Source: an uncultured Candidatus Saccharibacteria bacterium
Lineage (GTDB): Bacteria; Patescibacteriota; Saccharimonadia; Saccharimonadales; JAGQNJ01
Direction: 5' to 3'
NCBI GenBank assembly: GCA_965231045.1
Contig: OZ246406.1
Coordinates: 180,295 to 244,294, forward strand
DNA: 64,000 bases
Within the stretch, counting starts at the first letter, position 1, and the number at the start of each line of letters is the position of its first letter. A program made the position numbers and the translations under genes. The notes beneath the pieces were generated by a model that was given only the letters and a program-made list of their open reading frames with translations, was not told the origin of the DNA and searched no databases. Below, in pieces: positions 1 through 64,000 of this stretch.

Positions 1-160
1 CGTAGTGGTTTAATTTGTGCATCCGTGAGTTTATTCATGAATTTATAATATCATGCTAATGGTTAAAGATTCAGCTCACTAACATTTCTCGTCTATCGGC
101 TCAAATCCATACCAAAAACAAATGAGCCCACCAACGACTTTTAGGCCATTGCCAGACTTA

Positions 161-201
161 TGGATCTCCACCTGCCAGTGGAGTCGCATGGAAGTTACTA
201 A
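161..201. repeat. Copy R1 of a short dispersed intergenic motif
   Basis: tggatctcca (161-170) is identical to 1542-1551. catggaagtta (187-197) is identical to 2146-2156. It lies immediately 3' of the stop of the minus-strand gene ending at 202. Confidence 0.5.
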
Positions 202-663
202 CTAGTACTCGTCAATCACAATTTTCTTTTGTTTCATTAGGGTAGCGAAAGCATTTGGCTTTTGCATCAATTGGCCCATGTTACTAGGAATTATTTGCCA
301 ACTAAGGCCATACTTGTCTTTGCACCAACCACATTGCTGTGATTCAGGCACACTGGAAAGTTTATCCCAAAAATAATCAATTTCCTTCTGATCTTCGCAA
401 GTGACCGAAAAAGACACCGCTTCATTGAACTTAAACTCCGGGCCGGCATTAATGGCTATAAAAGTCATGCCATCTAGTTCAAATTCAACAGTTAGTACTT
501 GGCCTGCTAAATTTTTTTGAAAATTTGCTAACCCTTCCGCTGTACTTTCAGGATAATATTCGGTGGATAGTATTTTACTATTTGGAAAAACCGAAACATA
601 AAAATCAGCAGCTTCTTTAGCGTTTCCATCAAACCACAAATTAGGTGTAATTTTTAGGCTCAT
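202..663 (-). CDS. VOC/glyoxalase-fold protein (PhnB-like, 3-demethylubiquinone methyltransferase-domain family)
   Basis: N-terminus MSLKITPNLWFDGNAKEAADFYVSVFPNS and C-terminal CGWCKDKYGLSWQI are typical of this family. Start moved to the second in-frame ATG (663). Confidence 0.7.
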   Translation of the reverse strand: MSLKITPNLWFDGNAKEAADFYVSVFPNSKILSTEYYPESTAEGLANFQKNLAGQVLTVEFELDGMTFIAINAGPEFKFNEAVSFSVTCEDQKEIDYFWDKLSSVPESQQCGWCKDKYGLSWQIIPSNMGQLMQKPNAFATLMKQKKIVIDEY

Positions 664-747
664 TATTGCCCTCACCCCCTTTAATTACTACATTATCTCA
701 CATTATGGTGCTACCTCAACAAGGAGGCTATCAAAATTACAGCTATT

Positions 748-1107
748 TCAACCGAGGAATATCCCCATACTCATCTCGGCCAAAGCCTTTAATTCATCAT
801 ATTGACGTTTTGCAGCTAATTCTTTCTGCTCATCAGGATTTAGCGTAGCTTTTTTGAGTAGCGGGTCACTCGAGCCGAACGACTCCATCATGCATCTATT
901 CTGTGGGCCACAAATCTGACTACAAACCATTCCAAGATTCTGCACTACATCATTACGAAGTGCAGTAAGCCCTGCTTCTACCTCATCAGGGTTAGCAGTG
1001 CCTAGTGCGGCATTTTCTCTAGCACTTTTGCTAATTGTATCAAGTAATGCTTTTGATTTTTCTATATCCACACAGGGATGTGCTGGATTACCGAATTCTG
1101 CTGGCAT
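748..1107 (-). CDS. hypothetical protein, 119 aa, soluble
   Basis: Intact ORF between annotated neighbours. No motif recognised. Confidence 0.45.
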   Translation of the reverse strand: MPAEFGNPAHPCVDIEKSKALLDTISKSARENAALGTANPDEVEAGLTALRNDVVQNLGMVCSQICGPQNRCMMESFGSSDPLLKKATLNPDEQKELAAKRQYDELKALAEMSMGIFLG

Positions 1108-1236
1108 AGGGACTCCTTTAGTTTGTGATTTTAGCTAGATGACATGTCTATTGCAAGCATGAGCAAAACAAGAAGCACCCCTTTCAAAATGCTTATGCTT
1201 GCTATTAGTTTATTCTGCTTCGTACAATGCTAGCAT

Positions 1237-1530
1237 ATGAGCTTAAAGAAATCATTACAGGAAGTTTCTGAAGATGCCACAACACAATCCGTAACAGGAG
1301 CTTACGAAAAGTGGTATGATGGGCCACAAAGTCCAGAAGTCGTAGGCGACATTGCTGCTATTGCCAAGAACTACCATGCATTAATGATGGGGCCAATTAT
1401 TTTAGAACGACTGTTGCAGGATCATGGTGTATCAGCAGATGAGATTGACAGAATAACCTGGGGTGCTCGGCTGATGGTTGTCGCACTTGTTGACATGGCC
1501 GAAGCAGCAGAATTACCACCAATTGATTAA
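1237..1530 (+). CDS. hypothetical protein, 97 aa, acidic
   Basis: Intact ORF with ATG start. No motif recognised. Confidence 0.45.
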   Translation: MSLKKSLQEVSEDATTQSVTGAYEKWYDGPQSPEVVGDIAAIAKNYHALMMGPIILERLLQDHGVSADEIDRITWGARLMVVALVDMAEAAELPPID

Positions 1531-1541
1531 TCAGGGTATGT

Positions 1542-1579
1542 TGGATCTCCATGGCTCTCTGTGACAATGGAATTTAGAA
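1542..1579. repeat. Copy R2 of the short dispersed intergenic motif
   Basis: 1542-1551 is identical to 161-170. 1552-1579 matches 2132-2159 at 23 of 28 nt. It lies between convergent stop codons (1530 and 1580). Confidence 0.55.
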
Positions 1580-2050
1580 TTAATCTGGCTGGTTATCGTA
1601 CAACTTAAGTTCGGCTTCATCAGGTCTTTCAAATTGTGCAGACCATTCTTCTAGTCTTCCTGCCAAAATAACATCATCGCCTTCCATACCACGCTTTTCA
1701 AGGCGACGCCGTAGTTCATCGTCTGGAACATCTAAATAATGTAGCTCGACCCCAACACCTAGCTTTCTTGCGTCCTGAAGCTTTTCATCTCGTTCTGACT
1801 TCCCCCAAAAGCCATACTCTAAGATGACATTTTCACCTAGCTTTAGTATTTCTTGACCGAGTTGCCAGAATCGCTTCTCTAATTTGTCACGAAATTTCCC
1901 TTCCAAGAGACTTATCCCTAAATCTTCCATCCACTCATCAGGGCAAAACCTGATACCAGGCATTTGCTCTGCAAGTTCTTTTGCATGTGTAGTCTTGCCT
2001 GCACCAGGCAAGCCACAAACAATAATAAGTTTTGGTACTTCTTGACTCAT
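1580..2050 (-). CDS. P-loop kinase (AAA_33/zeta-toxin-like ATP-binding protein), paralog 1
   Basis: Walker A motif CGLPGAGKTT near the N-terminus. Size is about 155 aa. ATG at 2050 preferred over the upstream GTG at 2074. Confidence 0.7.
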   Translation of the reverse strand: MSQEVPKLIIVCGLPGAGKTTHAKELAEQMPGIRFCPDEWMEDLGISLLEGKFRDKLEKRFWQLGQEILKLGENVILEYGFWGKSERDEKLQDARKLGVGVELHYLDVPDDELRRRLEKRGMEGDDVILAGRLEEWSAQFERPDEAELKLYDNQPD

Positions 2051-2131
2051 AATGTTTATGATAACAAAAAACACTTCTTAAAGAAGTGCTTATTTCGCAA
2101 TAGTAAGACTTCGCCTACTGCACGGTAAACT

Positions 2132-2159
2132 TGGCTCGCTGTGGTCATGGAAGTTAGAA
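2132..2159. repeat. Copy R3 of the short dispersed intergenic motif
   Basis: tggctcgctgtggtcatggaagttagaa matches 1552-1579 at 23 of 28 nt and shares catggaagtta with 187-197. Confidence 0.55.
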
Positions 2160-2263
2160 ACTTGGTATCTACAAGATGATTTGTCAACGCAACGGGAAGT
2201 AAGGCTCTATTGAGCATAGGTCACTGCTTTACTATTCTCTTTGCCTATAGCTTCGTGTACATC

Positions 2264-2542
2264 CTAAATGATGTCCACTGTACTCTTAGATATTTGGAGT
2301 TCAATTTTTGGTTTCATTACACGAGCCACATCTCTAACTGCACCATAAATGTCAGCAAGATTCTGTGGTGTCTCGGCACACTTTGAAATAATTAGCATCG
2401 CAACAAACATATGTGAAGCACAATTGGGTGTCTCCATAAAGCGGTCAATATGCGCCTGCTTAATAGCGGGGTTATCAAACCCGTGCATAAACATCCAATC
2501 TTCAGCCTGTTCACTTGAGATCACTTGAGACTTTATCCTCAC
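2264..2542 (-). CDS. hypothetical protein, 92 aa
   Basis: Intact ORF. No motif recognised. Confidence 0.4.
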   Translation of the reverse strand: MRIKSQVISSEQAEDWMFMHGFDNPAIKQAHIDRFMETPNCASHMFVAMLIISKCAETPQNLADIYGAVRDVARVMKPKIELQISKSTVDII

Positions 2543-2602
2543 ATGATTATTTTATTACACAAAAAATACCATACTTCATGTGTTTTGAGTATTGCTTATG
2601 CT

Positions 2603-2623
2603 TGGCTCCGGGCGGATTCGGTC
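2603..2623 (-). pseudogene. Decayed copy of the 3' end of tRNA-Asn (acceptor and T-arm remnant)
   Basis: tggctccggg (10 nt) plus ggattcg (7 nt) match the rc 3' end of the intact tRNA-Asn at 2815-2889, with a small internal deletion. There is no D arm or anticodon arm. Confidence 0.5.
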
Positions 2624-2814
2624 ACTTTATATTGGAGAGGATGCGCTCACTGCGTTCGCTTGCACGGAACTCGCTTTATCGAAACTAAGAGGTAGCTTCT
2701 CAAAGCTCCTTCCTGTACGAACCTTCCGCAAACTTCGTTTGCTCTACTCGGTTCGAATCGTTTCCAGGAAACAAAAAAGCCTTGGAACGATCCGTTGGAT
2801 CATACCAAAGCTTT

Positions 2815-2889
2815 TGGCTCCGGGGAGAGGATTCGAACCTCCGACCTGGTGGTTAACAGCCACTCGCTCTACCACTGAGCTACCCCGGA
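2815..2889 (-). tRNA. tRNA-Asn (anticodon GUU), CCA encoded
   Basis: The rc reads TCCGGGGTAGCTCAGTGGTAGAGC...CTGTTAA...GGTTCGAATCCTCTCCCCGGAGCCA. It has a cloverleaf with a 7-bp acceptor stem and anticodon loop CU-GUU-AA. Confidence 0.95.
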
Positions 2890-2953
2890 CTATCGCCTTC
2901 GGCATATAAGACAACTCAGGAATTATATCTGATAGCTAAACTGGTGACAAGCG

Positions 2954-4234
2954 TCACTGCTTCGGTAGACGAATAGTGACTTTTGTACCGACGTGTGGTT
3001 TGGAAAATATTTCCATAAAACCACCAAAACGCTCGATAATTAGTTTGCTAACGTGTAGGCCAAGACCCATGGTATATAGCTGGACACGCGAAGGATCATT
3101 CGGTTTGTTGTCTTCAAATCTTTCTGATCTTTGGAACAGGTTCTTCTGCTGTTCGTTGCTCATTCCCCTACCTTGGTCCGTGATAATAATAACTATGAAG
3201 TCTTTATCGTGCGATAGCTTTACATCAACGGGCGTGCCGAGCTCACTATAACGAAAGGCGTTATCAATGATGTTATATAGGGCGGTATGCAGCTGATTGC
3301 TATCAATGGTGATTTTGACATCCTCATCAAGCTCTAAGTTCAGATTGCCAATACGGGTGGCACTCATGGCACAACTTCGGGCGGCTTCGCGAAGAACTTC
3401 TGATACGTTAGTTAATGTTGCGGTTTGTCCAGAGTTAACTGGATGCTGTGAGGCCGCCATTAGATCAGATATCATGCTATTCATCTCTAAGTTTTCTTGT
3501 TTGAGTTGACCTAGAAGTTGTTGCTGATGTTCACTCATACTTGAATAACTCTCGTCGTGTTCGAGGGCATCAACAATCTGAGTAATAACTGCTCCCGGTC
3601 GCCGTAGTTGTTGCCTAAGCATGGCTAGCAGTTGATTGTAGGCTACCTGTTTTTCGTTAACGGCATTGGATGCACTAAACCTAGTAACAATCGCCGCCAG
3701 AATAACAAATGCTACTGGATAGAAGACGAGTGGTGGGAGCATCTGTTGGAGGGAATTTGGCTCACCGCCCATGGCATAGCGAACGAGCAGTATTAGGTCG
3801 TATGCGGCGCCACTGAGTCCAGCCGCTACATAAGCCGATGGTCGTAGTAATAAAACACCAGAACTTAGAATTGGTACAGCATATAGTACAGTAGCCCGAC
3901 TCGGAAACCCTCCCTGAGCAAATACTATGCAGGTGGCAAGAACTATATCTAACAATATTTCGGCGTATGCGCTTACGGTGTAAGTTTTTGGGCTGCGTGA
4001 AGACGAGCGAAGTATTAGGCCGATAATAGAATTTATTACGATACCGCCTAATGAAACTACGGTATAACTTACAATTATTCTTAAGTCACTACGGGCAATG
4101 ATGCTGCTGACTATGCCTACACTAGCTAGAAAACAAATATAGTAATAACGGATACGGACCAGAGCCAAACCCCGATTTCGAGTTTGCAAGCGCTGTTCTT
4201 CGGCGGCATTTAAGATGTACTGACTGATTGCCAC
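2954..4234 (-). CDS. Membrane sensor histidine kinase (multi-TM N-terminus, HATPase_c C-terminus)
   Basis: N, G1 and G2 box-like motifs (YNIIDNAFRY, TDQGRGM, GLGLHVSKLIIERFGG). There are 5-6 hydrophobic segments in the first 200 aa. No response regulator is adjacent. Confidence 0.85.
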   Translation of the reverse strand: MAISQYILNAAEEQRLQTRNRGLALVRIRYYYICFLASVGIVSSIIARSDLRIIVSYTVVSLGGIVINSIIGLILRSSSRSPKTYTVSAYAEILLDIVLATCIVFAQGGFPSRATVLYAVPILSSGVLLLRPSAYVAAGLSGAAYDLILLVRYAMGGEPNSLQQMLPPLVFYPVAFVILAAIVTRFSASNAVNEKQVAYNQLLAMLRQQLRRPGAVITQIVDALEHDESYSSMSEHQQQLLGQLKQENLEMNSMISDLMAASQHPVNSGQTATLTNVSEVLREAARSCAMSATRIGNLNLELDEDVKITIDSNQLHTALYNIIDNAFRYSELGTPVDVKLSHDKDFIVIIITDQGRGMSNEQQKNLFQRSERFEDNKPNDPSRVQLYTMGLGLHVSKLIIERFGGFMEIFSKPHVGTKVTIRLPKQ

Positions 4235-4307
4235 AAGTATTCTCCTTACAACTAGTATAACCTTAAGCTATTTATAAAACTATCGCACTTTGTTAGCGAA
4301 GTTACAC

Positions 4308-4313
4308 TATAAT
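4308..4313 (+). promoter_or_regulatory. Perfect TATAAT -10 hexamer 7 nt upstream of the sortase ATG (possible leaderless mRNA)
   Basis: TATAAT at 4308-4313. ATG at 4321 with no Shine-Dalgarno in between. The -35 is poor. Confidence 0.3.
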
Positions 4314-4320
4314 ATGAACA

Positions 4321-4923
4321 ATGGCTAAATTGAAAAAACGAGTTCACTACCAACATGGTAAGCGACTTAAGAAGCGTAATTATCGCAAACTTGGGTTAGT
4401 TTTGGCCGTTGTGCTTATAGCCTCAGGAGCTTACTTACTTTATTTATTACAATCACCAAGCACGAAGCCCTTGAGCACTGAAGCTCAAAAGGCTTTCATA
4501 CCGGAAGAAATAGCTGACAAACGTATTATCATCCCCAAGATTGCAGCCAAGGCCGATATTTATGAAGGTGACTACACAGTTTTAGATAAGGGAGCCTGGC
4601 ATCGTCTGCCTGAGCTTGGTGATCCCGAGGCTGGCGGTAATTTTATTGTTTCTGGCCATCGTTATGTACTATCTGCTACACCAGCGCGCACCAAGGAGCA
4701 GTCTTATTTTTACAATATTGACAAATTAGGTGTCGGCGACCAGATTTTTGTGGACTGGCACCATAAACGACACAAGTACGAAATAACCAAGATTTACCAA
4801 GTGAAGCCTAACGATCTTTCTGTTGAGTCGCCATCAACTGACAATAAACTAACACTATATACCTGCACTTTAGGGGGTAGTCTTGATGGGCGAGTGGTTG
4901 TTGAAGCTAAACCTGTAAGTTAA
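4321..4923 (+). CDS. Sortase family transpeptidase
   Basis: N-terminal basic segment plus TM anchor. Catalytic motifs VSGHR and LTLYTCT. Confidence 0.85.
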   Translation: MAKLKKRVHYQHGKRLKKRNYRKLGLVLAVVLIASGAYLLYLLQSPSTKPLSTEAQKAFIPEEIADKRIIIPKIAAKADIYEGDYTVLDKGAWHRLPELGDPEAGGNFIVSGHRYVLSATPARTKEQSYFYNIDKLGVGDQIFVDWHHKRHKYEITKIYQVKPNDLSVESPSTDNKLTLYTCTLGGSLDGRVVVEAKPVS

Positions 4924-5393
4924 ATATTACGCTTGATGTCGCGCTCTTGGTCACGTTTTTTGAGAGATTGGCGTTTATCGTATCGTTTTTTACCTTTACC
5001 AACAGCGATTTTGAGCTTAATATGACGACCCTGGGTCAAGAATTCTAATGGCACAATCGTTCTACCCTGCTCTTTGGCACTAACTAGTGCTTTAATTTCT
5101 TTTGATTTGGCTAGCAATTTGCGCGAACGAGTCTGCTCTGTTTCATCGATAATAAATGTGTTGGTGCTGTTTATAGTGGCGTTGACTAGCCACAGCTCGC
5201 CTTCTTTGACTGTCACAAAAGCTCCCCGAAGTTGACCATGCCCCATTCTCAGGGCTTTAGTTTCTCGGCCAGTTAATACAATCCCCACGAGCAAGCTATC
5301 CCCGAGTTCGTAATCAAAACGAGCGCGGCGATTCACAATTTTATGCTGGGTATTGTGCTTTTGCTTCTTCACAATGAATCTATTGTAGCCCAC
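4920..5393 (-). CDS. smpB: SsrA-binding protein SmpB
   Basis: NRRARFDYEL, GLVLTG-like GIVLTGRETKAL, and a basic C-terminal tail. 157 aa. Confidence 0.95.
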   Translation of the reverse strand: MGYNRFIVKKQKHNTQHKIVNRRARFDYELGDSLLVGIVLTGRETKALRMGHGQLRGAFVTVKEGELWLVNATINSTNTFIIDETEQTRSRKLLAKSKEIKALVSAKEQGRTIVPLEFLTQGRHIKLKIAVGKGKKRYDKRQSLKKRDQERDIKRNI

Positions 5394-5447
5394 TGGTAGA
5401 ATATAGACAAATCAATGTTTATATATTATAACTTGCAAAATATAACT

Positions 5448-6686
5448 TTAGCACGGAGACTTCGAGTTGCCAGTTTGACTGGCTGGTTGCGCAGCATCCA
5501 GATTACTGCATTGACCATTTGCAGTAGTAAGCTTATGAACTTCTTGCTTGGCTGTATCCCATAGTCCAGGATCGTTGTATTTAACTTTTCGCCAGTACCA
5601 CCACTCTGCCCCCCACATATCAATTGTACGCATGCCCGTTGCTCGTCCATATTCAAAACGGTCTTTTAGTCTTTCAGGATTCATGGACTTGTTCTGCTCG
5701 TCGATTGGTGCGGATTTTATATCATAATTATCAGGTAGCCAGGCCTCAGCTTGCAGTTCATGAATAATCATATCCTTGCCTGTTATTAGTTCTCCCCCAC
5801 CAGCTAAGAACGCATAAAACCATGCTGGGAACGGATATTCAAAATAACGTTTGGTTATGGTTTTGTCCCAAACACGTTTGTAAACTGAAATCCCAAATTC
5901 GTCAGGTTGAGGTTTACCAATTGGAAAACCTAGGGCGTTGTTGCTTCTGCTAACAATGACTTTGTGATTTGGGTCGAGTTGCTTAACATAGTTATACTCG
6001 TCGACAAGTCGATCGCGACTAAAATCAGTACACTTTCCGAAGGCTTTCAGAAAATATTCGTTCTCTAATTGGTAGCTGTCTAGGGCGGGGCTATTTTTAT
6101 ATCTTTCAATCACAGCCTGCATGTACTGTTTGAGTTCTGGATACCACTGGTCTTTTGGCTGGCTCTGTGCCCAGGTAGGCATGTGGCACTCTGGCCAACG
6201 AGGCTGACGCAAGCCGATGGCTAGAGAAATTTTTGAGTTTGAAGCCTCGGCTTTTTGAAACTCCCAGTCAAGATCGGTGAAGTCATACTGCCCTTTTTGA
6301 GGTTCGCCTTCTTCCCAGTAACTAACTAGTCGGAATCGACGCATGCCCAGGTCGTCAATCATGGCTTGCATAGTATCTTTAGCATCAAGATCAAAGAATC
6401 TTGCGTAGGTTGGGATGAATGTTACGCCCACTTGCATGGGTTCCTTAGCGTGTTTAGCGATGTACCAACGCGCAATACCATACATTGTGCTGACAATCAG
6501 CATGATAAGCACAGTTAGCCATATAAGTAACTTCTGCCAAAGTTTACGAGTTTTATACCAGCTGTGTCCGCGTACAACGTGTGGCTTAACTTTTGAATGC
6601 ACACCAACAACTACGCGTTTTGCATGGTGCGCAACACGTTTAACGCCTTTTGGCTTCGTTGGGCTTTTTTTACGTTTACTCGGCAT
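5448..6686 (-). CDS. Membrane-anchored glycoside hydrolase (clan GH-A TIM barrel, GH42/GH5-like)
   Basis: Motif SYWEEGEPQKGQYDFTDLDW and catalytic-type QLENEYF. Basic N-terminus followed by one TM. Start taken at MPSKRKK (6686). Confidence 0.6.
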   Translation of the reverse strand: MPSKRKKSPTKPKGVKRVAHHAKRVVVGVHSKVKPHVVRGHSWYKTRKLWQKLLIWLTVLIMLIVSTMYGIARWYIAKHAKEPMQVGVTFIPTYARFFDLDAKDTMQAMIDDLGMRRFRLVSYWEEGEPQKGQYDFTDLDWEFQKAEASNSKISLAIGLRQPRWPECHMPTWAQSQPKDQWYPELKQYMQAVIERYKNSPALDSYQLENEYFLKAFGKCTDFSRDRLVDEYNYVKQLDPNHKVIVSRSNNALGFPIGKPQPDEFGISVYKRVWDKTITKRYFEYPFPAWFYAFLAGGGELITGKDMIIHELQAEAWLPDNYDIKSAPIDEQNKSMNPERLKDRFEYGRATGMRTIDMWGAEWWYWRKVKYNDPGLWDTAKQEVHKLTTANGQCSNLDAAQPASQTGNSKSPC

Positions 6687-6707
6687 TTTGTTACTATTAG
6701 TGCGCCT

Positions 6708-7550
6708 ATGCCAAATCAAGCACAAGCAGTATCAATAGTTATACCAGTTTTCAACGAAGAAAACTACATAAAAGACTGCCTCGATTTAATTGCCAAGCAG
6801 ACTATTCTGCCGGGCGAGGTTGTGATTGTCGATAACAACTGTACAGATAAAACAATCGATATTGCTAAGAGCTACGACTTCGTGCGAGTTGTTAAAGAAA
6901 AGAAACAAGGGGTATTATTTGCCCGCAACACTGGTTTTGATGCAGCTAAAGGCTCGATTGTCGGCCGTATTGATACTGACTCACACTTGTCAGAGGATTG
7001 GGTAGAGAATGTTGCCGAAGCTTTTAAGGATCCTGAAGTTTCTGCGGTTACAGGCCCGGTGTGGTATTACGACATGCCATTTGTATCAGGTGGTTTTTGG
7101 CTTGATAAAAAAATTCGTGGTTCTGTTGCCAGGACATCAGAAGTCTTTCCGTTTCTATTCGGTACCAACATGGCGATAAGAAAAAGTGCCTGGCTTGATG
7201 TTAAATCTGATACATGTACCAAACGAAAAATGTACGAGGACATCGACCTGGCTATTCATCTGTACGAACACGGACTGCATATATATTATCTCGACTATTT
7301 AACTTGCGGTATGGCTGCACGACGTTTCGACGATACACTAATGAATTTCTATCGCTACATAAAACTTTACAAAGTTACGTATGAAATACACGGCCTAAAA
7401 GCAAAATCAACGCGCCTAGCGATGGGTGTGTACATGATCTTTTTTGTTTTGTGCCAACCTTTTAGATGGGTTTATGATCCGGTAACCAAAAAACGTTCCC
7501 TCAAAAACCTTTTCCGAAAAACCAACGCCCGCAAAAACCCGATGTCTTAG
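6708..7550 (+). CDS. Glycosyltransferase family 2
   Basis: VSIVIPVFNEENYI, VIVDNNCTD and a DxD-type RIDTDS motif. Start taken at MPNQAQ (6708). Confidence 0.85.
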   Translation: MPNQAQAVSIVIPVFNEENYIKDCLDLIAKQTILPGEVVIVDNNCTDKTIDIAKSYDFVRVVKEKKQGVLFARNTGFDAAKGSIVGRIDTDSHLSEDWVENVAEAFKDPEVSAVTGPVWYYDMPFVSGGFWLDKKIRGSVARTSEVFPFLFGTNMAIRKSAWLDVKSDTCTKRKMYEDIDLAIHLYEHGLHIYYLDYLTCGMAARRFDDTLMNFYRYIKLYKVTYEIHGLKAKSTRLAMGVYMIFFVLCQPFRWVYDPVTKKRSLKNLFRKTNARKNPMS

Positions 7551-8131
7551 TTCGAGGCGTTGTTACTTGTGTAACCACCATATTGATTTATAGTTGGGTT
7601 ACATTCATACCAAAGGCCTATTTTTTGTTGCATGGCATTTGTTTGGTAGTTTTTAAACTCATCTGACTTTGCAAATGGAAAGCCCAGGTACGCAAAGCCA
7701 TAACCTTGTTTTATAATTTCGGCATTAACAAGTCGCCCATCAGGCAGATAGATGTATCTAAGTAACCTATTATAACGATCACGATTAGTATTAAGCGCAT
7801 CAGCTTCAAGCCGAACCGGATTATTGCCAATAAGATTTTTTGTAAACGCAGCTGCAGCTGTCCCGTAGCATTGTACGGCTTTTCTTGGGTCATGAGTTTC
7901 TGGCGTGTCGACACCAATAAAGCGTATGGTTTCAGTATGACCATCCATATCAACAGCAATGGTATCCCCGTCATCAAACTTAGTGACCTTATAGAAGCCC
8001 GGTTGAATATAGCTTGATGGAGTATTTATATGTATAGGGTGTTTAGTTAAGTAGTATCCTAGCCCTCCTAAAACACTTACAAAAGCAATCAAGATAAAGA
8101 TGCTGAATACCCTAGATCGTCGATCATTCAT
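7547..8131 (-). CDS. Membrane-anchored thermonuclease (staphylococcal nuclease/SNase family)
   Basis: N-terminal TM. DGDTIAV, IRFIGVDTPE, RYNRLLRYIY and GYGFAY motifs. Confidence 0.85.
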   Translation of the reverse strand: MNDRRSRVFSIFILIAFVSVLGGLGYYLTKHPIHINTPSSYIQPGFYKVTKFDDGDTIAVDMDGHTETIRFIGVDTPETHDPRKAVQCYGTAAAAFTKNLIGNNPVRLEADALNTNRDRYNRLLRYIYLPDGRLVNAEIIKQGYGFAYLGFPFAKSDEFKNYQTNAMQQKIGLWYECNPTINQYGGYTSNNASN

Positions 8132-8133
8132 TA

Positions 8134-8649
8134 CTAAAGCCCGAGTATATCTTTAATGTACTCAGGGGTTACTTTAGTACCATCAACTTCTATTGCTGAT
8201 TCATCTTCTCGAGGCTCTTCTAAGTTTCTACTAACACGTTCAAAAGTATCTTCTGGCATGTTACCTAGAACGCGCGTGTGTTGTGTGTGGGCATCGGCAG
8301 TAGCACGCTTTTTAGCTAATTCTTTAGGAGTTGTAACCCAAAGTAGAACGGATTTGGCGCCATGTTTTTTGGCAATTTGCCTAAGATGTTCACGATCACG
8401 ATAAAAATTGAAATTCGTATCAAATATCACACTTTGTCCAGCTTCTAAAAGTTGCTCGGTAACATTGTTTAAATATTCATATAACTTAAGATTTTCTTCA
8501 TGAGAATAAGTAGGATTGCCGATTGACTCGCGCCTAACAGCATCGGCCCACAAGTGCACTGCGCCAGTTAGTTCATGAATTACTTTTGAGGTTGTTGTCT
8601 TACCCGAACCAGGATATCCAAGCATAAGGTACAGGGTGGGTTGATTCAT
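8134..8649 (-). CDS. P-loop kinase (AAA_33-like), paralog 2
   Basis: Walker A GYPGSGKTT. Start taken at MNQPTLY (8649). It ends 2 nt before the nuclease gene start. Confidence 0.7.
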   Translation of the reverse strand: MNQPTLYLMLGYPGSGKTTTSKVIHELTGAVHLWADAVRRESIGNPTYSHEENLKLYEYLNNVTEQLLEAGQSVIFDTNFNFYRDREHLRQIAKKHGAKSVLLWVTTPKELAKKRATADAHTQHTRVLGNMPEDTFERVSRNLEEPREDESAIEVDGTKVTPEYIKDILGL

Positions 8650-8693
8650 GACCTTAAGACTACCCCTTTTATACAAAAAAGTCACCATGTATT

Positions 8694-9362
8694 ATGATGA
8701 GGCTAATGACCGAGAAACTATTCATAACCCGTAAACGCAAGAAGTGGAAGTTCCACCACTTTAATCAATGGCCAAACTGTTGGCAGGCTGATGAAATTAT
8801 GCCAAAAGTAATTAGTGATTTTGTTACGAATAAAAAATTAACCATCGAAATCGGTGCCGGTACGGCAGACCTGAGTTTAGAGCTAGCCAGACGTTATCCT
8901 GATGAATGTTTTATTGCTTGTGATCTTAAATCTGATCGATTGTATACTGGCGCCAAGCAAGCATTGGCCGAAAAAGTTGATAACATTAGGTTCTTACGCG
9001 TTTTTATCGAAAAAATTAACGATACATTTCCTAAAAATTGCGCTGACACGATTTGGATTACCTTCCCTGATCCATATCCCAGAAAAGGTGCAGCTAAACA
9101 CCGATTAACTCACCCCAACTTTTTAAAAATGTATGAACGTATGTTAAACCCGGGTGGTCACATAAATTTCAAAACAGATAACCAAAAATTATTTGAATGG
9201 TCTGTTGAGCAGTTCAAGAAAAATAAGTGGGAAAAGCTTGATTATACAAGAGACTTACAGGGATCTACTCTTGGTGATGATAATAAGATCACCACTACAT
9301 TTGAGCGTCGATTTATGGAGCAAGGTTTACCAATTTATTTTGCTAAATTTAGCAAATCTTAA
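8694..9362 (+). CDS. trmB: tRNA (guanine46-N7)-methyltransferase
   Basis: SAM motif IEIGAGTADLS, FPDPYPRKGAAKHRL and FKTDN. Confidence 0.85.
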   Translation: MMRLMTEKLFITRKRKKWKFHHFNQWPNCWQADEIMPKVISDFVTNKKLTIEIGAGTADLSLELARRYPDECFIACDLKSDRLYTGAKQALAEKVDNIRFLRVFIEKINDTFPKNCADTIWITFPDPYPRKGAAKHRLTHPNFLKMYERMLNPGGHINFKTDNQKLFEWSVEQFKKNKWEKLDYTRDLQGSTLGDDNKITTTFERRFMEQGLPIYFAKFSKS

Positions 9363-10981
9363 TTGCCTCCGGAATGACCCTTTGTTTTTACTAGGTCGTT
9401 CTTATGACCAACATCAATAATTGCTATACAAAACTCCCCATTTTCATCGCGATAAGGGACGAAGTCGATACGAGTATTGCGCCCAGTGTCACCAATCGTT
9501 AAGCCAGTACGCTTGTTAGGGTTTAGGTGCCACTTGGAATATTGTTTATGATGCCGGTCACTAATTTCCAATGAGACATTGCGAGCATTAAGTTTATTAG
9601 CACCATTGCCATACGGCTCACTTAGTAATGACTCAAGCATAGCAACTACATCATCTTCGATCTTTGGATCTGAACGTCCTTTTAGGTAGCTCTTAACCTG
9701 TGGTATATCAAGCAGAATATCTCTGATTGGACGTTCATCCTCATCGATTAACAAAGTGTCACTAGTAATAAATCCGCGTGTTCCTAGGCTCCAGCTTGCA
9801 ATTGCAGTAACTTTTCGCTCATCTTCTTTTGCCTCTTCTGGTAAAAATGAATCAGGGCGGCTTTTAATTGAACTTCTACTGTTTTGACGACGATTGGCCT
9901 TGCGAGATTCCGTGTTCGGTTTGCCGTCTGCGCGAGACATACCATTATCTAGCATTACAGTGATGTCATCCGGATCAATAAAGAAATCCTTTGTATCAAC
10001 ATGCGGGCGCAATAGCTCTTTGTAGGCATTATGAATCGCCCTGAGTAGTTCTTCATGAGCCGAGACTAGTTTTAGTCTCAATGGTTCTGGCCATTCTTCA
10101 AATGTAATACCCGCAAAATAGTCGCCAATTGAATCTGCTCCCACTAATTCATTCCTAACAAAATTAACCCATTCGATGTTTTCTGTACCAATTGTCTCAA
10201 TTGCAAATTGCCGGACCTCGTCATCTTCACTAAAACATTGATTAATAAAATCACAAAAAACGCCGACATAATGTTCAGGCTTTTCTGACAGATCTGCAAG
10301 TCGATTTTCAACAAGATTTTCGGCAAAAGGATCAAACATATTTTTTGCAAAAAACCGTAAGAATGGTTTGTACTCATCTATATCAAATTGTTCGGAGCCA
10401 ATATATGACAAAAGCTCTACTATGTTTTGTGGATCAAGCCCCAAGAACAGCCTAAGGTCGTTGTATAATTCTTTCTCGGCTTCGCAAATATCTTTTTGAG
10501 CTTCGAATACCTTTACCCAACTATCAGCTTCGTAACGTACTATTGGTAGTTCGTTCTCATCGTTAGCTATTGCAAAGTAATGTGCATAGGTGTTCTTGAT
10601 CTTGTCGCGAACATTATGAGGGTCATCATTGCTATCAATATTTTCATCAAAAATAGAATAAGCCTGAGCAGATGCTCGACCAAACACAACTAGTGGCTTA
10701 GTTTCCTTTTTAGTATTTGTTATTTTTCGTTTAAATTGTCGGGCTTCATCACGATTCTGAGGTGCTTCGGTCATACCCAGAGTATCTAAGACGACCATAG
10801 TTAGCCGATCTTCATTTAATACTGAGGTTGTTAAATCACGAAGGTGTCTTATTGCAGTACCAAACTTTTGTGTACTATCACCAATTTGCTCAAAAAAGAC
10901 CTCTACTGGCTTGTCTGATGTAGCAAGTCTATGTTCAGCGAGTTCACCTGCACCAAGTCTAACTTCTGTTTCATCTGGCAT
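9359..10981 (-). CDS. Large acidic hypothetical protein (540 aa), possible RelE/ParE-like C-terminal fold
   Basis: Long intact ORF with no TM. The C-terminal RIDFVPYRDENGEFCIAIIDVGHKND resembles the RiiY...v.il.igHRkd signature of ParE/RelE toxins (weak, by eye). Confidence 0.6.
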   Translation of the reverse strand: MPDETEVRLGAGELAEHRLATSDKPVEVFFEQIGDSTQKFGTAIRHLRDLTTSVLNEDRLTMVVLDTLGMTEAPQNRDEARQFKRKITNTKKETKPLVVFGRASAQAYSIFDENIDSNDDPHNVRDKIKNTYAHYFAIANDENELPIVRYEADSWVKVFEAQKDICEAEKELYNDLRLFLGLDPQNIVELLSYIGSEQFDIDEYKPFLRFFAKNMFDPFAENLVENRLADLSEKPEHYVGVFCDFINQCFSEDDEVRQFAIETIGTENIEWVNFVRNELVGADSIGDYFAGITFEEWPEPLRLKLVSAHEELLRAIHNAYKELLRPHVDTKDFFIDPDDITVMLDNGMSRADGKPNTESRKANRRQNSRSSIKSRPDSFLPEEAKEDERKVTAIASWSLGTRGFITSDTLLIDEDERPIRDILLDIPQVKSYLKGRSDPKIEDDVVAMLESLLSEPYGNGANKLNARNVSLEISDRHHKQYSKWHLNPNKRTGLTIGDTGRNTRIDFVPYRDENGEFCIAIIDVGHKNDLVKTKGHSGGN

Positions 10982-11020
10982 AAAACAAACAATACCATAA
11001 AACTGTCTAAAAAGCTATTT

Positions 11021-11590
11021 TTAGTAGTCAATTCCTTTATTAGCAAGATACTTGTCGTCGAAATGGTGTTTGATCTTCGTCATATTAGTTGCGATGTCAG
11101 TAAGTGGCAAAAACTCCTCAGGAAAGTCTCGGCCCGTAAGACATAAGCTAGTATTGCTAGCTTTATCAGTGATAAGTTTTTTAAGTTTAGATTTCGGGAT
11201 CAATCCGTTATTAACAGCATTATTAATTTCATCACAGATAACTAGGTCGAATTTGCCACTGGTAGCAGCTTTGTAAGCTTCTTGATAGGTTTCTTCAGCA
11301 GCCTGTTTGTGTTCTTTTTCACTTACACCCTTGGCGCTCAGTTTTCCGGCATTATAAAAACCTTTACCACCTTTGAAAAAGTATAGTTTTTTACCAAATA
11401 AGGGCTGAACTTTAGCTATAAATCGGTGCTCGCCAACATCCCAGTGTTTGATAAATTGAATAAAAGCGACTGACCAATCGGTACCAAGAGCTCGGGTCAT
11501 AAGACCCATGCTAGCGCTAGTTTTACCCTTCCCTTCGCCAGTGTAAACCACTACAACTGCTTCTTTTTGTTTGAAATCCTCAAAAGTCAT
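11021..11590 (-). CDS. ATP:cob(I)alamin adenosyltransferase (CobA/CobO/BtuR type)
   Basis: VYTGEGKGKTSA P-loop, FIQFIK, LVICDEIN, LTGR and C-terminal KGIDY closely parallel E. coli BtuR. Confidence 0.85.
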   Translation of the reverse strand: MTFEDFKQKEAVVVVYTGEGKGKTSASMGLMTRALGTDWSVAFIQFIKHWDVGEHRFIAKVQPLFGKKLYFFKGGKGFYNAGKLSAKGVSEKEHKQAAEETYQEAYKAATSGKFDLVICDEINNAVNNGLIPKSKLKKLITDKASNTSLCLTGRDFPEEFLPLTDIATNMTKIKHHFDDKYLANKGIDY

Positions 11591-11625
11591 TATTTTATGA
11601 TAACTATGATTTGGTAAGACAACAA

Positions 11626-12108
11626 CTATATTCGTTTCTCAACCACACATTGCGCAACAGCGTACTTGCCAAATCGCTCGCTCAGCTCGCAGGTGGTTTC
11701 GAACATAGTGTTGTACCGATCATCTAGATATCTACGGAGACCTGAATAGGCTTGTGAGATTGCTGAGTTTAAAGGGATCGTATCGGCTATAAGTTCATCT
11801 ATATCATGAGATTGATCAGTCGCTAGCAGCCTAGTATATTCATGACCTCTTTTTGCAAGCAGCTCTTCCATGTCAATATCCACAGTTTCGCCCATGCTCC
11901 TAAGTAATTGCCTGAATAAATCTAAGGGTGATGTATCGACTCGCAAAGTCTTGGTTGGGTCGGGGTTCATGACGGCCCGATTAAAGAAATTATTTCGGTC
12001 AAATTCTGGATCAATCTGGCCATGAAATACTGGGGTTGCTAGGACGGCAAGCCTATTTTTGGCCGGAACAAGTTGTTCAAGTTTCTCAGGCTTGTGGTTT
12101 GTAGCCAT
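11626..12108 (-). CDS. hypothetical protein, 160 aa
   Basis: GGAGG Shine-Dalgarno 5 nt before the ATG at 12108. The longer ORF (to 12180) would run through a terminator hairpin. Confidence 0.55.
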   Translation of the reverse strand: MATNHKPEKLEQLVPAKNRLAVLATPVFHGQIDPEFDRNNFFNRAVMNPDPTKTLRVDTSPLDLFRQLLRSMGETVDIDMEELLAKRGHEYTRLLATDQSHDIDELIADTIPLNSAISQAYSGLRRYLDDRYNTMFETTCELSERFGKYAVAQCVVEKRI

Positions 12109-12136
12109 TTTCGCCTCCATACTGGCCAAAATTGAT

Positions 12137-12157
12137 AAAAAAAGGCCCTTTGAGGCC
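12137..12157 (-). terminator. Rho-independent terminator downstream of the glutaredoxin-like gene
   Basis: The minus strand reads GGCCUCAAAGGGCC followed by U7. Confidence 0.5.
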
Positions 12158-12268
12158 ATTTGTTTTTGTTGAAAACTCAAGTTTGAATTGGTATTTAAGT
12201 ATTTTCATACTAACTCCCACCTAACATTATAGTGGAATATTACACCCGTGCAACAGATGTGAGAAATA

Positions 12269-12499
12269 TCACACTTTGGCTAGGCGGGCATCAATTTGAT
12301 GGCGGTCAAAACCTACGATAATCGCGCCATCCATGTCAATTACTGGCACGGCCAACTGACCAGTGTTCTCAAGTACCCACTGTGTTGCGGCCTGATCTTT
12401 GGTTAGATCTTTTTCTTCATACTTAACGTTCTTTTGTCGAAAGTACTCTTTAACGGCATGACAAAAAACGCAAGTCGGAGTTGTATAAACAGTGATCAT
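12269..12499 (-). CDS. Glutaredoxin-like protein (NrdH/Grx family)
   Basis: 76 aa. Redox motif TPTCVFCH and VPVI...G thioredoxin-fold signature. Confidence 0.8.
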   Translation of the reverse strand: MITVYTTPTCVFCHAVKEYFRQKNVKYEEKDLTKDQAATQWVLENTGQLAVPVIDMDGAIIVGFDRHQIDARLAKV

Positions 12500-12708
12500 T
12501 AGTCTTCCTTTATCTTATCTTTAGCGATTTGGGTTCGATTTTGCAAAATGCGTTTCACCACAGTAATTCCTAAAATTATACTTAGAACAATTGGTGAAAA
12601 GCTAACCATATAATGAATAATGAATTGCCATTGACTCTCAAAGTGATGAGCTCCAAATAAATGTCCAAAATTCATACTTATATTGTAGCACAAAATCACA
12701 TCTACCAT
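12499..12708 (-). CDS. small hypothetical membrane protein
   Basis: One clear hydrophobic helix (FSPIVLSIILGITVV). The stop overlaps the start of the downstream gene. The start is uncertain (an alternative ATG lies at 12675). Confidence 0.4.
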   Translation of the reverse strand: MVDVILCYNISMNFGHLFGAHHFESQWQFIIHYMVSFSPIVLSIILGITVVKRILQNRTQIAKDKIKED

Positions 12709-12735
12709 TAGCGCAATTTATCTCTATAAAAAGGC

Positions 12736-12765
12736 TTGCAGCTATAGAGGTCAATTTGATATACT
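12736..12765 (+). promoter_or_regulatory. Candidate sigma70-type promoter of the atp operon
   Basis: TTGCAG (12736-12741), 18-nt spacer, TATACT (12760-12765). Confidence 0.45.
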
Positions 12766-12852
12766 AAGAGGCGAAAATGAAACAAGCCGCCGCCGGGACT
12801 ATGACGACGACTCTCTTAAAACGGAGTGAACCTATCCATAAAGGACAACAAT

Positions 12853-13734
12853 ATGGGTGCTAGTTTATTGCGCATGTTTGCCGCTCCAGAAATTCATGTC
12901 AGCCTTAGAGCCCAGGAGATCTTTACAGTCGGCCCTCTTCATGTAACCAACTCGATGATCTACGGGCTAATTTGCTCAATCTTCATAGTTATATTGATGA
13001 TATCCCTAGCACGCCGTATAACGGTCATACCTAAAAAAGGTTTCTTTACTGGTATTGCCGAGAGTATGGTGGAGTTTGTTATTAATCTTTTGGAAGGACC
13101 GCTCGGCAGTCGTGAGCAAGCTGCAAAATATACACCTATCTTTGGCGTTTACTTTATCTTCATTATCTTCTCTAACCTATTAGAGCTAGTGCCGTGGGTT
13201 GGCGAAGGTTTGTATCGTACGGCTGCTGGTGGAATGAAAGAAGCGTTGTTCCGCCCTTTCACGGCAGATCTTAACGGTACAATTGCCCTAGCTGTTATAG
13301 CTATTGTTACGGTGCAAATTTTAAGTATTAAAGAGCAAGGCGCTAAAAAGCACTTGCAACATTATTTCAGCGATAAACCCCAACAGCCAATTAACTTTTT
13401 TATTGGAATCCTAGAAGTATTTGGTGAGTTTACGCGTATCCTAAGCCTTAGCCTTCGACTCTTTCTGAATACGGCAGTTGGCGAGATTTTAATTACTGTG
13501 TTTACGTCTCTGATTTTGAGTGAGGGCCGTACGCCGCTGGCTGTTATTCCGATTTTTATGTTCGAAGCATTAGTTGCTGGTATCCAAGCATACGTATTTA
13601 CCGTACTTAGCGCGACATACCTAGGGCTGGCAATTGCCCACGCGCACGATCACGATGACCATCAAAACACCCCCAATAAACAGGTCGAAACTGGGGTTAA
13701 AAGGATGGCAGAACCATTACAAGGTAAAAATTAA
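12853..13734 (+). CDS. atpB: F0F1 ATP synthase subunit a
   Basis: Multi-TM protein. The conserved LSLSLRLFLN motif carries the essential Arg. AAGGA lies 9 nt before the ATG at 12853 (a GTG at 12826 is an alternative). Confidence 0.9.
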   Translation: MGASLLRMFAAPEIHVSLRAQEIFTVGPLHVTNSMIYGLICSIFIVILMISLARRITVIPKKGFFTGIAESMVEFVINLLEGPLGSREQAAKYTPIFGVYFIFIIFSNLLELVPWVGEGLYRTAAGGMKEALFRPFTADLNGTIALAVIAIVTVQILSIKEQGAKKHLQHYFSDKPQQPINFFIGILEVFGEFTRILSLSLRLFLNTAVGEILITVFTSLILSEGRTPLAVIPIFMFEALVAGIQAYVFTVLSATYLGLAIAHAHDHDDHQNTPNKQVETGVKRMAEPLQGKN

Positions 13735-13776
13735 ATCATCAGGGGTCTATAATATAGGCACCTGGGAAGGAGAACT

Positions 13777-14022
13777 ATGGTTCCATTAACATTTGCCGAA
13801 GCTGCTACAAGCAGCACGCCTATCATGGCTAAAGCTATTATGCTTGCTGTTGCACTAGGTATGGCAGCGTTTAGCCTTGGTTGGCTTGGCGCAAACTACA
13901 TGAAGGCTTTGGGACGTAACCCAGAAGCTGGAAAAGCCGCAGGTCAGATCATCATTATTGCAGCGATGATCGAAGTTACTGCATTGTTAGCGTTCCTATT
14001 AGGCGCTTTCTTATTGTCATAA
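13777..14022 (+). CDS. atpE: F0F1 ATP synthase subunit c
   Basis: 81-aa hairpin protein with an RNPEA loop and the carboxylate in AMIEVTAL. AAGGAG Shine-Dalgarno. Confidence 0.9.
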   Translation: MVPLTFAEAATSSTPIMAKAIMLAVALGMAAFSLGWLGANYMKALGRNPEAGKAAGQIIIIAAMIEVTALLAFLLGAFLLS

Positions 14023-14041
14023 GATTAAAGAGGAGTAAAAC

Positions 14042-14590
14042 GTGCTAGAAGTTGTTAATTTACTAAGATTTATGGGTTCCGGGGCTGAACAGCCTGCCGG
14101 TATTGCCGCATTAGGAATTGACCCACTTGCCATCTTGGCCCAAGCTGGCACGTTTTTGGTCCTCTTTTTCTTGCTTAAGAAATTTGCCCTAAAAGGTATT
14201 GTTGAAACATTAGAAAAACGTCGTAAGACAATTGATGATGGGGTTCGACTTGGTATGGAGATGGAAGCCGAAAAAGCTAAGCTCGACGAACAAGTTGAAG
14301 TTATCATTCATAAGGCACGTGTAGAAGCTGATAAAATCATTGCTCAAGCTCACGAGGAGTCGAGCGGGATTATTAAAGAAGCTGAAGACAAAGCTGTGCA
14401 AAAGGTCAATGTTATGATTGCTGATGCTCATAACAAGATTGATGGCGATATTAAGCAAGCTCGAAAATCTCTTGAGCGTGAGACTTTGCGCTTGGTAGCC
14501 GATGCTACCGAAATGATTATTAAGGAGCGACTTGATGTCAGTAAGGATGCAAAATTGATCGAGACTGCTTTGCAGGAGGTTGGAAGATAG
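14042..14590 (+). CDS. atpF: F0F1 ATP synthase subunit b
   Basis: GTG start after GAGGAG. One N-terminal TM followed by a long charged helix. Position in the operon supports the call. Confidence 0.85.
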   Translation: MLEVVNLLRFMGSGAEQPAGIAALGIDPLAILAQAGTFLVLFFLLKKFALKGIVETLEKRRKTIDDGVRLGMEMEAEKAKLDEQVEVIIHKARVEADKIIAQAHEESSGIIKEAEDKAVQKVNVMIADAHNKIDGDIKQARKSLERETLRLVADATEMIIKERLDVSKDAKLIETALQEVGR

Positions 14591-14982
14591 TGGCTAGCCC
14601 TACTCGTACAGAATTATCAAAAGCCTTACTAAGTGTCATTAATAAAACTAATGATCAGCAGAAGCTAGCTAAGGCTATAGCTCACTATTTAAGTGAGAAG
14701 CGACAGACGCGTGAGCTAGATGCCGTTATGCGTGACGTCGCAAGACTACGTGCCGAAAAAGGCATAATAGAGGCGACGGTCATAAGTGCCTTCCCTCTAA
14801 ATGAAACATTGAAACGTGACATTCGTTCACTAATTGCCAAGGAACAAAAGACTGAAAAGATCATAATCAATGAGGTTATTGACCCATCAGTACTTGGCGG
14901 AATACGCATTGAAACTGGTGAGCAACAGTTGGATGTTACGGTTCAAGCTAAATTACACCGATTAAAAAGAGCAATTGCCTAA
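14590..14982 (+). CDS. atpH: F0F1 ATP synthase subunit delta (short form, 130 aa)
   Basis: Operon position. C-terminal VIDPSVLGGIRIETGEQQLDVTV matches the OSCP/delta signature. The GTG start overlaps the atpF stop by 1 nt. Confidence 0.7.
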   Translation: MASPTRTELSKALLSVINKTNDQQKLAKAIAHYLSEKRQTRELDAVMRDVARLRAEKGIIEATVISAFPLNETLKRDIRSLIAKEQKTEKIIINEVIDPSVLGGIRIETGEQQLDVTVQAKLHRLKRAIA

Positions 14983-15000
14983 AGAACAAGGAGAACATGA

Positions 15001-16533
15001 ATGGCAGAATTATCCGTTAAAGAACTAAGCGCAGACATTAAGAAAGCTATCGATGACCTAAAAGGTAGTAGCCAGCTAGAAAACGTTGGTATTGTTACTC
15101 GAGTTGGTGATGGTATCGCCTGGATATATGGTTTGAGCCAGGCCGGCTTTAACGAAATGCTCGAGATTGAGGCTACCGATGGTGGAAGTGTTACAGCTTT
15201 CGCGCTAAACCTCATGGAAGATGAGATTGGTGCCGTTCTTCTAGGCGAAGACATTCGTGTTAAGGCTGGTGCTAAAGTTCGTTTAAGCGGAAAAGTTGTT
15301 GAAGTACCTGTTGGCCCGGAACTTGTCGGGCGTGTTGTCGATCCACTAGGTCGTCCGTTGGATGATAAGGGCCCAATTAAAACTAAAAATGTTGGCTTGA
15401 TTGAGCGCCCTGCCCCAGGTGTATTAGCCCGAAAAAGCGTCCATGAGCCACTCATGACAGGTCTTATGGCAATTGATTCAATGATTCCAATTGGTCGTGG
15501 TCAACGTGAGCTGATTATCGGTGACCGTCAGACTGGTAAAACGGCTATTGCGATTGACACGATGATCAACCAACATCGCCAAGGCACTGGTGTTATCAAT
15601 ATATATGTTGCTGTTGGGCAAAAACTTAGTAAAGTTGCCCGTATCGTTGAGCGACTTAAACGTGAAGGTGTCATGGACCAGACAATTGTTGTAGCTACTA
15701 GCGCATCCGACCCTGCTTCACTGCAATATCTTGCTCCCTATGCTGGAACGGCTATGGGCGAGTACTTCCGTGACAATGGCGAACATGCCTTGATTATTTA
15801 CGATGACCTTACCAAGCATGCCGCAGCCTATCGTCAGATGTCCCTCTTGCTTCGACGACCTCCAGGCCGTGAAGCCTATCCTGGTGATGTCTTCTATCTT
15901 CACTCTCGTCTTCTTGAGCGATCTGCAAAAATGAGCGACAAAGAAGGTGCTGGTAGCTTAACTGCACTACCGATTATTGAAACCCAGGCTGGTGATATTA
16001 GCGCTTACGTTCCGACTAACGTCATTTCTATTACCGATGGTCAGATCTTCATGGAAACAAACCTGTTTTACCAAGGTATTCGACCTGCTATTTCAGTTGG
16101 TTTGTCTGTTTCGCGTGTTGGTGGTTCAGCACAAACCAAAGCCGTAAAGAGCGTTGCTGGAACACTTCGCCTGAGTCTTGCTCAGTTCCGTGAACTTGCC
16201 GCTTTTGCTCAGTTCTCAACTGACCTCGACGAAGAAACTAAGCAACGAATTGAACGCGGACAACGATTAACTGAGCTACTAAAGCAGCCACAGTATTCAC
16301 CAATGAGCGTTTGGGAGCAAACTTCTATTCTATTGGCTGCGAACGAAGGTGCTTTTGATACTGTCCCTGTAAAACACATCAAAGCTGCTCAAGAGAGTCT
16401 GCTGACTCGTCTAAAACAAGATCATAAAAAGCTTATGAACACTCTTGATAAGGGCGATAAGCCAAGTGATGAAATGAAGAAAGCCATAGTAGATACTGCC
16501 AAGGACGTGGCAAAGAGTTATAAGGAAGATTAA
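15001..16533 (+). CDS. atpA: F0F1 ATP synthase subunit alpha
   Basis: Walker A GDRQTGKT and highly conserved alpha motifs throughout. Confidence 0.97.
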
Positions 16534-16811
16534 TGAGTAACATTGGCGAAACAGCACCAGATATATTCATGGAACGAGCACGAAACATTGCAGCTGATGT
16601 GCTTGTCGCTCGTCGAGATGATTTTATGTCACTACGACAAAGCGCGGGTGATGTATTTGCTGGTGCTGTAGCTGCAGGCGCTGATTCTGATACAGCTCGT
16701 GAAATAGCTGTTCTTGTTCATACGACCTCAATGAGAGACAGAATTGCCTCACAAGGTGGTCTGTTGCTTGGTGCGCTAGCTTACTTTGAAACGAGGGGTA
16801 TCGATGGCTAG
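16533..16811 (+). CDS. hypothetical 92-aa protein inserted between atpA and atpG
   Basis: The ATG shares its A with the atpA stop (TAATG). AAGGAAG Shine-Dalgarno at 16522-16528. The ORF ends 8 nt inside atpG. No family recognised. Confidence 0.55.
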   Translation: MSNIGETAPDIFMERARNIAADVLVARRDDFMSLRQSAGDVFAGAVAAGADSDTAREIAVLVHTTSMRDRIASQGGLLLGALAYFETRGIDG

Positions 16812-17754
16812 TACTCAGCAGCTAAAAAGCCGTATTGGTAGCGTCAAGAACACCAAGCAAATTACTAAAGCTATGGAGTTGGTGGCGGCTAGTAAAATGC
16901 GACGGGCGCAAGATAATGCTGCTCGTTCTCGTGATTATCGAGATATGGCCAACCAGATCCTTACTCGTATCCGTGAATTAACAGACGTGTCAAAACATGT
17001 CTTGTTTGAACAAAGGCCATTAAAGACACGTTTACACATTGTCATATCAAGTGATCGAGGGCTTGCGGGCGCATATAACAATAACGTTTTTCGACAATTT
17101 GCGGCTGAATTACAAGAAGACAAAAAGAATAATGTAGCCAGTCAAGCTATCGTTGTCGGTAAACAAGCTGCACAATTTGCCGGTAAGTTAAGTGATTGTG
17201 AAGTCATTGCCGTATTTACTGACTTCCCTGATCGACCAACACCTAACGATATTCGCCCATTACTAAATACAATTGTTGACTTGTTTGTTGGCTTACCAGC
17301 CGCTCCAGACAAGGACGTTTGGTCTGAAGCCCAGGAATTAACCGACGTTGATGAAGGTCATCAAGGTCATTCCCAGCCTAAGGTTGATGCTGTCGACATT
17401 ATATATACTAATTTCTTAAGCAGTGTCCGTCAGGATGTAACATCGCAACGTTTGTTGCCTGCTGCTTTTCAAGAGGTTGAAATTACTAATGATCTTGAAT
17501 TAGCAGTATTTGAACCATCAGTAGAGCGAGTACTTGAAGGTACGGCGCTGCGACTTATTGAATCACAGTTGTCTCAAGCCTTTTTGGAAAGCCAAGCTAG
17601 CGAGCATTCTATGCGCATGATGGCGATGAAAAACGCAACCGATAACGCTAACGAGTTGATAGATGATCTTACACTTGAATTCAACACAGCACGACAGGCT
17701 GCTATTACCCAAGAGATTGCTGAGATTACTGGCGGCGCGGAGGCTATAAAATGA
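16804..17754 (+). CDS. atpG: F0F1 ATP synthase subunit gamma
   Basis: N-terminus MASTQQLKSRIGSVKNTKQITKAMELVAASKMRRAQ and C-terminal ITQEIAEITGGAEA. Start taken at 16804 after GAGGGG. Confidence 0.93.
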   Translation: MASTQQLKSRIGSVKNTKQITKAMELVAASKMRRAQDNAARSRDYRDMANQILTRIRELTDVSKHVLFEQRPLKTRLHIVISSDRGLAGAYNNNVFRQFAAELQEDKKNNVASQAIVVGKQAAQFAGKLSDCEVIAVFTDFPDRPTPNDIRPLLNTIVDLFVGLPAAPDKDVWSEAQELTDVDEGHQGHSQPKVDAVDIIYTNFLSSVRQDVTSQRLLPAAFQEVEITNDLELAVFEPSVERVLEGTALRLIESQLSQAFLESQASEHSMRMMAMKNATDNANELIDDLTLEFNTARQAAITQEIAEITGGAEAIK

Positions 17755-18026
17755 GCCATTTCAATATAAATGCTATTGAAGCAAAAGGCGCCGAATTGTC
17801 AGCTAATTTTGGCGGGCAATATGACCCCGAACTTATTGAACAACTTTCGTTCTATGTACTTGGCTCCAAAACACCTGAAGTACATACCCTGGACGTTATG
17901 GCTTCGGGGCTTTCATTTATCACACAAGAGCTATACCCACCTAATCGTGCCAGAGCAGTAAGCGATACCTTACTGGGCGACGAGGATTTCTGCAGAGCAA
18001 TAATAACCGCTAAACAACAATTCTAG
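17751..18026 (+). CDS. hypothetical 91-aa protein inserted between atpG and atpD
   Basis: ATGA overlap with the atpG stop. GGAGG at 17739-17743 (7-nt spacer). No family recognised. Confidence 0.55.
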   Translation: MSHFNINAIEAKGAELSANFGGQYDPELIEQLSFYVLGSKTPEVHTLDVMASGLSFITQELYPPNRARAVSDTLLGDEDFCRAIITAKQQF

Positions 18027-18030
18027 ATAA

Positions 18031-19424
<1,394 letters not shown>

Positions 19425-19425
<1 letters not shown>

Positions 19426-19640
19426 TGTCAGATGCAGCCTATACCCCCAAGGATGACTTAAACCAATATTTATCTCCTGAACTGGAACAATATTTTAGGC
19501 ATGAGTTAAATATGGGCTACGGTCAGCCAAAAGATGAGGTTGATCCTGAGTTCGGGCACACGAGAGTTGCTGGTGAATACATCGGCACTGATATAGATAC
19601 TCAAGTGCCTGATGACATAAGGGAGATTACGGGAGAATGA
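19425..19640 (+). CDS. hypothetical 71-aa highly acidic protein inserted between atpD and atpC
   Basis: TAATG overlap with the atpD stop. GAGG at 19414-19417. ATGA overlap with the atpC start. No family recognised. Confidence 0.5.
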
Positions 19641-20068
19641 TTCGCTTTGAGCTTGTAACTCTTGATGGCACCAAGTATAGCCAGGATGTATATGAGGTTC
19701 GTTTGCCTACCCCAGACGGAGAGATAGGCGTTTTTACGGACCATATGCCACTCGTTACTATTGCTACTCCAGGGATAATCTTAGTTCGTCCAAAGCAAAG
19801 CACCCCAGATGATTTAGAAGAAGTCTTTGCAACCAATGGCGGTGTAATTGAAATTTCTGATAACGTCGTGCGTGTATTGGTAGACGAAGCTGACCATGCC
19901 GAGGACATTAATGAGAAAGAAGCTCTTGAGGCCCATGAGCGTGCCCTTAAACTTAAGAGCGAGGCTAGAGATCAAGTATCACTTGAGGAAGCCCAAAGTC
20001 TTGTTGATCGTAGCGCTGTTCGCTTGCGGGTTGCCGAGCTCAAGCGTCACCGTCGCGTTCGACATTAA
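19637..20068 (+). CDS. atpC: F0F1 ATP synthase subunit epsilon
   Basis: N-terminal beta-sandwich sequence (LVTLDG...VRLPTPDGEIGVFTDHMPLVT) plus a C-terminal helical hairpin. Confidence 0.9.
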   Translation: MIRFELVTLDGTKYSQDVYEVRLPTPDGEIGVFTDHMPLVTIATPGIILVRPKQSTPDDLEEVFATNGGVIEISDNVVRVLVDEADHAEDINEKEALEAHERALKLKSEARDQVSLEEAQSLVDRSAVRLRVAELKRHRRVRH

Positions 20069-20137
20069 AACATTATATTTACAAAGTCACAAAAGCTCGC
20101 TATGCTAAATCTAATAAAAGATAACTTTGGAGGATAT

Positions 20138-20872
20138 ATGTTTTCTCGTAAAAATATTGCTATGGTGGTAGCAGAACTTGTTGGCACCGGGCTACTAACT
20201 GGTGTGGTACTAGCTGTTAGCCGATCACCCATTGGCCTGCCTTACTTTGTGGCGTTAGCCGCAGGCTTAACACTGGGTATGTTAGTACTAACTGTCGGCC
20301 GTGCTTCTGGAGCACACGTAAACCCAGCGGTTACCCTAGGTCTTTGGACTGCTCGAAAAATCGGCACGATTAAGGCAGTTATCTACATCGTTGCTCAGTT
20401 TGTTGGTGCGATTTTAGCTTGGAGACTTTACACGTACCTTGTAAATGCACCAGTAAAGAATATTGCAGGCTCAACTTTTGACTGGCGCGTAATGGTCGCC
20501 GAGTTAGGCGGTGCCGCAATCCTTACTTTTGGTGTTGCCACAGCAGTAAGCGAAGATCAAGATTCAACTGGCAAGCAAGCCGCAACTGTAGGCTTATCTA
20601 TTGCACTTGGTATCATGGTTGCATCATCAGCATCTAACGGCATTATTAACCCGGCCGTTGCTCTAGGTGTTCAATCATGGAGCAAGGCATACGTCTTCGG
20701 CCCACTTGTTGGCGGTGTTGTTGGTGCAATGCTTTACGCACTAGTATTTGCCCCTGAGGGCTTAAAGATTGCTACAGCAAAGCTTACTGTACCAAAAGCG
20801 GCTAGTACCGCAACAGCTACTAAGAAGAAAGCTCCTGCTAAAAAGAAAGCTACTTCTAAAAAGCGTAAATAG
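20138..20872 (+). CDS. MIP-family channel (aquaporin/glycerol facilitator) with Lys-rich C-terminal tail
   Basis: Two NPA boxes (HVNPAVTLG, INPAVALG). GGAGG lies 4 nt before the ATG at 20138. Confidence 0.9.
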   Translation: MFSRKNIAMVVAELVGTGLLTGVVLAVSRSPIGLPYFVALAAGLTLGMLVLTVGRASGAHVNPAVTLGLWTARKIGTIKAVIYIVAQFVGAILAWRLYTYLVNAPVKNIAGSTFDWRVMVAELGGAAILTFGVATAVSEDQDSTGKQAATVGLSIALGIMVASSASNGIINPAVALGVQSWSKAYVFGPLVGGVVGAMLYALVFAPEGLKIATAKLTVPKAASTATATKKKAPAKKKATSKKRK

Positions 20873-20890
20873 TAAACTTTCGTACTGTAA

Positions 20891-20920
20891 AACACCCCAA
20901 ATTGATGGGGTGTTTTTTTT
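20891..20920 (+). terminator. Rho-independent terminator shared by convergent genes
   Basis: aacacccca / tggggtgtt 9-bp stem, 6-nt loop, then a T run to 20920. Confidence 0.75.
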
Positions 20921-23900
20921 ATATCCTGTTATTTATCAAGTCTTCTTCAAAATCTAATATACCTGCCATATCCTTGCTGTACTTGGAAACGTCTGGAAAA
21001 TTTAGGTCTAGGACATGTTTGTACACGGCTTGAACTAGTTTTGTAAATCGTTTTAACTCTTCGGAACTGGGCTCAAGTGCTAGGAACATTTTAGACACTG
21101 TCTCAGCTTCGACGTATATCATCTGCCCTTTAATCTGATCAGCCTTGAACCTATCGCTATGACGTAAAAGCAAGCTATAAAATAATAATTGGTTACGGTT
21201 TCGCCAAGCCTTAATAACCTTTGTCCTATCTTTAGTCTCAAAACTATATAACGGCTTCCCTGTCTTATAGTCACTAATCAAAACGTTATTGTCACTTTGG
21301 TTTATGCGGTCGATCTTACCGCCGATTATGGCTGGTCCAAGACGGACATCACTAACCTTCTGCTCACTTAATCCCCCTTGAGGAATAAGCAAAGGCATAT
21401 CCTTAACCAACCTCTCCAAAAGCTTATGGCCGCGCGAACTAAATCGTTGAAAATCATTGGGGGGCAGGTGCTCATCCTCAAACGTGCGATCAAACCGGTC
21501 AAGCACGGGGTCTAACTTAAATCCGGTTGTATTAACTAATCGTTGAGCGGTTTCAAGTGCCGCATGAACTGCTGTGCCATAGCTACCTATAGCCGATCTT
21601 GCTCGAGGTAAACGCAATAAGTGACGTTCCTTAAAGCTTGCAGGGCCAGATTCGGCAATATCAAGAAAGTCGTTTAATGATGATGAGCTGAGTGAAAAGT
21701 TTTCTAACCTATCAGCAAGAACTTTACGTTCGTCGGTAGTTTTTAAACTTGGCCAGCGTAAGTTTTCTTCTATGACTTCAGCAGCATCTTCTAGGTCTTT
21801 ATCGATAGTCTTAAGTGGTAGAGCTGATAATAATGGTGTTGGAAGTAATTCCTGTCCTTTGTCATCTTCTTGATAACTCGTAGCCACAAAAACTCGTTTT
21901 GCTCGGGATGCCGCTACGTAAAGCAGCCTTATATAATCATCGTACTTCTCGCCGTATGATTGCAGTCGTATATTAGCCGGTGATGACCTTCCACCTGTTC
22001 GTGGGCTCCACATTGGCTCAACACCATCGACTACAAAAACATGCTCAAACTCAAGGCCTTTAGCCTTATATATTGTTAACAGTTCGACAGCTTCTTCACC
22101 GCTCACAAACCACGTTTCGTTAGCTATAACCCTGCCAGTACTGTTATTTAGTTGCACAAAGCGCACAAAATCTTGTAAAGTTGCTTTTTTGTTGGCGAAC
22201 TCGCTAGCCATTGACACTAACAATGATATTGATGAAATATCGTCTATGTAGGCATTATTTATCTTTTCAGATTGCAGAAAATAACTTCTAACCGGACTTT
22301 GTATGTACTGACCTTCGTTAAGCCCAATTATATATTCCAGGGTTCTTGGCAAAGGATTATCGATTTGTCTGGAGAGCCACACGAACCACTGTCCAATGTT
22401 ATTTAGACTTACATCATGACTAGTTAAAAGTGAATCTAGCCAGTCTGGAGAACTATAATTAGTTTTAGCCAGACCCCAAAGCACTTTAGGTTTTATGTTC
22501 CACATTGGATGACGTATTAACGAAGAAATTAACAAATTAGTAGTAGCATTGTCACCGCTAGCTATGGCAACAGCCAAATGTGCTATATGACAAACTTGAA
22601 TAACCGCGTTGTTATCTAAGATATTGCTTTGTTGCTCGTACTTAATTGGCACTTTTTGACGAAGTAATTGGGCTGCGATTTGTCGCAAACTCTCGTTGGT
22701 TCTAGCCAAAACGGCAATGTCTTTATTGCCCTCTTTCCAAAGTGAAGCTATCTCTTCTGTTACACCATTAAATTGATGCATTCTAGTTGGATAGGTTTTA
22801 TGGGTAATCGAAGAATCGCTTTTAGGCGCATTTTTAGCTATCAAGTCTTTAGTTAGGTTCTTTTCGCGTTTTACAAGTCGGTCCTCAGCTAATTCAATGA
22901 TGTTCTTGGCGTTATCCAGTATAAGTTGTGATGATCGATAATTATCCTTTAGTACTATAAGCTTAGTGGCTGGATAGGCTCGTTGGAAGTTGAGCATATT
23001 GTTAAGCTCAGCGCCATTAAAAGCAAAAATTGACTGATCGTCGTCGCCAACCGCCATTATATTAGGGCGGTTATTAGCCGCGTAGTTATCCGCAACCAAG
23101 TGAGCTAAGCGTAGTTGTGCAGCATTTGTATCTTGAAACTCGTCTATCAGAACATAAGGGTACCGCTCTTGTATGTCAGCCAGCATATCTGGTTGATGCT
23201 GTAACTGCTCAATAACTTCAATCAACATGTCTGAATAATCATAGTAGCCCCGCTCATGTAGTTGGATACGATACTCTTCGTAAACATCAGCCACAGCTAA
23301 CCACCACATATTGCGTTTGCGTTCGGCGAACATTCCTTTATCGCCATTAACTGTTTGAACCCATTTGGATTTCCATTTGCCAGTGTTTTTTGTCTTTCCA
23401 GCTGGCATGTCTTGTTCGATGGCTAGATCTAGACTTTCGCTAATCACAGTATCGAGTGGCAGTAGTATATTCGCTAAACTTACGGTCTGTTTTGGTAGTT
23501 TCTCAATTTCAGTTTGGAGTTCTGACAAGGATTTAAAACTCAGGGTCTTGGATAAAATTTTTACTAGTTTTGGCTCGAGTTTATCCAGAAATTTTAGATT
23601 ATCTTCAATAACATCTCTAAGTTCAGAAGGGTTAAGACCAGCCTCTTTAATAAGTTTTAAAGCGGCCTTAACGTCTGGTAGCGCAGTGTATGCCCCTGCA
23701 AAGGTTGCGGCAAGTGGGCTGTCTAACGGTAACTTGGCCAGTATTGATTGAATAATATCCTCTTGAACTGCTTCTGGAGCAACACTAAGCCTTGCTCCGT
23801 TCCAGAAATAATCCGGATACTGATTCATTATTTCAGCCGCAAAACTATGAAAAGTGCGCACAACAACAGAATGTGCTTGTGCACCAATAAGAGTCTGTAA

Positions 23901-24122
23901 GCGTTGTTTCATAGCTAGGACAGCCTTATTAGTAAAGGTCAGACATAAAATGTTTTGTGGGTCTGAGTCGGTCTGTTTTAGTATGTTTGCTACCCGTACA
24001 CTTAGTAGCTGCGTCTTACCGGTTCCTGGACCAGCAATAACCAGTACAGGGCCGTCTAATGTATCCACAGCAGCTCTTTGCGCGTCGTTTAACCCTTTAT
24101 ATGCGTTTTCAAAGCTCCCCAT
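20919..24122 (-). CDS. UvrD/PcrA-type superfamily-1 helicase fused to a C-terminal PD-(D/E)XK (RecB-like) nuclease
   Basis: Walker A AGPGTGKTQ, DEFQDTN and helicase motifs through VAASRAK. The C-terminus carries ISDYKTGK, typical of the RecB/AddA nuclease domain. Confidence 0.85.
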   Translation of the reverse strand: MGSFENAYKGLNDAQRAAVDTLDGPVLVIAGPGTGKTQLLSVRVANILKQTDSDPQNILCLTFTNKAVLAMKQRLQTLIGAQAHSVVVRTFHSFAAEIMNQYPDYFWNGARLSVAPEAVQEDIIQSILAKLPLDSPLAATFAGAYTALPDVKAALKLIKEAGLNPSELRDVIEDNLKFLDKLEPKLVKILSKTLSFKSLSELQTEIEKLPKQTVSLANILLPLDTVISESLDLAIEQDMPAGKTKNTGKWKSKWVQTVNGDKGMFAERKRNMWWLAVADVYEEYRIQLHERGYYDYSDMLIEVIEQLQHQPDMLADIQERYPYVLIDEFQDTNAAQLRLAHLVADNYAANNRPNIMAVGDDDQSIFAFNGAELNNMLNFQRAYPATKLIVLKDNYRSSQLILDNAKNIIELAEDRLVKREKNLTKDLIAKNAPKSDSSITHKTYPTRMHQFNGVTEEIASLWKEGNKDIAVLARTNESLRQIAAQLLRQKVPIKYEQQSNILDNNAVIQVCHIAHLAVAIASGDNATTNLLISSLIRHPMWNIKPKVLWGLAKTNYSSPDWLDSLLTSHDVSLNNIGQWFVWLSRQIDNPLPRTLEYIIGLNEGQYIQSPVRSYFLQSEKINNAYIDDISSISLLVSMASEFANKKATLQDFVRFVQLNNSTGRVIANETWFVSGEEAVELLTIYKAKGLEFEHVFVVDGVEPMWSPRTGGRSSPANIRLQSYGEKYDDYIRLLYVAASRAKRVFVATSYQEDDKGQELLPTPLLSALPLKTIDKDLEDAAEVIEENLRWPSLKTTDERKVLADRLENFSLSSSSLNDFLDIAESGPASFKERHLLRLPRARSAIGSYGTAVHAALETAQRLVNTTGFKLDPVLDRFDRTFEDEHLPPNDFQRFSSRGHKLLERLVKDMPLLIPQGGLSEQKVSDVRLGPAIIGGKIDRINQSDNNVLISDYKTGKPLYSFETKDRTKVIKAWRNRNQLLFYSLLLRHSDRFKADQIKGQMIYVEAETVSKMFLALEPSSEELKRFTKLVQAVYKHVLDLNFPDVSKYSKDMAGILDFEEDLINNRI

Positions 24123-24217
24123 AGTACACTATTGTACCGTTTATCTCTGGAAAGTATATTGCTCTTACCTGATTGAAGGCGTATTCTAAATACAAATACT
24201 TAATAGGAGATGATCTT

Positions 24218-24718
24218 ATGTCAGCTTTATCACAACTAGAAAACAAAATAGATGAGGTAGTTAAAAAAGCCCCTTTTCAACTACCTGAGAGCGCACGAAA
24301 GTGGATCGCCGATTATGCTTGGATCTTTGCGCTTGTAGGTCTCGTTTTAGGAGTATTGTCATTCTTTCCGCTACTAGCAGTTGTTGGGCTTGTATCAACC
24401 TTTGGTGTCGCTGTTGGCGCAGGTTTTGCCGTATTAATGGCTTGGCTATCACTTGCAGTACTGCTTGGTTACCTTGTAGTGCTTGCCATTGCTGTTCCGA
24501 AGCTTAAGAATAAGCAACCAATGGGTTGGGATCTTTGTTACTACAGCACACTATTCTTCTTTGCCTACGATGTACTCAACTGGGTACGCTACCCAGCCGG
24601 CATATTTGGCCTTATCTGGAATGCTATCGGAACTGCTGCTGGATTATACTTCTTATTCCAGGTTCGAAGTTACTTCAAGAAAACAAAAGTAGCCACCAAA
24701 GCAGCTGATAAGAAATAA
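24218..24718 (+). CDS. hypothetical integral membrane protein (4 TM)
   Basis: AGGAGA Shine-Dalgarno before the ATG at 24218. Four hydrophobic helices. Confidence 0.5.
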   Translation: MSALSQLENKIDEVVKKAPFQLPESARKWIADYAWIFALVGLVLGVLSFFPLLAVVGLVSTFGVAVGAGFAVLMAWLSLAVLLGYLVVLAIAVPKLKNKQPMGWDLCYYSTLFFFAYDVLNWVRYPAGIFGLIWNAIGTAAGLYFLFQVRSYFKKTKVATKAADKK

Positions 24719-24739
24719 GTAGATAAAATACTTCAACTA

Positions 24740-24767
24740 TACCCCGTGATAACAACGGGGTATTTTT
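24740..24767 (+). terminator. Rho-independent terminator
   Basis: taccccgt / acggggta 8-bp stem, 7-nt loop, T5. Confidence 0.65.
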
Positions 24768-25398
24768 ATATCAAAGTTTTCCAGTAATACCAAAATCGAA
24801 TAATAATCAGTGCGATTATCAATACATACCAGCCGATTAAGATATCAAGATGATGGCGCTGAGCAAATTTAACTAACTTTATTAACTTAGGTGGCGTTTT
24901 GATATGTCCTTCACGGAGATTATAAAGTAGCGTGTACCAAAAGGCTGCAATAGTAACCACCCAGACGAGCATACAGTATATACACAATGCTCCGATACTG
25001 TAGAGGCTTTCGTAGGCTAGCCAGTGAACAAATAGCAGGCCAAATATCGTTCCGCCTTGCAGACCAAGCCAAAACCAACGCTTAAACTTAGCTCCAGCCA
25101 ACAATCCCACACCTATCGTTATTAAAACCGCATAGCTAGCTAGCCCAATAAATGGGTTTGGGAATCCAAACGCTGCAGCCTGTTTAGTTCGGATTATTGA
25201 TCCACAGCTTAACACTGGGTTAATATTGCAATTTGGCTGATACCCAGGATTTTTTAACAACGACATCTTTTCTTGGGTAAGAATAAATGCTGCCAACAGA
25301 CCAACTACTCCAACTACAATTAGTAAATAAGGGTAATATCTTTGAAACTTTGTTTGAGCTTTTTTCACCATAAAAGTAGTATAGCTTATTCTCGGCAT
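24766..25398 (-). CDS. Vitamin K epoxide reductase (VKOR) family protein
   Basis: Loop cysteines (NPVLSCGS) and the active-site CIYC in a TM helix. Start uncertain (alternative ATG at 25371). Confidence 0.8.
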   Translation of the reverse strand: MPRISYTTFMVKKAQTKFQRYYPYLLIVVGVVGLLAAFILTQEKMSLLKNPGYQPNCNINPVLSCGSIIRTKQAAAFGFPNPFIGLASYAVLITIGVGLLAGAKFKRWFWLGLQGGTIFGLLFVHWLAYESLYSIGALCIYCMLVWVVTIAAFWYTLLYNLREGHIKTPPKLIKLVKFAQRHHLDILIGWYVLIIALIIIRFWYYWKTLI

Positions 25399-25426
25399 AT
25401 AACTATAGAGGTATAATTATTTAGTA

Positions 25427-26353
25427 GTGATTAGTAAGTTTAAGCAGAAAAAACTCCGATATTCGATCGCTGGTATCTATTTATTAGTGTTAATTGGCAT
25501 CTTTGCTGTTGTGCGGACATTTTGGACCCCCGACTTAATATTCATAAGTCTTTTGGGTTTATTCATTATTCTTGGCGAAGGTAAGCAGTTCTTCTTACAC
25601 TTTTTGCCATTTGTTATTTTGTTATTGTCCTACGAGAAGCTACGCAGCCTTGCACCACTCATAAACTCTCACGTTCATTACACAGAAATGATTAGTTTTG
25701 ACCGCTGGGTATTTGGGGGTACCACGCCAACACAATTGTTCCAAAGTTGGTTATTCCACGGCGCCGTACAGTGGTATGACTTTGTGTTTTATTTTGTTTA
25801 TATGATGCATTTTGTAACGCCACTGATACTTGCGGTAATGATCTGGAAATTACGCCCCAAATATTATTGGACGTACGTAACCGCTCTATTGCTTCTATCT
25901 TATGCCGGATTTTTAACCTATGTAGCATTTCCGGCTGCGCCACCATGGCTAGCGTCTGAGCAAGGTATCCTAACACCACAAATTACTCATATCTCGACTA
26001 GCATCTGGTATGCCTTTGGAGTGCATAATTTCTCAAGCTATTATAAACAACTAAGCCCTAATCTTGTGGCAGCTATGCCATCCCTACATGCTGCATATCC
26101 TTTTCTTCTCACCCTGTTTGTACGGAAGATTTGGGGCAATAAGTGGTTCTATGTCAGTCTAGCCTACCCTCTTACTATATGGTTCGGTGTTATGTATCTA
26201 GGCGAACACTATTTGATTGATGTGATCGTCGGCATTATATATGCCTTGGCGTGTTACTTTGCAGCACCGTATGTTCTAAATTTCATACAAATCAACGCCA
26301 AGAAGTTGCATAGACGTTTTACGCATAAAGAACGCAAGCCAAACAAGAACTAA
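25427..26353 (+). CDS. PAP2-superfamily membrane protein (PAP2_C / phosphotransferase-like)
   Basis: Multi-TM. MPSLHAAYP and GEHYLIDVIVG motifs. GTG start 9 nt after a perfect TATAAT (25412-25417). Confidence 0.7.
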   Translation: MISKFKQKKLRYSIAGIYLLVLIGIFAVVRTFWTPDLIFISLLGLFIILGEGKQFFLHFLPFVILLLSYEKLRSLAPLINSHVHYTEMISFDRWVFGGTTPTQLFQSWLFHGAVQWYDFVFYFVYMMHFVTPLILAVMIWKLRPKYYWTYVTALLLLSYAGFLTYVAFPAAPPWLASEQGILTPQITHISTSIWYAFGVHNFSSYYKQLSPNLVAAMPSLHAAYPFLLTLFVRKIWGNKWFYVSLAYPLTIWFGVMYLGEHYLIDVIVGIIYALACYFAAPYVLNFIQINAKKLHRRFTHKERKPNKN

Positions 26354-26458
26354 GCTATACAGCATTTTGTTTGTGTCACAAAAAAGTGTTGTAAAGTTTG
26401 TTGCATTGTCAATTTTAGTACCCTGTAAATAAAAACCTTCATAAGAATATTGACGAAG

Positions 26459-26476
26459 CTGTAAGATATCTTACAG
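26459..26476. promoter_or_regulatory. Perfect 18-bp palindrome, candidate operator
   Basis: ctgtaagatatcttacag equals its own reverse complement. It lies 83 nt upstream of the Asn-rich protein gene. Confidence 0.3.
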
Positions 26477-26558
26477 AAACAAGATATGATGAGCCATATT
26501 GTCATAGTACGTGCGTGGGGCACGTTTTGTGTTTATAAATAACTAGGAGGGTATCAAA

Positions 26559-27218
26559 ATGGTACAACAACAATATTATAGTATGCGAACAAACATGCTT
26601 TCTACGTTCATCGCGACGTTGGTGGCAATTCTTGTAGCAGTACCTGTTGCAGTCTTTGTTGCAACAACATTAGCAAAGTCACAACCTGCATCAGCAAGTA
26701 CGTATGCACAAACAGCTCAAGTAGGGCCAGCGGCGTCAGTTGTTTCAGCTGGAAACGCATGTGTAGCACCAAATTCAAGCTCAGCACAGGGCCAAGGCAC
26801 GGGCTCAGCATCAGCTGACAGTCAGGGTGCCAATGTTGGTACAACTGGATGGGGCGGCGGTTCAGGCGGCTTCTTTAGCGCTCTTTACCAAAATCAAACT
26901 GAAAACCACTACAAATACATTGATTCATTCAATACTACTAACAACACATCAACATCTAACTCAAGTTCAATCGTTACTACTACATCAGTTGTAACTACAA
27001 GCACTGACAACAGTCAGCATGACTCAAACAACACAACAAATTCAAACAATACCGACAATAGTAACCAGAACAATACAACTAACTCAAACAACACTAACAA
27101 CAGCAACCAAAACAACACTACCGATTCAAACAACGGTAACGGTTCTGGTAACGTATCAGACAGCATTGTTGATTCATTCAACAATAACACTCTAAACGCA
27201 TTGCCAATTCTTCCATAA
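26559..27218 (+). CDS. Secreted or surface low-complexity protein (signal/TM anchor, Asn/Ser/Thr-rich repeats)
   Basis: AGGAGG Shine-Dalgarno. Hydrophobic N-terminus. The C-terminal half is about 50% N/S/T with NSNNT(D/N)NSNQNNTT repeats. Confidence 0.65.
   Translation: MVQQQYYSMRTNMLSTFIATLVAILVAVPVAVFVATTLAKSQPASASTYAQTAQVGPAASVVSAGNACVAPNSSSAQGQGTGSASADSQGANVGTTGWGGGSGGFFSALYQNQTENHYKYIDSFNTTNNTSTSNSSSIVTTTSVVTTSTDNSQHDSNNTTNSNNTDNSNQNNTTNSNNTNNSNQNNTTDSNNGNGSGNVSDSIVDSFNNNTLNALPILP
27039..27122 (+). repeat. Two tandem 42-nt (14-codon) imperfect repeats inside the Asn-rich gene
   Basis: 27039-27080 and 27081-27122 encode NSNNTDNSNQNNTT and NSNNTNNSNQNNTT. Confidence 0.7.
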
Positions 27219-27240
27219 AACAAAACCAAATGTTAATAAG

Positions 27241-27268
27241 AGCGGCCTACATAGGTCGCTTTTATTTT
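27241..27268 (+). terminator. Rho-independent terminator
   Basis: agcggcct / aggtcgct stem (one G-U pair), 4-nt loop, then TTTATTTT. Confidence 0.6.
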
Positions 27269-27296
27269 ACTTACATTCAACTGGTATACTTTCTAC

Positions 27297-27668
27297 ATGA
27301 ATTCAAGCATCCAAGGAGTTGTGAAGAAGTACAAAGGCAACGGGCGTAAACTTGGCTACCCTACCGCTAACATTGATGTTAAGTCCGACCTCAAAGACGG
27401 TGTGTACTTTGGCTTTGCCAACCTAGCTGACTACAAACACTCGCCTGCTCTTATATTTATAGGTACACCAACGACTGTTGGTGATACCGATAGACGCGTT
27501 GAGGCTCACCTACTCGATATTGTTGATAAAGATTATTATGGCTTGCCTATTAGTTTAGAGGTTCATGAATTCCACCGATCAAACCAGACCTTTGATTCTA
27601 TTGAAGAACTGATGAATTACATGCACGATGACGAGAAAAAAGCTCGGGAGTGGTTTAAAAGCCACTAG
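27297..27668 (+). CDS. Monofunctional riboflavin kinase (RibF C-terminal domain type)
   Basis: GNGRKLGYPTANI, DGVYFG and RVEAHLLD motifs. 123 aa with no FAD-synthetase domain. Confidence 0.8.
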   Translation: MNSSIQGVVKKYKGNGRKLGYPTANIDVKSDLKDGVYFGFANLADYKHSPALIFIGTPTTVGDTDRRVEAHLLDIVDKDYYGLPISLEVHEFHRSNQTFDSIEELMNYMHDDEKKAREWFKSH

Positions 27669-27708
27669 CGCTTGCATCTGACAGTTTTTTAACTAATACT
27701 TCTAGGGT

Positions 27709-28287
27709 ATGTTTACAGGGATTATTACTAATACAACTAAAGTTTTGTCGCAAAAGTCTAATAAAGACGGGCTGTTGCTTGAGTTTGCTCGCCCAGGTGA
27801 TTGGGATGATCTAGAACTTGGCGAGTCAATTGCTACGGACGGTGTTTGCCTGACAGTAGCTTCCAAAACCGACAAATCATACACATGTCACTTAATCCCA
27901 GAGACTTTGCGAGTTAGTACTTTTGGCACGAAAGTTCCAGAATCTGTGAACTTAGAGCGTTCGCTGAAGCTCGGCGACCGTCTGAGTGGCCACATGGTGC
28001 AAGGTCACGTTGATGCGGTGTCTAAGGTGGCTAAAATCGATAAGAGCGACGGCTATCAGTTATATATAGAGACTAACAAAGATTGGCAGAAGCTAGTCGT
28101 GCACAAAGGTGCGATTACAGTAAACGGTGTTTCACTCACTGTGGCCTCAAAAGACAGCAAGTCCTTTAGTGTTGCATTAGTGCCCTACACACTTGGTCAC
28201 ACAACTTTAGGTTCACTATCTGACGGTGACCTAGTAAACTTAGAGTTTGACATTGTTGGTAAATACATTTTGCAAGATAAGGAGTAA
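27709..28287 (+). CDS. ribE: Riboflavin synthase (alpha chain)
   Basis: MFTGII N-terminus, duplicated lumazine-binding barrels, GHVD motif. Confidence 0.9.
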   Translation: MFTGIITNTTKVLSQKSNKDGLLLEFARPGDWDDLELGESIATDGVCLTVASKTDKSYTCHLIPETLRVSTFGTKVPESVNLERSLKLGDRLSGHMVQGHVDAVSKVAKIDKSDGYQLYIETNKDWQKLVVHKGAITVNGVSLTVASKDSKSFSVALVPYTLGHTTLGSLSDGDLVNLEFDIVGKYILQDKE

Positions 28288-28289
28288 TA

Positions 28290-28745
28290 ATGCAGCAAGC
28301 TAAACAGGGCGACTTTAAACCATTTGATGCATCCGTCTGGAAGATCGGCATAGTCGTTTCAGAATTTAACAAACCCATTACTGACTCATTACTACGTAGT
28401 GCACTAAAGCGAGCTAAAGAATACAAGCTTGAAGAAGCTAACATTACAGTTGTTCATGTTCCTGGCTCAGTAGAGATTCCTTTGATTCTGCAGACTATGG
28501 CTAAGTCTGGTAATTACAATGCTCTACTAGCGATTGGTTGTGTAGTCCAGGGTGCCACACCGCACTTTGATTATGTTTGTAAGTTTGTTACAGAGGGCGT
28601 GCTACGAGTTCAACTTGATAACGATATGCCGATTGGCTTTGGCATTATTACCTGCAATAACCAAGAGCAGGCCGAAGAACGCAAAAACCTTGGTGGCGAT
28701 CACTTAGATGCTGCTATGCATGTCGCCAAACTCATAGAAGAATAA
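28290..28745 (+). CDS. ribH: 6,7-dimethyl-8-ribityllumazine synthase
   Basis: VPGSVEIP, GCVVQGATPHFDYV and GFGIITC motifs. Confidence 0.92.
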   Translation: MQQAKQGDFKPFDASVWKIGIVVSEFNKPITDSLLRSALKRAKEYKLEEANITVVHVPGSVEIPLILQTMAKSGNYNALLAIGCVVQGATPHFDYVCKFVTEGVLRVQLDNDMPIGFGIITCNNQEQAEERKNLGGDHLDAAMHVAKLIEE

Positions 28746-28747
28746 AA

Positions 28748-28776
28748 GCAGAGCGCATTATTACGCCCTGCTTTTT
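28748..28776 (+). terminator. Rho-independent terminator after ribH
   Basis: gcagagcg / cgccctgc stem with one mismatch, then T5. Confidence 0.55.
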
Positions 28777-28787
28777 GATTATCAGCC

Positions 28788-28946
28788 CTAAATATGGGCA
28801 ATAATCCAGACTGCACCCGCCAGGGCAAGTATAAAAAGGCCTAGCCCTACAGGTGAGCCCCAACTGAACCATGACCCCCAAGAACGCCAGTTCTTGTGCG
28901 TTTTGTCATACCAGTCGATCTGTTCTTCTTTTGTCATTTTTGACAT
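28788..28946 (-). CDS. Small Trp-rich membrane protein, 52 aa (below the ORF-track cutoff)
   Basis: AAGGAG lies 7 nt before the ATG at 28946. Translation: MSKMTKEEQIDWYDKTHKNWRSWGSWFSWGSPVGLGLFILALAGAVWIIAHI, with one C-terminal TM. Confidence 0.5.
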   Translation of the reverse strand: MSKMTKEEQIDWYDKTHKNWRSWGSWFSWGSPVGLGLFILALAGAVWIIAHI

Positions 28947-29082
28947 CAGATGACTCCTTATTTAGCTAATAATGAGCCTCATAGATAGTGTTTGCCAGCT
29001 GACGGTTATTCCTTTGAGACATTGGCCCGTCAAGAAATCCTGGACTTATTAACAATATAATTATATCAAATAGATAATTCAA

Positions 29083-29157
29083 TGGCTGGGGAGGAGGGAT
29101 TCGAACCCCCGAATGCATGGACCAAAACCATGTGCCTTACCACTTGGCCACTCCCCA
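29083..29157 (-). tRNA. tRNA-Gln (anticodon UUG), CCA encoded
   Basis: The rc reads TGGGGAGTGGCCAAGTGGTAAGGC...UU-UUG-GU...GGTTCGAATCCCTCCTCCCCAGCCA. Confidence 0.95.
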
Positions 29158-29254
29158 ATGTGAACAAGGCTAATACCTTGATTCAGGGGGTAATTGTATC
29201 ATAACCACCGAAGGTATTCCACCTTAGAATATATACAGTTGATACAATTAAGTT

Positions 29255-29503
29255 ATGCCTTTCAATCACTACGTTAAGATAAAAAGAATCCTGCAAGATT
29301 TCCCTAGTAACTGGATTATTAAACGTATTAATAAACCAACTAAAGCTCAGAACTTTAAGGGTGAGGTTATTGAGTTTGATCACTACTACCGCATTTACAC
29401 ATTAGATGGGCAACCAATCAAATATTGTAAGTTCCAGCAAATAGAACGACTAGCTAAAACTTTGAACATGCCAGTCGAATCACTCCCAATAATCGAAGAG
29501 TAA
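29255..29503 (+). CDS. hypothetical protein, 82 aa
   Basis: Intact ORF. TACAAT lies 6 nt upstream of the ATG. No motif recognised. Confidence 0.4.
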   Translation: MPFNHYVKIKRILQDFPSNWIIKRINKPTKAQNFKGEVIEFDHYYRIYTLDGQPIKYCKFQQIERLAKTLNMPVESLPIIEE

Positions 29504-29543
29504 TAAAAACTACAGATTTATTTTGTAAAGTCACAAGTGCAGA

Positions 29544-30365
29544 ATGTACAATAAACATATGCACGTTTATGAGCCTAAAGTACCAAAACACAAGAAAAAT
29601 CTGAAGGTACTTTTGTCTCTCCTCATTGTGATCGGACTCGTCGGAACAGCTTTTGTTACACGAAATTACAAACAAAAAAAGGATGTACTTAGCAGCCAAA
29701 ATGTTAGTGGTACAAGCAGCGCTAGCACAACTTTGAAGTACCTAAACGGATACGAAATTCAGAAAATTTATGACACGGCACCAAAGCCAAACACCACAGC
29801 ACTTAAAGAATCGCCCGCTATCACGGGATCGAGTGATGTTGATAAACGTATACAACGGATAGCTGAGAGTCGTGGCTACAAATTGCAAAAAGTTCCAACC
29901 GAATCACTAATGACAGTTGATGACGTACGTATACAGCCGCTTGCTGCTGACGGCTGGAAGAAACTCATGAAAGCAGCAGATGTAGATAAAATACCAATAA
30001 TCATTACAGCTGGCTATGTGGGTATTTCTGATCAACGTGATCAATTCGTAGAATTATTTAGAAGTAAGGTTGATGAAGCTAAAGTTACGTCAGGCCAAGT
30101 TGATAATGAAATCAGCTCACTCGTGCAAGCCATTGCCCCGCCAGGATATTCCAGAAATCAAACAGGCTACGCCGTTACCATTAGCTGTGCGGATGGTTCT
30201 AGTAGCTTTGCTAATTCAACATGTAACAAATGGCTGAACTTAAGTAACTATGCCCACGCTCGCCAAGCCGGCTTCTTGCCGTCGTATGCAGATGGCGTTG
30301 GAATGCCAAGCTCAAACCCACAAACTGTGCAATATGTTTGGGTTGGCACAGCTATTACGGACTAA
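29544..30365 (+). CDS. Membrane-anchored VanY/M15B-like protein with all zinc ligands substituted (probable pseudo-peptidase)
   Basis: It aligns by eye to the neighbouring M15 peptidase (AGYVGISDQ vs SGYRSFADQ; GYSRNQTGYAVT vs GHSEHQTGLAAD; TVQYVWVG vs EPWHFRYVG). The H, D and H ligands are replaced by N, T and Y. Confidence 0.5.
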   Translation: MYNKHMHVYEPKVPKHKKNLKVLLSLLIVIGLVGTAFVTRNYKQKKDVLSSQNVSGTSSASTTLKYLNGYEIQKIYDTAPKPNTTALKESPAITGSSDVDKRIQRIAESRGYKLQKVPTESLMTVDDVRIQPLAADGWKKLMKAADVDKIPIIITAGYVGISDQRDQFVELFRSKVDEAKVTSGQVDNEISSLVQAIAPPGYSRNQTGYAVTISCADGSSSFANSTCNKWLNLSNYAHARQAGFLPSYADGVGMPSSNPQTVQYVWVGTAITD

Positions 30366-31090
30366 TTGTAGCTAGGCGCGGGTTCGAGACCAAAAAACTC
30401 TTCTAACGTCTTATTTGTTCTATTAACTTCAGCTGCCAAGTCTTTGCCAACATACCGGAAATGCCATGGCTCATACTCATAGCCAACAATGTGTTGTGAA
30501 CCTTTAGGATAGCGTAAGATAAATCCATATTTTGGCGCGTGTGTGACCAGCCATTTAGCTGCGTTAGTGTCGCCAAAACATGTCTCAAGCTCACATTTAC
30601 GGTCTATTGTGCCGAAGTCGGCTGCTAGGCCTGTTTGGTGCTCACTATGGCCTGGACGGGCGCTAGTTGCATCAGCTTTTGCTTGACCATCCTGGGCAAC
30701 AAAACTCTGGTAAACAGCTTGTTGGTCAGCAAACGACCGATACCCGCTCACCAGCATTAAATTTATACCCTCCCTTTTAGCGTCGGCGACCATGGTTTCA
30801 GAAGCAGTTGCGGCCTCATCACGGAGCTTCATTTCAGGGCTACCAGCGTCTAGCCTCAAGGGAACATTCGGGTTTCTCAGGTTAGATGGCACATATGCAC
30901 TAGGCAGTGCTTTATGCTTATTGACAATTACCCAAAGGCTAGCCGGATCAGTTGTTGAGTTAGCGTTCTTATTAAAAGTGTGTTGTTTAGATGCCTTCTC
31001 TTCACTGGATTGGCTCATTCTTTTTTGAGTTAACCACCATGTGCCACAGATAGCTAGAATAATTATACTGATGGTCAGTAGTTTCTTCAT
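30362..31090 (-). CDS. D-alanyl-D-alanine carboxypeptidase, M15B (VanY-like)
   Basis: Signal/TM. SGYRS, SEHQTGLAAD and EPWHFRYVG motifs. Confidence 0.85.
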   Translation of the reverse strand: MKKLLTISIIILAICGTWWLTQKRMSQSSEEKASKQHTFNKNANSTTDPASLWVIVNKHKALPSAYVPSNLRNPNVPLRLDAGSPEMKLRDEAATASETMVADAKREGINLMLVSGYRSFADQQAVYQSFVAQDGQAKADATSARPGHSEHQTGLAADFGTIDRKCELETCFGDTNAAKWLVTHAPKYGFILRYPKGSQHIVGYEYEPWHFRYVGKDLAAEVNRTNKTLEEFFGLEPAPSYN

Positions 31091-31173
31091 ACCATGCCAT
31101 TATACCCCATGAACTATTTCCGCTTATTCTTGTGTCCCTTACCTTATTGTTGTACAGTTTTAGCAGCTTTATT

Positions 31174-32109
31174 ATGCCAAAAACAACGGATATAAACTTA
31201 GCCGACTATATTACCCCATTGCACATGAATGGTCTTAAGGGGCGTGTTCTTCACTTGCCTGCTCCTAAACATAAGAAGCGGGATATATTGGTAGTTTATG
31301 GATTGCACTCAAGCATTGAGCGCTGGTTTGGTATTGCCGAAAATCTAAACAAGTACGGTTCAGTGACAGTTCCTGATTTGCCTGGCTTTGGTGGCATGGA
31401 TAGCTTTTATTCAATTGGTGAAAAACCAACCCTTGATAATCTGGCTGATTATCTTGCAGCATTTGTTCAACTAAAGTTCAAACGTAAGCGCATCACAATT
31501 ATTGGTATGTCATATGGCTTTTTGATCGTGACCAGAATGCTACAGAAATATCCAAAGCTGGTAGACAAAGTTGATTTAGTTGTGAGCTTCGTTGGTTTTG
31601 TGCATCATGATGATTTCCATATGAAAAAGACAGACTTTTATATGCTAAAGGCAGTGTCATGGATGGGATGCAATAGAGTCTTTGCAGGTTTTGTCAAAAC
31701 GTTCATATTTACTAGACCTATTATTAATGCAACATATCGATTAACTGCTAAAAATCACCGTAAGATGCATGATGCTGATAAAGAAGAGTTGGAACGACGT
31801 ATTGATTTTGAAGTAGAGCTATGGAAAATGAATGAACCTCACACAAAAGGACGTGTGGTTTTTGATATGTTAAGGGTTAACTTGTGTAATCAGCAGATAA
31901 AGCTGCCGGTCGTACACGTTGGCATAGCCGATGATCATTTCTTTGACAATCACGTTGTAGAACAACACATGAGGGTTATATACAGTGGCTTTGAATACAT
32001 TCCAGCGGTTATTGACGGTAAGCATGCCCCAACAGTGATAGCTAGTGCAAAAGAGTCGGCACAATTCGTTCCAAAACGATTACGACAGTTATTAGCCAAG
32101 CAAAAGTAA
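31174..32109 (+). CDS. Alpha/beta-fold hydrolase
   Basis: Nucleophile elbow GMSYG and an HG-type oxyanion region VVYGLHSS. Start taken at 31174. Confidence 0.65.
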   Translation: MPKTTDINLADYITPLHMNGLKGRVLHLPAPKHKKRDILVVYGLHSSIERWFGIAENLNKYGSVTVPDLPGFGGMDSFYSIGEKPTLDNLADYLAAFVQLKFKRKRITIIGMSYGFLIVTRMLQKYPKLVDKVDLVVSFVGFVHHDDFHMKKTDFYMLKAVSWMGCNRVFAGFVKTFIFTRPIINATYRLTAKNHRKMHDADKEELERRIDFEVELWKMNEPHTKGRVVFDMLRVNLCNQQIKLPVVHVGIADDHFFDNHVVEQHMRVIYSGFEYIPAVIDGKHAPTVIASAKESAQFVPKRLRQLLAKQK

Positions 32110-32127
32110 GCTATAATACTAATAGTT

Positions 32128-33252
32128 ATGAAAATTGGGCTAATCTGTCCTTATAACATGTTTAAAGGCGGTGGTGTACAGGAGTGTATCCTGGCCATGC
32201 AAGCCGAGCTAAAAGCACGTGGTCACGATGCGCTTATTATTACGCCTAAACCTCGTGACTTTTCTGGTGAGCAACCTGACTCAATGATTCTGGTGGGTAC
32301 GGCAACTGATGTGAAGTCGCCCTTCCATACAACTGCGCAAGTTTCTGTCAGTGTTGAGCCAGACGAACTAGATAAACTACTGTCAAATCACAAGTTTGAT
32401 GTACTTCATTTCCATGAACCCTGGGTGCCAATTGTTAGCCGACAACTATTAATCCGTTCCAATGCTGCAAACATCGCCACCTTTCATGCCAAACTACCTG
32501 GCACTGTTATGAGTCGAACTATCGAAAAAGTTATCACACCCTACACGACGTCAATTCTTAAGTATCTTAATGAACTGGTTGCAGTATCTGATGCTGCAGC
32601 TGAGTACGTAAAAACTCTTGATAAGCGAAGCCCGCATATTATTCCAAACGGTATCAATCTAGAAAAATACAAAAAGCCTGCTAAAAAAGAAAACAAAGGT
32701 AAGACAATTCTATACATTGGACGCTTAGAAAGGCGCAAAGGTGTGAAGTACTTACTAAAAGCCTTCAAACGACTTTTAGACGTTAACCCTGACGTACAAC
32801 TGATAATTGCTGGCGATGGTGTGGATCGAACTAAGCTCGAACTTTACGTTAAAGATAACAATATCAAAAATGTTACCTTCAAAGGTTTTGTAAGTGATGA
32901 TGAAAAAATTAAACTCTTGCATGAGGCTGACTTATTCTGTTCGCCCGCGGTATTTGGTGAAAGTTTTGGGATTGTATTACTCGAAGCTATGGCCAGCGGT
33001 TGCGTAGTAGTCGCAGGTGATAACCCCGGGTACAAGTCGGTAATGCAGGGTCGTGGCAAACTTTCGTTAGTTGATCCAAAAGAAACTGGTGAATTCACTC
33101 GTCGACTCGACGTGTTATTACATGACGAAGAGTTACGCTCAATATGGCTTGAGTGGGCAGAAAACTATGTACAAGATTTCAGTTACGACAAGATTGTTGA
33201 TAAGTATGAGCAACTTTACCAAAAAGCACTTAAGCATAAATCAGTAACCTAG
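32128..33252 (+). CDS. Glycosyltransferase family 4 (GT-B)
   Basis: GGVQ N-terminal motif and the C-terminal E-x7-E type motif GESFGIVLLEAMASG. Confidence 0.85.
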   Translation: MKIGLICPYNMFKGGGVQECILAMQAELKARGHDALIITPKPRDFSGEQPDSMILVGTATDVKSPFHTTAQVSVSVEPDELDKLLSNHKFDVLHFHEPWVPIVSRQLLIRSNAANIATFHAKLPGTVMSRTIEKVITPYTTSILKYLNELVAVSDAAAEYVKTLDKRSPHIIPNGINLEKYKKPAKKENKGKTILYIGRLERRKGVKYLLKAFKRLLDVNPDVQLIIAGDGVDRTKLELYVKDNNIKNVTFKGFVSDDEKIKLLHEADLFCSPAVFGESFGIVLLEAMASGCVVVAGDNPGYKSVMQGRGKLSLVDPKETGEFTRRLDVLLHDEELRSIWLEWAENYVQDFSYDKIVDKYEQLYQKALKHKSVT

Positions 33253-33253
33253 T

Positions 33254-34384
33254 ATGAAAATTGGTTTTGTAGTTGATGACACTTTGGATAAACCTGATGG
33301 GGTTCAGCAATATGTTTTAACGCTTGGTTCATGGTTACAAAAACAGGGCCATGATGTTCATTATTTAGTTGGCGAGAGTTACCGTGACGACCTCAATAAT
33401 GTCCATAGTCTTAGTAAGAATGTTAGTGTACGATTTAACAAAAATCGGCTTTCAATACCCCTGCCTGCCTCAAAAAGTAAGATACGTACCGTACTGCAAA
33501 GGGAAAACTATGATGTTCTACATGTGCAAATGCCACATAGCCCACTATTGGCCGCCAAAGTAGTAAAGTTGGCTTATCAAAATACAGCCATCATCGGCAC
33601 ATTCCATATTGCGCCATTTTCTTCAGTTGAAACGACAGCCACGAGAGCACTTGGTGTTCTGCTGAAACGGAACCTAGGCTATTTTGACCAAATAATTAGT
33701 GTCTCAACAGCTGCTCAGAACTTCGCCAAGCAAACATTCAAGATTAATTCGATAGTTTTGCCTAATGTAGTTGATCTAGACAGTTTTAAGGTTAAGATAA
33801 AAAAAGCTGAACCCAAGACCATTACCTTTTTGGGGCGACTAGTCCCCCGGAAGGGCTGCCAACATTTGCTCCATGCTATCTCCTTGCTTGACCAAAAGCA
33901 TCCGGATACAAAATATTTCCTGCGAATTTGTGGTGACGGACCAGACAGAGGAAAATTATGGAATTTACGCCAGAAACTAGCAATACTTGATAATTTTAAG
34001 TTTACTGGCAAAGTTAGCGAAGAAGATAAGAAGAAATACTTAGCTGACAGCCATATTGCAGTATTCCCTTCTACTGGAGGTGAGAGTTTCGGAATTGTAC
34101 TTATTGAAGCCATGGCTGCAGGATCAACAATCGTGCTTGGTGGTAATAATTCAGGTTATAAAACTGTGCTCGGAGATGTCCCAGAAAGTATTTTTGACCC
34201 GCAGGACTACGATACTTTTGCAGATAAGTTAAACAAGTTTTTAACTGACGAAAAACTAACAAAAGAAATTCATCAAAAGCAGCAAGAACTAGTAAAACAG
34301 TACGATGCTGCCGTCGTTGGACCCAAGGTAGTTAATCTCTATAAAGAAGCAATTGCAAAAAAGTCGAGGGAGCATCATAATTAA
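33254..34384 (+). CDS. Glycosyltransferase family 4 (GT-B), paralog
   Basis: DGVQQYV and GGESFGIVLIEAMAAG. It starts 1 nt after the previous GT4 gene. Confidence 0.85.
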   Translation: MKIGFVVDDTLDKPDGVQQYVLTLGSWLQKQGHDVHYLVGESYRDDLNNVHSLSKNVSVRFNKNRLSIPLPASKSKIRTVLQRENYDVLHVQMPHSPLLAAKVVKLAYQNTAIIGTFHIAPFSSVETTATRALGVLLKRNLGYFDQIISVSTAAQNFAKQTFKINSIVLPNVVDLDSFKVKIKKAEPKTITFLGRLVPRKGCQHLLHAISLLDQKHPDTKYFLRICGDGPDRGKLWNLRQKLAILDNFKFTGKVSEEDKKKYLADSHIAVFPSTGGESFGIVLIEAMAAGSTIVLGGNNSGYKTVLGDVPESIFDPQDYDTFADKLNKFLTDEKLTKEIHQKQQELVKQYDAAVVGPKVVNLYKEAIAKKSREHHN

Positions 34385-34388
34385 GCTT

Positions 34389-35480
34389 ATGTCAAAAAAT
34401 GATACGGTCGATGTTAGCTTTTCTAACCGTACCATCATCCGAATAATTGTACTTGTTACTTTATCAGTCTTAGCTCTTCGCTTTCTCGCGAAGGTTGCGC
34501 ATCCATTGACGCTAATATTTATTGCCGGATTTCTAGCGATTGCTTTGAACCCTGCTGTTAGTTGGATTGCTAAACGTCTTAAGAGCAAAAGTCGGATTCG
34601 TGCAACCGGTGTTGCTTATTTGATAGTTGTGACACTGATCATTGGTTTTTTATGGCTAGTTATTCCACCAATCGTCCGACAAGGGGTTCAGTTTGCTAAA
34701 GATTTGCCGACGAGTACCTATGAACTACAGACAAAAAATACCGCGACTTCTCGCTTTATAAAAAGGTACCATTTGGGTGCGACTCTAGATAAGACAACCT
34801 CAAAGATAAAAAGTAACATTGATAATCTTGATTCATCCGCTGTCACAACTGCAGGTAGGGTTGGTAGCGTTGTCGCTTCAGTAGTTACTGTTTTTGTGCT
34901 TACTTTTATGATGCTTGTAGAAGGTCCTGTATGGCTCAATAAAATGTGGAGCATGCAGGATTCTGATAAGGTTGCAAAACGAAAACATACTGTACACCGC
35001 ATGTATCGTGTTATCACGGGTTACGTGAATGGGCAGTTACTGTTAGCAATTTTGGCTGGAACATTTGCACTGATTGCCCTATTGATAACTAGTTCACTTC
35101 TTAATGTGAGTATTAATGCGGTAGTTTATGCGTGTATCGTGACACTTTTTGGCCTCATTCCCCTTATTGGTAACATGATGGCAGCAGCAGTTGTGGTTAT
35201 ATTGTGTGCATTTGCATCACTGCCACTGGCCATAATTATGCTCATATACTTCATTGTTTATATGCAAATTGAAAACGCAACACTTCAACCCTATATACAG
35301 GCTAAACAAAATGAGCTTACACCATTGCTGGTTTTGTGTGCCGCACTAATTGGGGCTGGGTTTGGCGGGCTGTTAGGCGCTTTAGTCGCCATACCAGCCG
35401 TTGGATGTCTCAAGGTTTTTATTACCGAATTTTATGGTGATAGATTAAAACTTACTAAAGAAGAAGTCGACACCAAGTAA
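34389..35480 (+). CDS. AI-2E family transporter (PerM-like permease)
   Basis: Seven or eight TM helices with the characteristic IPLIGN and LLGALVAIP segments. ATG at 34389. Confidence 0.8.
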   Translation: MSKNDTVDVSFSNRTIIRIIVLVTLSVLALRFLAKVAHPLTLIFIAGFLAIALNPAVSWIAKRLKSKSRIRATGVAYLIVVTLIIGFLWLVIPPIVRQGVQFAKDLPTSTYELQTKNTATSRFIKRYHLGATLDKTTSKIKSNIDNLDSSAVTTAGRVGSVVASVVTVFVLTFMMLVEGPVWLNKMWSMQDSDKVAKRKHTVHRMYRVITGYVNGQLLLAILAGTFALIALLITSSLLNVSINAVVYACIVTLFGLIPLIGNMMAAAVVVILCAFASLPLAIIMLIYFIVYMQIENATLQPYIQAKQNELTPLLVLCAALIGAGFGGLLGALVAIPAVGCLKVFITEFYGDRLKLTKEEVDTK

Positions 35481-35484
35481 TTTG

Positions 35485-36873
35485 TTAAATACGACTCCAA
35501 ATTTGACCGTATGATGTATCTCGGATTTCAAGACCATCTTTTTTGAGTCGATCTCTTAGTTGATCTGCCTTCGCATAATCTTTATCATCCTTAGCTTTTT
35601 GACGCTGAGCAAGAAGATCTTTTTGTACATCCGATATATCTTTGCTTGATGCTAAGTCAAGACCTAGAAGTTGGTCAATGTATTTAGAAAGCTCATTAAT
35701 TGAATAACTATCTGCGTCTAAATCGTCTACTCTACTTATAGCGCCATTTATAAAGCCCAATACTTTTGGTGTATTTAGATCATCACTAATTTCTTTATTT
35801 ATAGCCTTTTTTACCTCGATGTAGTTTGTGTTAAGCTTTGTTGACTTCAAACCCTGGAATCTCATATCAGCCCATGAACGGAACTCTTTTAGCCTGTTTT
35901 GAGCGGCTTCTAGGTTATCCCAGCTAAAGTGAGCTTCTGTACGATAATGAGACTGTAAAACGAGAAGTCTAAAGGCCATCAAGTCAAAACCTTTTTTCTC
36001 AATGTCCTCTAGCGTGTAGAAGTTCTGAGCTGATTTAGACATCTTTTTACCATCAACTAGTATGAAATTCATGTGTAGCCAAAACTTACCAAAAGGCTTA
36101 CCAGTTGCAGCTTCGCTCTGGGCGATTTCATTAGTATGGTGAACAGGAATATGGTCAATCCCGCCAGCATGAATATCAAGTGTCTCACCTAGGTACTTCA
36201 TGCCCATGGCAGAACACTCCAGGTGCCAACCTGGGAATCCCTTGCCCCATGGGCTATCCCATTCCATGTCACGTTTTTCATCTTTAGGAGAAAACTTCCA
36301 AAGTGCAAAGTCACTGGCGTTACGCTTTTGTTTATTCACTTCAACCCGTGCGCCTTCTTTTTGATGTTCTAGATCAAGTTCAGCCATCTTCCCATAGTCC
36401 GCAAATGTTGATGTATCAAAGTAAACGCCATCATCAATTACGTATGTATGACCTTTTTCTTCTAGTCTCTTGACTAGCTCGATTTGCACATCAATGTTTT
36501 CAGTGGCTTTCGGTAGCTCGGTTGGCTGATCGATATTTAGACGTTTTAAGCCAGCTTCAAAATAGTCAGTATACTTTTTGGCCACATCCCAAGCTGTTTT
36601 GCCTTCACGTTTGGCACCTTTTTCTAGCTTGTCTTCACCCTCATCAGCATCGCTAACTAGGTGACCAACATCAGTAATGTTCATCACCCAGTCAACTTTA
36701 AAACCATTGGCTCTCAGAACCCGATTAATTAAATCGTATCTTATAAATGTATACCAGTTTCCAATGTGCGGAAAATCATATACTGTTGGCCCACAACTGT
36801 AAAAAGTAACCTTCGGGGGATTCTGCGGAGTAAATTCTTCTAATTTTCGACCAAGTGTATTGTATAGTTTCAT
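35485..36873 (-). CDS. cysS: Cysteine--tRNA ligase
   Basis: HIGN and KMSKS class I motifs. CGPTVYD N-terminus. Confidence 0.95.
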   Translation of the reverse strand: MKLYNTLGRKLEEFTPQNPPKVTFYSCGPTVYDFPHIGNWYTFIRYDLINRVLRANGFKVDWVMNITDVGHLVSDADEGEDKLEKGAKREGKTAWDVAKKYTDYFEAGLKRLNIDQPTELPKATENIDVQIELVKRLEEKGHTYVIDDGVYFDTSTFADYGKMAELDLEHQKEGARVEVNKQKRNASDFALWKFSPKDEKRDMEWDSPWGKGFPGWHLECSAMGMKYLGETLDIHAGGIDHIPVHHTNEIAQSEAATGKPFGKFWLHMNFILVDGKKMSKSAQNFYTLEDIEKKGFDLMAFRLLVLQSHYRTEAHFSWDNLEAAQNRLKEFRSWADMRFQGLKSTKLNTNYIEVKKAINKEISDDLNTPKVLGFINGAISRVDDLDADSYSINELSKYIDQLLGLDLASSKDISDVQKDLLAQRQKAKDDKDYAKADQLRDRLKKDGLEIRDTSYGQIWSRI

Positions 36874-37886
36874 TATTTTTCCTTATCCAGCTTATTCAGT
36901 AATTCAGAAGCAACTTTTATACTCTCTGATTTAATTTCTTCAAAAGATCGGCCATCGGTTATCTTAAAACCACTGGCATAAGGATGACCACCACCACCAA
37001 AGTGTTCGGCCAATTGATTAGCTATGCCTTTACCTTGATTGCATCGTACTTTAGCGGTGACACGGCCATCATTATAAACTTTAAAACCTATTGCTACGTC
37101 GGTATTTTCGGTCAGTCGCATATCTTCCATAACGAGCATGGTCGGATTGTAGGCATGGCTATATTTTTCGATTTCCTTCCACGGGATTGTGACCATTGCG
37201 ATCCGATTATTATCAACATACTCAACACGTTGCAATAGCTCGCCTTTGTAGCGAACGAGTTCGGGACTTTTACGCATCATTTCTCGACGAGCTTCTTCGA
37301 GCTCGGCTAGTTTTACGCCCGCTTCAACAAGCTCACCAATAATATAGATACTACGAGCTGTTACCCCCTCGCTGGTAAGTCCTAAGCTGTCCGATAGAAT
37401 TGATACAGCTAGCATATTGTTTGTTATGTCATTAAGAGGCCAGTCGAGCTCCTTAGAAAGTTCGTAGATTACTTCACCTGTCGAAACCGCTGTCGCATTC
37501 AAAATTACGCTAGCAAAATCAATATTGGCCTCAGTTGTATGATGATCAAGAATAATCATTGGTTTTGCTGCCATCCAAGACAAGTGACCACGTTTCTCGG
37601 CAGTTTCAAGCAACGTTTTAACACTACAATCAACTAAGATGCTGGCATCAAACTTATTAGGCAAATCACGTGTTACTCGATCCCAACCTGAAAGATAGTG
37701 CAAGTATGAAGGTATATCTACTCCACAGTACATAATTGGTTCCTTGCCCATTTCGTGCAAGATTTGCTCGAGCGCTAGACTACTAGCAAGGCTGTCACCA
37801 TCAGGATTATCAGCCTGAATTATGACGATAGTCTTGGCCTCATCAATAATTTGTTTGATTTGTGGAGTTTGTCCGTACTTGGTCAT
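36873..37886 (-). CDS. DHH-family phosphoesterase (NrnA-like nanoRNase/pAp phosphatase)
   Basis: DNPDGDS, LDHH and GGGH motifs. Confidence 0.8.
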   Translation of the reverse strand: MTKYGQTPQIKQIIDEAKTIVIIQADNPDGDSLASSLALEQILHEMGKEPIMYCGVDIPSYLHYLSGWDRVTRDLPNKFDASILVDCSVKTLLETAEKRGHLSWMAAKPMIILDHHTTEANIDFASVILNATAVSTGEVIYELSKELDWPLNDITNNMLAVSILSDSLGLTSEGVTARSIYIIGELVEAGVKLAELEEARREMMRKSPELVRYKGELLQRVEYVDNNRIAMVTIPWKEIEKYSHAYNPTMLVMEDMRLTENTDVAIGFKVYNDGRVTAKVRCNQGKGIANQLAEHFGGGGHPYASGFKITDGRSFEEIKSESIKVASELLNKLDKEK

Positions 37887-38488
37887 AGAGCTTGTCGCCC
37901 TTCTAGTGCTCGTGTGAGCGTTATCTGATCAGCATACTCTAAATCAACCCCTATTGGCAAACCTCGTGCTAATCGAGTAAGTTTTACATTTCTATCGCCA
38001 ATCTCTTGTTGAAGATATAAGGCGGTAGATTCGCCTTCTACACTAGCGTTGGTTGCCAAGATAACTTCTTTTACTTTATCTTCATCAATACGCTTCACCA
38101 GTTCTTTAATATGAAGTTGTTCGGGACTTATCCCATCGATTGGCGAAACTAGGCCTCCTAACACGTGATAAGTACCTTTGTATTGTCCTGTTTTCTCTAA
38201 TGCAATAATGTCAAATGGCTCGGCAACAACAGCAACGACAGTTTTATCGCGGTCGTTTGCGGTGTAAAGATCAGAATACTTCTGCCCTTTTTCAACAAGG
38301 GCATAAGTTTTTTGACAATAGCCAACACTGTCGTGAAGCTTGTTGAGGCTATCACCAAGTGCTTGTGACTTACTCTCATCACTCCGCAGTAGATAGTAGG
38401 CGTAACGTTCTGCCGAGCGCGGTCCAACTCCAGGCAAAACACTGAGATTATCGATTAATTCTTGTAAAGATTTTGGTAGGACCTGCAT
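37883..38488 (-). CDS. recR: Recombination protein RecR (zinc-finger cysteines absent)
   Basis: HhH motif LPGVGPRSAERYAYYLL. Toprim and C-terminal motifs are present. Only one of the four canonical Cys residues is retained. Confidence 0.9.
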   Translation of the reverse strand: MQVLPKSLQELIDNLSVLPGVGPRSAERYAYYLLRSDESKSQALGDSLNKLHDSVGYCQKTYALVEKGQKYSDLYTANDRDKTVVAVVAEPFDIIALEKTGQYKGTYHVLGGLVSPIDGISPEQLHIKELVKRIDEDKVKEVILATNASVEGESTALYLQQEIGDRNVKLTRLARGLPIGVDLEYADQITLTRALEGRQAL

Positions 38489-38497
38489 AGAAGAACC

Positions 38498-38791
38498 CTA
38501 TAAACCAAGATCACCAAGCATGCCCATGAATGGCTGCATCTTTTCAGCTGCAACTTTCTGACTCTCTTGAATAGCTTCCTTGACAGCGTCTTCTACCCAA
38601 CGCTCCAATTCACCAATATCGTCAAGATCTACTGATTCGGGATCAATGTGGATTTTCTTGATTTTTTGTTCACCTGTAATCTCTACGGTGACTGCCCCAT
38701 CACCCTTTTCGACTGTAATTATTTGTTTCTGTAGCTCTTTTTGAATTTTCTTAACTTTTAAAAGCATTTTCGCTTGATCAAAACGACTCAT
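38498..38791 (-). CDS. YbaB/EbfC-family nucleoid-associated protein
   Basis: 97 aa. Pattern KKIQKELQK...V.V.ITG...I..I.IDPE and its position upstream of recR. Confidence 0.85.
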   Translation of the reverse strand: MSRFDQAKMLLKVKKIQKELQKQIITVEKGDGAVTVEITGEQKIKKIHIDPESVDLDDIGELERWVEDAVKEAIQESQKVAAEKMQPFMGMLGDLGL

Positions 38792-38825
38792 GTAATCTCC
38801 TTATTACTCTATATATTGTAACAAA

Positions 38826-40007
38826 TTATCTAATCAATTGATGACTATAAGTGCGCATTGTTTCAGGGCTATGTCGCCACGCTACAAAATAGCGGTTTAA
38901 TTGGAACCAGCATGAAAATAATACTGCCACTGTCATAACACCAAAACCTACATTGCGAGCTAGCGGGTTTATTGGGAAAACTGTAAACCATTGCTGAAGA
39001 AGTAGTGTTATGCCACCAACAACCAGTAGATATACAATAGGCAAAACAACGACTGTAGGTATATTCAAAATGGCGATAAGGACTAATAATGTAACACTTA
39101 GCCAAACAATAAACTGTGTACGGACAAGCGTAAATCGTAAATAGTAAGCGTAGAAGCCAACAACAAACATTGCCCCCGTGAACATATCCATAATTGGCAG
39201 CCGACCAAGCCAGTAACTATCAGCAGGCCCTCTAACAAATAATTGCGTCGGAACTATAATAATGCGTTTCGCCATTTCAAGTGGTAATAATGTCTGCGGG
39301 ATTGAAAAAATATCCAGAACAAAGTGAAAGTCTTTGAACGTGGCGTAAACGGCAGGCATTAAGAGTAGGCCAAACAGTACACTAGATAATACCCATAACC
39401 ATACTGGGTTTTGTTTTAATAAATTGATAATGGATTTAAATTGCCAGGCTACACCCAGCACTAATAGCCAGGCCATACCCGGCGAATAAACCAGCAACGC
39501 CGCACATATTGCGGCGAGGACTAGTGAAATCTTTGAAGCCTTCTTTTGATGGACCAAGGCTCCTATAAATAGAATGCTCAAGACATTAAATACATACAAA
39601 ATTGTTGGTGTTGCGCTTCTTGATATCGCCAAAAACCAGCTAGAGCATAGAAACATTAATCCACCAAGGATGGCTACTCGTGGTGTGTGCCACCTTTTGA
39701 GAAGTAAGTAAAAGCCCCAAACACATGCCAGGCCAATTAGTGCGCTAATGCTTCTGATCTCAATAGGTAAATTCATATGCAGTTTAAATAAGATATACTC
39801 ACCTAATTTAAATGGCAGGAACATTGGATTGGCTAGTATAGTTTTGAGAGAAGTAGTACCTTGTAAATATAGGAGTTCTTGTTCAGAAAAACCTCGAGTA
39901 AGACTACCCAAGCGAAATCCTAATACAAATATTGCAAAACATGTCCCGAGCACCACAGTTAGAACAGGCTTCCAAACTTTAATAATGAAAGATTTCAGCT
40001 TTTGCAT
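38826..40007 (-). CDS. Polytopic membrane protein (about 11 TM, possibly a GT-C/ArnT-like glycosyltransferase)
   Basis: Hydrophobicity pattern only. No catalytic motif confirmed. Confidence 0.5.
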   Translation of the reverse strand: MQKLKSFIIKVWKPVLTVVLGTCFAIFVLGFRLGSLTRGFSEQELLYLQGTTSLKTILANPMFLPFKLGEYILFKLHMNLPIEIRSISALIGLACVWGFYLLLKRWHTPRVAILGGLMFLCSSWFLAISRSATPTILYVFNVLSILFIGALVHQKKASKISLVLAAICAALLVYSPGMAWLLVLGVAWQFKSIINLLKQNPVWLWVLSSVLFGLLLMPAVYATFKDFHFVLDIFSIPQTLLPLEMAKRIIIVPTQLFVRGPADSYWLGRLPIMDMFTGAMFVVGFYAYYLRFTLVRTQFIVWLSVTLLVLIAILNIPTVVVLPIVYLLVVGGITLLLQQWFTVFPINPLARNVGFGVMTVAVLFSCWFQLNRYFVAWRHSPETMRTYSHQLIR

Positions 40008-40045
40008 AAAGATTATGTTTAGTATAACACTTTTAGAAGATTCAG

Positions 40046-41404
40046 TTACTGCACAAAAGGATCACTATGTTTATTATCGAGCGATCGAAAACGCTGTTTT
40101 TCCTTTTCAAAGTAAAGTTCAACACCACCAGTAGGACCGTTACGATGTTTCTTGATTAAAATATCTGTTATGTTTTTTCTTTCGGTTTCCGGATTGTAAT
40201 AATCTTCACGATAAATAAAGGCTACAACATCAGCATCTTGTTCGATTGATCCCGATTCACGTAGATCAGCCAACTGCGGTATCTGTGGGCTACGACTTTC
40301 AACTGAACGACTTAATTGACTTAATGCTAGAAGTGGAACATTTAACTCCCTGGCGATTCCTTTTAGGCCTCGCGAAATCTCTGAAATTTCTTGTACACGG
40401 TTGCCGTCGCCACCGTATCGTCCTCCACCACTCATAAGTTGCAAATAATCAACAATAATCAGGCCTAGCTTACGTTGATGGGCCTCACGACGGGCTTTAG
40501 TACGTAAATCACTAACTGTAATACCAGGTGTATCGTCAATATATATCTGAGCTTCAGACAATGTTCCCATAGCTTGACCGATTTTCTCAAAGTCAGTATC
40601 ACTCAAGTTCCCAGTTCTAAGCGCCCAAGCATCAACACCTGATTCCATAGCCAGCATGCGATCGACTAGCTGTTCTTTACTCATTTCCAGGCTAAAAAGC
40701 AGCACAGGTTCTTTAGACTTGACCGCAACGTTATGGGCGAGGTTAAGTGCTAGAGCTGTTTTACCCATAGACGGTCGTGCAGCAAGAATGATTAGATCAG
40801 AACGCTGTAGACCAGCTAAAATGTTATCAAGGTCTTTAAAGTTGGTTGGGACACCGCGAATACGCCCCTTGTCTTTATGTAATTCATCTAATCGATCAAA
40901 ACTTTCGCTTAAGATCGTCTCAAGGCTTACGACATCCTGTTTGACGTGTGTTTGACTTACATCAAAGAGTTTTGACTCCGCCGCTTCAATTAATTCTTGC
41001 AAGCTAGTAGATTCGTCATAACCCATACTTAAAGTGTCTTGACTGGCTTTAATTAGGCGTCTCCTCAACGCTTTCTGAGCAACAATTTCAGCATATTGTT
41101 CAACGTGAGCTGCAGTCGGTACATAATTAGTTAACTGTGTTAAATAACTTGCTCCACCGACCATTTCCAAAAGACCGTTATTCTTAAGTTGGTCAGTTAG
41201 CGTTAATACATCAATTGGGCTGTGTTTTTCGTATAACTGGGAGATGGCCTCAAAGATACGCTGGTGTTTTTCGTCATAAAAATCAACAGCTGATAGCATG
41301 TCAGCAACTTTTACAATTGCATCGCTATCAATGAGTAGAGCGCCAAGTAGACTAGCCTCGGCGTCAACATTTTGAGGTGGGATGTTGGCTGGTTCTGTGG
41401 CCAT
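40046..41404 (-). CDS. dnaB: Replicative DNA helicase DnaB
   Basis: PPQNVDAEASLLGALL N-terminus, Walker A ARPSMGKTA, SLEMS and QLSR motifs. Confidence 0.95.
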   Translation of the reverse strand: MATEPANIPPQNVDAEASLLGALLIDSDAIVKVADMLSAVDFYDEKHQRIFEAISQLYEKHSPIDVLTLTDQLKNNGLLEMVGGASYLTQLTNYVPTAAHVEQYAEIVAQKALRRRLIKASQDTLSMGYDESTSLQELIEAAESKLFDVSQTHVKQDVVSLETILSESFDRLDELHKDKGRIRGVPTNFKDLDNILAGLQRSDLIILAARPSMGKTALALNLAHNVAVKSKEPVLLFSLEMSKEQLVDRMLAMESGVDAWALRTGNLSDTDFEKIGQAMGTLSEAQIYIDDTPGITVSDLRTKARREAHQRKLGLIIVDYLQLMSGGGRYGGDGNRVQEISEISRGLKGIARELNVPLLALSQLSRSVESRSPQIPQLADLRESGSIEQDADVVAFIYREDYYNPETERKNITDILIKKHRNGPTGGVELYFEKEKQRFRSLDNKHSDPFVQ

Positions 41405-41408
41405 AATT

Positions 41409-42839
41409 TTAACTTTCTAGTATTTCCCCACCCCCGAAGATATCGGTGATAGTTTCTAGTGTATCAGACTTCACCTCCGTATGCTTAGCTTTGACAGGCT
41501 CAGAGGAGTCATTCGTGTCTTTAGTAATACATACAATAGTAGCTTCAATTCCAATCTCGTCAGCAATAACAGATTGAAGTAGCTCACGGTTTTTTGATTC
41601 ACTCATACGTTTTTGATGGAAAGGAAAACCAAAACATAGTGTTAAGGCACCATCCTCAATTGTCGGATTAGCCATGCGGACAATCCCATATACAGTATTA
41701 TGGCGTTTTTTGATTGCTTGAAGTATTTTTTGCCAGTTCTCAGGCTCAATTAATTTCTCTAGGTCAGATGACGATAGCTTTGATGGCGGTTTACTAACAG
41801 AAGTTTTCACCGGAGTTGTCACATCTACACTTTTTGGAGCTGGTTTTACTACTGGTGGATCTAACTCATTATGGATAATTTCTTGTTTATCAGAATGAGA
41901 TAATAAATAGTCAAATAGTATAAGTTCCAGACTTTTATCAGGACTTGCCGCACTTGGAACATGCAGTAACTTTTCCATTAAACCGAGGCCGTCAGGAAAG
42001 TTATTATCTTCAATTATGTTTGACTTTATACATAAAGACAGTTGGTGAGCGATCTGTGTCGGTTGAATACCCTGTTGTTCCATAATATTGAGTTGGTATA
42101 ACAAATCTTTTGGCTTCCCATGATGTAAAACTTCAATGAGCTCAGCAATGGCAGCTTCTGGAGCTACACCAAGCACATGTTCGACATCTTTGACAGATAT
42201 ATTATCGTTAGAACTTAACTGATCAAATAAGCTGATTGCATCTCTAAGGCCGCCCTGACTATGTTCAGCAATTAGCGATAGCGCATCATCAGATATAGTG
42301 ATCTTTTCCTTTTTTGCTAGAGATTTCAAATGTTTTTCAATCACTTGATTGTCGATGGGTTTCAGATTGAACCGTTGAGTACGGCTTATGATTGTCTCTG
42401 GGAGCTTATGTACCTCAGTTGTGGCCAGTATAAAAATCACATGCTCAGGTGGCTCTTCAAGTGTCTTAAGCAGTGCGTTAAAAGCTTCTTTGGTCAACAT
42501 ATGTACTTCGTCAATGATATAAACCTTATATTTAGCCGAAGTCGGTGCTAGTCGTACTTTTTCACGAATATCACGAATTTCATCAATTCGTCGATTACTG
42601 GCTGCATCAATCTCAATAATGTCTAAGTGTGATTGATCACTATATGGTAAATTATTGACTTCAAACGCTAATATTCGGGCAATACTTGTCTTGCCTACAC
42701 CCCTCGGTCCAGTCAGCAAGTACGCGTGACTGATTTTACCGCTTTTAAGAGCGTTTTTAAGCGTTGTAGTGACGTGTTCTTGTCCGACTACTTCATCTAA
42801 CGTCTTTGAACGATATTTACGATATAAAGCCTCTCCCAT
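41409..42839 (-). CDS. dnaX: DNA polymerase III subunit gamma/tau
   Basis: GPRGVGKTS, IIDEVHML, LLKTLEEPP and SRTQRF motifs. Confidence 0.92.
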   Translation of the reverse strand: MGEALYRKYRSKTLDEVVGQEHVTTTLKNALKSGKISHAYLLTGPRGVGKTSIARILAFEVNNLPYSDQSHLDIIEIDAASNRRIDEIRDIREKVRLAPTSAKYKVYIIDEVHMLTKEAFNALLKTLEEPPEHVIFILATTEVHKLPETIISRTQRFNLKPIDNQVIEKHLKSLAKKEKITISDDALSLIAEHSQGGLRDAISLFDQLSSNDNISVKDVEHVLGVAPEAAIAELIEVLHHGKPKDLLYQLNIMEQQGIQPTQIAHQLSLCIKSNIIEDNNFPDGLGLMEKLLHVPSAASPDKSLELILFDYLLSHSDKQEIIHNELDPPVVKPAPKSVDVTTPVKTSVSKPPSKLSSSDLEKLIEPENWQKILQAIKKRHNTVYGIVRMANPTIEDGALTLCFGFPFHQKRMSESKNRELLQSVIADEIGIEATIVCITKDTNDSSEPVKAKHTEVKSDTLETITDIFGGGEILES

Positions 42840-42889
42840 AGCCTATTTATTATAAAACAATATAAGTCTCTTGTTGTTGTGGTTTATAT

Positions 42890-43699
42890 TTAGGCGACTG
42901 TTCGAGTCAGGCCTTGCTGATCGTTGAAATCTTGTACCCGTTGTTGTAGTCCGTTATGAATTTGAGCAATACGGCTAACTATGTGAGGTTTGTAGTTTGG
43001 TTCATAAGTAAGTTGTTCAACGGGAGTCAATGTAGCCATTTCGCCGATGACGCGTTTGTACTCAGGCACTGTCTGTAGCCCTCGAACGAGACCAATGGCA
43101 CATAATCCGGTAGCTGTAGTAGTTAATGCCTTCGATGCTTCAGGATATGGTTTTTTTAGACCAGCACCTAACACTGTCCAAGACAAACCGGTGCCAACCC
43201 ACCACATAGATTCTTTACCTCGGTCGGCTGATGGGATTGGAACAGGCCAGCCCTCGCCGTGTTTTATATAGTGATTAGCTAGAGTAGTAAAACCTACTGC
43301 ACCTGTTACGGCCTCCTTTAAGACCATAGTCCCAACTACAGCTTTTGCTTTAGGTGGTACCTCTCTTACGGTCAAAACAGATGCTCCCAATGCGATGTTT
43401 CTTAATCTGTCAAAAATCTGATCTGTCCAGCCACCTTCATTTTGGCGTTTTTGGGCAGCCTTTGGGTTTCTCTTAGCAAATCTTCGTGCCTCTGCCCCAT
43501 CGGCCCAGTCAAAGGCTGCAGATGCGGCGGCCAAAGCAGCACCGCGTACAAAACGTCGCTTAACAACTTCTCTGGCACCTAGAACACCAAGCGCACCACC
43601 CACAGCTGAAATATGAGATGCCCAACATCTGTCTTTTATCGGGTGTAATCTTTCAGGAGATGTATCTTCGAGGTACGCTCCATTTATGTGTGATTTCAT
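42890..43699 (-). CDS. Divergent CDP-alcohol phosphatidyltransferase-like membrane protein
   Basis: DWADGAEARRF...GGWTDQIFD matches DG(x)2AR...G(x)3D(x)3D (compare E. coli PgsA DWFDGFLARRW...GAFLDPVAD). The spacer between the half-motifs is 17 aa. Several Ala/Gly-rich hydrophobic segments. Confidence 0.45.
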   Translation of the reverse strand: MKSHINGAYLEDTSPERLHPIKDRCWASHISAVGGALGVLGAREVVKRRFVRGAALAAASAAFDWADGAEARRFAKRNPKAAQKRQNEGGWTDQIFDRLRNIALGASVLTVREVPPKAKAVVGTMVLKEAVTGAVGFTTLANHYIKHGEGWPVPIPSADRGKESMWWVGTGLSWTVLGAGLKKPYPEASKALTTTATGLCAIGLVRGLQTVPEYKRVIGEMATLTPVEQLTYEPNYKPHIVSRIAQIHNGLQQRVQDFNDQQGLTRTVA

Positions 43700-43741
43700 A
43701 AGTTATAGTTATACCATCTTTCTAGACTACAACCATGAGCA

Positions 43742-43990
43742 TTAATATCTAAGTGAAAAGTATGCCCAGGCCAGCATATATGTCGCTACTAGCAATAATA
43801 AAATGATTAGAATAAAGAGAAAGAAGTGCCAGAGCTGCCTTGGAGATTTATAGAGGGGATGGTACTTTGATCGAGCATAATCAAGATCTTTAGGGTCATT
43901 GGGGCTTAGTGGTTTACGGGTGGTCCATACCCAGACAAACATTATTCGTTCAGCAATATTTGCAACTACAGCAAAAAAAATCTCTAACAA
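43742..43990 (-). CDS. small hypothetical membrane protein, 82 aa
   Basis: Two hydrophobic helices. No motif recognised. Confidence 0.4.
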   Translation of the reverse strand: MLEIFFAVVANIAERIMFVWVWTTRKPLSPNDPKDLDYARSKYHPLYKSPRQLWHFFLFILIILLLLVATYMLAWAYFSLRY

Positions 43991-44000
43991 TCCCTAACAT

Positions 44001-44510
44001 TTACAATGCGGCTTCGAGAGCGGCCCATTCGACGTTTTGGTCGTCTTCTGGTAGGTTTACGCTGACTTGATCACCAGGCTTCGCCTTGAAATATGTAACA
44101 CTTGCGAGAAGTACACGATATTGTTTACCGTCGATATCAACAAAGTAGTGACCTTCTTCCATTTTGAGAACGCCAACTTTTTGAACACGTGGCACAGGAC
44201 CAATTTGTTTGTATAAGAAAGTTCCATCATCTGAAATACTGAGCTTTAAAATATCCCCTTGTACTAATTTGGACTTTGAGGCGTAATTTGCAGGTACAGG
44301 ATAATTCTTGCCATCACTTCCGACCATACTTTGCCCATCAAAAACTCCCTCTATTACCTTACCAATTTGTTCTTCGGCAGCTTTGTTTACAATTTCATCA
44401 TCTTCACCAACAAGACTTACAAGTAATTCCTTGGCTGCAGCTAAACTAGTCTCAGCCTCTTGGATAAGAATTTTTAATCGCTTTACTTGTTTCTCCGGTA
44501 CGTCTGGCAT
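44001..44510 (-). CDS. hypothetical protein, 169 aa
   Basis: Intact ORF. N-terminal coiled-coil-like helix followed by a beta-rich region. No motif recognised. Confidence 0.55.
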   Translation of the reverse strand: MPDVPEKQVKRLKILIQEAETSLAAAKELLVSLVGEDDEIVNKAAEEQIGKVIEGVFDGQSMVGSDGKNYPVPANYASKSKLVQGDILKLSISDDGTFLYKQIGPVPRVQKVGVLKMEEGHYFVDIDGKQYRVLLASVTYFKAKPGDQVSVNLPEDDQNVEWAALEAAL

Positions 44511-44623
44511 TTGTATGTCTCTCTAGTGTTTGTTTATACACTTACTTCCCTCACGCTATCATGCAAGGGCTAAAAAGTAAAGGTAGCTAAACACTAAGCT
44601 GTGGAAAAAACGAGCATAAAACA

Positions 44624-44650
44624 AAAAACCACCCTTGTAGAGTGGTTTTT
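44624..44650 (-). terminator. Terminator-like hairpin downstream of rplL
   Basis: aaaaaccac / gtggttttt 9-bp (AU-rich) stem, T-rich on both sides. Confidence 0.45.
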
Positions 44651-44667
44651 GACCAAAATGATTGGAT

Positions 44668-45048
44668 TTAGACAAGTTCGACAGTTGCGCCAGCTTCTTC
44701 AAGAGCTTTCTTAGCAGCTTCTGCGTCTTCTTTCTTAGCCTTTTCAAGTACAGGCTTTGGTGCACCATCAACAACTGCTTTAGCTTCACCAAGTCCAAGA
44801 CCAGTGATATCCTTAACAGCCTTAATAACTGCAACTTTTTGAGCACCGGCGTCTTTTAGTACAACGTCGTACTCACTCTTCTCTTCTTCTGCTGGAGCAG
44901 CATCGCCGCCGGCAGCAGGACCAGCAACTGCAACTGCTGCTGCAGCTGGTTCAATACCGTATTCATCCTTAAGGATGTTCTTAAGTTCGTTAACTTCTAC
45001 TACAGATAGCTTGGTGAGCTCTTCTGCAAGTTTCTTTAAATCTGCCAT
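44668..45048 (-). CDS. rplL: 50S ribosomal protein L7/L12
   Basis: Ala-rich hinge and C-terminal [23 protein letters not shown]. Start at the second ATG, 6 nt after AAGGAG. Confidence 0.95.
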
Positions 45049-45066
45049 AATCATCTCCTTAGTTGT

Positions 45067-45591
45067 TTAATTACTTGCCTTAGCTTCTACAGCGTCCAGT
45101 AATCCGTGAAGATTGCCTGAAATTGCTGACATAACATCGTTAAGTGGTGAGCTAAGGGTTGCGAGCACTTCAGCAATAAGCTGAGGCTTGCTTGGCAACG
45201 TGGCCAAAGCCTTGACTTCATCTACACCAAGGAACTTGCCATCAGAGCTTATTGCACCGACAAACTCTAGGTTTGGGTTGCTTTTAGCAAAGTTTGCAAG
45301 TGTCTGCGCTGGTGCAACTTCATCTTCGCTGTTAAATGCATAGAGAAGTTGACCTTTAAGACCATTAGTGTCGACATCTTTAAGCGATTCATTGCCTTCG
45401 ATTGCTTTAATAACTAGACGGTTTTTTAGAACTCGTACTGTTGTTCCGCCAGACTTTGCGTCTCGACGTAATTGCTGCATAGCCTTTACGCTTGTACCTG
45501 GATAAGCAGCCACAACTGTCATTTTAGCGTTTGAAAGCAAGGTGCTTACTTCGTCAATGACTTCTTTCTTCTGTTCTTTTGTTAAAGCCAT
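45067..45591 (-). CDS. rplJ: 50S ribosomal protein L10
   Basis: Conserved L10 N-terminal domain and its position upstream of rplL. Confidence 0.93.
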   Translation of the reverse strand: MALTKEQKKEVIDEVSTLLSNAKMTVVAAYPGTSVKAMQQLRRDAKSGGTTVRVLKNRLVIKAIEGNESLKDVDTNGLKGQLLYAFNSEDEVAPAQTLANFAKSNPNLEFVGAISSDGKFLGVDEVKALATLPSKPQLIAEVLATLSSPLNDVMSAISGNLHGLLDAVEAKASN

Positions 45592-45651
45592 ATAATTTCC
45601 TTACTTCTTAATTTATCGACCTAGATTGTAAAAGTTCGGTGTTCCAAAGTA

Positions 45652-45679
45652 ATAAAAAAGTCTTTGGATGGCCAAAGAC
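45652..45679 (-). terminator. Rho-independent terminator between ilvA and rplJ
   Basis: gtctttgg / ccaaagac perfect 8-bp stem, 4-nt loop, followed on the minus strand by a U6-7 run. Confidence 0.7.
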
Positions 45680-45830
45680 TAAAAACGTGTATACAAAACA
45701 AAAAGTTGACTTGTACCTCGGTGGCAAATTAAGCTTTCGCAGCCACTGTCTTTGGCAAACAAGATAATATTAACAGATAGAGCTTCTTGGGTCAACACCT
45801 TTGGAAAAATGGATTTTGATCTGGCTCACT

Positions 45831-47366
45831 TTATTGGCTAAAACGATCAATTTCTGCCTCAGGAACGGGAGCGTGCCACTTAGTATGAGTTGCTAAAACT
45901 GTCTCTAAACTTTGGGTATGAGGCGCTTGGAACCCAATTAGCACTTTTCCGCGGTCACCACCGTTATTGCGATATTGGAAAAGGCTAATGTTCCAGCGTT
46001 GTCCAACATGCGTTAAAAATTCTGTAAGCGCCCCGGGCCGTTCTGGAAATTCAAGCTCGTAAAACGCCTCTTCACCGCGTGTTGTATCATGACAAGCTGT
46101 CCCAAGAAGATATTTGCTATATTCGGCGAACGAGCTAGCCGATATATCATCAAAATTATATCCGTTGTCAGCAAGTTTAGTTTTAAAGTTTTCAAGATCG
46201 TCTTGATTACTAATTTCTACTCCCACCATAAAACGTGCTTTATTTGGATCAGTAAGACGATAACGAAACTCTGTAATACTATGACCATTTATGACATCCC
46301 TACACAATTCTAATAAGGCGCCGGCTCGTTCAGGCAAGTCAATTATGAATTGCCCCTGTTTGTGTCTGCCAATCTCACTACGTTCGACAATGGCCTGTAG
46401 TCTTGAGAATGACATATTCGCTCCCGAACATATAGCAACTGGAAGTATGTCACCAACTGTTTTTGCAAAGTCACTATACTGTGCAATGCCTGCAATGGCT
46501 AAAGCGCCGGCAGGTTCCAGAATACTTCTTGTTTCATTGTAGAAAGCTTCAATTGCCGCAGAAATTGCATCGTTATCAACTGTAATCACTTCATCCACGT
46601 ATTGTTTTGCCATATTGAAAGTGAGATCGCCAACTTGTTTTACGGCAACACCATCAGCAAAGATTCCCACGTGATCAAGTGTAACGGGGTAGCCTGCTTC
46701 TAACGATAGTTTCATGGCATCACTATCCTCTGGCTCAACACCCACGATTCTTATATGCTGAGTATCATTTCTATTTTTGAAATAAGATGCGATACCAGCG
46801 ATTAAACCTCCACCCCCAACCGGTACAAACACGTGCGATACAGCTGTTGTATAACGAGCAATTTCGTGTGCAACTGTTGCTTGGCCGGCAATAACATCAG
46901 GGTCATCAAAAGGATGCACGAAACTCATATTAGTTCCTGATAATAAACGTTGGCTTGCTTCATATGCGTCAGAGTAGCTGTCACCCTCAAGTATGACATG
47001 GCCACCTAGTCTTTTGACTGCATCAACTTTAATCATAGGGGTAGTTCTTGGCATAACAATTGTTGCCTTTGTCCCAACCTCTCGTGCAGCAAATGCCACA
47101 CCCTGTGCATGATTGCCAGCACTTGCGGCAAGCACACCTTCTTCTAGAACATTTTCGGGTAATTTCAAAATTGCATTAAGTGCCCCCCGAACCTTAAAAG
47201 AATGTACTTCAGTCAGGTCTTCACGCTTAAGGAGTAATTCCATTCCGAGCTCTTCTTGAAGTATAGGGGCACTTTCTAAAGGGGTCGGAGGTATATAAGT
47301 CCCGATGCGTTCGGCTGCCATTTCGGCTTCCTGGATAAATTTGTTAGCCGGCATAAGCTTACTCAT
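45831..47366 (-). CDS. ilvA: Threonine ammonia-lyase (biosynthetic-type IlvA with two C-terminal regulatory domains)
   Basis: PLP-lysine motif SFKVRGA and the glycine loop GGGGL. 511 aa with a duplicated ACT-like tail. Confidence 0.9.
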   Translation of the reverse strand: MSKLMPANKFIQEAEMAAERIGTYIPPTPLESAPILQEELGMELLLKREDLTEVHSFKVRGALNAILKLPENVLEEGVLAASAGNHAQGVAFAAREVGTKATIVMPRTTPMIKVDAVKRLGGHVILEGDSYSDAYEASQRLLSGTNMSFVHPFDDPDVIAGQATVAHEIARYTTAVSHVFVPVGGGGLIAGIASYFKNRNDTQHIRIVGVEPEDSDAMKLSLEAGYPVTLDHVGIFADGVAVKQVGDLTFNMAKQYVDEVITVDNDAISAAIEAFYNETRSILEPAGALAIAGIAQYSDFAKTVGDILPVAICSGANMSFSRLQAIVERSEIGRHKQGQFIIDLPERAGALLELCRDVINGHSITEFRYRLTDPNKARFMVGVEISNQDDLENFKTKLADNGYNFDDISASSFAEYSKYLLGTACHDTTRGEEAFYELEFPERPGALTEFLTHVGQRWNISLFQYRNNGGDRGKVLIGFQAPHTQSLETVLATHTKWHAPVPEAEIDRFSQ

Positions 47367-47524
47367 TAGAAATCCTTAGTATTTAAAAACAAAACCGCAT
47401 TCTTGTGGGGTTGCTCTTAATGTTCGACAAATAAACTCTTAGCCCCGTGTAGTGTCCTACCAATAACACTAATAATTATTGGTTGAGTTATTGTTATATA
47501 GATTGCACTTATTTCAGTTGTTTG

Positions 47525-47791
47525 TCAAGCAGGAAGGTTAGCCCTTATTTCCCAATAGCTTTGCTCAGGCTGCACGGAGACTTTTGTTACATCAACAGTG
47601 TCTCGTACTGGTGCGTTACCACTGCCACGACTAACTTTAGCTAGCAACTTTGGGTCAACATCACCACTTAGACGAGCCATACGAATCGTGTGCTCAATCT
47701 CTGCTCTTACGTCCTTATCGGTACGATCGACTGTTGTGTCTCCACTCAAAATAGCTCGATGTTTCTCACCAATTTGTTTAATCCTATCCAT
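47525..47791 (-). CDS. hypothetical protein, 88 aa
   Basis: AGGAGA Shine-Dalgarno upstream of the ATG at 47791. No motif recognised. Confidence 0.5.
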   Translation of the reverse strand: MDRIKQIGEKHRAILSGDTTVDRTDKDVRAEIEHTIRMARLSGDVDPKLLAKVSRGSGNAPVRDTVDVTKVSVQPEQSYWEIRANLPA

Positions 47792-47823
47792 TTCTATTCT
47801 CCTAATATTAAAAAGACTTCTTA

Positions 47824-47893
47824 TTGAAGCCTGATTTTAGGGCTGTACTAAAGCGAATTTCGCTCAGGCTTCAACACTTGCGAAGCACAGCCC
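47824..47893. ncRNA. Pseudoknot-capable structured element (unassigned; possible cis-regulatory RNA)
   Basis: 11-bp stem between 47824-47834 and 47864-47874. Inner hairpin gcga/tcgc. The loop segment gggctgt (47840-47846) is complementary to acagccc (47887-47893), which lies outside the stem. Confidence 0.35.
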
Positions 47894-47971
47894 GTTAAGG
47901 CCGAGGAGAAGATTTAGAGACTTCGCAATGATACCTGACATATCTGCCGATTGTACACTTAGGTAATTGGC

Positions 47972-48000
47972 TTGACAAGACCCGCTCACAGGAGTAAATT
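47972..48000 (+). promoter_or_regulatory. Candidate sigma70-type promoter of the 48156 operon
   Basis: Consensus TTGACA (47972-47977), 17-nt spacer, TAAATT (47995-48000). Confidence 0.5.
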
Positions 48001-48120
48001 AGTTCCTCGTGGCTACATTACACCAAACAATTGTGAAGATCTGGCAATACCGCCCATATGGTATTGTGCTCGTCTTTGCCTAATTGGTTGGATCTGTAGT
48101 TTAATAACGTAAACGAGTAC

Positions 48121-48152
48121 AAGCCGGATCCAACAATAAGGGACCGGCTTTT
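48121..48152 (+). terminator. Terminator-like hairpin inside a 5' leader (candidate attenuator)
   Basis: aagccgg / ccggctt stem followed by TTTT, ending 4 nt before the ATG at 48156. The upstream gttggatc (48087-48094) is complementary to gatccaac (48127-48134). Confidence 0.5.
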
Positions 48153-48155
48153 ATA

Positions 48156-49244
48156 ATGCATATGTCAGAACAATTACTAGAAATAACCTGTGATTTTACC
48201 GCTCCAGAAGTAGTACTGGATTCTTTTGTTGATCCAGAAACAAGCGAACCATTAAGTGAACTACTCAAATGCGAGTCAGTACAACTTCTTCACAAGGCTC
48301 AGAGTGAAGGGCTTGATGATATTGATGCACTGGCAGAGTTAGAACAGCTTGCACTGTATGATGGCATTGAAGCTGTTAGAGCTTGTGTCAAATATGAGCC
48401 TGGTAAAAAACCATGGCAAGAACAGCCGACAGGAGATTGTTTTACTTATACTTGGTTAATCTCAGATGTTGCTACAACACTTGGCTTTGATAACAAAATA
48501 GCATTTTGTAATGGGCACGCCTTTAATCTTATCGCTACGCCATCAGGTAAGTTTCATATGATTAGTGGTGAAACAAAGCCGATGTGGCTATTTGACGTTT
48601 TAGGCAATGTTTATGGCAAAGATGCTTTACCTGATCTTACAAACTTGTTTTCTGCAGCGTCAAGCCTTGAATATTATTCAATGTATACAAGAGGATTAGA
48701 AGCATACAGCGAACGAATCCATAATCAGGGTAAAAAATTGCATTTACCTTGGGTTGGCGATGATTTGCCCGCTGCAGCTGTGATGGATCCGGATACTGGA
48801 AAACAGGCGTTATTCACATATACTTGCTTTCAATCTGAATTATACTGTTCGTCACCAACAATGAGAGGGGTCAGGACCAGTCTTAACGCCTTAAGAGGAA
48901 TTAACCCTCAGGTTGAGACACGGGAACGTATTAATGACGATTTACGACAATTTAGACGACTTGTTAAGGCTTGGACGAACGACTCTTCATTAACGGATGA
49001 ACAGATTGTCGATTGTATAGCAAAATATACTGCGATAATGCCTGATACGAAAAGTATGAACATTTTCGAGGGTGATTGCCTTAGGATTATCGGCACAGTA
49101 CGACAACATGTTGCTCCACTTGAACTAGCCGCAGCAAGCTACCAAGCGGCTGCAAGAAAAACTAAGAAAACAGATACTACCTTGCTTGGAAAAATTAACG
49201 CCAACAATCAACGACTTAATGAATTTAATGGAACATCACAATGA
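48156..49244 (+). CDS. hypothetical protein, 362 aa, with a possible transglutaminase/papain-like Cys-His core
   Basis: TGDCFTYTW followed 26 aa later by NGHAFNLI resembles the G-x-C...H-x-W/F core of transglutaminase-like cysteine peptidases (weak, by eye). No signal peptide. Confidence 0.55.
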   Translation: MHMSEQLLEITCDFTAPEVVLDSFVDPETSEPLSELLKCESVQLLHKAQSEGLDDIDALAELEQLALYDGIEAVRACVKYEPGKKPWQEQPTGDCFTYTWLISDVATTLGFDNKIAFCNGHAFNLIATPSGKFHMISGETKPMWLFDVLGNVYGKDALPDLTNLFSAASSLEYYSMYTRGLEAYSERIHNQGKKLHLPWVGDDLPAAAVMDPDTGKQALFTYTCFQSELYCSSPTMRGVRTSLNALRGINPQVETRERINDDLRQFRRLVKAWTNDSSLTDEQIVDCIAKYTAIMPDTKSMNIFEGDCLRIIGTVRQHVAPLELAAASYQAAARKTKKTDTTLLGKINANNQRLNEFNGTSQ

Positions 49245-49612
49245 ATGACATTATGAGTACTGCCGAACAACTTTCATTTAATGATGTAAGACCCGAATTA
49301 GATCCTTCAACAATCGAGTCACGTGCCTTTAGTGATGCAAGTAACATTGCCGAACATTTTGCAAGATATGGTGATGGTGCTGAGCAAGACATGGGACAAC
49401 GTTACTTCTTTTTTGAACATCCCTTGCATTATGCAACTGAGAGATCACTAGTGAGTATTTTGGAGATTGAGGCGACTCAGATATTTGAGTCAAGAGATAT
49501 ACCTGAGGTTACAGTATATAAGTTAGGTGATGCTTTTATCTTTCGTGAAGAGATTGCATATGAAGACAGACCTGGAGCTGTTCTGTACACTGGCTACATA
49601 GATTGTAATTAA
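49241..49612 (+). CDS. hypothetical acidic protein, 123 aa, translationally coupled to the upstream gene
   Basis: ATGA stop/start overlap at 49241-49244. No motif recognised. Confidence 0.5.
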   Translation: MNDIMSTAEQLSFNDVRPELDPSTIESRAFSDASNIAEHFARYGDGAEQDMGQRYFFFEHPLHYATERSLVSILEIEATQIFESRDIPEVTVYKLGDAFIFREEIAYEDRPGAVLYTGYIDCN

Positions 49613-51927
49613 TCGATTTGTTGAAGCTTGAACTGAGTATAACGTTCGGCTGCTAGGCGTGTAAGTTTCTCGTCTTCGCCTTGGTTGACGAACTTCATTG
49701 ATTCGGCCATCAAAGGATGAACTTCAGCCAATTTCTCATGCATTTGCTGGACTAGCTTTCGATAACCAGGATGCCCCTGCGGCGATGTTCTGAGCTCGTG
49801 AAAATGAAAAGCTTCGCGAGCATTATAAGTGATCTTCCAGCGCATTTTATGCCCCAATAATGTTGCGTACTGGGCCTCCAATTGGTAGCCAGCAGATTGA
49901 AGTTTACTGTAGAGCTCAAGGCTAAGATCAAAAGCTTTTTCGAAAATGTCAGTTAGTCCGGCGTCTTCGACCAACTGCGGAATGTCATAACCAAATCTTG
50001 GGGTTAACATTTGCCACTGAAGATCATCAACAATACGATGGCGCTGCAAGTCGCGGAAAATACCATAGTCGCACATTATATCCCAGCTATAGTGAGCCTT
50101 TTCCAGTGCTCTGCCAGGTTTGTGTCGACGATTTAGACGTTCGCCCATATATGTCTTGAATACTTTTTCGCGCTTAATGTATGGTAGTCTTTCAACTTCA
50201 TTCTGTATATCTTTTAATGATAGGCTGCTGTGTTCATACAACATATCCGGGACAAGATCTAACTCATTTTTTGGCCAGTAAGAACTCAGGGTTACTGGCT
50301 GCAGATCATTGCTGTAGGTGTCAGGTAGTATTTCACTGGTCAGCTCTTTAACCGCTTTGTAGGTATTTGCTCGGTATGCAATCATTGCGCCACCTCTGTC
50401 CGGCTTGTCGGCACGTTCTAAGAATGTTGGAATAACCTTACGAGCTTCGTTTAACAGTTTCTGGCCTGTTGATCGTGCTTCGGGCAGTTCATCACTCAGT
50501 AGATGCATAATTAAGCTCTCTAGGGCTTGCCCAGAAGCATAAATGCCTACTGTGGCTGTTGTCGCAACCGGAAGTAGCGGACGAGCCGCATCGCAGGCTT
50601 GAGCCCTTACGGCACCTTTCCAGGCAGCATCACGCTCATCTTCAGGTGTGTCTGAATGATCGCGAACATAACTGGTTAGCTGATGTACCAATTCAGAATA
50701 AAGCCCAAAAATTTTATTCATCGTTTCTTCATATGTGTGCGCCGTCCGAGCATCAAGGTGCTTAGGTGTGTGGTACTTATACTTACCGTGGCTATCTTTT
50801 TGATCGAAGTAAATGTATCTAGTCGATTGCTCTAAGTAGGCGGCCAAACGACCCCACTCAAGCTTCTTCGTAAGTAAATTTGAAGCATTTTCAACTACTA
50901 CATGCTGGCCAACCAACTGCTGCACCGAATCGTCACCATAAGCTGTAATAACCCGTTTCATCAATGCCTCATCTTTACCGGCCGCTAAAGCGAATTCATC
51001 CAGCAGGGTTATACGCATATCATCACCGCGTCGACTCAATCGGGCCATTGCTGCGGAAATTGTAACAGTGCTCAGCTTGTCGTTTTTGAAGGCATAAACA
51101 TCATCGTGAACGTTAGTGATAGCATCCTGCAAGAAATCCATACCATCTTCAGTAATTTCATAAATACCATCAGTTTTAACAACGTATGGGTTTACGTTAG
51201 TTGACGTTTGTTTAGTTACTGCGCTTTTTGCGGTCTTTGATGGTTTTGGGGGTAGCAATGGCTCAATATTTTCCCAAACATATTTATGGATTGTCTCCCT
51301 ATCCATCATTGAGCTACCACGAACGCAATCAATGCGTGAAAAATCTTTAGGGAATAGCTGACATAAGTCATCGTAAACGTCGACAGATTTTTTAAGGTGG
51401 GTCAAATCAGCTTCATGAAGATCTCGCTTTTTGTCGGTATAACTCCTGGTTTCTTTCTCATCAACTAGTCTTTGAGCAATCTCGGCCGGGACACGTAAAA
51501 CAATATTTCGGTCTGGTCGTGGTATGCCAAGCATTTGAAACTCTAAATTATCAAGCCATATAAAAAAGCCTCTGCGTTCTTCTGGATGGGAGAACTTCGT
51601 ACCTTGGTGGGCCATATTTGAACCGGTAAAACGGTTGGCAAGTACAACTTTACCCGAGTCTAATGCTTTCTTCATTTCTTTGGCCGCTTCATAGCGATCC
51701 AAAGCAAAAAATAGTGAGCCTGTATAGGGACCTACTTCGTCGGCAGTTCCATACTTGCCGTTTAGGTATTCTTTTACAAAGTAACTTGACGGCTCTTCGT
51801 AACGAGGAAAATCAAATGTTGCAATATCATAACCTTCGGCTTCAAGTCTTTTAGCCAAAAGTTTAAATTGCGTCCCCTTTCCGGAACCATCAGTACCTTC
51901 TAAGGTAATAAATAATCCGTTACTCAT
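49609..51927 (-). CDS. Fusion protein: thymidylate kinase (N-terminal) plus long ThyX-like FAD-dependent thymidylate synthase region (C-terminal)
   Basis: The N-terminus has the Tmk P-loop LEGTDGSGKGTQ, a DRY-type motif and a lid. The C-terminal 500 aa or so contain FRDLQRHR (ThyX RHR motif) and a degenerate first repeat (ARLSRR). Confidence 0.75.
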   Translation of the reverse strand: MSNGLFITLEGTDGSGKGTQFKLLAKRLEAEGYDIATFDFPRYEEPSSYFVKEYLNGKYGTADEVGPYTGSLFFALDRYEAAKEMKKALDSGKVVLANRFTGSNMAHQGTKFSHPEERRGFFIWLDNLEFQMLGIPRPDRNIVLRVPAEIAQRLVDEKETRSYTDKKRDLHEADLTHLKKSVDVYDDLCQLFPKDFSRIDCVRGSSMMDRETIHKYVWENIEPLLPPKPSKTAKSAVTKQTSTNVNPYVVKTDGIYEITEDGMDFLQDAITNVHDDVYAFKNDKLSTVTISAAMARLSRRGDDMRITLLDEFALAAGKDEALMKRVITAYGDDSVQQLVGQHVVVENASNLLTKKLEWGRLAAYLEQSTRYIYFDQKDSHGKYKYHTPKHLDARTAHTYEETMNKIFGLYSELVHQLTSYVRDHSDTPEDERDAAWKGAVRAQACDAARPLLPVATTATVGIYASGQALESLIMHLLSDELPEARSTGQKLLNEARKVIPTFLERADKPDRGGAMIAYRANTYKAVKELTSEILPDTYSNDLQPVTLSSYWPKNELDLVPDMLYEHSSLSLKDIQNEVERLPYIKREKVFKTYMGERLNRRHKPGRALEKAHYSWDIMCDYGIFRDLQRHRIVDDLQWQMLTPRFGYDIPQLVEDAGLTDIFEKAFDLSLELYSKLQSAGYQLEAQYATLLGHKMRWKITYNAREAFHFHELRTSPQGHPGYRKLVQQMHEKLAEVHPLMAESMKFVNQGEDEKLTRLAAERYTQFKLQQID

Positions 51928-52627
51928 ATTTTATACCCTTTACTTTTATTGGATCGCGTCGCTTATCCTTATAAGCGCGTGGCAACATTTGTTCTGGAGT
52001 CCAATCACTAATTAAATCATTCAAGTTGTCACTGTAGCCTGTTTGATATTTGCCGCTGAGCTTCTTATATTCGCTATCAACTGGGCCCGTTTCATAAAAG
52101 ACCATCTGGGCAACGCGTTCACCAACTGGCAGGACAACACTTTCGTGTTCATTCATGTTATATATTTCCATAGTCCAGCGGTTTATATACCCAGGATCCC
52201 CCCATCCAGCATCAAGACAAACAGCAACGCCATTACGGCCCCATGTACTGCGGGCCTGCATGGTGCTAGTCCCAGGCGCTTTAATGCCAATAAATTCATG
52301 GGTGTGGGCAAGAATTCGTTCTCCTGGACGAAGAACAATAATTCTTTGTTTAAGAGGAATGTTCTTAAAAGGTCGGCGACCATGTTTTTTGGCCCATTGT
52401 TCATGAACTTCTGCCTGATAAGGGCCGCCACCAAAGTATTGTTCGACGGAGGCTTTATCAAACGGATTATAAAACCCACCTTCGCTTGGCCGCTCTGTCC
52501 TGTAGAACCAGTTACCTAGTGTTACATCTACGCTGCTGCCAGCAATATGTTTTTCAACATAAGGATGGAACACGATGTGACCATCTTTAATAGCTTGTTT
52601 GATCTGTCTATTACTATAAACTGACAC
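51920..52627 (-). CDS. dcd: dCTP deaminase / dUTPase-superfamily protein
   Basis: N-terminus SNRQIKQAIKDGHIVFHP...GSSVDVTLG and GWGDPGY...MEIYN motifs. It overlaps the downstream fusion gene by 8 nt. Confidence 0.85.
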   Translation of the reverse strand: MSVYSNRQIKQAIKDGHIVFHPYVEKHIAGSSVDVTLGNWFYRTERPSEGGFYNPFDKASVEQYFGGGPYQAEVHEQWAKKHGRRPFKNIPLKQRIIVLRPGERILAHTHEFIGIKAPGTSTMQARSTWGRNGVAVCLDAGWGDPGYINRWTMEIYNMNEHESVVLPVGERVAQMVFYETGPVDSEYKKLSGKYQTGYSDNLNDLISDWTPEQMLPRAYKDKRRDPIKVKGIKYE

Positions 52628-52708
52628 CTTTTCCCCTTATTTAGTCCTTACATTGTACGCAATAAATACTCAACCATACAAGGGTGAAGGCTGATATTAC
52701 AACAGGAT

Positions 52709-53464
52709 TTAGCAATGACTGGTATAGTATGTCTTTTTAAGCTGACCAGTTTTAAGGTCATTTATGAATATTTCTGCGCAACGTGTAACTTCATCTATAC
52801 CTGCATCGCTGACTACGGTAACATCAATGTCTATGTTGTCTCGTTCTCGCTCTGTAGGATCTAGTGCATCATACTGCAGGTGTCCCGGTCGATAGACTTT
52901 TACAATCGTGCCACCAGCAGTATGAACGATCTTACCATCATTAGGGTACCTCAAACCGCCTATAGTGCAGAGTTTTACTCCTTGTTGGCCAGCAAGATTA
53001 ACGCGCTTGATTATCTCGCGATACCATATACCTGGCTCAACAAACCGTACTAAGTAACCGCCAAGCCATTGCAGTATTGGTCGGTAATTTTCCTTATTTT
53101 CTAGTGTAATCTTGTGATGTTGTAGTTCTGAGTCATGAGCTAGGTTATCTATGTGTAGAAACAACTTTTCGTATTCAACTGGATGTCGAAGAACTCTCTC
53201 TGGGTCTAGTTTAATTTGATCAAAGTTACATTTAACACCAAATTTTTGGAGTAAGATCGCTGGTAAAGTACGTAGCCAGTTGTTTATGGATTCAATGTCG
53301 TCTCTCTCTGGTACTTTATCCAAAGAAGCATGCATTGCATCCACAACTTCAGCAATAATCATGCTAGATTCAAAATGAACGAACGAAGGTTCAAGCTTGT
53401 GTAAAGCAGCAGAAAATGTACTTTTGCCGTGCCCAATAGGCCCGGTAAATCCAATGATCATCAT
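52709..53464 (-). CDS. P-loop nucleotide kinase resembling phage T4 gp1 dNMP kinase
   Basis: Walker A GPIGHGKST. GGLRYPNDGKIVHTAGGTIVKVYRPG...DPTE parallels T4 gp1 PDTRQDHEMDAARAMGATVIHVVRPG...HITE. Confidence 0.55.
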   Translation of the reverse strand: MMIIGFTGPIGHGKSTFSAALHKLEPSFVHFESSMIIAEVVDAMHASLDKVPERDDIESINNWLRTLPAILLQKFGVKCNFDQIKLDPERVLRHPVEYEKLFLHIDNLAHDSELQHHKITLENKENYRPILQWLGGYLVRFVEPGIWYREIIKRVNLAGQQGVKLCTIGGLRYPNDGKIVHTAGGTIVKVYRPGHLQYDALDPTERERDNIDIDVTVVSDAGIDEVTRCAEIFINDLKTGQLKKTYYTSHC

Positions 53465-53479
53465 ATGCTCTTAAGTATA

Positions 53480-54436
53480 CTATACTTCGCTTAAGGCAAT
53501 AGCGATACTCGGGCCCATGGTAGTCGTTAGATGGATTGCTTGTATGTAAGAACCTTTAAGTGAGCTTGGTTTTGCAGCCTTGATGCTCTGAAGAACAGTT
53601 TGCAGATTTTCGAGTAGTTGTGCAGATGTAAAATTAGTTTTACCAATTCCAAGGTGAACAATACCAGTGCTATCAACACGATACTCTACTTTACCGGCTT
53701 TAGCTTCCTTAACCGCTTTTGCTACATCGGCAGCTACAGTACCACTCTTTGGGTTAGGCATAAGTCCTTTTGGTCCTAGTATGCGAGCATATTTACCAAG
53801 TTTTGCCATCATCATTGGTGTAGCAATCAAAACATCAAAATCCATCTGACCCTTATCAAGTTGTTGCAAAAACTCATCACCACCTGCAATGTCAGCTCCT
53901 GCAGCTTTAGCTTTTTTAACATCATCAACATCAGCAAAAACTGCTACTTTAAGACTTTTGCCAGTTCCTGCAGGTAAAACTACATTATCACGAATGTTTT
54001 GATCGGCGTGGCGTGGGTCAACACCTAATTTAACGTGCAGCTCAACCGAGGAGTCAAATTTAGTAGTATTGGTTTTAAGAGCTAATTCAACTGCTTCCTT
54101 TAGAGAATACTGTTTAGTTTTATCAATAAGCTTTGCTGCTTCGCGATATTTCTTACTTCGTCGTTCTAGACGACTACGTGTAGGTTTAACAGGTTTTTTA
54201 GCCTGTTTAGGCTCTTCGTCTTCTGTCTTTGAAGCCTTACGCTCTTCTTTTGCTTCTTTTGCCTCGGCCTCTTTTAAGGCTTTCGCACTACGCTTACCGG
54301 CTTTAGCGACTTCTTTGTCATTAACTTCGTTATTGATTGGTGCATCAGTACCTTCGGCTTCAACTTTATTTACTTCTTTTGAAGTATCTTCAGCTGTTTT
54401 TACTTCTTTCTTAGTTGCTTTCTTGGCTTCTGACAT
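53480..54436 (-). CDS. rplA: 50S ribosomal protein L1 with an N-terminal Lys/Glu/Ala-rich extension of about 90 aa
   Basis: The L1 core starts near [29 protein letters not shown] Shine-Dalgarno before the ATG at 54436. Confidence 0.92.
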
Positions 54437-54483
54437 GATTTCTCCTTTCGTGGTACTAGCGGCGTTATCACCTCCCACAAATA

Positions 54484-54723
54484 TTATTGATTTAGTTTAC
54501 TACTCACTTGATCTAAATACCATTGTGCCTGATAGCTATTGCCCTGTGATGCAAGTGCTTTAAGACGGTCAAGCACAGCCGTATCAAATTCTTTAGTCTC
54601 GTTAAAATTATCGAGTGTGTGCCTTGCCGCCCGTCTATCGGCTTCAGTAAAAATCAAACCTTCGGTTTCACCTGCCATAAGTTCAATTTTTCCAAAATTG
54701 GATTGACTAGAGTACTTAGACAT
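54484..54723 (-). CDS. hypothetical 79-aa protein inserted between rplK and rplA
   Basis: Intact ORF that starts 3 nt after the stop of the upstream ORF. No family recognised. Confidence 0.5.
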   Translation of the reverse strand: MSKYSSQSNFGKIELMAGETEGLIFTEADRRAARHTLDNFNETKEFDTAVLDRLKALASQGNSYQAQWYLDQVSSKLNQ

Positions 54724-54726
54724 ACT

Positions 54727-55125
54727 TTATTCCGAATGATCAAACAACTGGTTTCTAGCTGCAAGAAATGATGGATCCGTAAACTGGGCACCAGCTAGTC
54801 TTTCATCAAGCCAGGCTTTTGCTCCATCTGATGCATCGCAAAAATCATATACATCAGTTACCGAAAGCACTGCCCTTTTCCCTAACGCTGTGTCGGGACA
54901 TATATCTGTAGCTGTTTCTGAGTTAGAAAATTCACCTGCATCAAGTCTTGCTTGCAGTTCATCTGCATCTAGGGTTTTACCACGAGCCATACTGCGAAAC
55001 TGTTTTGCTTTTTCTTCTGCATCAACTGCCGCGGCTTCCCATGCGCTTGCTTCGCCAAGTTTAATTCTAATAGAAAGACGTACGTCATCTACAGTCGTTT
55101 CTTTCATTGGTGCTTCTGCGGACAT
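54727..55125 (-). CDS. hypothetical 132-aa acidic protein inserted between rplK and rplA
   Basis: TAATG overlap with the rplK stop. GAGG Shine-Dalgarno inside the rplK 3' end. No family recognised. Confidence 0.5.
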   Translation of the reverse strand: MSAEAPMKETTVDDVRLSIRIKLGEASAWEAAAVDAEEKAKQFRSMARGKTLDADELQARLDAGEFSNSETATDICPDTALGKRAVLSVTDVYDFCDASDGAKAWLDERLAGAQFTDPSFLAARNQLFDHSE

Positions 55126-55550
55126 TATTCTACCTCAACACCCATACTGCGAGCTGTGCCAGCAACCATCTTCTTAACGGCTTCAATATCATCGGCGTTC
55201 ATATCTTTGGCTTTTTCTTCAGCAATAGCTGTAAGATCGGCATCAGATAGTTTCTTTGGGATTTTTTCGCTGTTTGGCTTCCCTGAGCCCTTTTGAATAC
55301 CCAGTTTGGCACGAATTAGGTCATCGGTTGGCTGGCTAACTACACGAAAATCCATAGAACGATCGTCATAAATAGTAATGTGAGCTGTTAGAGTTCCGCG
55401 CATTTCCTTGGTCTGGTCGTTAAATGGGGTTATAAAGTCCATCATATTAACACCATACTGACCGAGTGTTGAGCCTACTGGAGGAGCTGCGCTAGCTTTT
55501 CCAGCTGGGATTTTCATCTTAAGATTTGCAGTTACTTTTTTCGCTGCCAT
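55125..55550 (-). CDS. rplK: 50S ribosomal protein L11
   Basis: KMKIPAGKASAAPPVGSTLGQYGVNMMDF is the L11 N-terminal signature. AAGGAGA Shine-Dalgarno. Confidence 0.95.
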   Translation of the reverse strand: MAAKKVTANLKMKIPAGKASAAPPVGSTLGQYGVNMMDFITPFNDQTKEMRGTLTAHITIYDDRSMDFRVVSQPTDDLIRAKLGIQKGSGKPNSEKIPKKLSDADLTAIAEEKAKDMNADDIEAVKKMVAGTARSMGVEVE

Positions 55551-55728
55551 ATTTTCTCCTTGTAGGGGTTGAAGACAAACCTACGGTTTTTCTCCACGCA
55601 CCAGGCAAAAAATGTGATTTTTGCTCGGGCCGCTCTTCTCCCTTTTAGAGCCTACTTTAGAAGCACTTGTAGGCTGATGTGCGTAACTAGTAGATTCTAC
55701 TACAATCCACCTCTGTCGTCCAGTGAAT

Positions 55729-55971
55729 TTATCGCCTTCTATCAGCTTCAGAAGCAAGTACTTGCTCAAGACCCAGATAAATCTGTCCAAATGAGCCACC
55801 TTCATTTGGATCATCTCCGACAGTGGCGCAGTGTCTTACAAAACTAATCTTGACCAACTCTCTTATCTGGTCTATGTCTCGCCTTTGTACGGCACCGTTT
55901 GCTTCTATATTCAAGTCCCCTGCTGACATGTGCTCAATTTTATGTATTTCTTCAGGGCTAAAAGGAGGCAT
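55729..55971 (-). CDS. hypothetical 80-aa protein immediately downstream of nusG
   Basis: The ATG lies 2 nt after the nusG stop. No clear Shine-Dalgarno and no family recognised. Confidence 0.4.
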   Translation of the reverse strand: MPPFSPEEIHKIEHMSAGDLNIEANGAVQRRDIDQIRELVKISFVRHCATVGDDPNEGGSFGQIYLGLEQVLASEADRRR

Positions 55972-55973
55972 GG

Positions 55974-56516
55974 TTATACTCGCTTGACTTGCAAACTATC
56001 AAGTTCAACAGGTGTTTCACGGCCAAACATATTGACCAATACCTTAAGTTTGCCCTTCTGTTCGTCAATTTCATTAATTGTGCCGTCGAAGCCTTTGAAT
56101 GGACCATCTATAATATTTACGACTTCACCAACTTTGTAGTCGATCTTGTGTTTAGGCTGGTCAAGACCCATTCGTTTATTGATCTTATCCATTTCGTCTT
56201 TACTAATAGGTGTTGGTTCATTCCCAGTCCCCACAAAACCAGTAACATTCGGTGTATTTCGAACAATATACCAAGCATCTTCAGTTAATTTCATTTCGAC
56301 AAGTACATATCCTTGGAAAATACGTTTTTCGACGACTCGTCGCTTACCATTTTTGATTTCAATCATTTTTTCCTTTGGCACAAGAACCTGGAATATCTTA
56401 TCCTTCATATCCAAGCTATCTGCACGTTGCCTGATAGATTCGGCAACCTTTTCTTCATAACCACTATAAGTGTGGATAGCGTACCATTGTTTTGATGTAT
56501 CGTAACGTCGTGACAT
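55974..56516 (-). CDS. nusG: Transcription termination/antitermination factor NusG
   Basis: WYAIHTYSGYEEKV NGN domain and a C-terminal KOW domain (GEVVNIIDGPFKGFDGTI). Confidence 0.95.
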   Translation of the reverse strand: MSRRYDTSKQWYAIHTYSGYEEKVAESIRQRADSLDMKDKIFQVLVPKEKMIEIKNGKRRVVEKRIFQGYVLVEMKLTEDAWYIVRNTPNVTGFVGTGNEPTPISKDEMDKINKRMGLDQPKHKIDYKVGEVVNIIDGPFKGFDGTINEIDEQKGKLKVLVNMFGRETPVELDSLQVKRV

Positions 56517-56908
56517 TAGCTTAATAATACCTTTCTAAATACTTTATCTAAACCATAGTCCACCATTGCAACAAATAAGGCGAAAATAATAGCAAAGACA
56601 AATACGGCAATAGTTAGCTGGATTGTTTGCCTTCTATTAGGCCATGTTACTTGTTTAAGCTCCTTCCAGCTCTCTCGAAAATAACTTGGGACAAAACTCC
56701 GACGTTTGTTAAGGAATCTACCAACCTTATTGTCAGGCAACGGTAAATAAACTTCCTTTTTCCCGAAATCAACGACTTTTCTTACTGGTTTTGCAGCTTG
56801 AGTAGCAGTTGCTTTCAGTTTTCGTGGTTTTGCAGATTTACTTCGTGACTGTTCCGCCTTTTGACGAAACGAAGTGCCTTTGCTAGATTTTTTAGTATCT
56901 TTAGCCAT
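56516..56908 (-). CDS. secE: Preprotein translocase subunit SecE with a basic N-terminal extension
   Basis: C-terminal ELKQVTWPNRRQT followed by a single TM. TAATG overlap with nusG. Confidence 0.85.
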   Translation of the reverse strand: MAKDTKKSSKGTSFRQKAEQSRSKSAKPRKLKATATQAAKPVRKVVDFGKKEVYLPLPDNKVGRFLNKRRSFVPSYFRESWKELKQVTWPNRRQTIQLTIAVFVFAIIFALFVAMVDYGLDKVFRKVLLS

Positions 56909-56919
56909 ATTTCTCCAAT

Positions 56920-56945
56920 TAAAAAGCCTACTAATATAGTAGGGC
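56920..56945 (-). terminator. Terminator-like hairpin plus U5, 11 nt upstream of the secE start codon
   Basis: On the minus strand AGCCCTACTA / TAGTAGGCT form a stem (one bulge), followed by TTTTT and then the GGAGA Shine-Dalgarno of secE. Confidence 0.45.
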
Positions 56946-57027
56946 TCGATATGTCAATATTACCTTACTTTATTACTGAGGTCAATACATGGAAGGCATT
57001 GACTAAAGTTACGCTAGGTGGCATAAT

Positions 57028-57294
57028 ATGTGTATGGTTGACATCCAGGACTTGCCTATTTACTACGATACCGAAGAGATTGAATCGCCACCTAGTTTTC
57101 GTTCACGAGCTATATGTGCGATTGGTTATACTTGCGCGTTAATATCTGGTGTGAGCGGCGGTGAAGCAATTGGTGAACTAGTGCGTGGCGATAACTCGCT
57201 AGCTTTGATAGAAGGAATTACTGCGGTTACTTGTCAATTTGGGGGTCAAATGACTCTACGTCTAGCCAAAATGGTGGAGTCAAATCATTCCTGA
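57028..57294 (+). CDS. hypothetical protein, 88 aa (weakly supported)
   Basis: AGGTGG lies 6 nt before the ATG. It overlaps the convergent kinase gene by 10 nt. No motif recognised. Confidence 0.3.
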   Translation: MCMVDIQDLPIYYDTEEIESPPSFRSRAICAIGYTCALISGVSGGEAIGELVRGDNSLALIEGITAVTCQFGGQMTLRLAKMVESNHS

Positions 57295-58400
57295 TTTAAA
57301 TCAGGAATTCTAATCCGAAAGGTACTCCCCTTATTGAGCTCACTTTCAAGATCTAATTCGGCATGAATTAGACGAGCTAGCTTCATTGTTACATATAGGC
57401 CTAGACCAGTTCCATTGTTTTTTCGAGTCCTGAAGTCTTCTGAGCGGAAAAACTTATCGAATACACGCTCCTTATCGCCCTGGCTTATGCCTATCCCGGT
57501 GTCACGAACATAAAATTCAACGCCACCTTCTTTGGCTATTGCTCCCATAGTAACCGAACCCTGTTCGGTATATTTAATGGCATTGGTTACAAAGTTCTGG
57601 ATGATTTCACGAACATATAATTTGCTTGATTTTAGAAGCTCTAGTTTGGGGTCAAGTTCAAGATTAAGTTGTAAGCCTTTTTGTTCAGCTTGAGGTCTAT
57701 AGGTATTAACTAGACCTTGGAGTAGTTCATGAATGTTAATTGGCTCAACCTCAACTGCTAGTTTACCTCTTTCGGCTCGCGAAAGCGTTGAAAGATCATT
57801 GATCATATCACTAAGAAAGATAATTTGGTCATGGGCTTGAGTTAGCGCATCAATAATTTGTTTGCTGCTATTGGACTTCTGGGCTATCAAGAGAGCATTA
57901 CTAATGTTACCCTCTGAAATAGCAATTGGCGTTCTCAGCTCATGACTAACAACACTAATGAATTCATCCCTTTCCTCTTCTAACGATTTTTCTCGGGTAA
58001 TATCACGAAGCAGTAGAACATAGCCGCGCTCACCACGTTGGCCAAAACCAAGATGTACCGGCGCAATGCTTAGATAAAGGTTGATTGTACTTTTGTCCGG
58101 ATACTCAATTAAATAATCTCGGTATGACACAGGTGTTTTGGCATCATAGACTAGTTTCTGGATGTTTACTTCTTGCTTATTTTTGTCGACTAACTTGAAC
58201 AAACCAAGCAATTGTTTGCCCGTCATCGAACTATTAACGTCAAGAATGTTCAAAGCAGCACCGTTATATATGACCACTCTTTGTTTTTGATCAACAGCTA
58301 TAACACCGTCGGCCATGCTATTAATTAAGCTAGTTAGACGTTCATGATCGACAGCCCCACTTCTTGTTGTTGGCAGAATACTTGAAAGATTTGGACGCAT
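57285..58400 (-). CDS. Cytoplasmic PAS-domain sensor histidine kinase
   Basis: H-box SHELRTPI. N, G1 and G2 boxes (NFVTNAIKYT, DTGIGI, GTGLGL). No TM. No response regulator adjacent. Confidence 0.85.
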   Translation of the reverse strand: MRPNLSSILPTTRSGAVDHERLTSLINSMADGVIAVDQKQRVVIYNGAALNILDVNSSMTGKQLLGLFKLVDKNKQEVNIQKLVYDAKTPVSYRDYLIEYPDKSTINLYLSIAPVHLGFGQRGERGYVLLLRDITREKSLEEERDEFISVVSHELRTPIAISEGNISNALLIAQKSNSSKQIIDALTQAHDQIIFLSDMINDLSTLSRAERGKLAVEVEPINIHELLQGLVNTYRPQAEQKGLQLNLELDPKLELLKSSKLYVREIIQNFVTNAIKYTEQGSVTMGAIAKEGGVEFYVRDTGIGISQGDKERVFDKFFRSEDFRTRKNNGTGLGLYVTMKLARLIHAELDLESELNKGSTFRIRIPDLNQE

Positions 58401-58427
58401 GGGTACATTATGCCATACTTGCTTATG

Positions 58428-59126
58428 CTATTGTGGTAATAATTGTGGATGAAATTGATGCATTTCCTTGCGTAGACTCTTAGCATCAGGCACTAAATCA
58501 GTTAATGCTTGCCAAAACTCTGAACCGTGATGCATGTGCTTTGTGTGCGTTAACTCATGAAAAATCACATAATCAATGTATTTCCATGGAAGTTGGATCA
58601 AGAATATGTTAAATACTAAGTTCTTGTTAGCATCACAGCTGCCCCAACGCCGTTTCAACTTTTTAAAATGCAGAGTATTAAAATCTAGACCGAATTCGTA
58701 CGACAAATCATGAATACGAGATGTTAAAAGTTCCTTTGATTCCTTAAGTAGGGCTCTCTCACAGGCTTTTAGGATAGTGTCTTGGTTCTCAACACTTTCA
58801 ACATCAGAATTGCGCGGAATTAACACTTTTACTTCTCTGTCTGTAACTCGTGTTTTCGGCTTATTGATGTCAGCTGACTCAATAGTAAGTTGATGTTGTT
58901 TGCCAATTAGAGCCCCAGTTGCCAAAGTTGGCCTTTGTGTAATGTGTTCGTGGATCCATTCTTTTCGACTGTACACAAACTTTACAGCTTCGCCGTAACT
59001 AACCCAATTAGGGAGCGTTACTCGAACGGAATGCCCTTGAATGTGTATTCTTACAGAGCCTGTTCCACGCCGTTTTTGGAAATAAACCATGCCGACATCT
59101 TTGACTTCGAGCTGTTTAACAGCCAT
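58428..59126 (-). CDS. DUF45/YgjP-like zinc metallohydrolase (M48-like HExxH)
   Basis: RWGSC and HELTHTKHMHHGSEFW motifs. Confidence 0.8.
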   Translation of the reverse strand: MAVKQLEVKDVGMVYFQKRRGTGSVRIHIQGHSVRVTLPNWVSYGEAVKFVYSRKEWIHEHITQRPTLATGALIGKQHQLTIESADINKPKTRVTDREVKVLIPRNSDVESVENQDTILKACERALLKESKELLTSRIHDLSYEFGLDFNTLHFKKLKRRWGSCDANKNLVFNIFLIQLPWKYIDYVIFHELTHTKHMHHGSEFWQALTDLVPDAKSLRKEMHQFHPQLLPQ

Positions 59127-59130
59127 GGCC

Positions 59131-59787
59131 TTAACGGATGGTAATATTTCGTCGGCTTAGATCAACACGGCCAGCTGACGGCACGAGATTGACCATACCC
59201 GGCTTAATTACACCCTCTGATACCTTCTCAGCGTTAGTTAGGTTGAGTTCAAAAAGTCGTTTCATCAATGTACTTCGTTGCATAGCAAAAGAATGTTTAC
59301 CACTAAGTACAAAAAAATCTTCATCCTTGGTTGGGTGCTGCATGGTATTTATATAGCTATCAAACTCAGTCCGATTAAAATCTCGGGCAAATTTATCATC
59401 GATTTTACGCTTATCACGCTTATTGACTCGAGCAAATGCACCCTCAATATCAATCTGGAACCAAGCTAATAAGTATTGGGCATGTTGTTTGCGGGCTGTT
59501 TCACGTAGTTTTCTGCGTTGTGAGACCCTATTAACATCTGCATCATAGATAACACTAACACCGGCACTCAGAAACTCATCCATCATATACTCAACTAAAT
59601 GATCGACTACTTGATTTTCTGACTTATCAAATCGAGGTTTTTGAAATAACTCAGCGCGAATTCTATCTGATTGAATGTGAACAGCTTGTAAGTTGTCGCA
59701 TAACTGTCTGGCAAAAGAACTCTTACCAGAACCTGGAAAACCGTAAAGTACTAATAGAAGTGGTTTATTCAAAATTGTTTTTGACAT
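59131..59787 (-). CDS. P-loop kinase (AAA_33-like), paralog 3
   Basis: Walker A GFPGSGKSS. Overall layout resembles 8134-8649. Confidence 0.7.
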   Translation of the reverse strand: MSKTILNKPLLLVLYGFPGSGKSSFARQLCDNLQAVHIQSDRIRAELFQKPRFDKSENQVVDHLVEYMMDEFLSAGVSVIYDADVNRVSQRRKLRETARKQHAQYLLAWFQIDIEGAFARVNKRDKRKIDDKFARDFNRTEFDSYINTMQHPTKDEDFFVLSGKHSFAMQRSTLMKRLFELNLTNAEKVSEGVIKPGMVNLVPSAGRVDLSRRNITIR

Positions 59788-59834
59788 CAGATATACTTAT
59801 ATCAGTTTTACTGGGCAATGGAAAGTGCTTGCTG

Positions 59835-59863
59835 CTGACAAAACAGGGAAAATCGAGTAATAT
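59835..59863 (+). promoter_or_regulatory. Candidate promoter for tRNA-Trp
   Basis: CTGACA (59835-59840), 17-nt spacer, TAATAT (59858-59863). It lies about 45 nt upstream of the tRNA. Confidence 0.45.
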
Positions 59864-59912
59864 GTTTATGTTCGTTCCCTAGTGAATTACAGGAGCACAG
59901 TTTTAACAATTT

Positions 59913-59989
59913 AGGGGTGTAGCTCAGTTGGCCAGAGCACAGGTCTCCAAAACCTGGTGTCGGGGGTTCAAGTCCCTCCACCCCTGCCA
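59913..59989 (+). tRNA. tRNA-Trp (anticodon CCA), CCA end encoded
   Basis: AGGGGTGTAGCTCAGTTGG...CU-CCA-AA...GGTTCAAGTCCCTCCACCCCTGCCA. Confidence 0.95.
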
Positions 59990-60040
59990 AAGTCCTGATA
60001 TTTAGATTCGTGAATCCTCTCACGAATTAAGGTACATTAA

Positions 60041-60064
60041 GAAAAAACCGCCTTTTGGGCGGTT
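60041..60064 (-). terminator. Rho-independent terminator downstream of rpmG
   Basis: The minus strand reads AACCGCC-CAAAA-GGCGGTT followed by TTTTC. Confidence 0.65.
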
Positions 60065-60067
60065 AAT

Positions 60068-60271
60068 TTATTTCTTAGGCTTTACTTCGTTTCGGCCAAG
60101 GTTCTTCTTGGTCTCAACATATAAGACGTGCTTTCTAAGTACTGGATCATACTTCTTAAGTTCCAGCTTTTCAGGACTATTCATAGTGTTTTTGACAGTA
60201 TAATAATGACGATGTCCAGACTCTTCTGACACCAATCCTATGATCTTTCGTTTTCCTGACTTCTTTGCCAT
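60068..60271 (-). CDS. rpmG: 50S ribosomal protein L33 (Cys-less form, basic C-terminal tail)
   Basis: [33 protein letters not shown] matches the L33 core. Confidence 0.85.
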
Positions 60272-60320
60272 AACTTGTAGATATTAACAGATAAGCTCTT
60301 ACTTGTAAACAGATAAAAAT

Positions 60321-60395
<75 letters not shown>

Positions 60396-60430
60396 ATATA
60401 ACTTGAGTGATTTTACCAGATATTGGCAAT

Positions 60431-60820
60431 TTATACAGCTACTACTTGTTGTTTGTCATCACTACATTCAAAACCGTCGCCCCCTGAGGTAAGGTATGAT
60501 TCTCTATCAAATACATCATTAATACTGTCGGTGTAAACCTTACCAGGTAAACGTAGATCTTGGACGACTCTAATCATTTTAACTTCTTCATGAAGCCTAA
60601 GATGATCTGTAGCTTTATAGCCAAGAATGCGATAGTGAGCCGTCAACTCTGGGTCATATTCAACACTTTCTACACCAGCAGTAATATGCTGATCATGCTC
60701 AACGTAAACTTTTGTTTTTAGGGCTGCCTCCTCATGATCAGTAGCTCGCACATGAAAATATGCAGATCCTAAACGCTCTGGCTCTCCCATCTGGACATGA
60801 AACCAACTATTTTTTGGCAT
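60431..60820 (-). CDS. hypothetical protein, 129 aa, His/Asp/Glu-rich
   Basis: Intact ORF between tRNA-Thr(GGU) and the next ORF. No family recognised. Confidence 0.5.
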   Translation of the reverse strand: MPKNSWFHVQMGEPERLGSAYFHVRATDHEEAALKTKVYVEHDQHITAGVESVEYDPELTAHYRILGYKATDHLRLHEEVKMIRVVQDLRLPGKVYTDSINDVFDRESYLTSGGDGFECSDDKQQVVAV

Positions 60821-60888
60821 TTTTGTCTCCCTACTTATCTTGACATTAACATATAGTTAGACGATCGTAAAGAAGCTTAAGCTAGATT

Positions 60889-61440
60889 TTATGAGTTTGG
60901 TTTTGGTTCAAAAGCCATGGAAACTACAAGTGCACTCATGGTCCGGGAAGCATCATGGCGTATTTCACCAAATTCGATTGCTGCTTGTGTACCAAACAGC
61001 TGTACAAGTGTTTCCTTAGTGACCGGGTTCATTGGATCATACAATATAGGTCTTACACCTGCATTCCACGAATAAAGGTTAATTAGAGATTTATCAACTG
61101 TAAAAGCGTCATCCTCTATGGTTTTCCTGATAACTGCCCCACCGAGATAGGAGCCTAAAAGTGCCGCTTCAGCCAACTCCGGTCCACGTTCTTTAATTGT
61201 AACTTCAAACATTTTTTCAATAGCAGTTGAAAGTGGCGCTAAATTTGCTACTAGCCAGTCATGCTCTTTTTTGCGATATTCATCTGGATCTTGAGATCTA
61301 GCCTCTAGAAGAGCGCCACGTACAGTATCAGGATCAATGCAATCAATTCTTAATAATTCTGAAATGTCAGGTATATCTGTAGGTAGTGGGCTATGCCGTC
61401 TTTTATGGCTTCTAGTTTTCTGCACTCCAGTATAGGTCAT
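60889..61440 (-). CDS. hypothetical protein, 183 aa
   Basis: GGAG Shine-Dalgarno before the ATG at 61440, which lies 13 nt after the tRNA-Tyr 3' end. The longer ORF-track model reads through the tRNA and is rejected. Confidence 0.55.
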   Translation of the reverse strand: MTYTGVQKTRSHKRRHSPLPTDIPDISELLRIDCIDPDTVRGALLEARSQDPDEYRKKEHDWLVANLAPLSTAIEKMFEVTIKERGPELAEAALLGSYLGGAVIRKTIEDDAFTVDKSLINLYSWNAGVRPILYDPMNPVTKETLVQLFGTQAAIEFGEIRHDASRTMSALVVSMAFEPKPNS

Positions 61441-61453
61441 TATTACTCCAGTT

Positions 61454-61539
61454 TGGTGCAGGGGGAGGGATTCGAACCCCCGAAGGCATAAGCCAGCAGA
61501 TTTACAGTCTGCCGTGTTTGACCGCTTCACTACCCCTGC
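61454..61539 (-). tRNA. tRNA-Tyr (anticodon GUA), long variable arm, CCA encoded
   Basis: The rc reads GCAGGGGTAGTGAAGCGGTCAAAC...CU-GUA-AA...GGTTCGAATCCCTCCCCCTGCACCA. Confidence 0.95.
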
Positions 61540-61635
61540 TTGTATGAAGGCCGAAGCCTCCAAATTGTTAACACCTGCCTGACTTCCCTCACAAAGAAGT
61601 ACTCTAGATTTAGACACTCTCGCAATAGGTCTAAA

Positions 61636-61648
61636 TGGAGCCGCCTGT
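61636..61648 (-). pseudogene. 13-nt exact copy of the 3' end of tRNA-Thr(UGU)
   Basis: tggagccgcctgt is identical to 61707-61719 (rc of the tRNA acceptor 3' strand plus CCA). No T-loop follows. Confidence 0.5.
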
Positions 61649-61706
61649 ATTAGCATACAGTTGCTCCTCGGAAACTTCTTGCCAGCATGCTGACAGAGCT
61701 TTCCTC

Positions 61707-61783
61707 TGGAGCCGCCTGTCGGATTCGAACCGACGACCTACGGTTTACAAAACCGTCGCTCTAACCAACTGAGCTAAGGCGGC
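61707..61783 (-). tRNA. tRNA-Thr (anticodon UGU), CCA encoded
   Basis: The rc reads GCCGCCTTAGCTCAGTTGGTTAGAGC...UU-UGU-AA...GGTTCGAATCCGACAGGCGGCTCCA. Confidence 0.95.
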
Positions 61784-61840
61784 AAAACGCTTCAATAAGC
61801 ACTGAAAAAGTGTATCAGAACAGAGGTTAAAAAACAACGA

Positions 61841-62494
61841 TTATATAACAACACGTCGTTTAGGTCGTAAAATTCGTTTTGGCTTCTTTGCAGTTGATGC
61901 CTTATTAAGTTTTTTGGCAATTATTTTAGCTTCTTCTTCACGACCATGAGTTTCATAGGCTTTCATGAGTAAGGTCAGAGACTCTTTACTTGGCTCAAGT
62001 TCAACGGCTTTTTCTAGTTCTTGAAACAGTAATTTTTCGTTGCCAAGTTTTTCTTGAACTTTGGCATATGCAATATGTCTAGCTGCTAGTGTGTCTTCTA
62101 ATTTTAGGGCTTGTTCAAAGGCAGTTGCCGCTTTTTCATAATTCTCTGTTTCGTAATAAATCAAGCCAAGGTTATGTAAGCTTGATGGGCTAACTTCCAT
62201 GCTGGACGCAATCTCAAAGCAGTCGATAGCATCTTTATACTCTTTCTGCTTGGCATAAAGAATACCGAGGCGGTTGTATGCAGCCGCATTCTTTTCATCA
62301 ATTCTTAAAATTGTCAGAAGGGCCTTCTCAGCTCTTAAAAACCGATTTTCTCGCATTCCTTGATGCGCAATATCCCATAGATTACCTAGCTTATCACTTA
62401 TCTTACGCGGCAATGGCGACAATTCTTCTTCACGAAGTTGAGCGCTTCTGTATGCGATGATTCCGAATCCGACTACAAGAGCTAATTCAAACAT
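61841..62494 (-). CDS. Membrane-anchored tetratricopeptide (TPR) repeat protein
   Basis: N-terminal TM followed by four or five TPR-like 34-aa repeats (AAYNRLGILYAKQKEYKDAIDCFE and similar). Confidence 0.75.
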   Translation of the reverse strand: MFELALVVGFGIIAYRSAQLREEELSPLPRKISDKLGNLWDIAHQGMRENRFLRAEKALLTILRIDEKNAAAYNRLGILYAKQKEYKDAIDCFEIASSMEVSPSSLHNLGLIYYETENYEKAATAFEQALKLEDTLAARHIAYAKVQEKLGNEKLLFQELEKAVELEPSKESLTLLMKAYETHGREEEAKIIAKKLNKASTAKKPKRILRPKRRVVI

Positions 62495-62510
62495 ATGTTC
62501 TTCAATTATA

Positions 62511-63362
62511 CTACAGACTCATCATTATATGCGTGAGCAGTAGTTTATTTTGGGGCTTATAGGCAAGTTCGTCTTGAGCACTATGAATGGTCTTACAGCG
62601 TTTGTACCATTCTGTAATTCGCTTTTGATCGTCCTTTTCAACAGCAACTTTTAATGCTGCGTTGCAAACACTATATATAGCGTTAAGTAGTTGAATCGTG
62701 TCCTTATTTGCTAACTCATTAACTAACAGTAGCCTTTCATAAGTCGTCTTTTTAAGTATTTCTTTAGCCAAATTGATATTTGCCGCCAGCGGATGCTCTT
62801 CATCGGTATTTAGCAGTGTATGCATTAAACCTATATTGCCATCACTCATATGGTAGGCTTTTATTACTTCTGGCTGATCATTTGTACTAAAGAATTCTAA
62901 AACGTCTGCTTTGGCTGGTTTCATAATAGCTATCTCGCGTATTCTTGAACGAATTGTTGCGAGAAGTTTTTGGGGCTGACTAGATGTTAGTATTAAGACC
63001 GTATCTTTAGGAGGCTCTTCTAAAAGCTTCAGTAATGCGTTCTGAGCCTCTAAAGTCATCAGCTCGGCCTGCTCAATCACAACTAATCGTCTTATTGAAT
63101 CACTGCCAGTAGTTTTTAGTAGTAAAAAGTTCTTTAGCTCACGTACTTGATCGATGGTTATACTGCCCTCAGGTGTAATTTGTTGGTAATAAGGGTGTCG
63201 TAATAGATTTAAATGGTCGACGTTCAACAGTGTTGTGGCAATGTATTGAGCAATACTTAGTTTACCGACGCCAATATTGCCTACAAGTAGAAGGCCATGA
63301 ACAGGTTTTTCCACAAAAACAGTAACTTGTCCCAACGTTTTAGGATGTAAAACTAGCTCCAT
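62511..63362 (-). CDS. holB: DNA polymerase III subunit delta prime
   Basis: Degenerate P-loop GNIGVGKLS, LLKLLEEPP and TIRSR motifs. Confidence 0.8.
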   Translation of the reverse strand: MELVLHPKTLGQVTVFVEKPVHGLLLVGNIGVGKLSIAQYIATTLLNVDHLNLLRHPYYQQITPEGSITIDQVRELKNFLLLKTTGSDSIRRLVVIEQAELMTLEAQNALLKLLEEPPKDTVLILTSSQPQKLLATIRSRIREIAIMKPAKADVLEFFSTNDQPEVIKAYHMSDGNIGLMHTLLNTDEEHPLAANINLAKEILKKTTYERLLLVNELANKDTIQLLNAIYSVCNAALKVAVEKDDQKRITEWYKRCKTIHSAQDELAYKPQNKLLLTHIMMSL

Positions 63363-63364
63363 AG

Positions 63365-64000
63365 TTATTTCATTATAGCGTTGAATGACTCAGGTAGCTT
63401 AGAAATGAATATTTTTCTTTCACGAGAAGGCAATGTTAGTTCTAATTTATTTGCGTGAAGATATAGTCTCTCAGCATCTTTGCCCCCATAAAGTATATCG
63501 CCTACAATTGGATGACCTAAGTAGTTTAAGTGAACTCGCAGCTGATGTGTTCTTCCCGTCTGAGGCTTTAATTCTACAAGGCTATATTTCTCTGACCTTT
63601 TTAGGGTTTCATAAGTTGTAATCGCGGGTTTACCACCAGATCCGGTTCGAAAGGTCTGTGGTTTACGAGGGTTTCGTTCAATCGGAACGTCTATTAAGGC
63701 TGTTTGAGGCTCTAAACTGCCCTCTACGACGGCAATATACGTCTTCTTGGTCTTGCGCGTTGAAAACTGCTTCTGCAGCCATTTAAGCGCTTCAGAAGTC
63801 TTAGCGGCTATAATTACACCTGATGTTGCTCTATCTAAGCGATGAACAATTCCGGCCCTGTCACCAGTCATTCCTGTTATTTTAGACGCAATAAACGTTG
63901 CAATTGTAGCTTCAGGATTAAAAGCTCCCTTTGAATGTGTCAAAATTCCAGTTGGCTTGTCGATTACAATACAATCTTTATCCTCATAAATAACAGGTAA
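63365..64000 (-). CDS. RluA-family 23S rRNA pseudouridine synthase (N-terminus runs off the window)
   Basis: The reading frame is open to nt 64000 (LPVIYEDKDCIVIDKPTGILTH). Catalytic HRLDRATSG motif. Confidence 0.85.
   Translation of the reverse strand, partial: LPVIYEDKDCIVIDKPTGILTHSKGAFNPEATIATFIASKITGMTGDRAGIVHRLDRATSGVIIAAKTSEALKWLQKQFSTRKTKKTYIAVVEGSLEPQTALIDVPIERNPRKPQTFRTGSGGKPAITTYETLKRSEKYSLVELKPQTGRTHQLRVHLNYLGHPIVGDILYGGKDAERLYLHANKLELTLPSRERKIFISKLPESFNAIMK

Follow-up and report, generated by a model that had tools for sequence, protein, structure and literature searches.

Accessory-gene hotspots and phage 'morons' hold variable cargo at the same position between conserved genes, and this cargo is replaceable via recombination in the flanks. 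In integron gene cassettes, small promoterless and often orphan ORFs are arrayed in one orientation and expressed from upstream. In the L11 operon of E. coli, rplA lies 3 nt past rplK, and L1 acts as a repressor at the leader of rplK, its effect being relayed by coupling. Fu et al. 2013 (PMC3616713) reported an L1 operator adjacent to rplA in Actinobacteria, Cyanobacteria, and Chloroflexi, and as a second site in Firmicutes. In textbooks, rplK-rplA and the atp genes stand for operons with an invariant and tightly coupled arrangement, and the occurrence of junction ORFs in ~70% of the species of the clade considered here was unexpected, as was the absence of interruption at the neighboring secE/nusG junction. 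Our literature search found no description of ORFs interleaved in Saccharibacteria operons.

The studied locus is part of a 64,000-nt stretch of DNA (hereafter, the window) from an uncultured Candidatus Saccharibacteria bacterium (Saccharimonadales). Three small ORFs, named ORF80, ORF132, and ORF79 after their length in amino acids, are interleaved with secE, nusG, rplK, and rplA. We consider it probable, at about 0.6, that they are real, coupled, fast-turnover small acidic accessory genes residing at permissive junctions, a reading drawn from the sequence comparisons described below.

Gene Order in the Window

The arrangement described in the initial annotation was confirmed (Table 1). ORF80 starts 2 nt past the nusG stop, exact to the base (GTATAACCATG); the ATG of ORF132 shares one base with the rplK stop codon (TAATG) and is preceded by a GAGG 8 nt upstream, within rplK; and ORF79 begins 3 nt past the ORF132 stop, with rplA only thereafter, all on the minus strand. 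The lack of a good Shine-Dalgarno sequence in front of ORF80 was likewise correctly noted, the duplex energy being -4.0 kcal/mol vs. -8.3 kcal/mol for rplK. The GAGG site of ORF132 forms a duplex of -7.0 kcal/mol, and the Shine-Dalgarno sequence of rplA itself, AAAGGAGAAATC, one of -9.0 kcal/mol. The latter precedes ATG 54436, which is the likeliest start of rplA (318 aa); the longest-ORF rule would place the start at GTG 54478. The encoded uL1 protein has a K/E-rich N-terminal extension of ~86 aa, a feature already known in Saccharibacteria (PMC9297842).

Table 1. Features of the secE-rplA region, with positions in the window.
Feature	Position	Strand	Description
secE	56516..56908	-	Pfam SecE, E 2.8e-19
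nusG	55974..56516	-	Pfam NusG and KOW; stop TAA at 55976-55974
ORF80	55729..55971	-	80 aa, pI 5.0; final cistron of the secE-nusG unit; orphan limited to the species
rplK promoter-like block and leader start	55679..55724	-	-35 TGGACG (55722-55717), -10 TAGAAT (55699-55694), GTTACGCAC (55687-55679)
rplK (uL11)	55125..55550	-	Pfam Ribosomal_L11_N and Ribosomal_L11; strong Shine-Dalgarno AAGGAGAAAAT
ORF132	54727..55125	-	132 aa, pI 4.5, predicted all-helical; orphan limited to the species
ORF79	54484..54723	-	79 aa, pI 5.2; member of an uncharacterized Saccharimonadales family confined to the rplK/rplA junction
L1-operator-like RNA hairpin	54450..54478	-	resembles the 23S rRNA L1-stalk site; directly 5' of the rplA Shine-Dalgarno
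rplA (uL1)	53480..54436	-	Pfam Ribosomal_L1, E 1.2e-63; NCBIfam rplA_bact covers residues 92-317

The Pfam search that identified SecE, NusG, L11, and L1 gave no match for ORF80, ORF132, or ORF79, and PHROGs, PADLOC, and NCBIfam gave none for these three ORFs either. Ten more contigs match the window at 100% identity, and in a strain with 96.3% identity (L081) all three ORFs are intact, with no indels.

The atp operon of the window was confirmed to have the same architecture, with ORFs at 16533-16811, 17751-18026, and 19425-19640. These three ORFs also lack matches in Pfam, PHROGs, PADLOC, and NCBIfam.

Small ORFs at the Same Junctions in Related Species

The relatives comprise metagenome-assembled genomes of 80 related species, with ORF calls made by mechanical application of the longest-ORF rule. 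A same-strand ORF is present at the nusG/rplK junction in 56/76 relatives and at the rplK/rplA junction in 54/79, although a few of the listed junction ORFs are artefacts read out of frame across the uL1 extension. The suggestion that such inserts represent a habit of the lineage rather than a single event is thus borne out, as most related species have ORFs at the same two junctions; approximately 25-30% of species have no insert. Almost every enlarged gap holds an ORF of 50 aa or more on the same strand (56/57 at nusG/rplK and 54/54 at rplK/rplA, 110/111 together). The ORFs usually start between -4 and +10 nt from the upstream stop codon and fill nearly all of the inserted DNA (medians 99 and 95% at the two junctions). 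The atp operon of the relatives has the same habit, with an ORF in 41/42 enlarged gaps at atpG/atpD. Shine-Dalgarno motifs precede 57% of the rplK/rplA ORFs and 20% of the nusG/rplK ORFs, compared with 3% of random positions. At secE/nusG, the spacing was tight in each of the 75 relatives measured, with a median of 9 nt and a maximum of 117, and no interruption was seen; this junction was therefore used as the control.

The 249 junction ORFs fall into 203-211 components, none of the families being common to two junctions. The search for remote homology among inserts that the initial annotation had proposed was negative between junctions by BLAST clustering, iterative HMM searches, and hhalign (probabilities below 2%). 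As the genes at the same two junctions are mostly unrelated among relatives, the junctions look like hotspots of fast gene turnover in a cluster that is otherwise highly conserved. Even for the nearest species representatives (L007, L001, L002, and L004), the junction DNA is not alignable to the window. Among the large junction ORFs of relatives searched against Pfam and PADLOC, one (in L053) gave a borderline match to HATPase_c_2.

Coding Potential and Selection

The in-frame codon-usage scores of ORF80 (0.19), ORF132 (0.27), and ORF79 (0.20) lie within the range of held-out real genes (0.14-0.50), whereas none of the other five frames exceeds -0.01 (-0.19 for ORF80). Comparison with L081 gives a pooled pN/pS of 0.23 for the three ORFs (P=7e-5 against neutrality). 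The signal is strongest for ORF79 (pN/pS 0.12, P=2e-4), which is under purifying selection and whose substitutions fall mainly at third codon positions (3, 1, and 9 at positions 1, 2, and 3, respectively). The value for ORF132 is 0.39 (P=0.078), and ORF80 differs from its L081 counterpart at just four sites, too few for a selection test.

The junction ORFs of relatives share the acidity seen in the window: 84% of them have a pI below 6 (median 4.8), vs. 2-10% of antisense and shuffled controls (median 9.5-9.9). The characterization of the three ORFs as acidic, soluble, and coupled to core genes was supported; their pI values are 4.5-5.2, and ORF132 and ORF80 have tight start/stop spacing and host-like codon usage.

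It is scarcely credible that the ORFs are chance open frames within a regulatory RNA, that is, a non-coding leader or spacer. ORF80, without a Shine-Dalgarno sequence or a conserved homolog, would fit such a reading. Frame-independent conservation, named in the initial annotation as a sign of non-coding leader sequence, is not what was observed, since the codon signal depends on the reading frame and the changes in ORF79 favor third positions. The acidic bias, absent from the controls, and the near-universal presence of ORFs beginning beside the upstream stop in enlarged gaps also argue against it, as does the separate location of the actual leaders (the rplK block and the candidate L1 operator), which are conserved and lie outside the ORFs. 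For ORF79, the non-coding reading is already largely refuted.

Distribution and Turnover of the Junction ORFs

Each of the three ORFs has one match, 95-98% identical, on a single Logan contig. For ORF132, a search of 5.8 billion clusters and phmmer run against all 1.84 billion representatives returned a sole homolog (P0001, 95% identical); the homolog search with ORF80 returned P0003 alone (98% identical). ORF132 and ORF80 are orphans limited to the species, their only relative beyond the window being a 95-98% identical strain. More than 10 sequencing runs contributed the 17 contigs that encode the identical ORF132 protein. Its AlphaFold2 single-sequence model is unusable (pLDDT 43). Derivation of ORF132 from the 3' end of rplK was considered because of a common AEEKAK and a 26-nt stretch of 81% identity, and was rejected, as the BLASTP match is not significant (E 0.45).

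ORF79 belongs to a family whose curated alignment contains 13 members (16 counting a linked second domain) from the 80 species surveyed; the corresponding BLAST component has 15 members, rising to 16 after HMM iteration. The phmmer E-values of ORF79 are 7e-9 to the member from L051, 3e-8 to that from L024, and 6e-6 to that from L026. All members are located in the rplK/rplA gap and none at other junctions; in the window, L004, and L056, a family member is the last ORF upstream of the candidate operator. In the 13-sequence alignment, no variation is seen at Q7, S63, and A66, and conservation reaches at least 90% at Y4, G6, L23, F25, and L54; ORF79 bears all family motifs, namely Y-x-G-Q near the N-terminus, LLFTExDR, and S-x-QA-x-YFL. 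Its AlphaFold2 model (pLDDT 72) consists of a disordered N-terminus and a three-helix bundle at residues 27-78, for which the search against PDB folds gave nothing significant (best E 0.8). The family profile gave only weak TPR-like matches among PDB sequences (E about 0.2), and no match in Pfam, PHROG, PADLOC, or NCBIfam. The view that the three ORFs are unassignable consequently holds for ORF80 and ORF132, whereas ORF79 can be assigned to a clade-specific family. The question of whether relatives carry the inserts has the same split answer: the ORF79 family occurs in ~16/80 species, and ORF132 and ORF80 occur in the same species only.

This distribution bears on the proposal of the initial annotation that the inserts may be ribosome- or transcription-associated. 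They would then be lineage-specific subunits or factors of the ribosome (L1/L11 stalk) or of NusG/RNA polymerase, with expression matched in amount to that of their partners. The tight coupling to rplK and nusG would suit such a role, as would the conservation of the ORF79 family always adjoining rplA. Termination-reinitiation pairs are reported often to encode subunits of one complex (PMC12548453, citing Huber et al. 2023), and in Saccharibacteria bL9 is absent and uL1 is extended (PMC9297842). Nevertheless, the proposal fared poorly and we consider it improbable. The ribosome and NusG are common to all 80 species, whereas the ORFs are patchy or orphan; no likeness to ribosomal or transcription factor families or structures was found in Pfam, NCBIfam, PDB sequences, or PDB folds; and the atp operon has equally acidic orphan ORFs. 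The idea that the acidic ORFs pair with the uL1 extension was also rejected, since insert presence does not correlate with extension length (rho 0.13, P=0.25) and the correlation with net charge is weak.

DNA homology to other species stops at about the gene borders. Junction ORFs are present or absent as a whole, with breakpoints at the nusG stop codon, which in the window likewise marks the approximate end of homology. In close species pairs, the synonymous divergence of the junction ORF is 3-4 times that of the flanks. Between L037 and L042, the flanks have dS of 0.19-0.33, compared with dS 1.2 and dN 0.72 for the junction ORF, and L021 vs. L026 is a second pair with an ORF hyperdivergent relative to its flanks. 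The contrast suggests that divergent alleles are exchanged by recombination via the conserved flanks, although it is based on two species pairs and the lower dS of highly expressed flanks could account for part of it.

Hyperdivergent ORFs between nearly identical flanks, as well as the gain or loss of whole ORFs, would also be produced by mobile arms-race cargo, that is, anti-defence, immunity, or antitoxin-like cassettes swapped horizontally into core-flanked hotspots under diversifying selection. Anti-restriction and anti-CRISPR DNA mimics are typically small acidic proteins, another point in favor of this possibility. We consider it highly improbable, however, given the absence of PADLOC and PHROG matches and of tblastn hits in 50,697 phage records, the restriction of every family to one junction, and the host-matching codon usage. 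No meaningful flanking repeats were found, and because the ORFs fill the insert there is no space for recombination sites. Moreover, the ORFs of the window show no excess divergence from those of L081.

Conserved Elements Upstream of rplK and rplA

The stop codon of ORF80 lies 6 nt upstream of the -35 hexamer of a block, cTAGACAACAGGGGTAAT.TGTAGTATAAT.....AGTTACGCAC, that is kept in nearly all of the 73 aligned loci. A promoter scan gave a match at 55722-55694, coinciding with this block, and the 178-nt intergenic region that contains it is 99.4% identical to that of L081, exceeding every coding stretch. The block can thus be regarded as a candidate promoter of rplK, judging from its sequence and conservation.

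Directly 5' of rplA, the RNA can form a hairpin, GUGGGAG-[GGUG AUAA CGCC]-GCUAGUA-CCAC, whose pattern has a single match within the window. The hairpin was found in 79/80 loci, with or without inserted ORFs. Its stem P1 is invariant, and 96% of cells are paired; in P2, 70 cells are changed on both sides vs. 19 +/- 3.7 in shuffles (0/500). The covariation score is 0.379, compared with 0.04-0.09 for slid controls. By eye, the hairpin has GUGGGAGGC...GCCG...ACCAC in common with a segment of E. coli 23S rRNA, which we take to be helix 77/78 (a 60-mer was confirmed as 23S rRNA). No Rfam family matched the region at E-values up to 10. The resemblance points to an L1-operator-like element at which L1 would bind. 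The textbook expectation of the initial annotation, that L1 autoregulates the rplK-rplA pair, appears not to apply in this lineage, where the 23S-mimic candidate operator is located directly 5' of rplA, downstream of the inserts. We know of no report of an rplA-proximal L1-binding mRNA in Saccharibacteria.

Proposed Model

In the preferred reading, ORF80 would close the secE-nusG transcript as its final cistron, with ribosomes reinitiating 2 nt past the nusG stop after termination there; ORF132 would be translated from the rplK stop (UAAUG) with the help of the GAGG within rplK, and ORF79 by reinitiation 3 nt past ORF132. An insert in front of rplK may be tolerated since the conserved promoter-like block and leader are retained downstream of ORF80, and one in front of rplA since its own candidate L1-operator hairpin, mimicking 23S rRNA, and strong Shine-Dalgarno sequence are retained downstream of ORF79. 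With their own proximal elements in place, neither core gene would depend on coupling across the junction. Turnover of the cargo is probably fast. ORF79 would represent an old clade-specific family kept by purifying selection, and ORF132 and ORF80 would be either young or diverged past recognition, with a weaker constraint on ORF132; selection would maintain the acidity of the junction proteins. As for function, the three proteins might be dispensable, soluble, and helical, perhaps binding partners or modulators rather than enzymes, and they do not seem to be core subunits of the ribosome or RNA polymerase.

A rather unlikely alternative is that the ORFs are translated spacers: the junction DNA would have to stay open and translated, so that ribosomes are kept on the polycistronic mRNA and polarity or decay is avoided, with peptides selected just to be harmless and with ORF132 and ORF80 having no function of their own. 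The orphan status of these two ORFs, their pN/pS not significantly below 1, and the near-neutral evolution of some close pairs at atp junctions (dN/dS 0.84-0.93) are consistent with such spacers. The same is true of the share of inserted DNA taken up by ORFs (95-99%), of the many nusG/rplK ORFs that run on to a stop codon within the conserved promoter block, and of the similar charge of proteins that differ in sequence. On the other hand, the ORF79 family retains its motifs and predicted fold over deep divergence, and retained junction families have dN/dS of 0.1-0.34. The nusG/rplK ORFs are located upstream of a separate rplK promoter-like block and so have no downstream cistron to protect. 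Spacers would also leave the original insertion of DNA unexplained, and the species without inserts manage without them.

As a tentative extension of the accessory-gene reading, junctions next to stop codons in the Saccharimonadales core operons with the highest expression (nusG/rplK, rplK/rplA, atpG/atpD, and atpD/atpC) may act as protein nurseries, in which a new or imported sequence would obtain coupled expression at once, pass a filter for acidity and solubility, and then undergo loss, replacement with a divergent allele, or fixation as a family. ORF79 would exemplify fixation, and ORF132 and ORF80 would be newborn. Such nurseries, if real, would help to account for the small-protein excess in CPR genomes.

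The junctions offer a comparative system for the origin and filtering of new small proteins in very reduced genomes, and for regulatory insulation, whereby an rplA-adjacent operator and Shine-Dalgarno sequence make an operon permissive to insertion. They bear on the source of the numerous small proteins without known identity in CPR bacteria, for which a protein-length peak at 100-150 aa was described (PMC9297842). For annotation, we recommend that junction ORFs be retained as genes and that the L1-operator-like hairpin be marked in Saccharibacteria.

Comparison with Known Systems

Similar to integron cassettes, the junction ORFs are small, promoterless, often orphan, and in one orientation, and they use upstream signals; unlike cassettes, they have no attC-like repeat, integrase, or space for recombination sites, and each family is found at one junction. 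With hotspots and 'morons' they share variable cargo at a fixed site and conserved flanks that allow recombination. Their cargo differs in consisting of 1-4 tiny ORFs that lack a promoter, terminator, and mobility genes of their own, located within an operon and coupled to its translation.

The ORFs further resemble orphan small genes and products of de novo birth in being short, lineage-restricted, devoid of homologs, and under a weaker constraint than old genes. In contrast to typical members of that class, the ORFs of the window have host-like codon usage and strong acidity, occupy fixed, recurrent sites in conserved operons, and borrow the expression signals of their neighbors.

Like the described rplA-proximal L1-binding mRNA (PMC3616713), the candidate hairpin has a short stem with internal asymmetry, mimics the 23S L1 stalk, and is located between rplK and rplA by the rplA ribosome-binding site, but in the window it also forms the downstream border of an insertion hotspot. 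The locus shares with the E. coli L11 operon the order of rplK and rplA, their presence on one transcript, and short stop-start spacings for coupling (PMC12548453). It differs from that operon by two extra cistrons (211 codons) between rplK and rplA, and by an L1-operator-like hairpin and a strong Shine-Dalgarno sequence placed directly 5' of rplA.

Organization and coding potential of the interleaved ORFs

The secE-nusG-rplK-rplA cluster of the window is interleaved with three small acidic ORFs of 80, 132, and 79 aa (ORF80, ORF132, and ORF79). The layout proposed in the initial annotation was reproduced in every detail: coordinates, spacings, the TAATG overlap, the GAGG within rplK, and the absence of a good Shine-Dalgarno sequence at ORF80. 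The closest L11 matches all come from metagenome-assembled genomes of Saccharibacteria (Saccharimonadales).

Features of the secE-nusG-rplK-rplA cluster, its surroundings, and the atp operon
Feature	Position	Strand	Remarks
Three genes between secE and the tRNA-Trp gene	57285-59787	minus	histidine kinase, YgjP-like metallopeptidase, zeta-toxin/AAA-like kinase
secE	56516-56908	minus	Pfam
nusG	55974-56516	minus	Pfam
ORF80	55729-55971	minus	ATG 2 nt after nusG stop
rplK promoter-like block	55679-55724	minus	TGGACG-17-TAGAAT at 55722-55694
Intergenic region	55551-55728	minus	178 nt, between ORF80 and rplK
rplK	55125-55550	minus	Pfam
ORF132	54727-55125	minus	start overlaps rplK stop (TAATG); GAGG 8 nt upstream
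ORF79	54484-54723	minus	start 3 nt after ORF132 stop
L1-operator-like hairpin	54450-54478	minus	sole occurrence of motif in window
Shine-Dalgarno GGAG	54445-54442	minus	between hairpin and rplA ATG
rplA	53480-54436	minus	Pfam; ATG at 54436
uL1 N-terminal extension	54179-54436	minus	first ~86 codons of rplA
rplA-rplJ stretch	45645-53464	minus	about 7.7 kb
dNMP-kinase-like gene	52709-53464	minus
dcd	51920-52627	minus
772-aa gene	49609-51927	minus	apparent Tmk-ThyX fusion
Two acidic orphans	48156-49612	opposite to rplA
L10 leader	45645-45773	minus	followed by rplJ-rplL
atp operon	12826-20068	plus
atpA/atpG ORF	16533-16811	plus	small acidic orphan
atpG/atpD ORF	17751-18026	plus	small acidic orphan
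atpD/atpC ORF	19425-19640	plus	small acidic orphan

None of the three ORFs matched Pfam, PHROG, PADLOC, or NCBIfam, and each had one homologue cluster among 5.8 billion (95-98% identity). These homologues lie in unchanged order on a single 19-kb Logan contig from a 96.3% identical strain (L081). Scanning all 1.84 billion representatives by phmmer with ORF132 again matched only the L081 protein. The three ORFs differ from L081 by no indels or stop codons. Their pooled pN/pS is 0.23 (P against neutrality 7e-5), a constraint significantly below that of the pooled core genes (0.04; Fisher P=1.3e-4). The individual Nei-Gojobori estimates, based on few differences, are 0.12 for ORF79 (P=2e-4), 0.39 for ORF132 (P=0.078), and 0.28 for ORF80 (4 differences only, not significant). 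A codon-usage log-likelihood score trained on 39 long window genes gave in-frame values of 0.19, 0.27, and 0.20 for ORF80, ORF132, and ORF79, respectively, compared with 0.14-0.50 for held-out real genes and at most -0.01 for the remaining five frames; the rplK leader scored negative in all frames. Non-coding spacers, an alternative favored by the weak start and missing conserved homologues of ORF80, are strongly disfavored by these in-frame scores. In our judgement, ORF79 is almost certainly protein-coding, ORF132 very probably so, and ORF80 likely so. An origin of ORF132 from rplK was rejected: a 26-nt match at 81% identity (55003-55028 vs. 55206-55231), with AEEKAK in both (BLASTP E 0.45), is most likely a chance likeness in purine-rich coding sequence.

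Junction ORFs in related species

The corresponding junctions were surveyed in 80 species-level loci, L001-L080, all from metagenome-assembled genomes. The nusG-rplK gap measures at least 200 nt in 57/76 loci and the rplK-rplA gap in 54/79, and a same-strand ORF of at least 50 aa occupies 56/57 and 54/54 of these enlarged gaps, usually starting 0 to +10 and -4 to +9 nt from the upstream stop, respectively. No control secE-nusG gap reaches 200 nt (median 9 nt, maximum 117, n=75). Of the DNA that separates the upstream stop from the next conserved regulatory block, the ORFs make up a median of 99% (nusG-rplK) and 95% (rplK-rplA). DNA homology to other species is interrupted in the window approximately at the nusG stop, ~10 nt before the rplK start, at the rplK stop, and ~45 nt before the rplA start.

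The median pI of the junction ORFs is 4.8 (84% below 6). They were called by a longest-ORF rule; among the calls, a few basic ones that lie out of frame over the uL1 extension are artefacts. Antisense ORFs of the same gaps and nucleotide-shuffled versions are basic (median 9.5-9.9; 2-10% below 6), and 35% of the larger window proteins have a pI below 6; thus, the acidity is selected and does not follow from base composition. Translated spacers, a less likely reading, would agree with the shared acidity of unlike sequences and with the near-neutral evolution of certain close atp-junction pairs (dN/dS 0.84-0.93), and less well with the dN/dS of 0.1-0.34 in persisting junction families, measured at saturated dS. 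Hydrophobic transmembrane-like segments occur in 27/76 nusG-rplK ORFs vs. 2/70 rplK-rplA ORFs, so the cargo differs by junction; ORF80 has none. Such ORFs (e.g., in L004, L008, L010, L021, L041, L055, L057, L058, L070, and L080) carry one or two segments each, often Gly/Ala-rich, which the ORFs behind rplK and those of the atp operon almost never have.

The proposed parallel with the atp operon was upheld, as was the suggestion of a lineage-wide habit. In 80 related metagenome loci (L082-L161), gaps of at least 150 nt were found for 42/71 atpG-atpD and 32/76 atpD-atpC junctions, and same-strand ORFs no shorter than 40 aa lie in 41/42 and 26/32 of them. In about 35-60% of cases, the related contigs carry different ORFs there, soluble and acidic (median pI 4.6-4.7), none similar to the atp ORFs of the window.

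Families and turnover

BLAST clustering, iterative HMM searches, and hhalign divided 249 junction ORFs, including those of the atp operon, into 203-211 components, none spanning two junctions; remote homology among inserts of different junctions, for which the initial annotation had proposed a test, was therefore not found. The small ORFs of the window show no mutual similarity and no paralogue within it. One sizeable family, that of ORF79, has 13 members in 80 species (16 counting a linked second domain), invariably in the rplK-rplA gap, with motifs Y-x-G-Q, LLFTExDR, and S-x-QA-x-YFL. In the window, L004, and L056 its member is the final ORF before rplA, and the space from rplK to this member holds other ORFs (ORF132, for example). 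The neighbor-joining tree of the loci, built from three proteins, is rough. A single-sequence AlphaFold2 model (pLDDT 72) predicts a bundle of three helices and a disordered N-terminus; neither model nor profile gave a significant match in PDB. Another family (motif GDAGPGF ... DPYGAVEDE acidic tail), absent from the window, follows an ORF79-like gene (L024:4683-4928, L054:4791-5003, L009:4432-4749) or is fused to its domain (C-terminal halves of L018:4432-4830 and L046:4431-4823); this fission/fusion suggests that the two proteins may work together.

In both closest species pairs, the divergence of the rplK-rplA ORF greatly exceeds that of its flanks: dS 1.2 and dN 0.72 against flank dS 0.19-0.33 for L037 and L042, and dS 2.2 against 0.6-0.8 for L021 and L026. 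L026 also lacks an entire nusG-rplK ORF of L021; the breakpoint coincides with the nusG stop. The L037 and L042 DNA is ~94-95% identical across 6 kb, and the ORF (L037:4215-4445 vs. L042:4410-4650) roughly 55%, with indels; its first ~45 nt and the putative L1 operator are conserved despite the divergent rest. The pattern suggests replacement of an allele or very strong diversification, as mobile or arms-race cassettes, an improbable alternative, might show; the support for allele exchange comes from two species pairs.

A ribosome- or transcription-associated role, as suggested at first, is unsupported, given the patchy or orphan distribution, the lack of family and fold matches in the databases searched, the atp parallel, and the missing link to the length of the uL1 extension. 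The best-supported reading is that the three ORFs are real, translationally coupled genes of small acidic proteins at permissive, fast-turnover junctions, ORF79 being an established family gene and ORF132 and ORF80 young or hyperdivergent orphans.

Putative regulatory elements and gene neighborhood

The block cTAGACAACAGGGGTAAT.TGTAGTATAAT.....AGTTACGCAC precedes rplK in nearly all loci and can be read as -35 and -10 hexamers set 17 nt apart and followed by a conserved transcript start; this function and that of the operator below are deduced from conservation. Since the block follows ORF80, the latter would close the secE-nusG unit at its 3' end. The intergenic region is 99.4% identical to L081. 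The spacer ACAACAGGGGTAAT is unusually conserved and the start GTTACGCAC conserved, which points beyond a simple promoter; in many loci the start is followed by a GCTTCA-loop hairpin.

Upstream of rplA, 79/80 loci, with or without an insert, contain UUGUGGGAG-hairpin-CG-NNNG-N-ACCAC-GAAAGGAG-ATG. The outer helix is invariant; in the inner one, each of three pairs shows 22-25 compensatory changes (overall, 70 cells with both sides changed vs. 19 +/- 3.7 in shuffles, 0 of 500). An Rfam search of the region gave no match. The hairpin shares GUGGGAGGC...GCCG...ACCAC with a verified segment of E. coli 23S rRNA, which we take to be L1-stalk helix 77/78.

In many bacteria the tRNA-Trp gene and rpmG adjoin secE. 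In the window, three genes are wedged in between, with rpmG just past the tRNA-Trp gene, so the neighborhood is rearranged there too. The rplA-rplJ stretch also holds a threonine dehydratase gene and an unusual apparent Tmk-ThyX fusion; in L081, the homologue of this gene contains thymidylate kinase and ThyX domains.

Comparison with known systems

A literature search found no paper on such interleaved junction ORFs; a small-protein excess is known in CPR bacteria (PMC9297842), as is the uL1 N-terminal extension, including in Saccharibacteria (PMC9297842). The extension is ~86 aa long and K/E/A-rich in the window; among relatives it measures 70-138 aa, at a net charge near +1, and its length shows no correlation with the presence of inserts. 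L1-binding RNA is reported immediately before rplA in Actinobacteria, Cyanobacteria, and Chloroflexi, before rplK in Proteobacteria, and at both sites in many Firmicutes (Fu et al., 2013; PMC3616713). The conserved hairpin, which directly precedes rplA and resembles the L1-stalk site, is probably an rplA-proximal operator of this kind for L1 autoregulation; the premise that L1 autoregulates the rplK-rplA pair is thereby corrected, the hairpin lying downstream of the inserts. Whereas E. coli rplA depends on coupling to rplK (PMC12548453), rplA of this lineage, with a putative operator and a strong Shine-Dalgarno sequence of its own, would have no such need, and the rplK-rplA junction would therefore be permissive.
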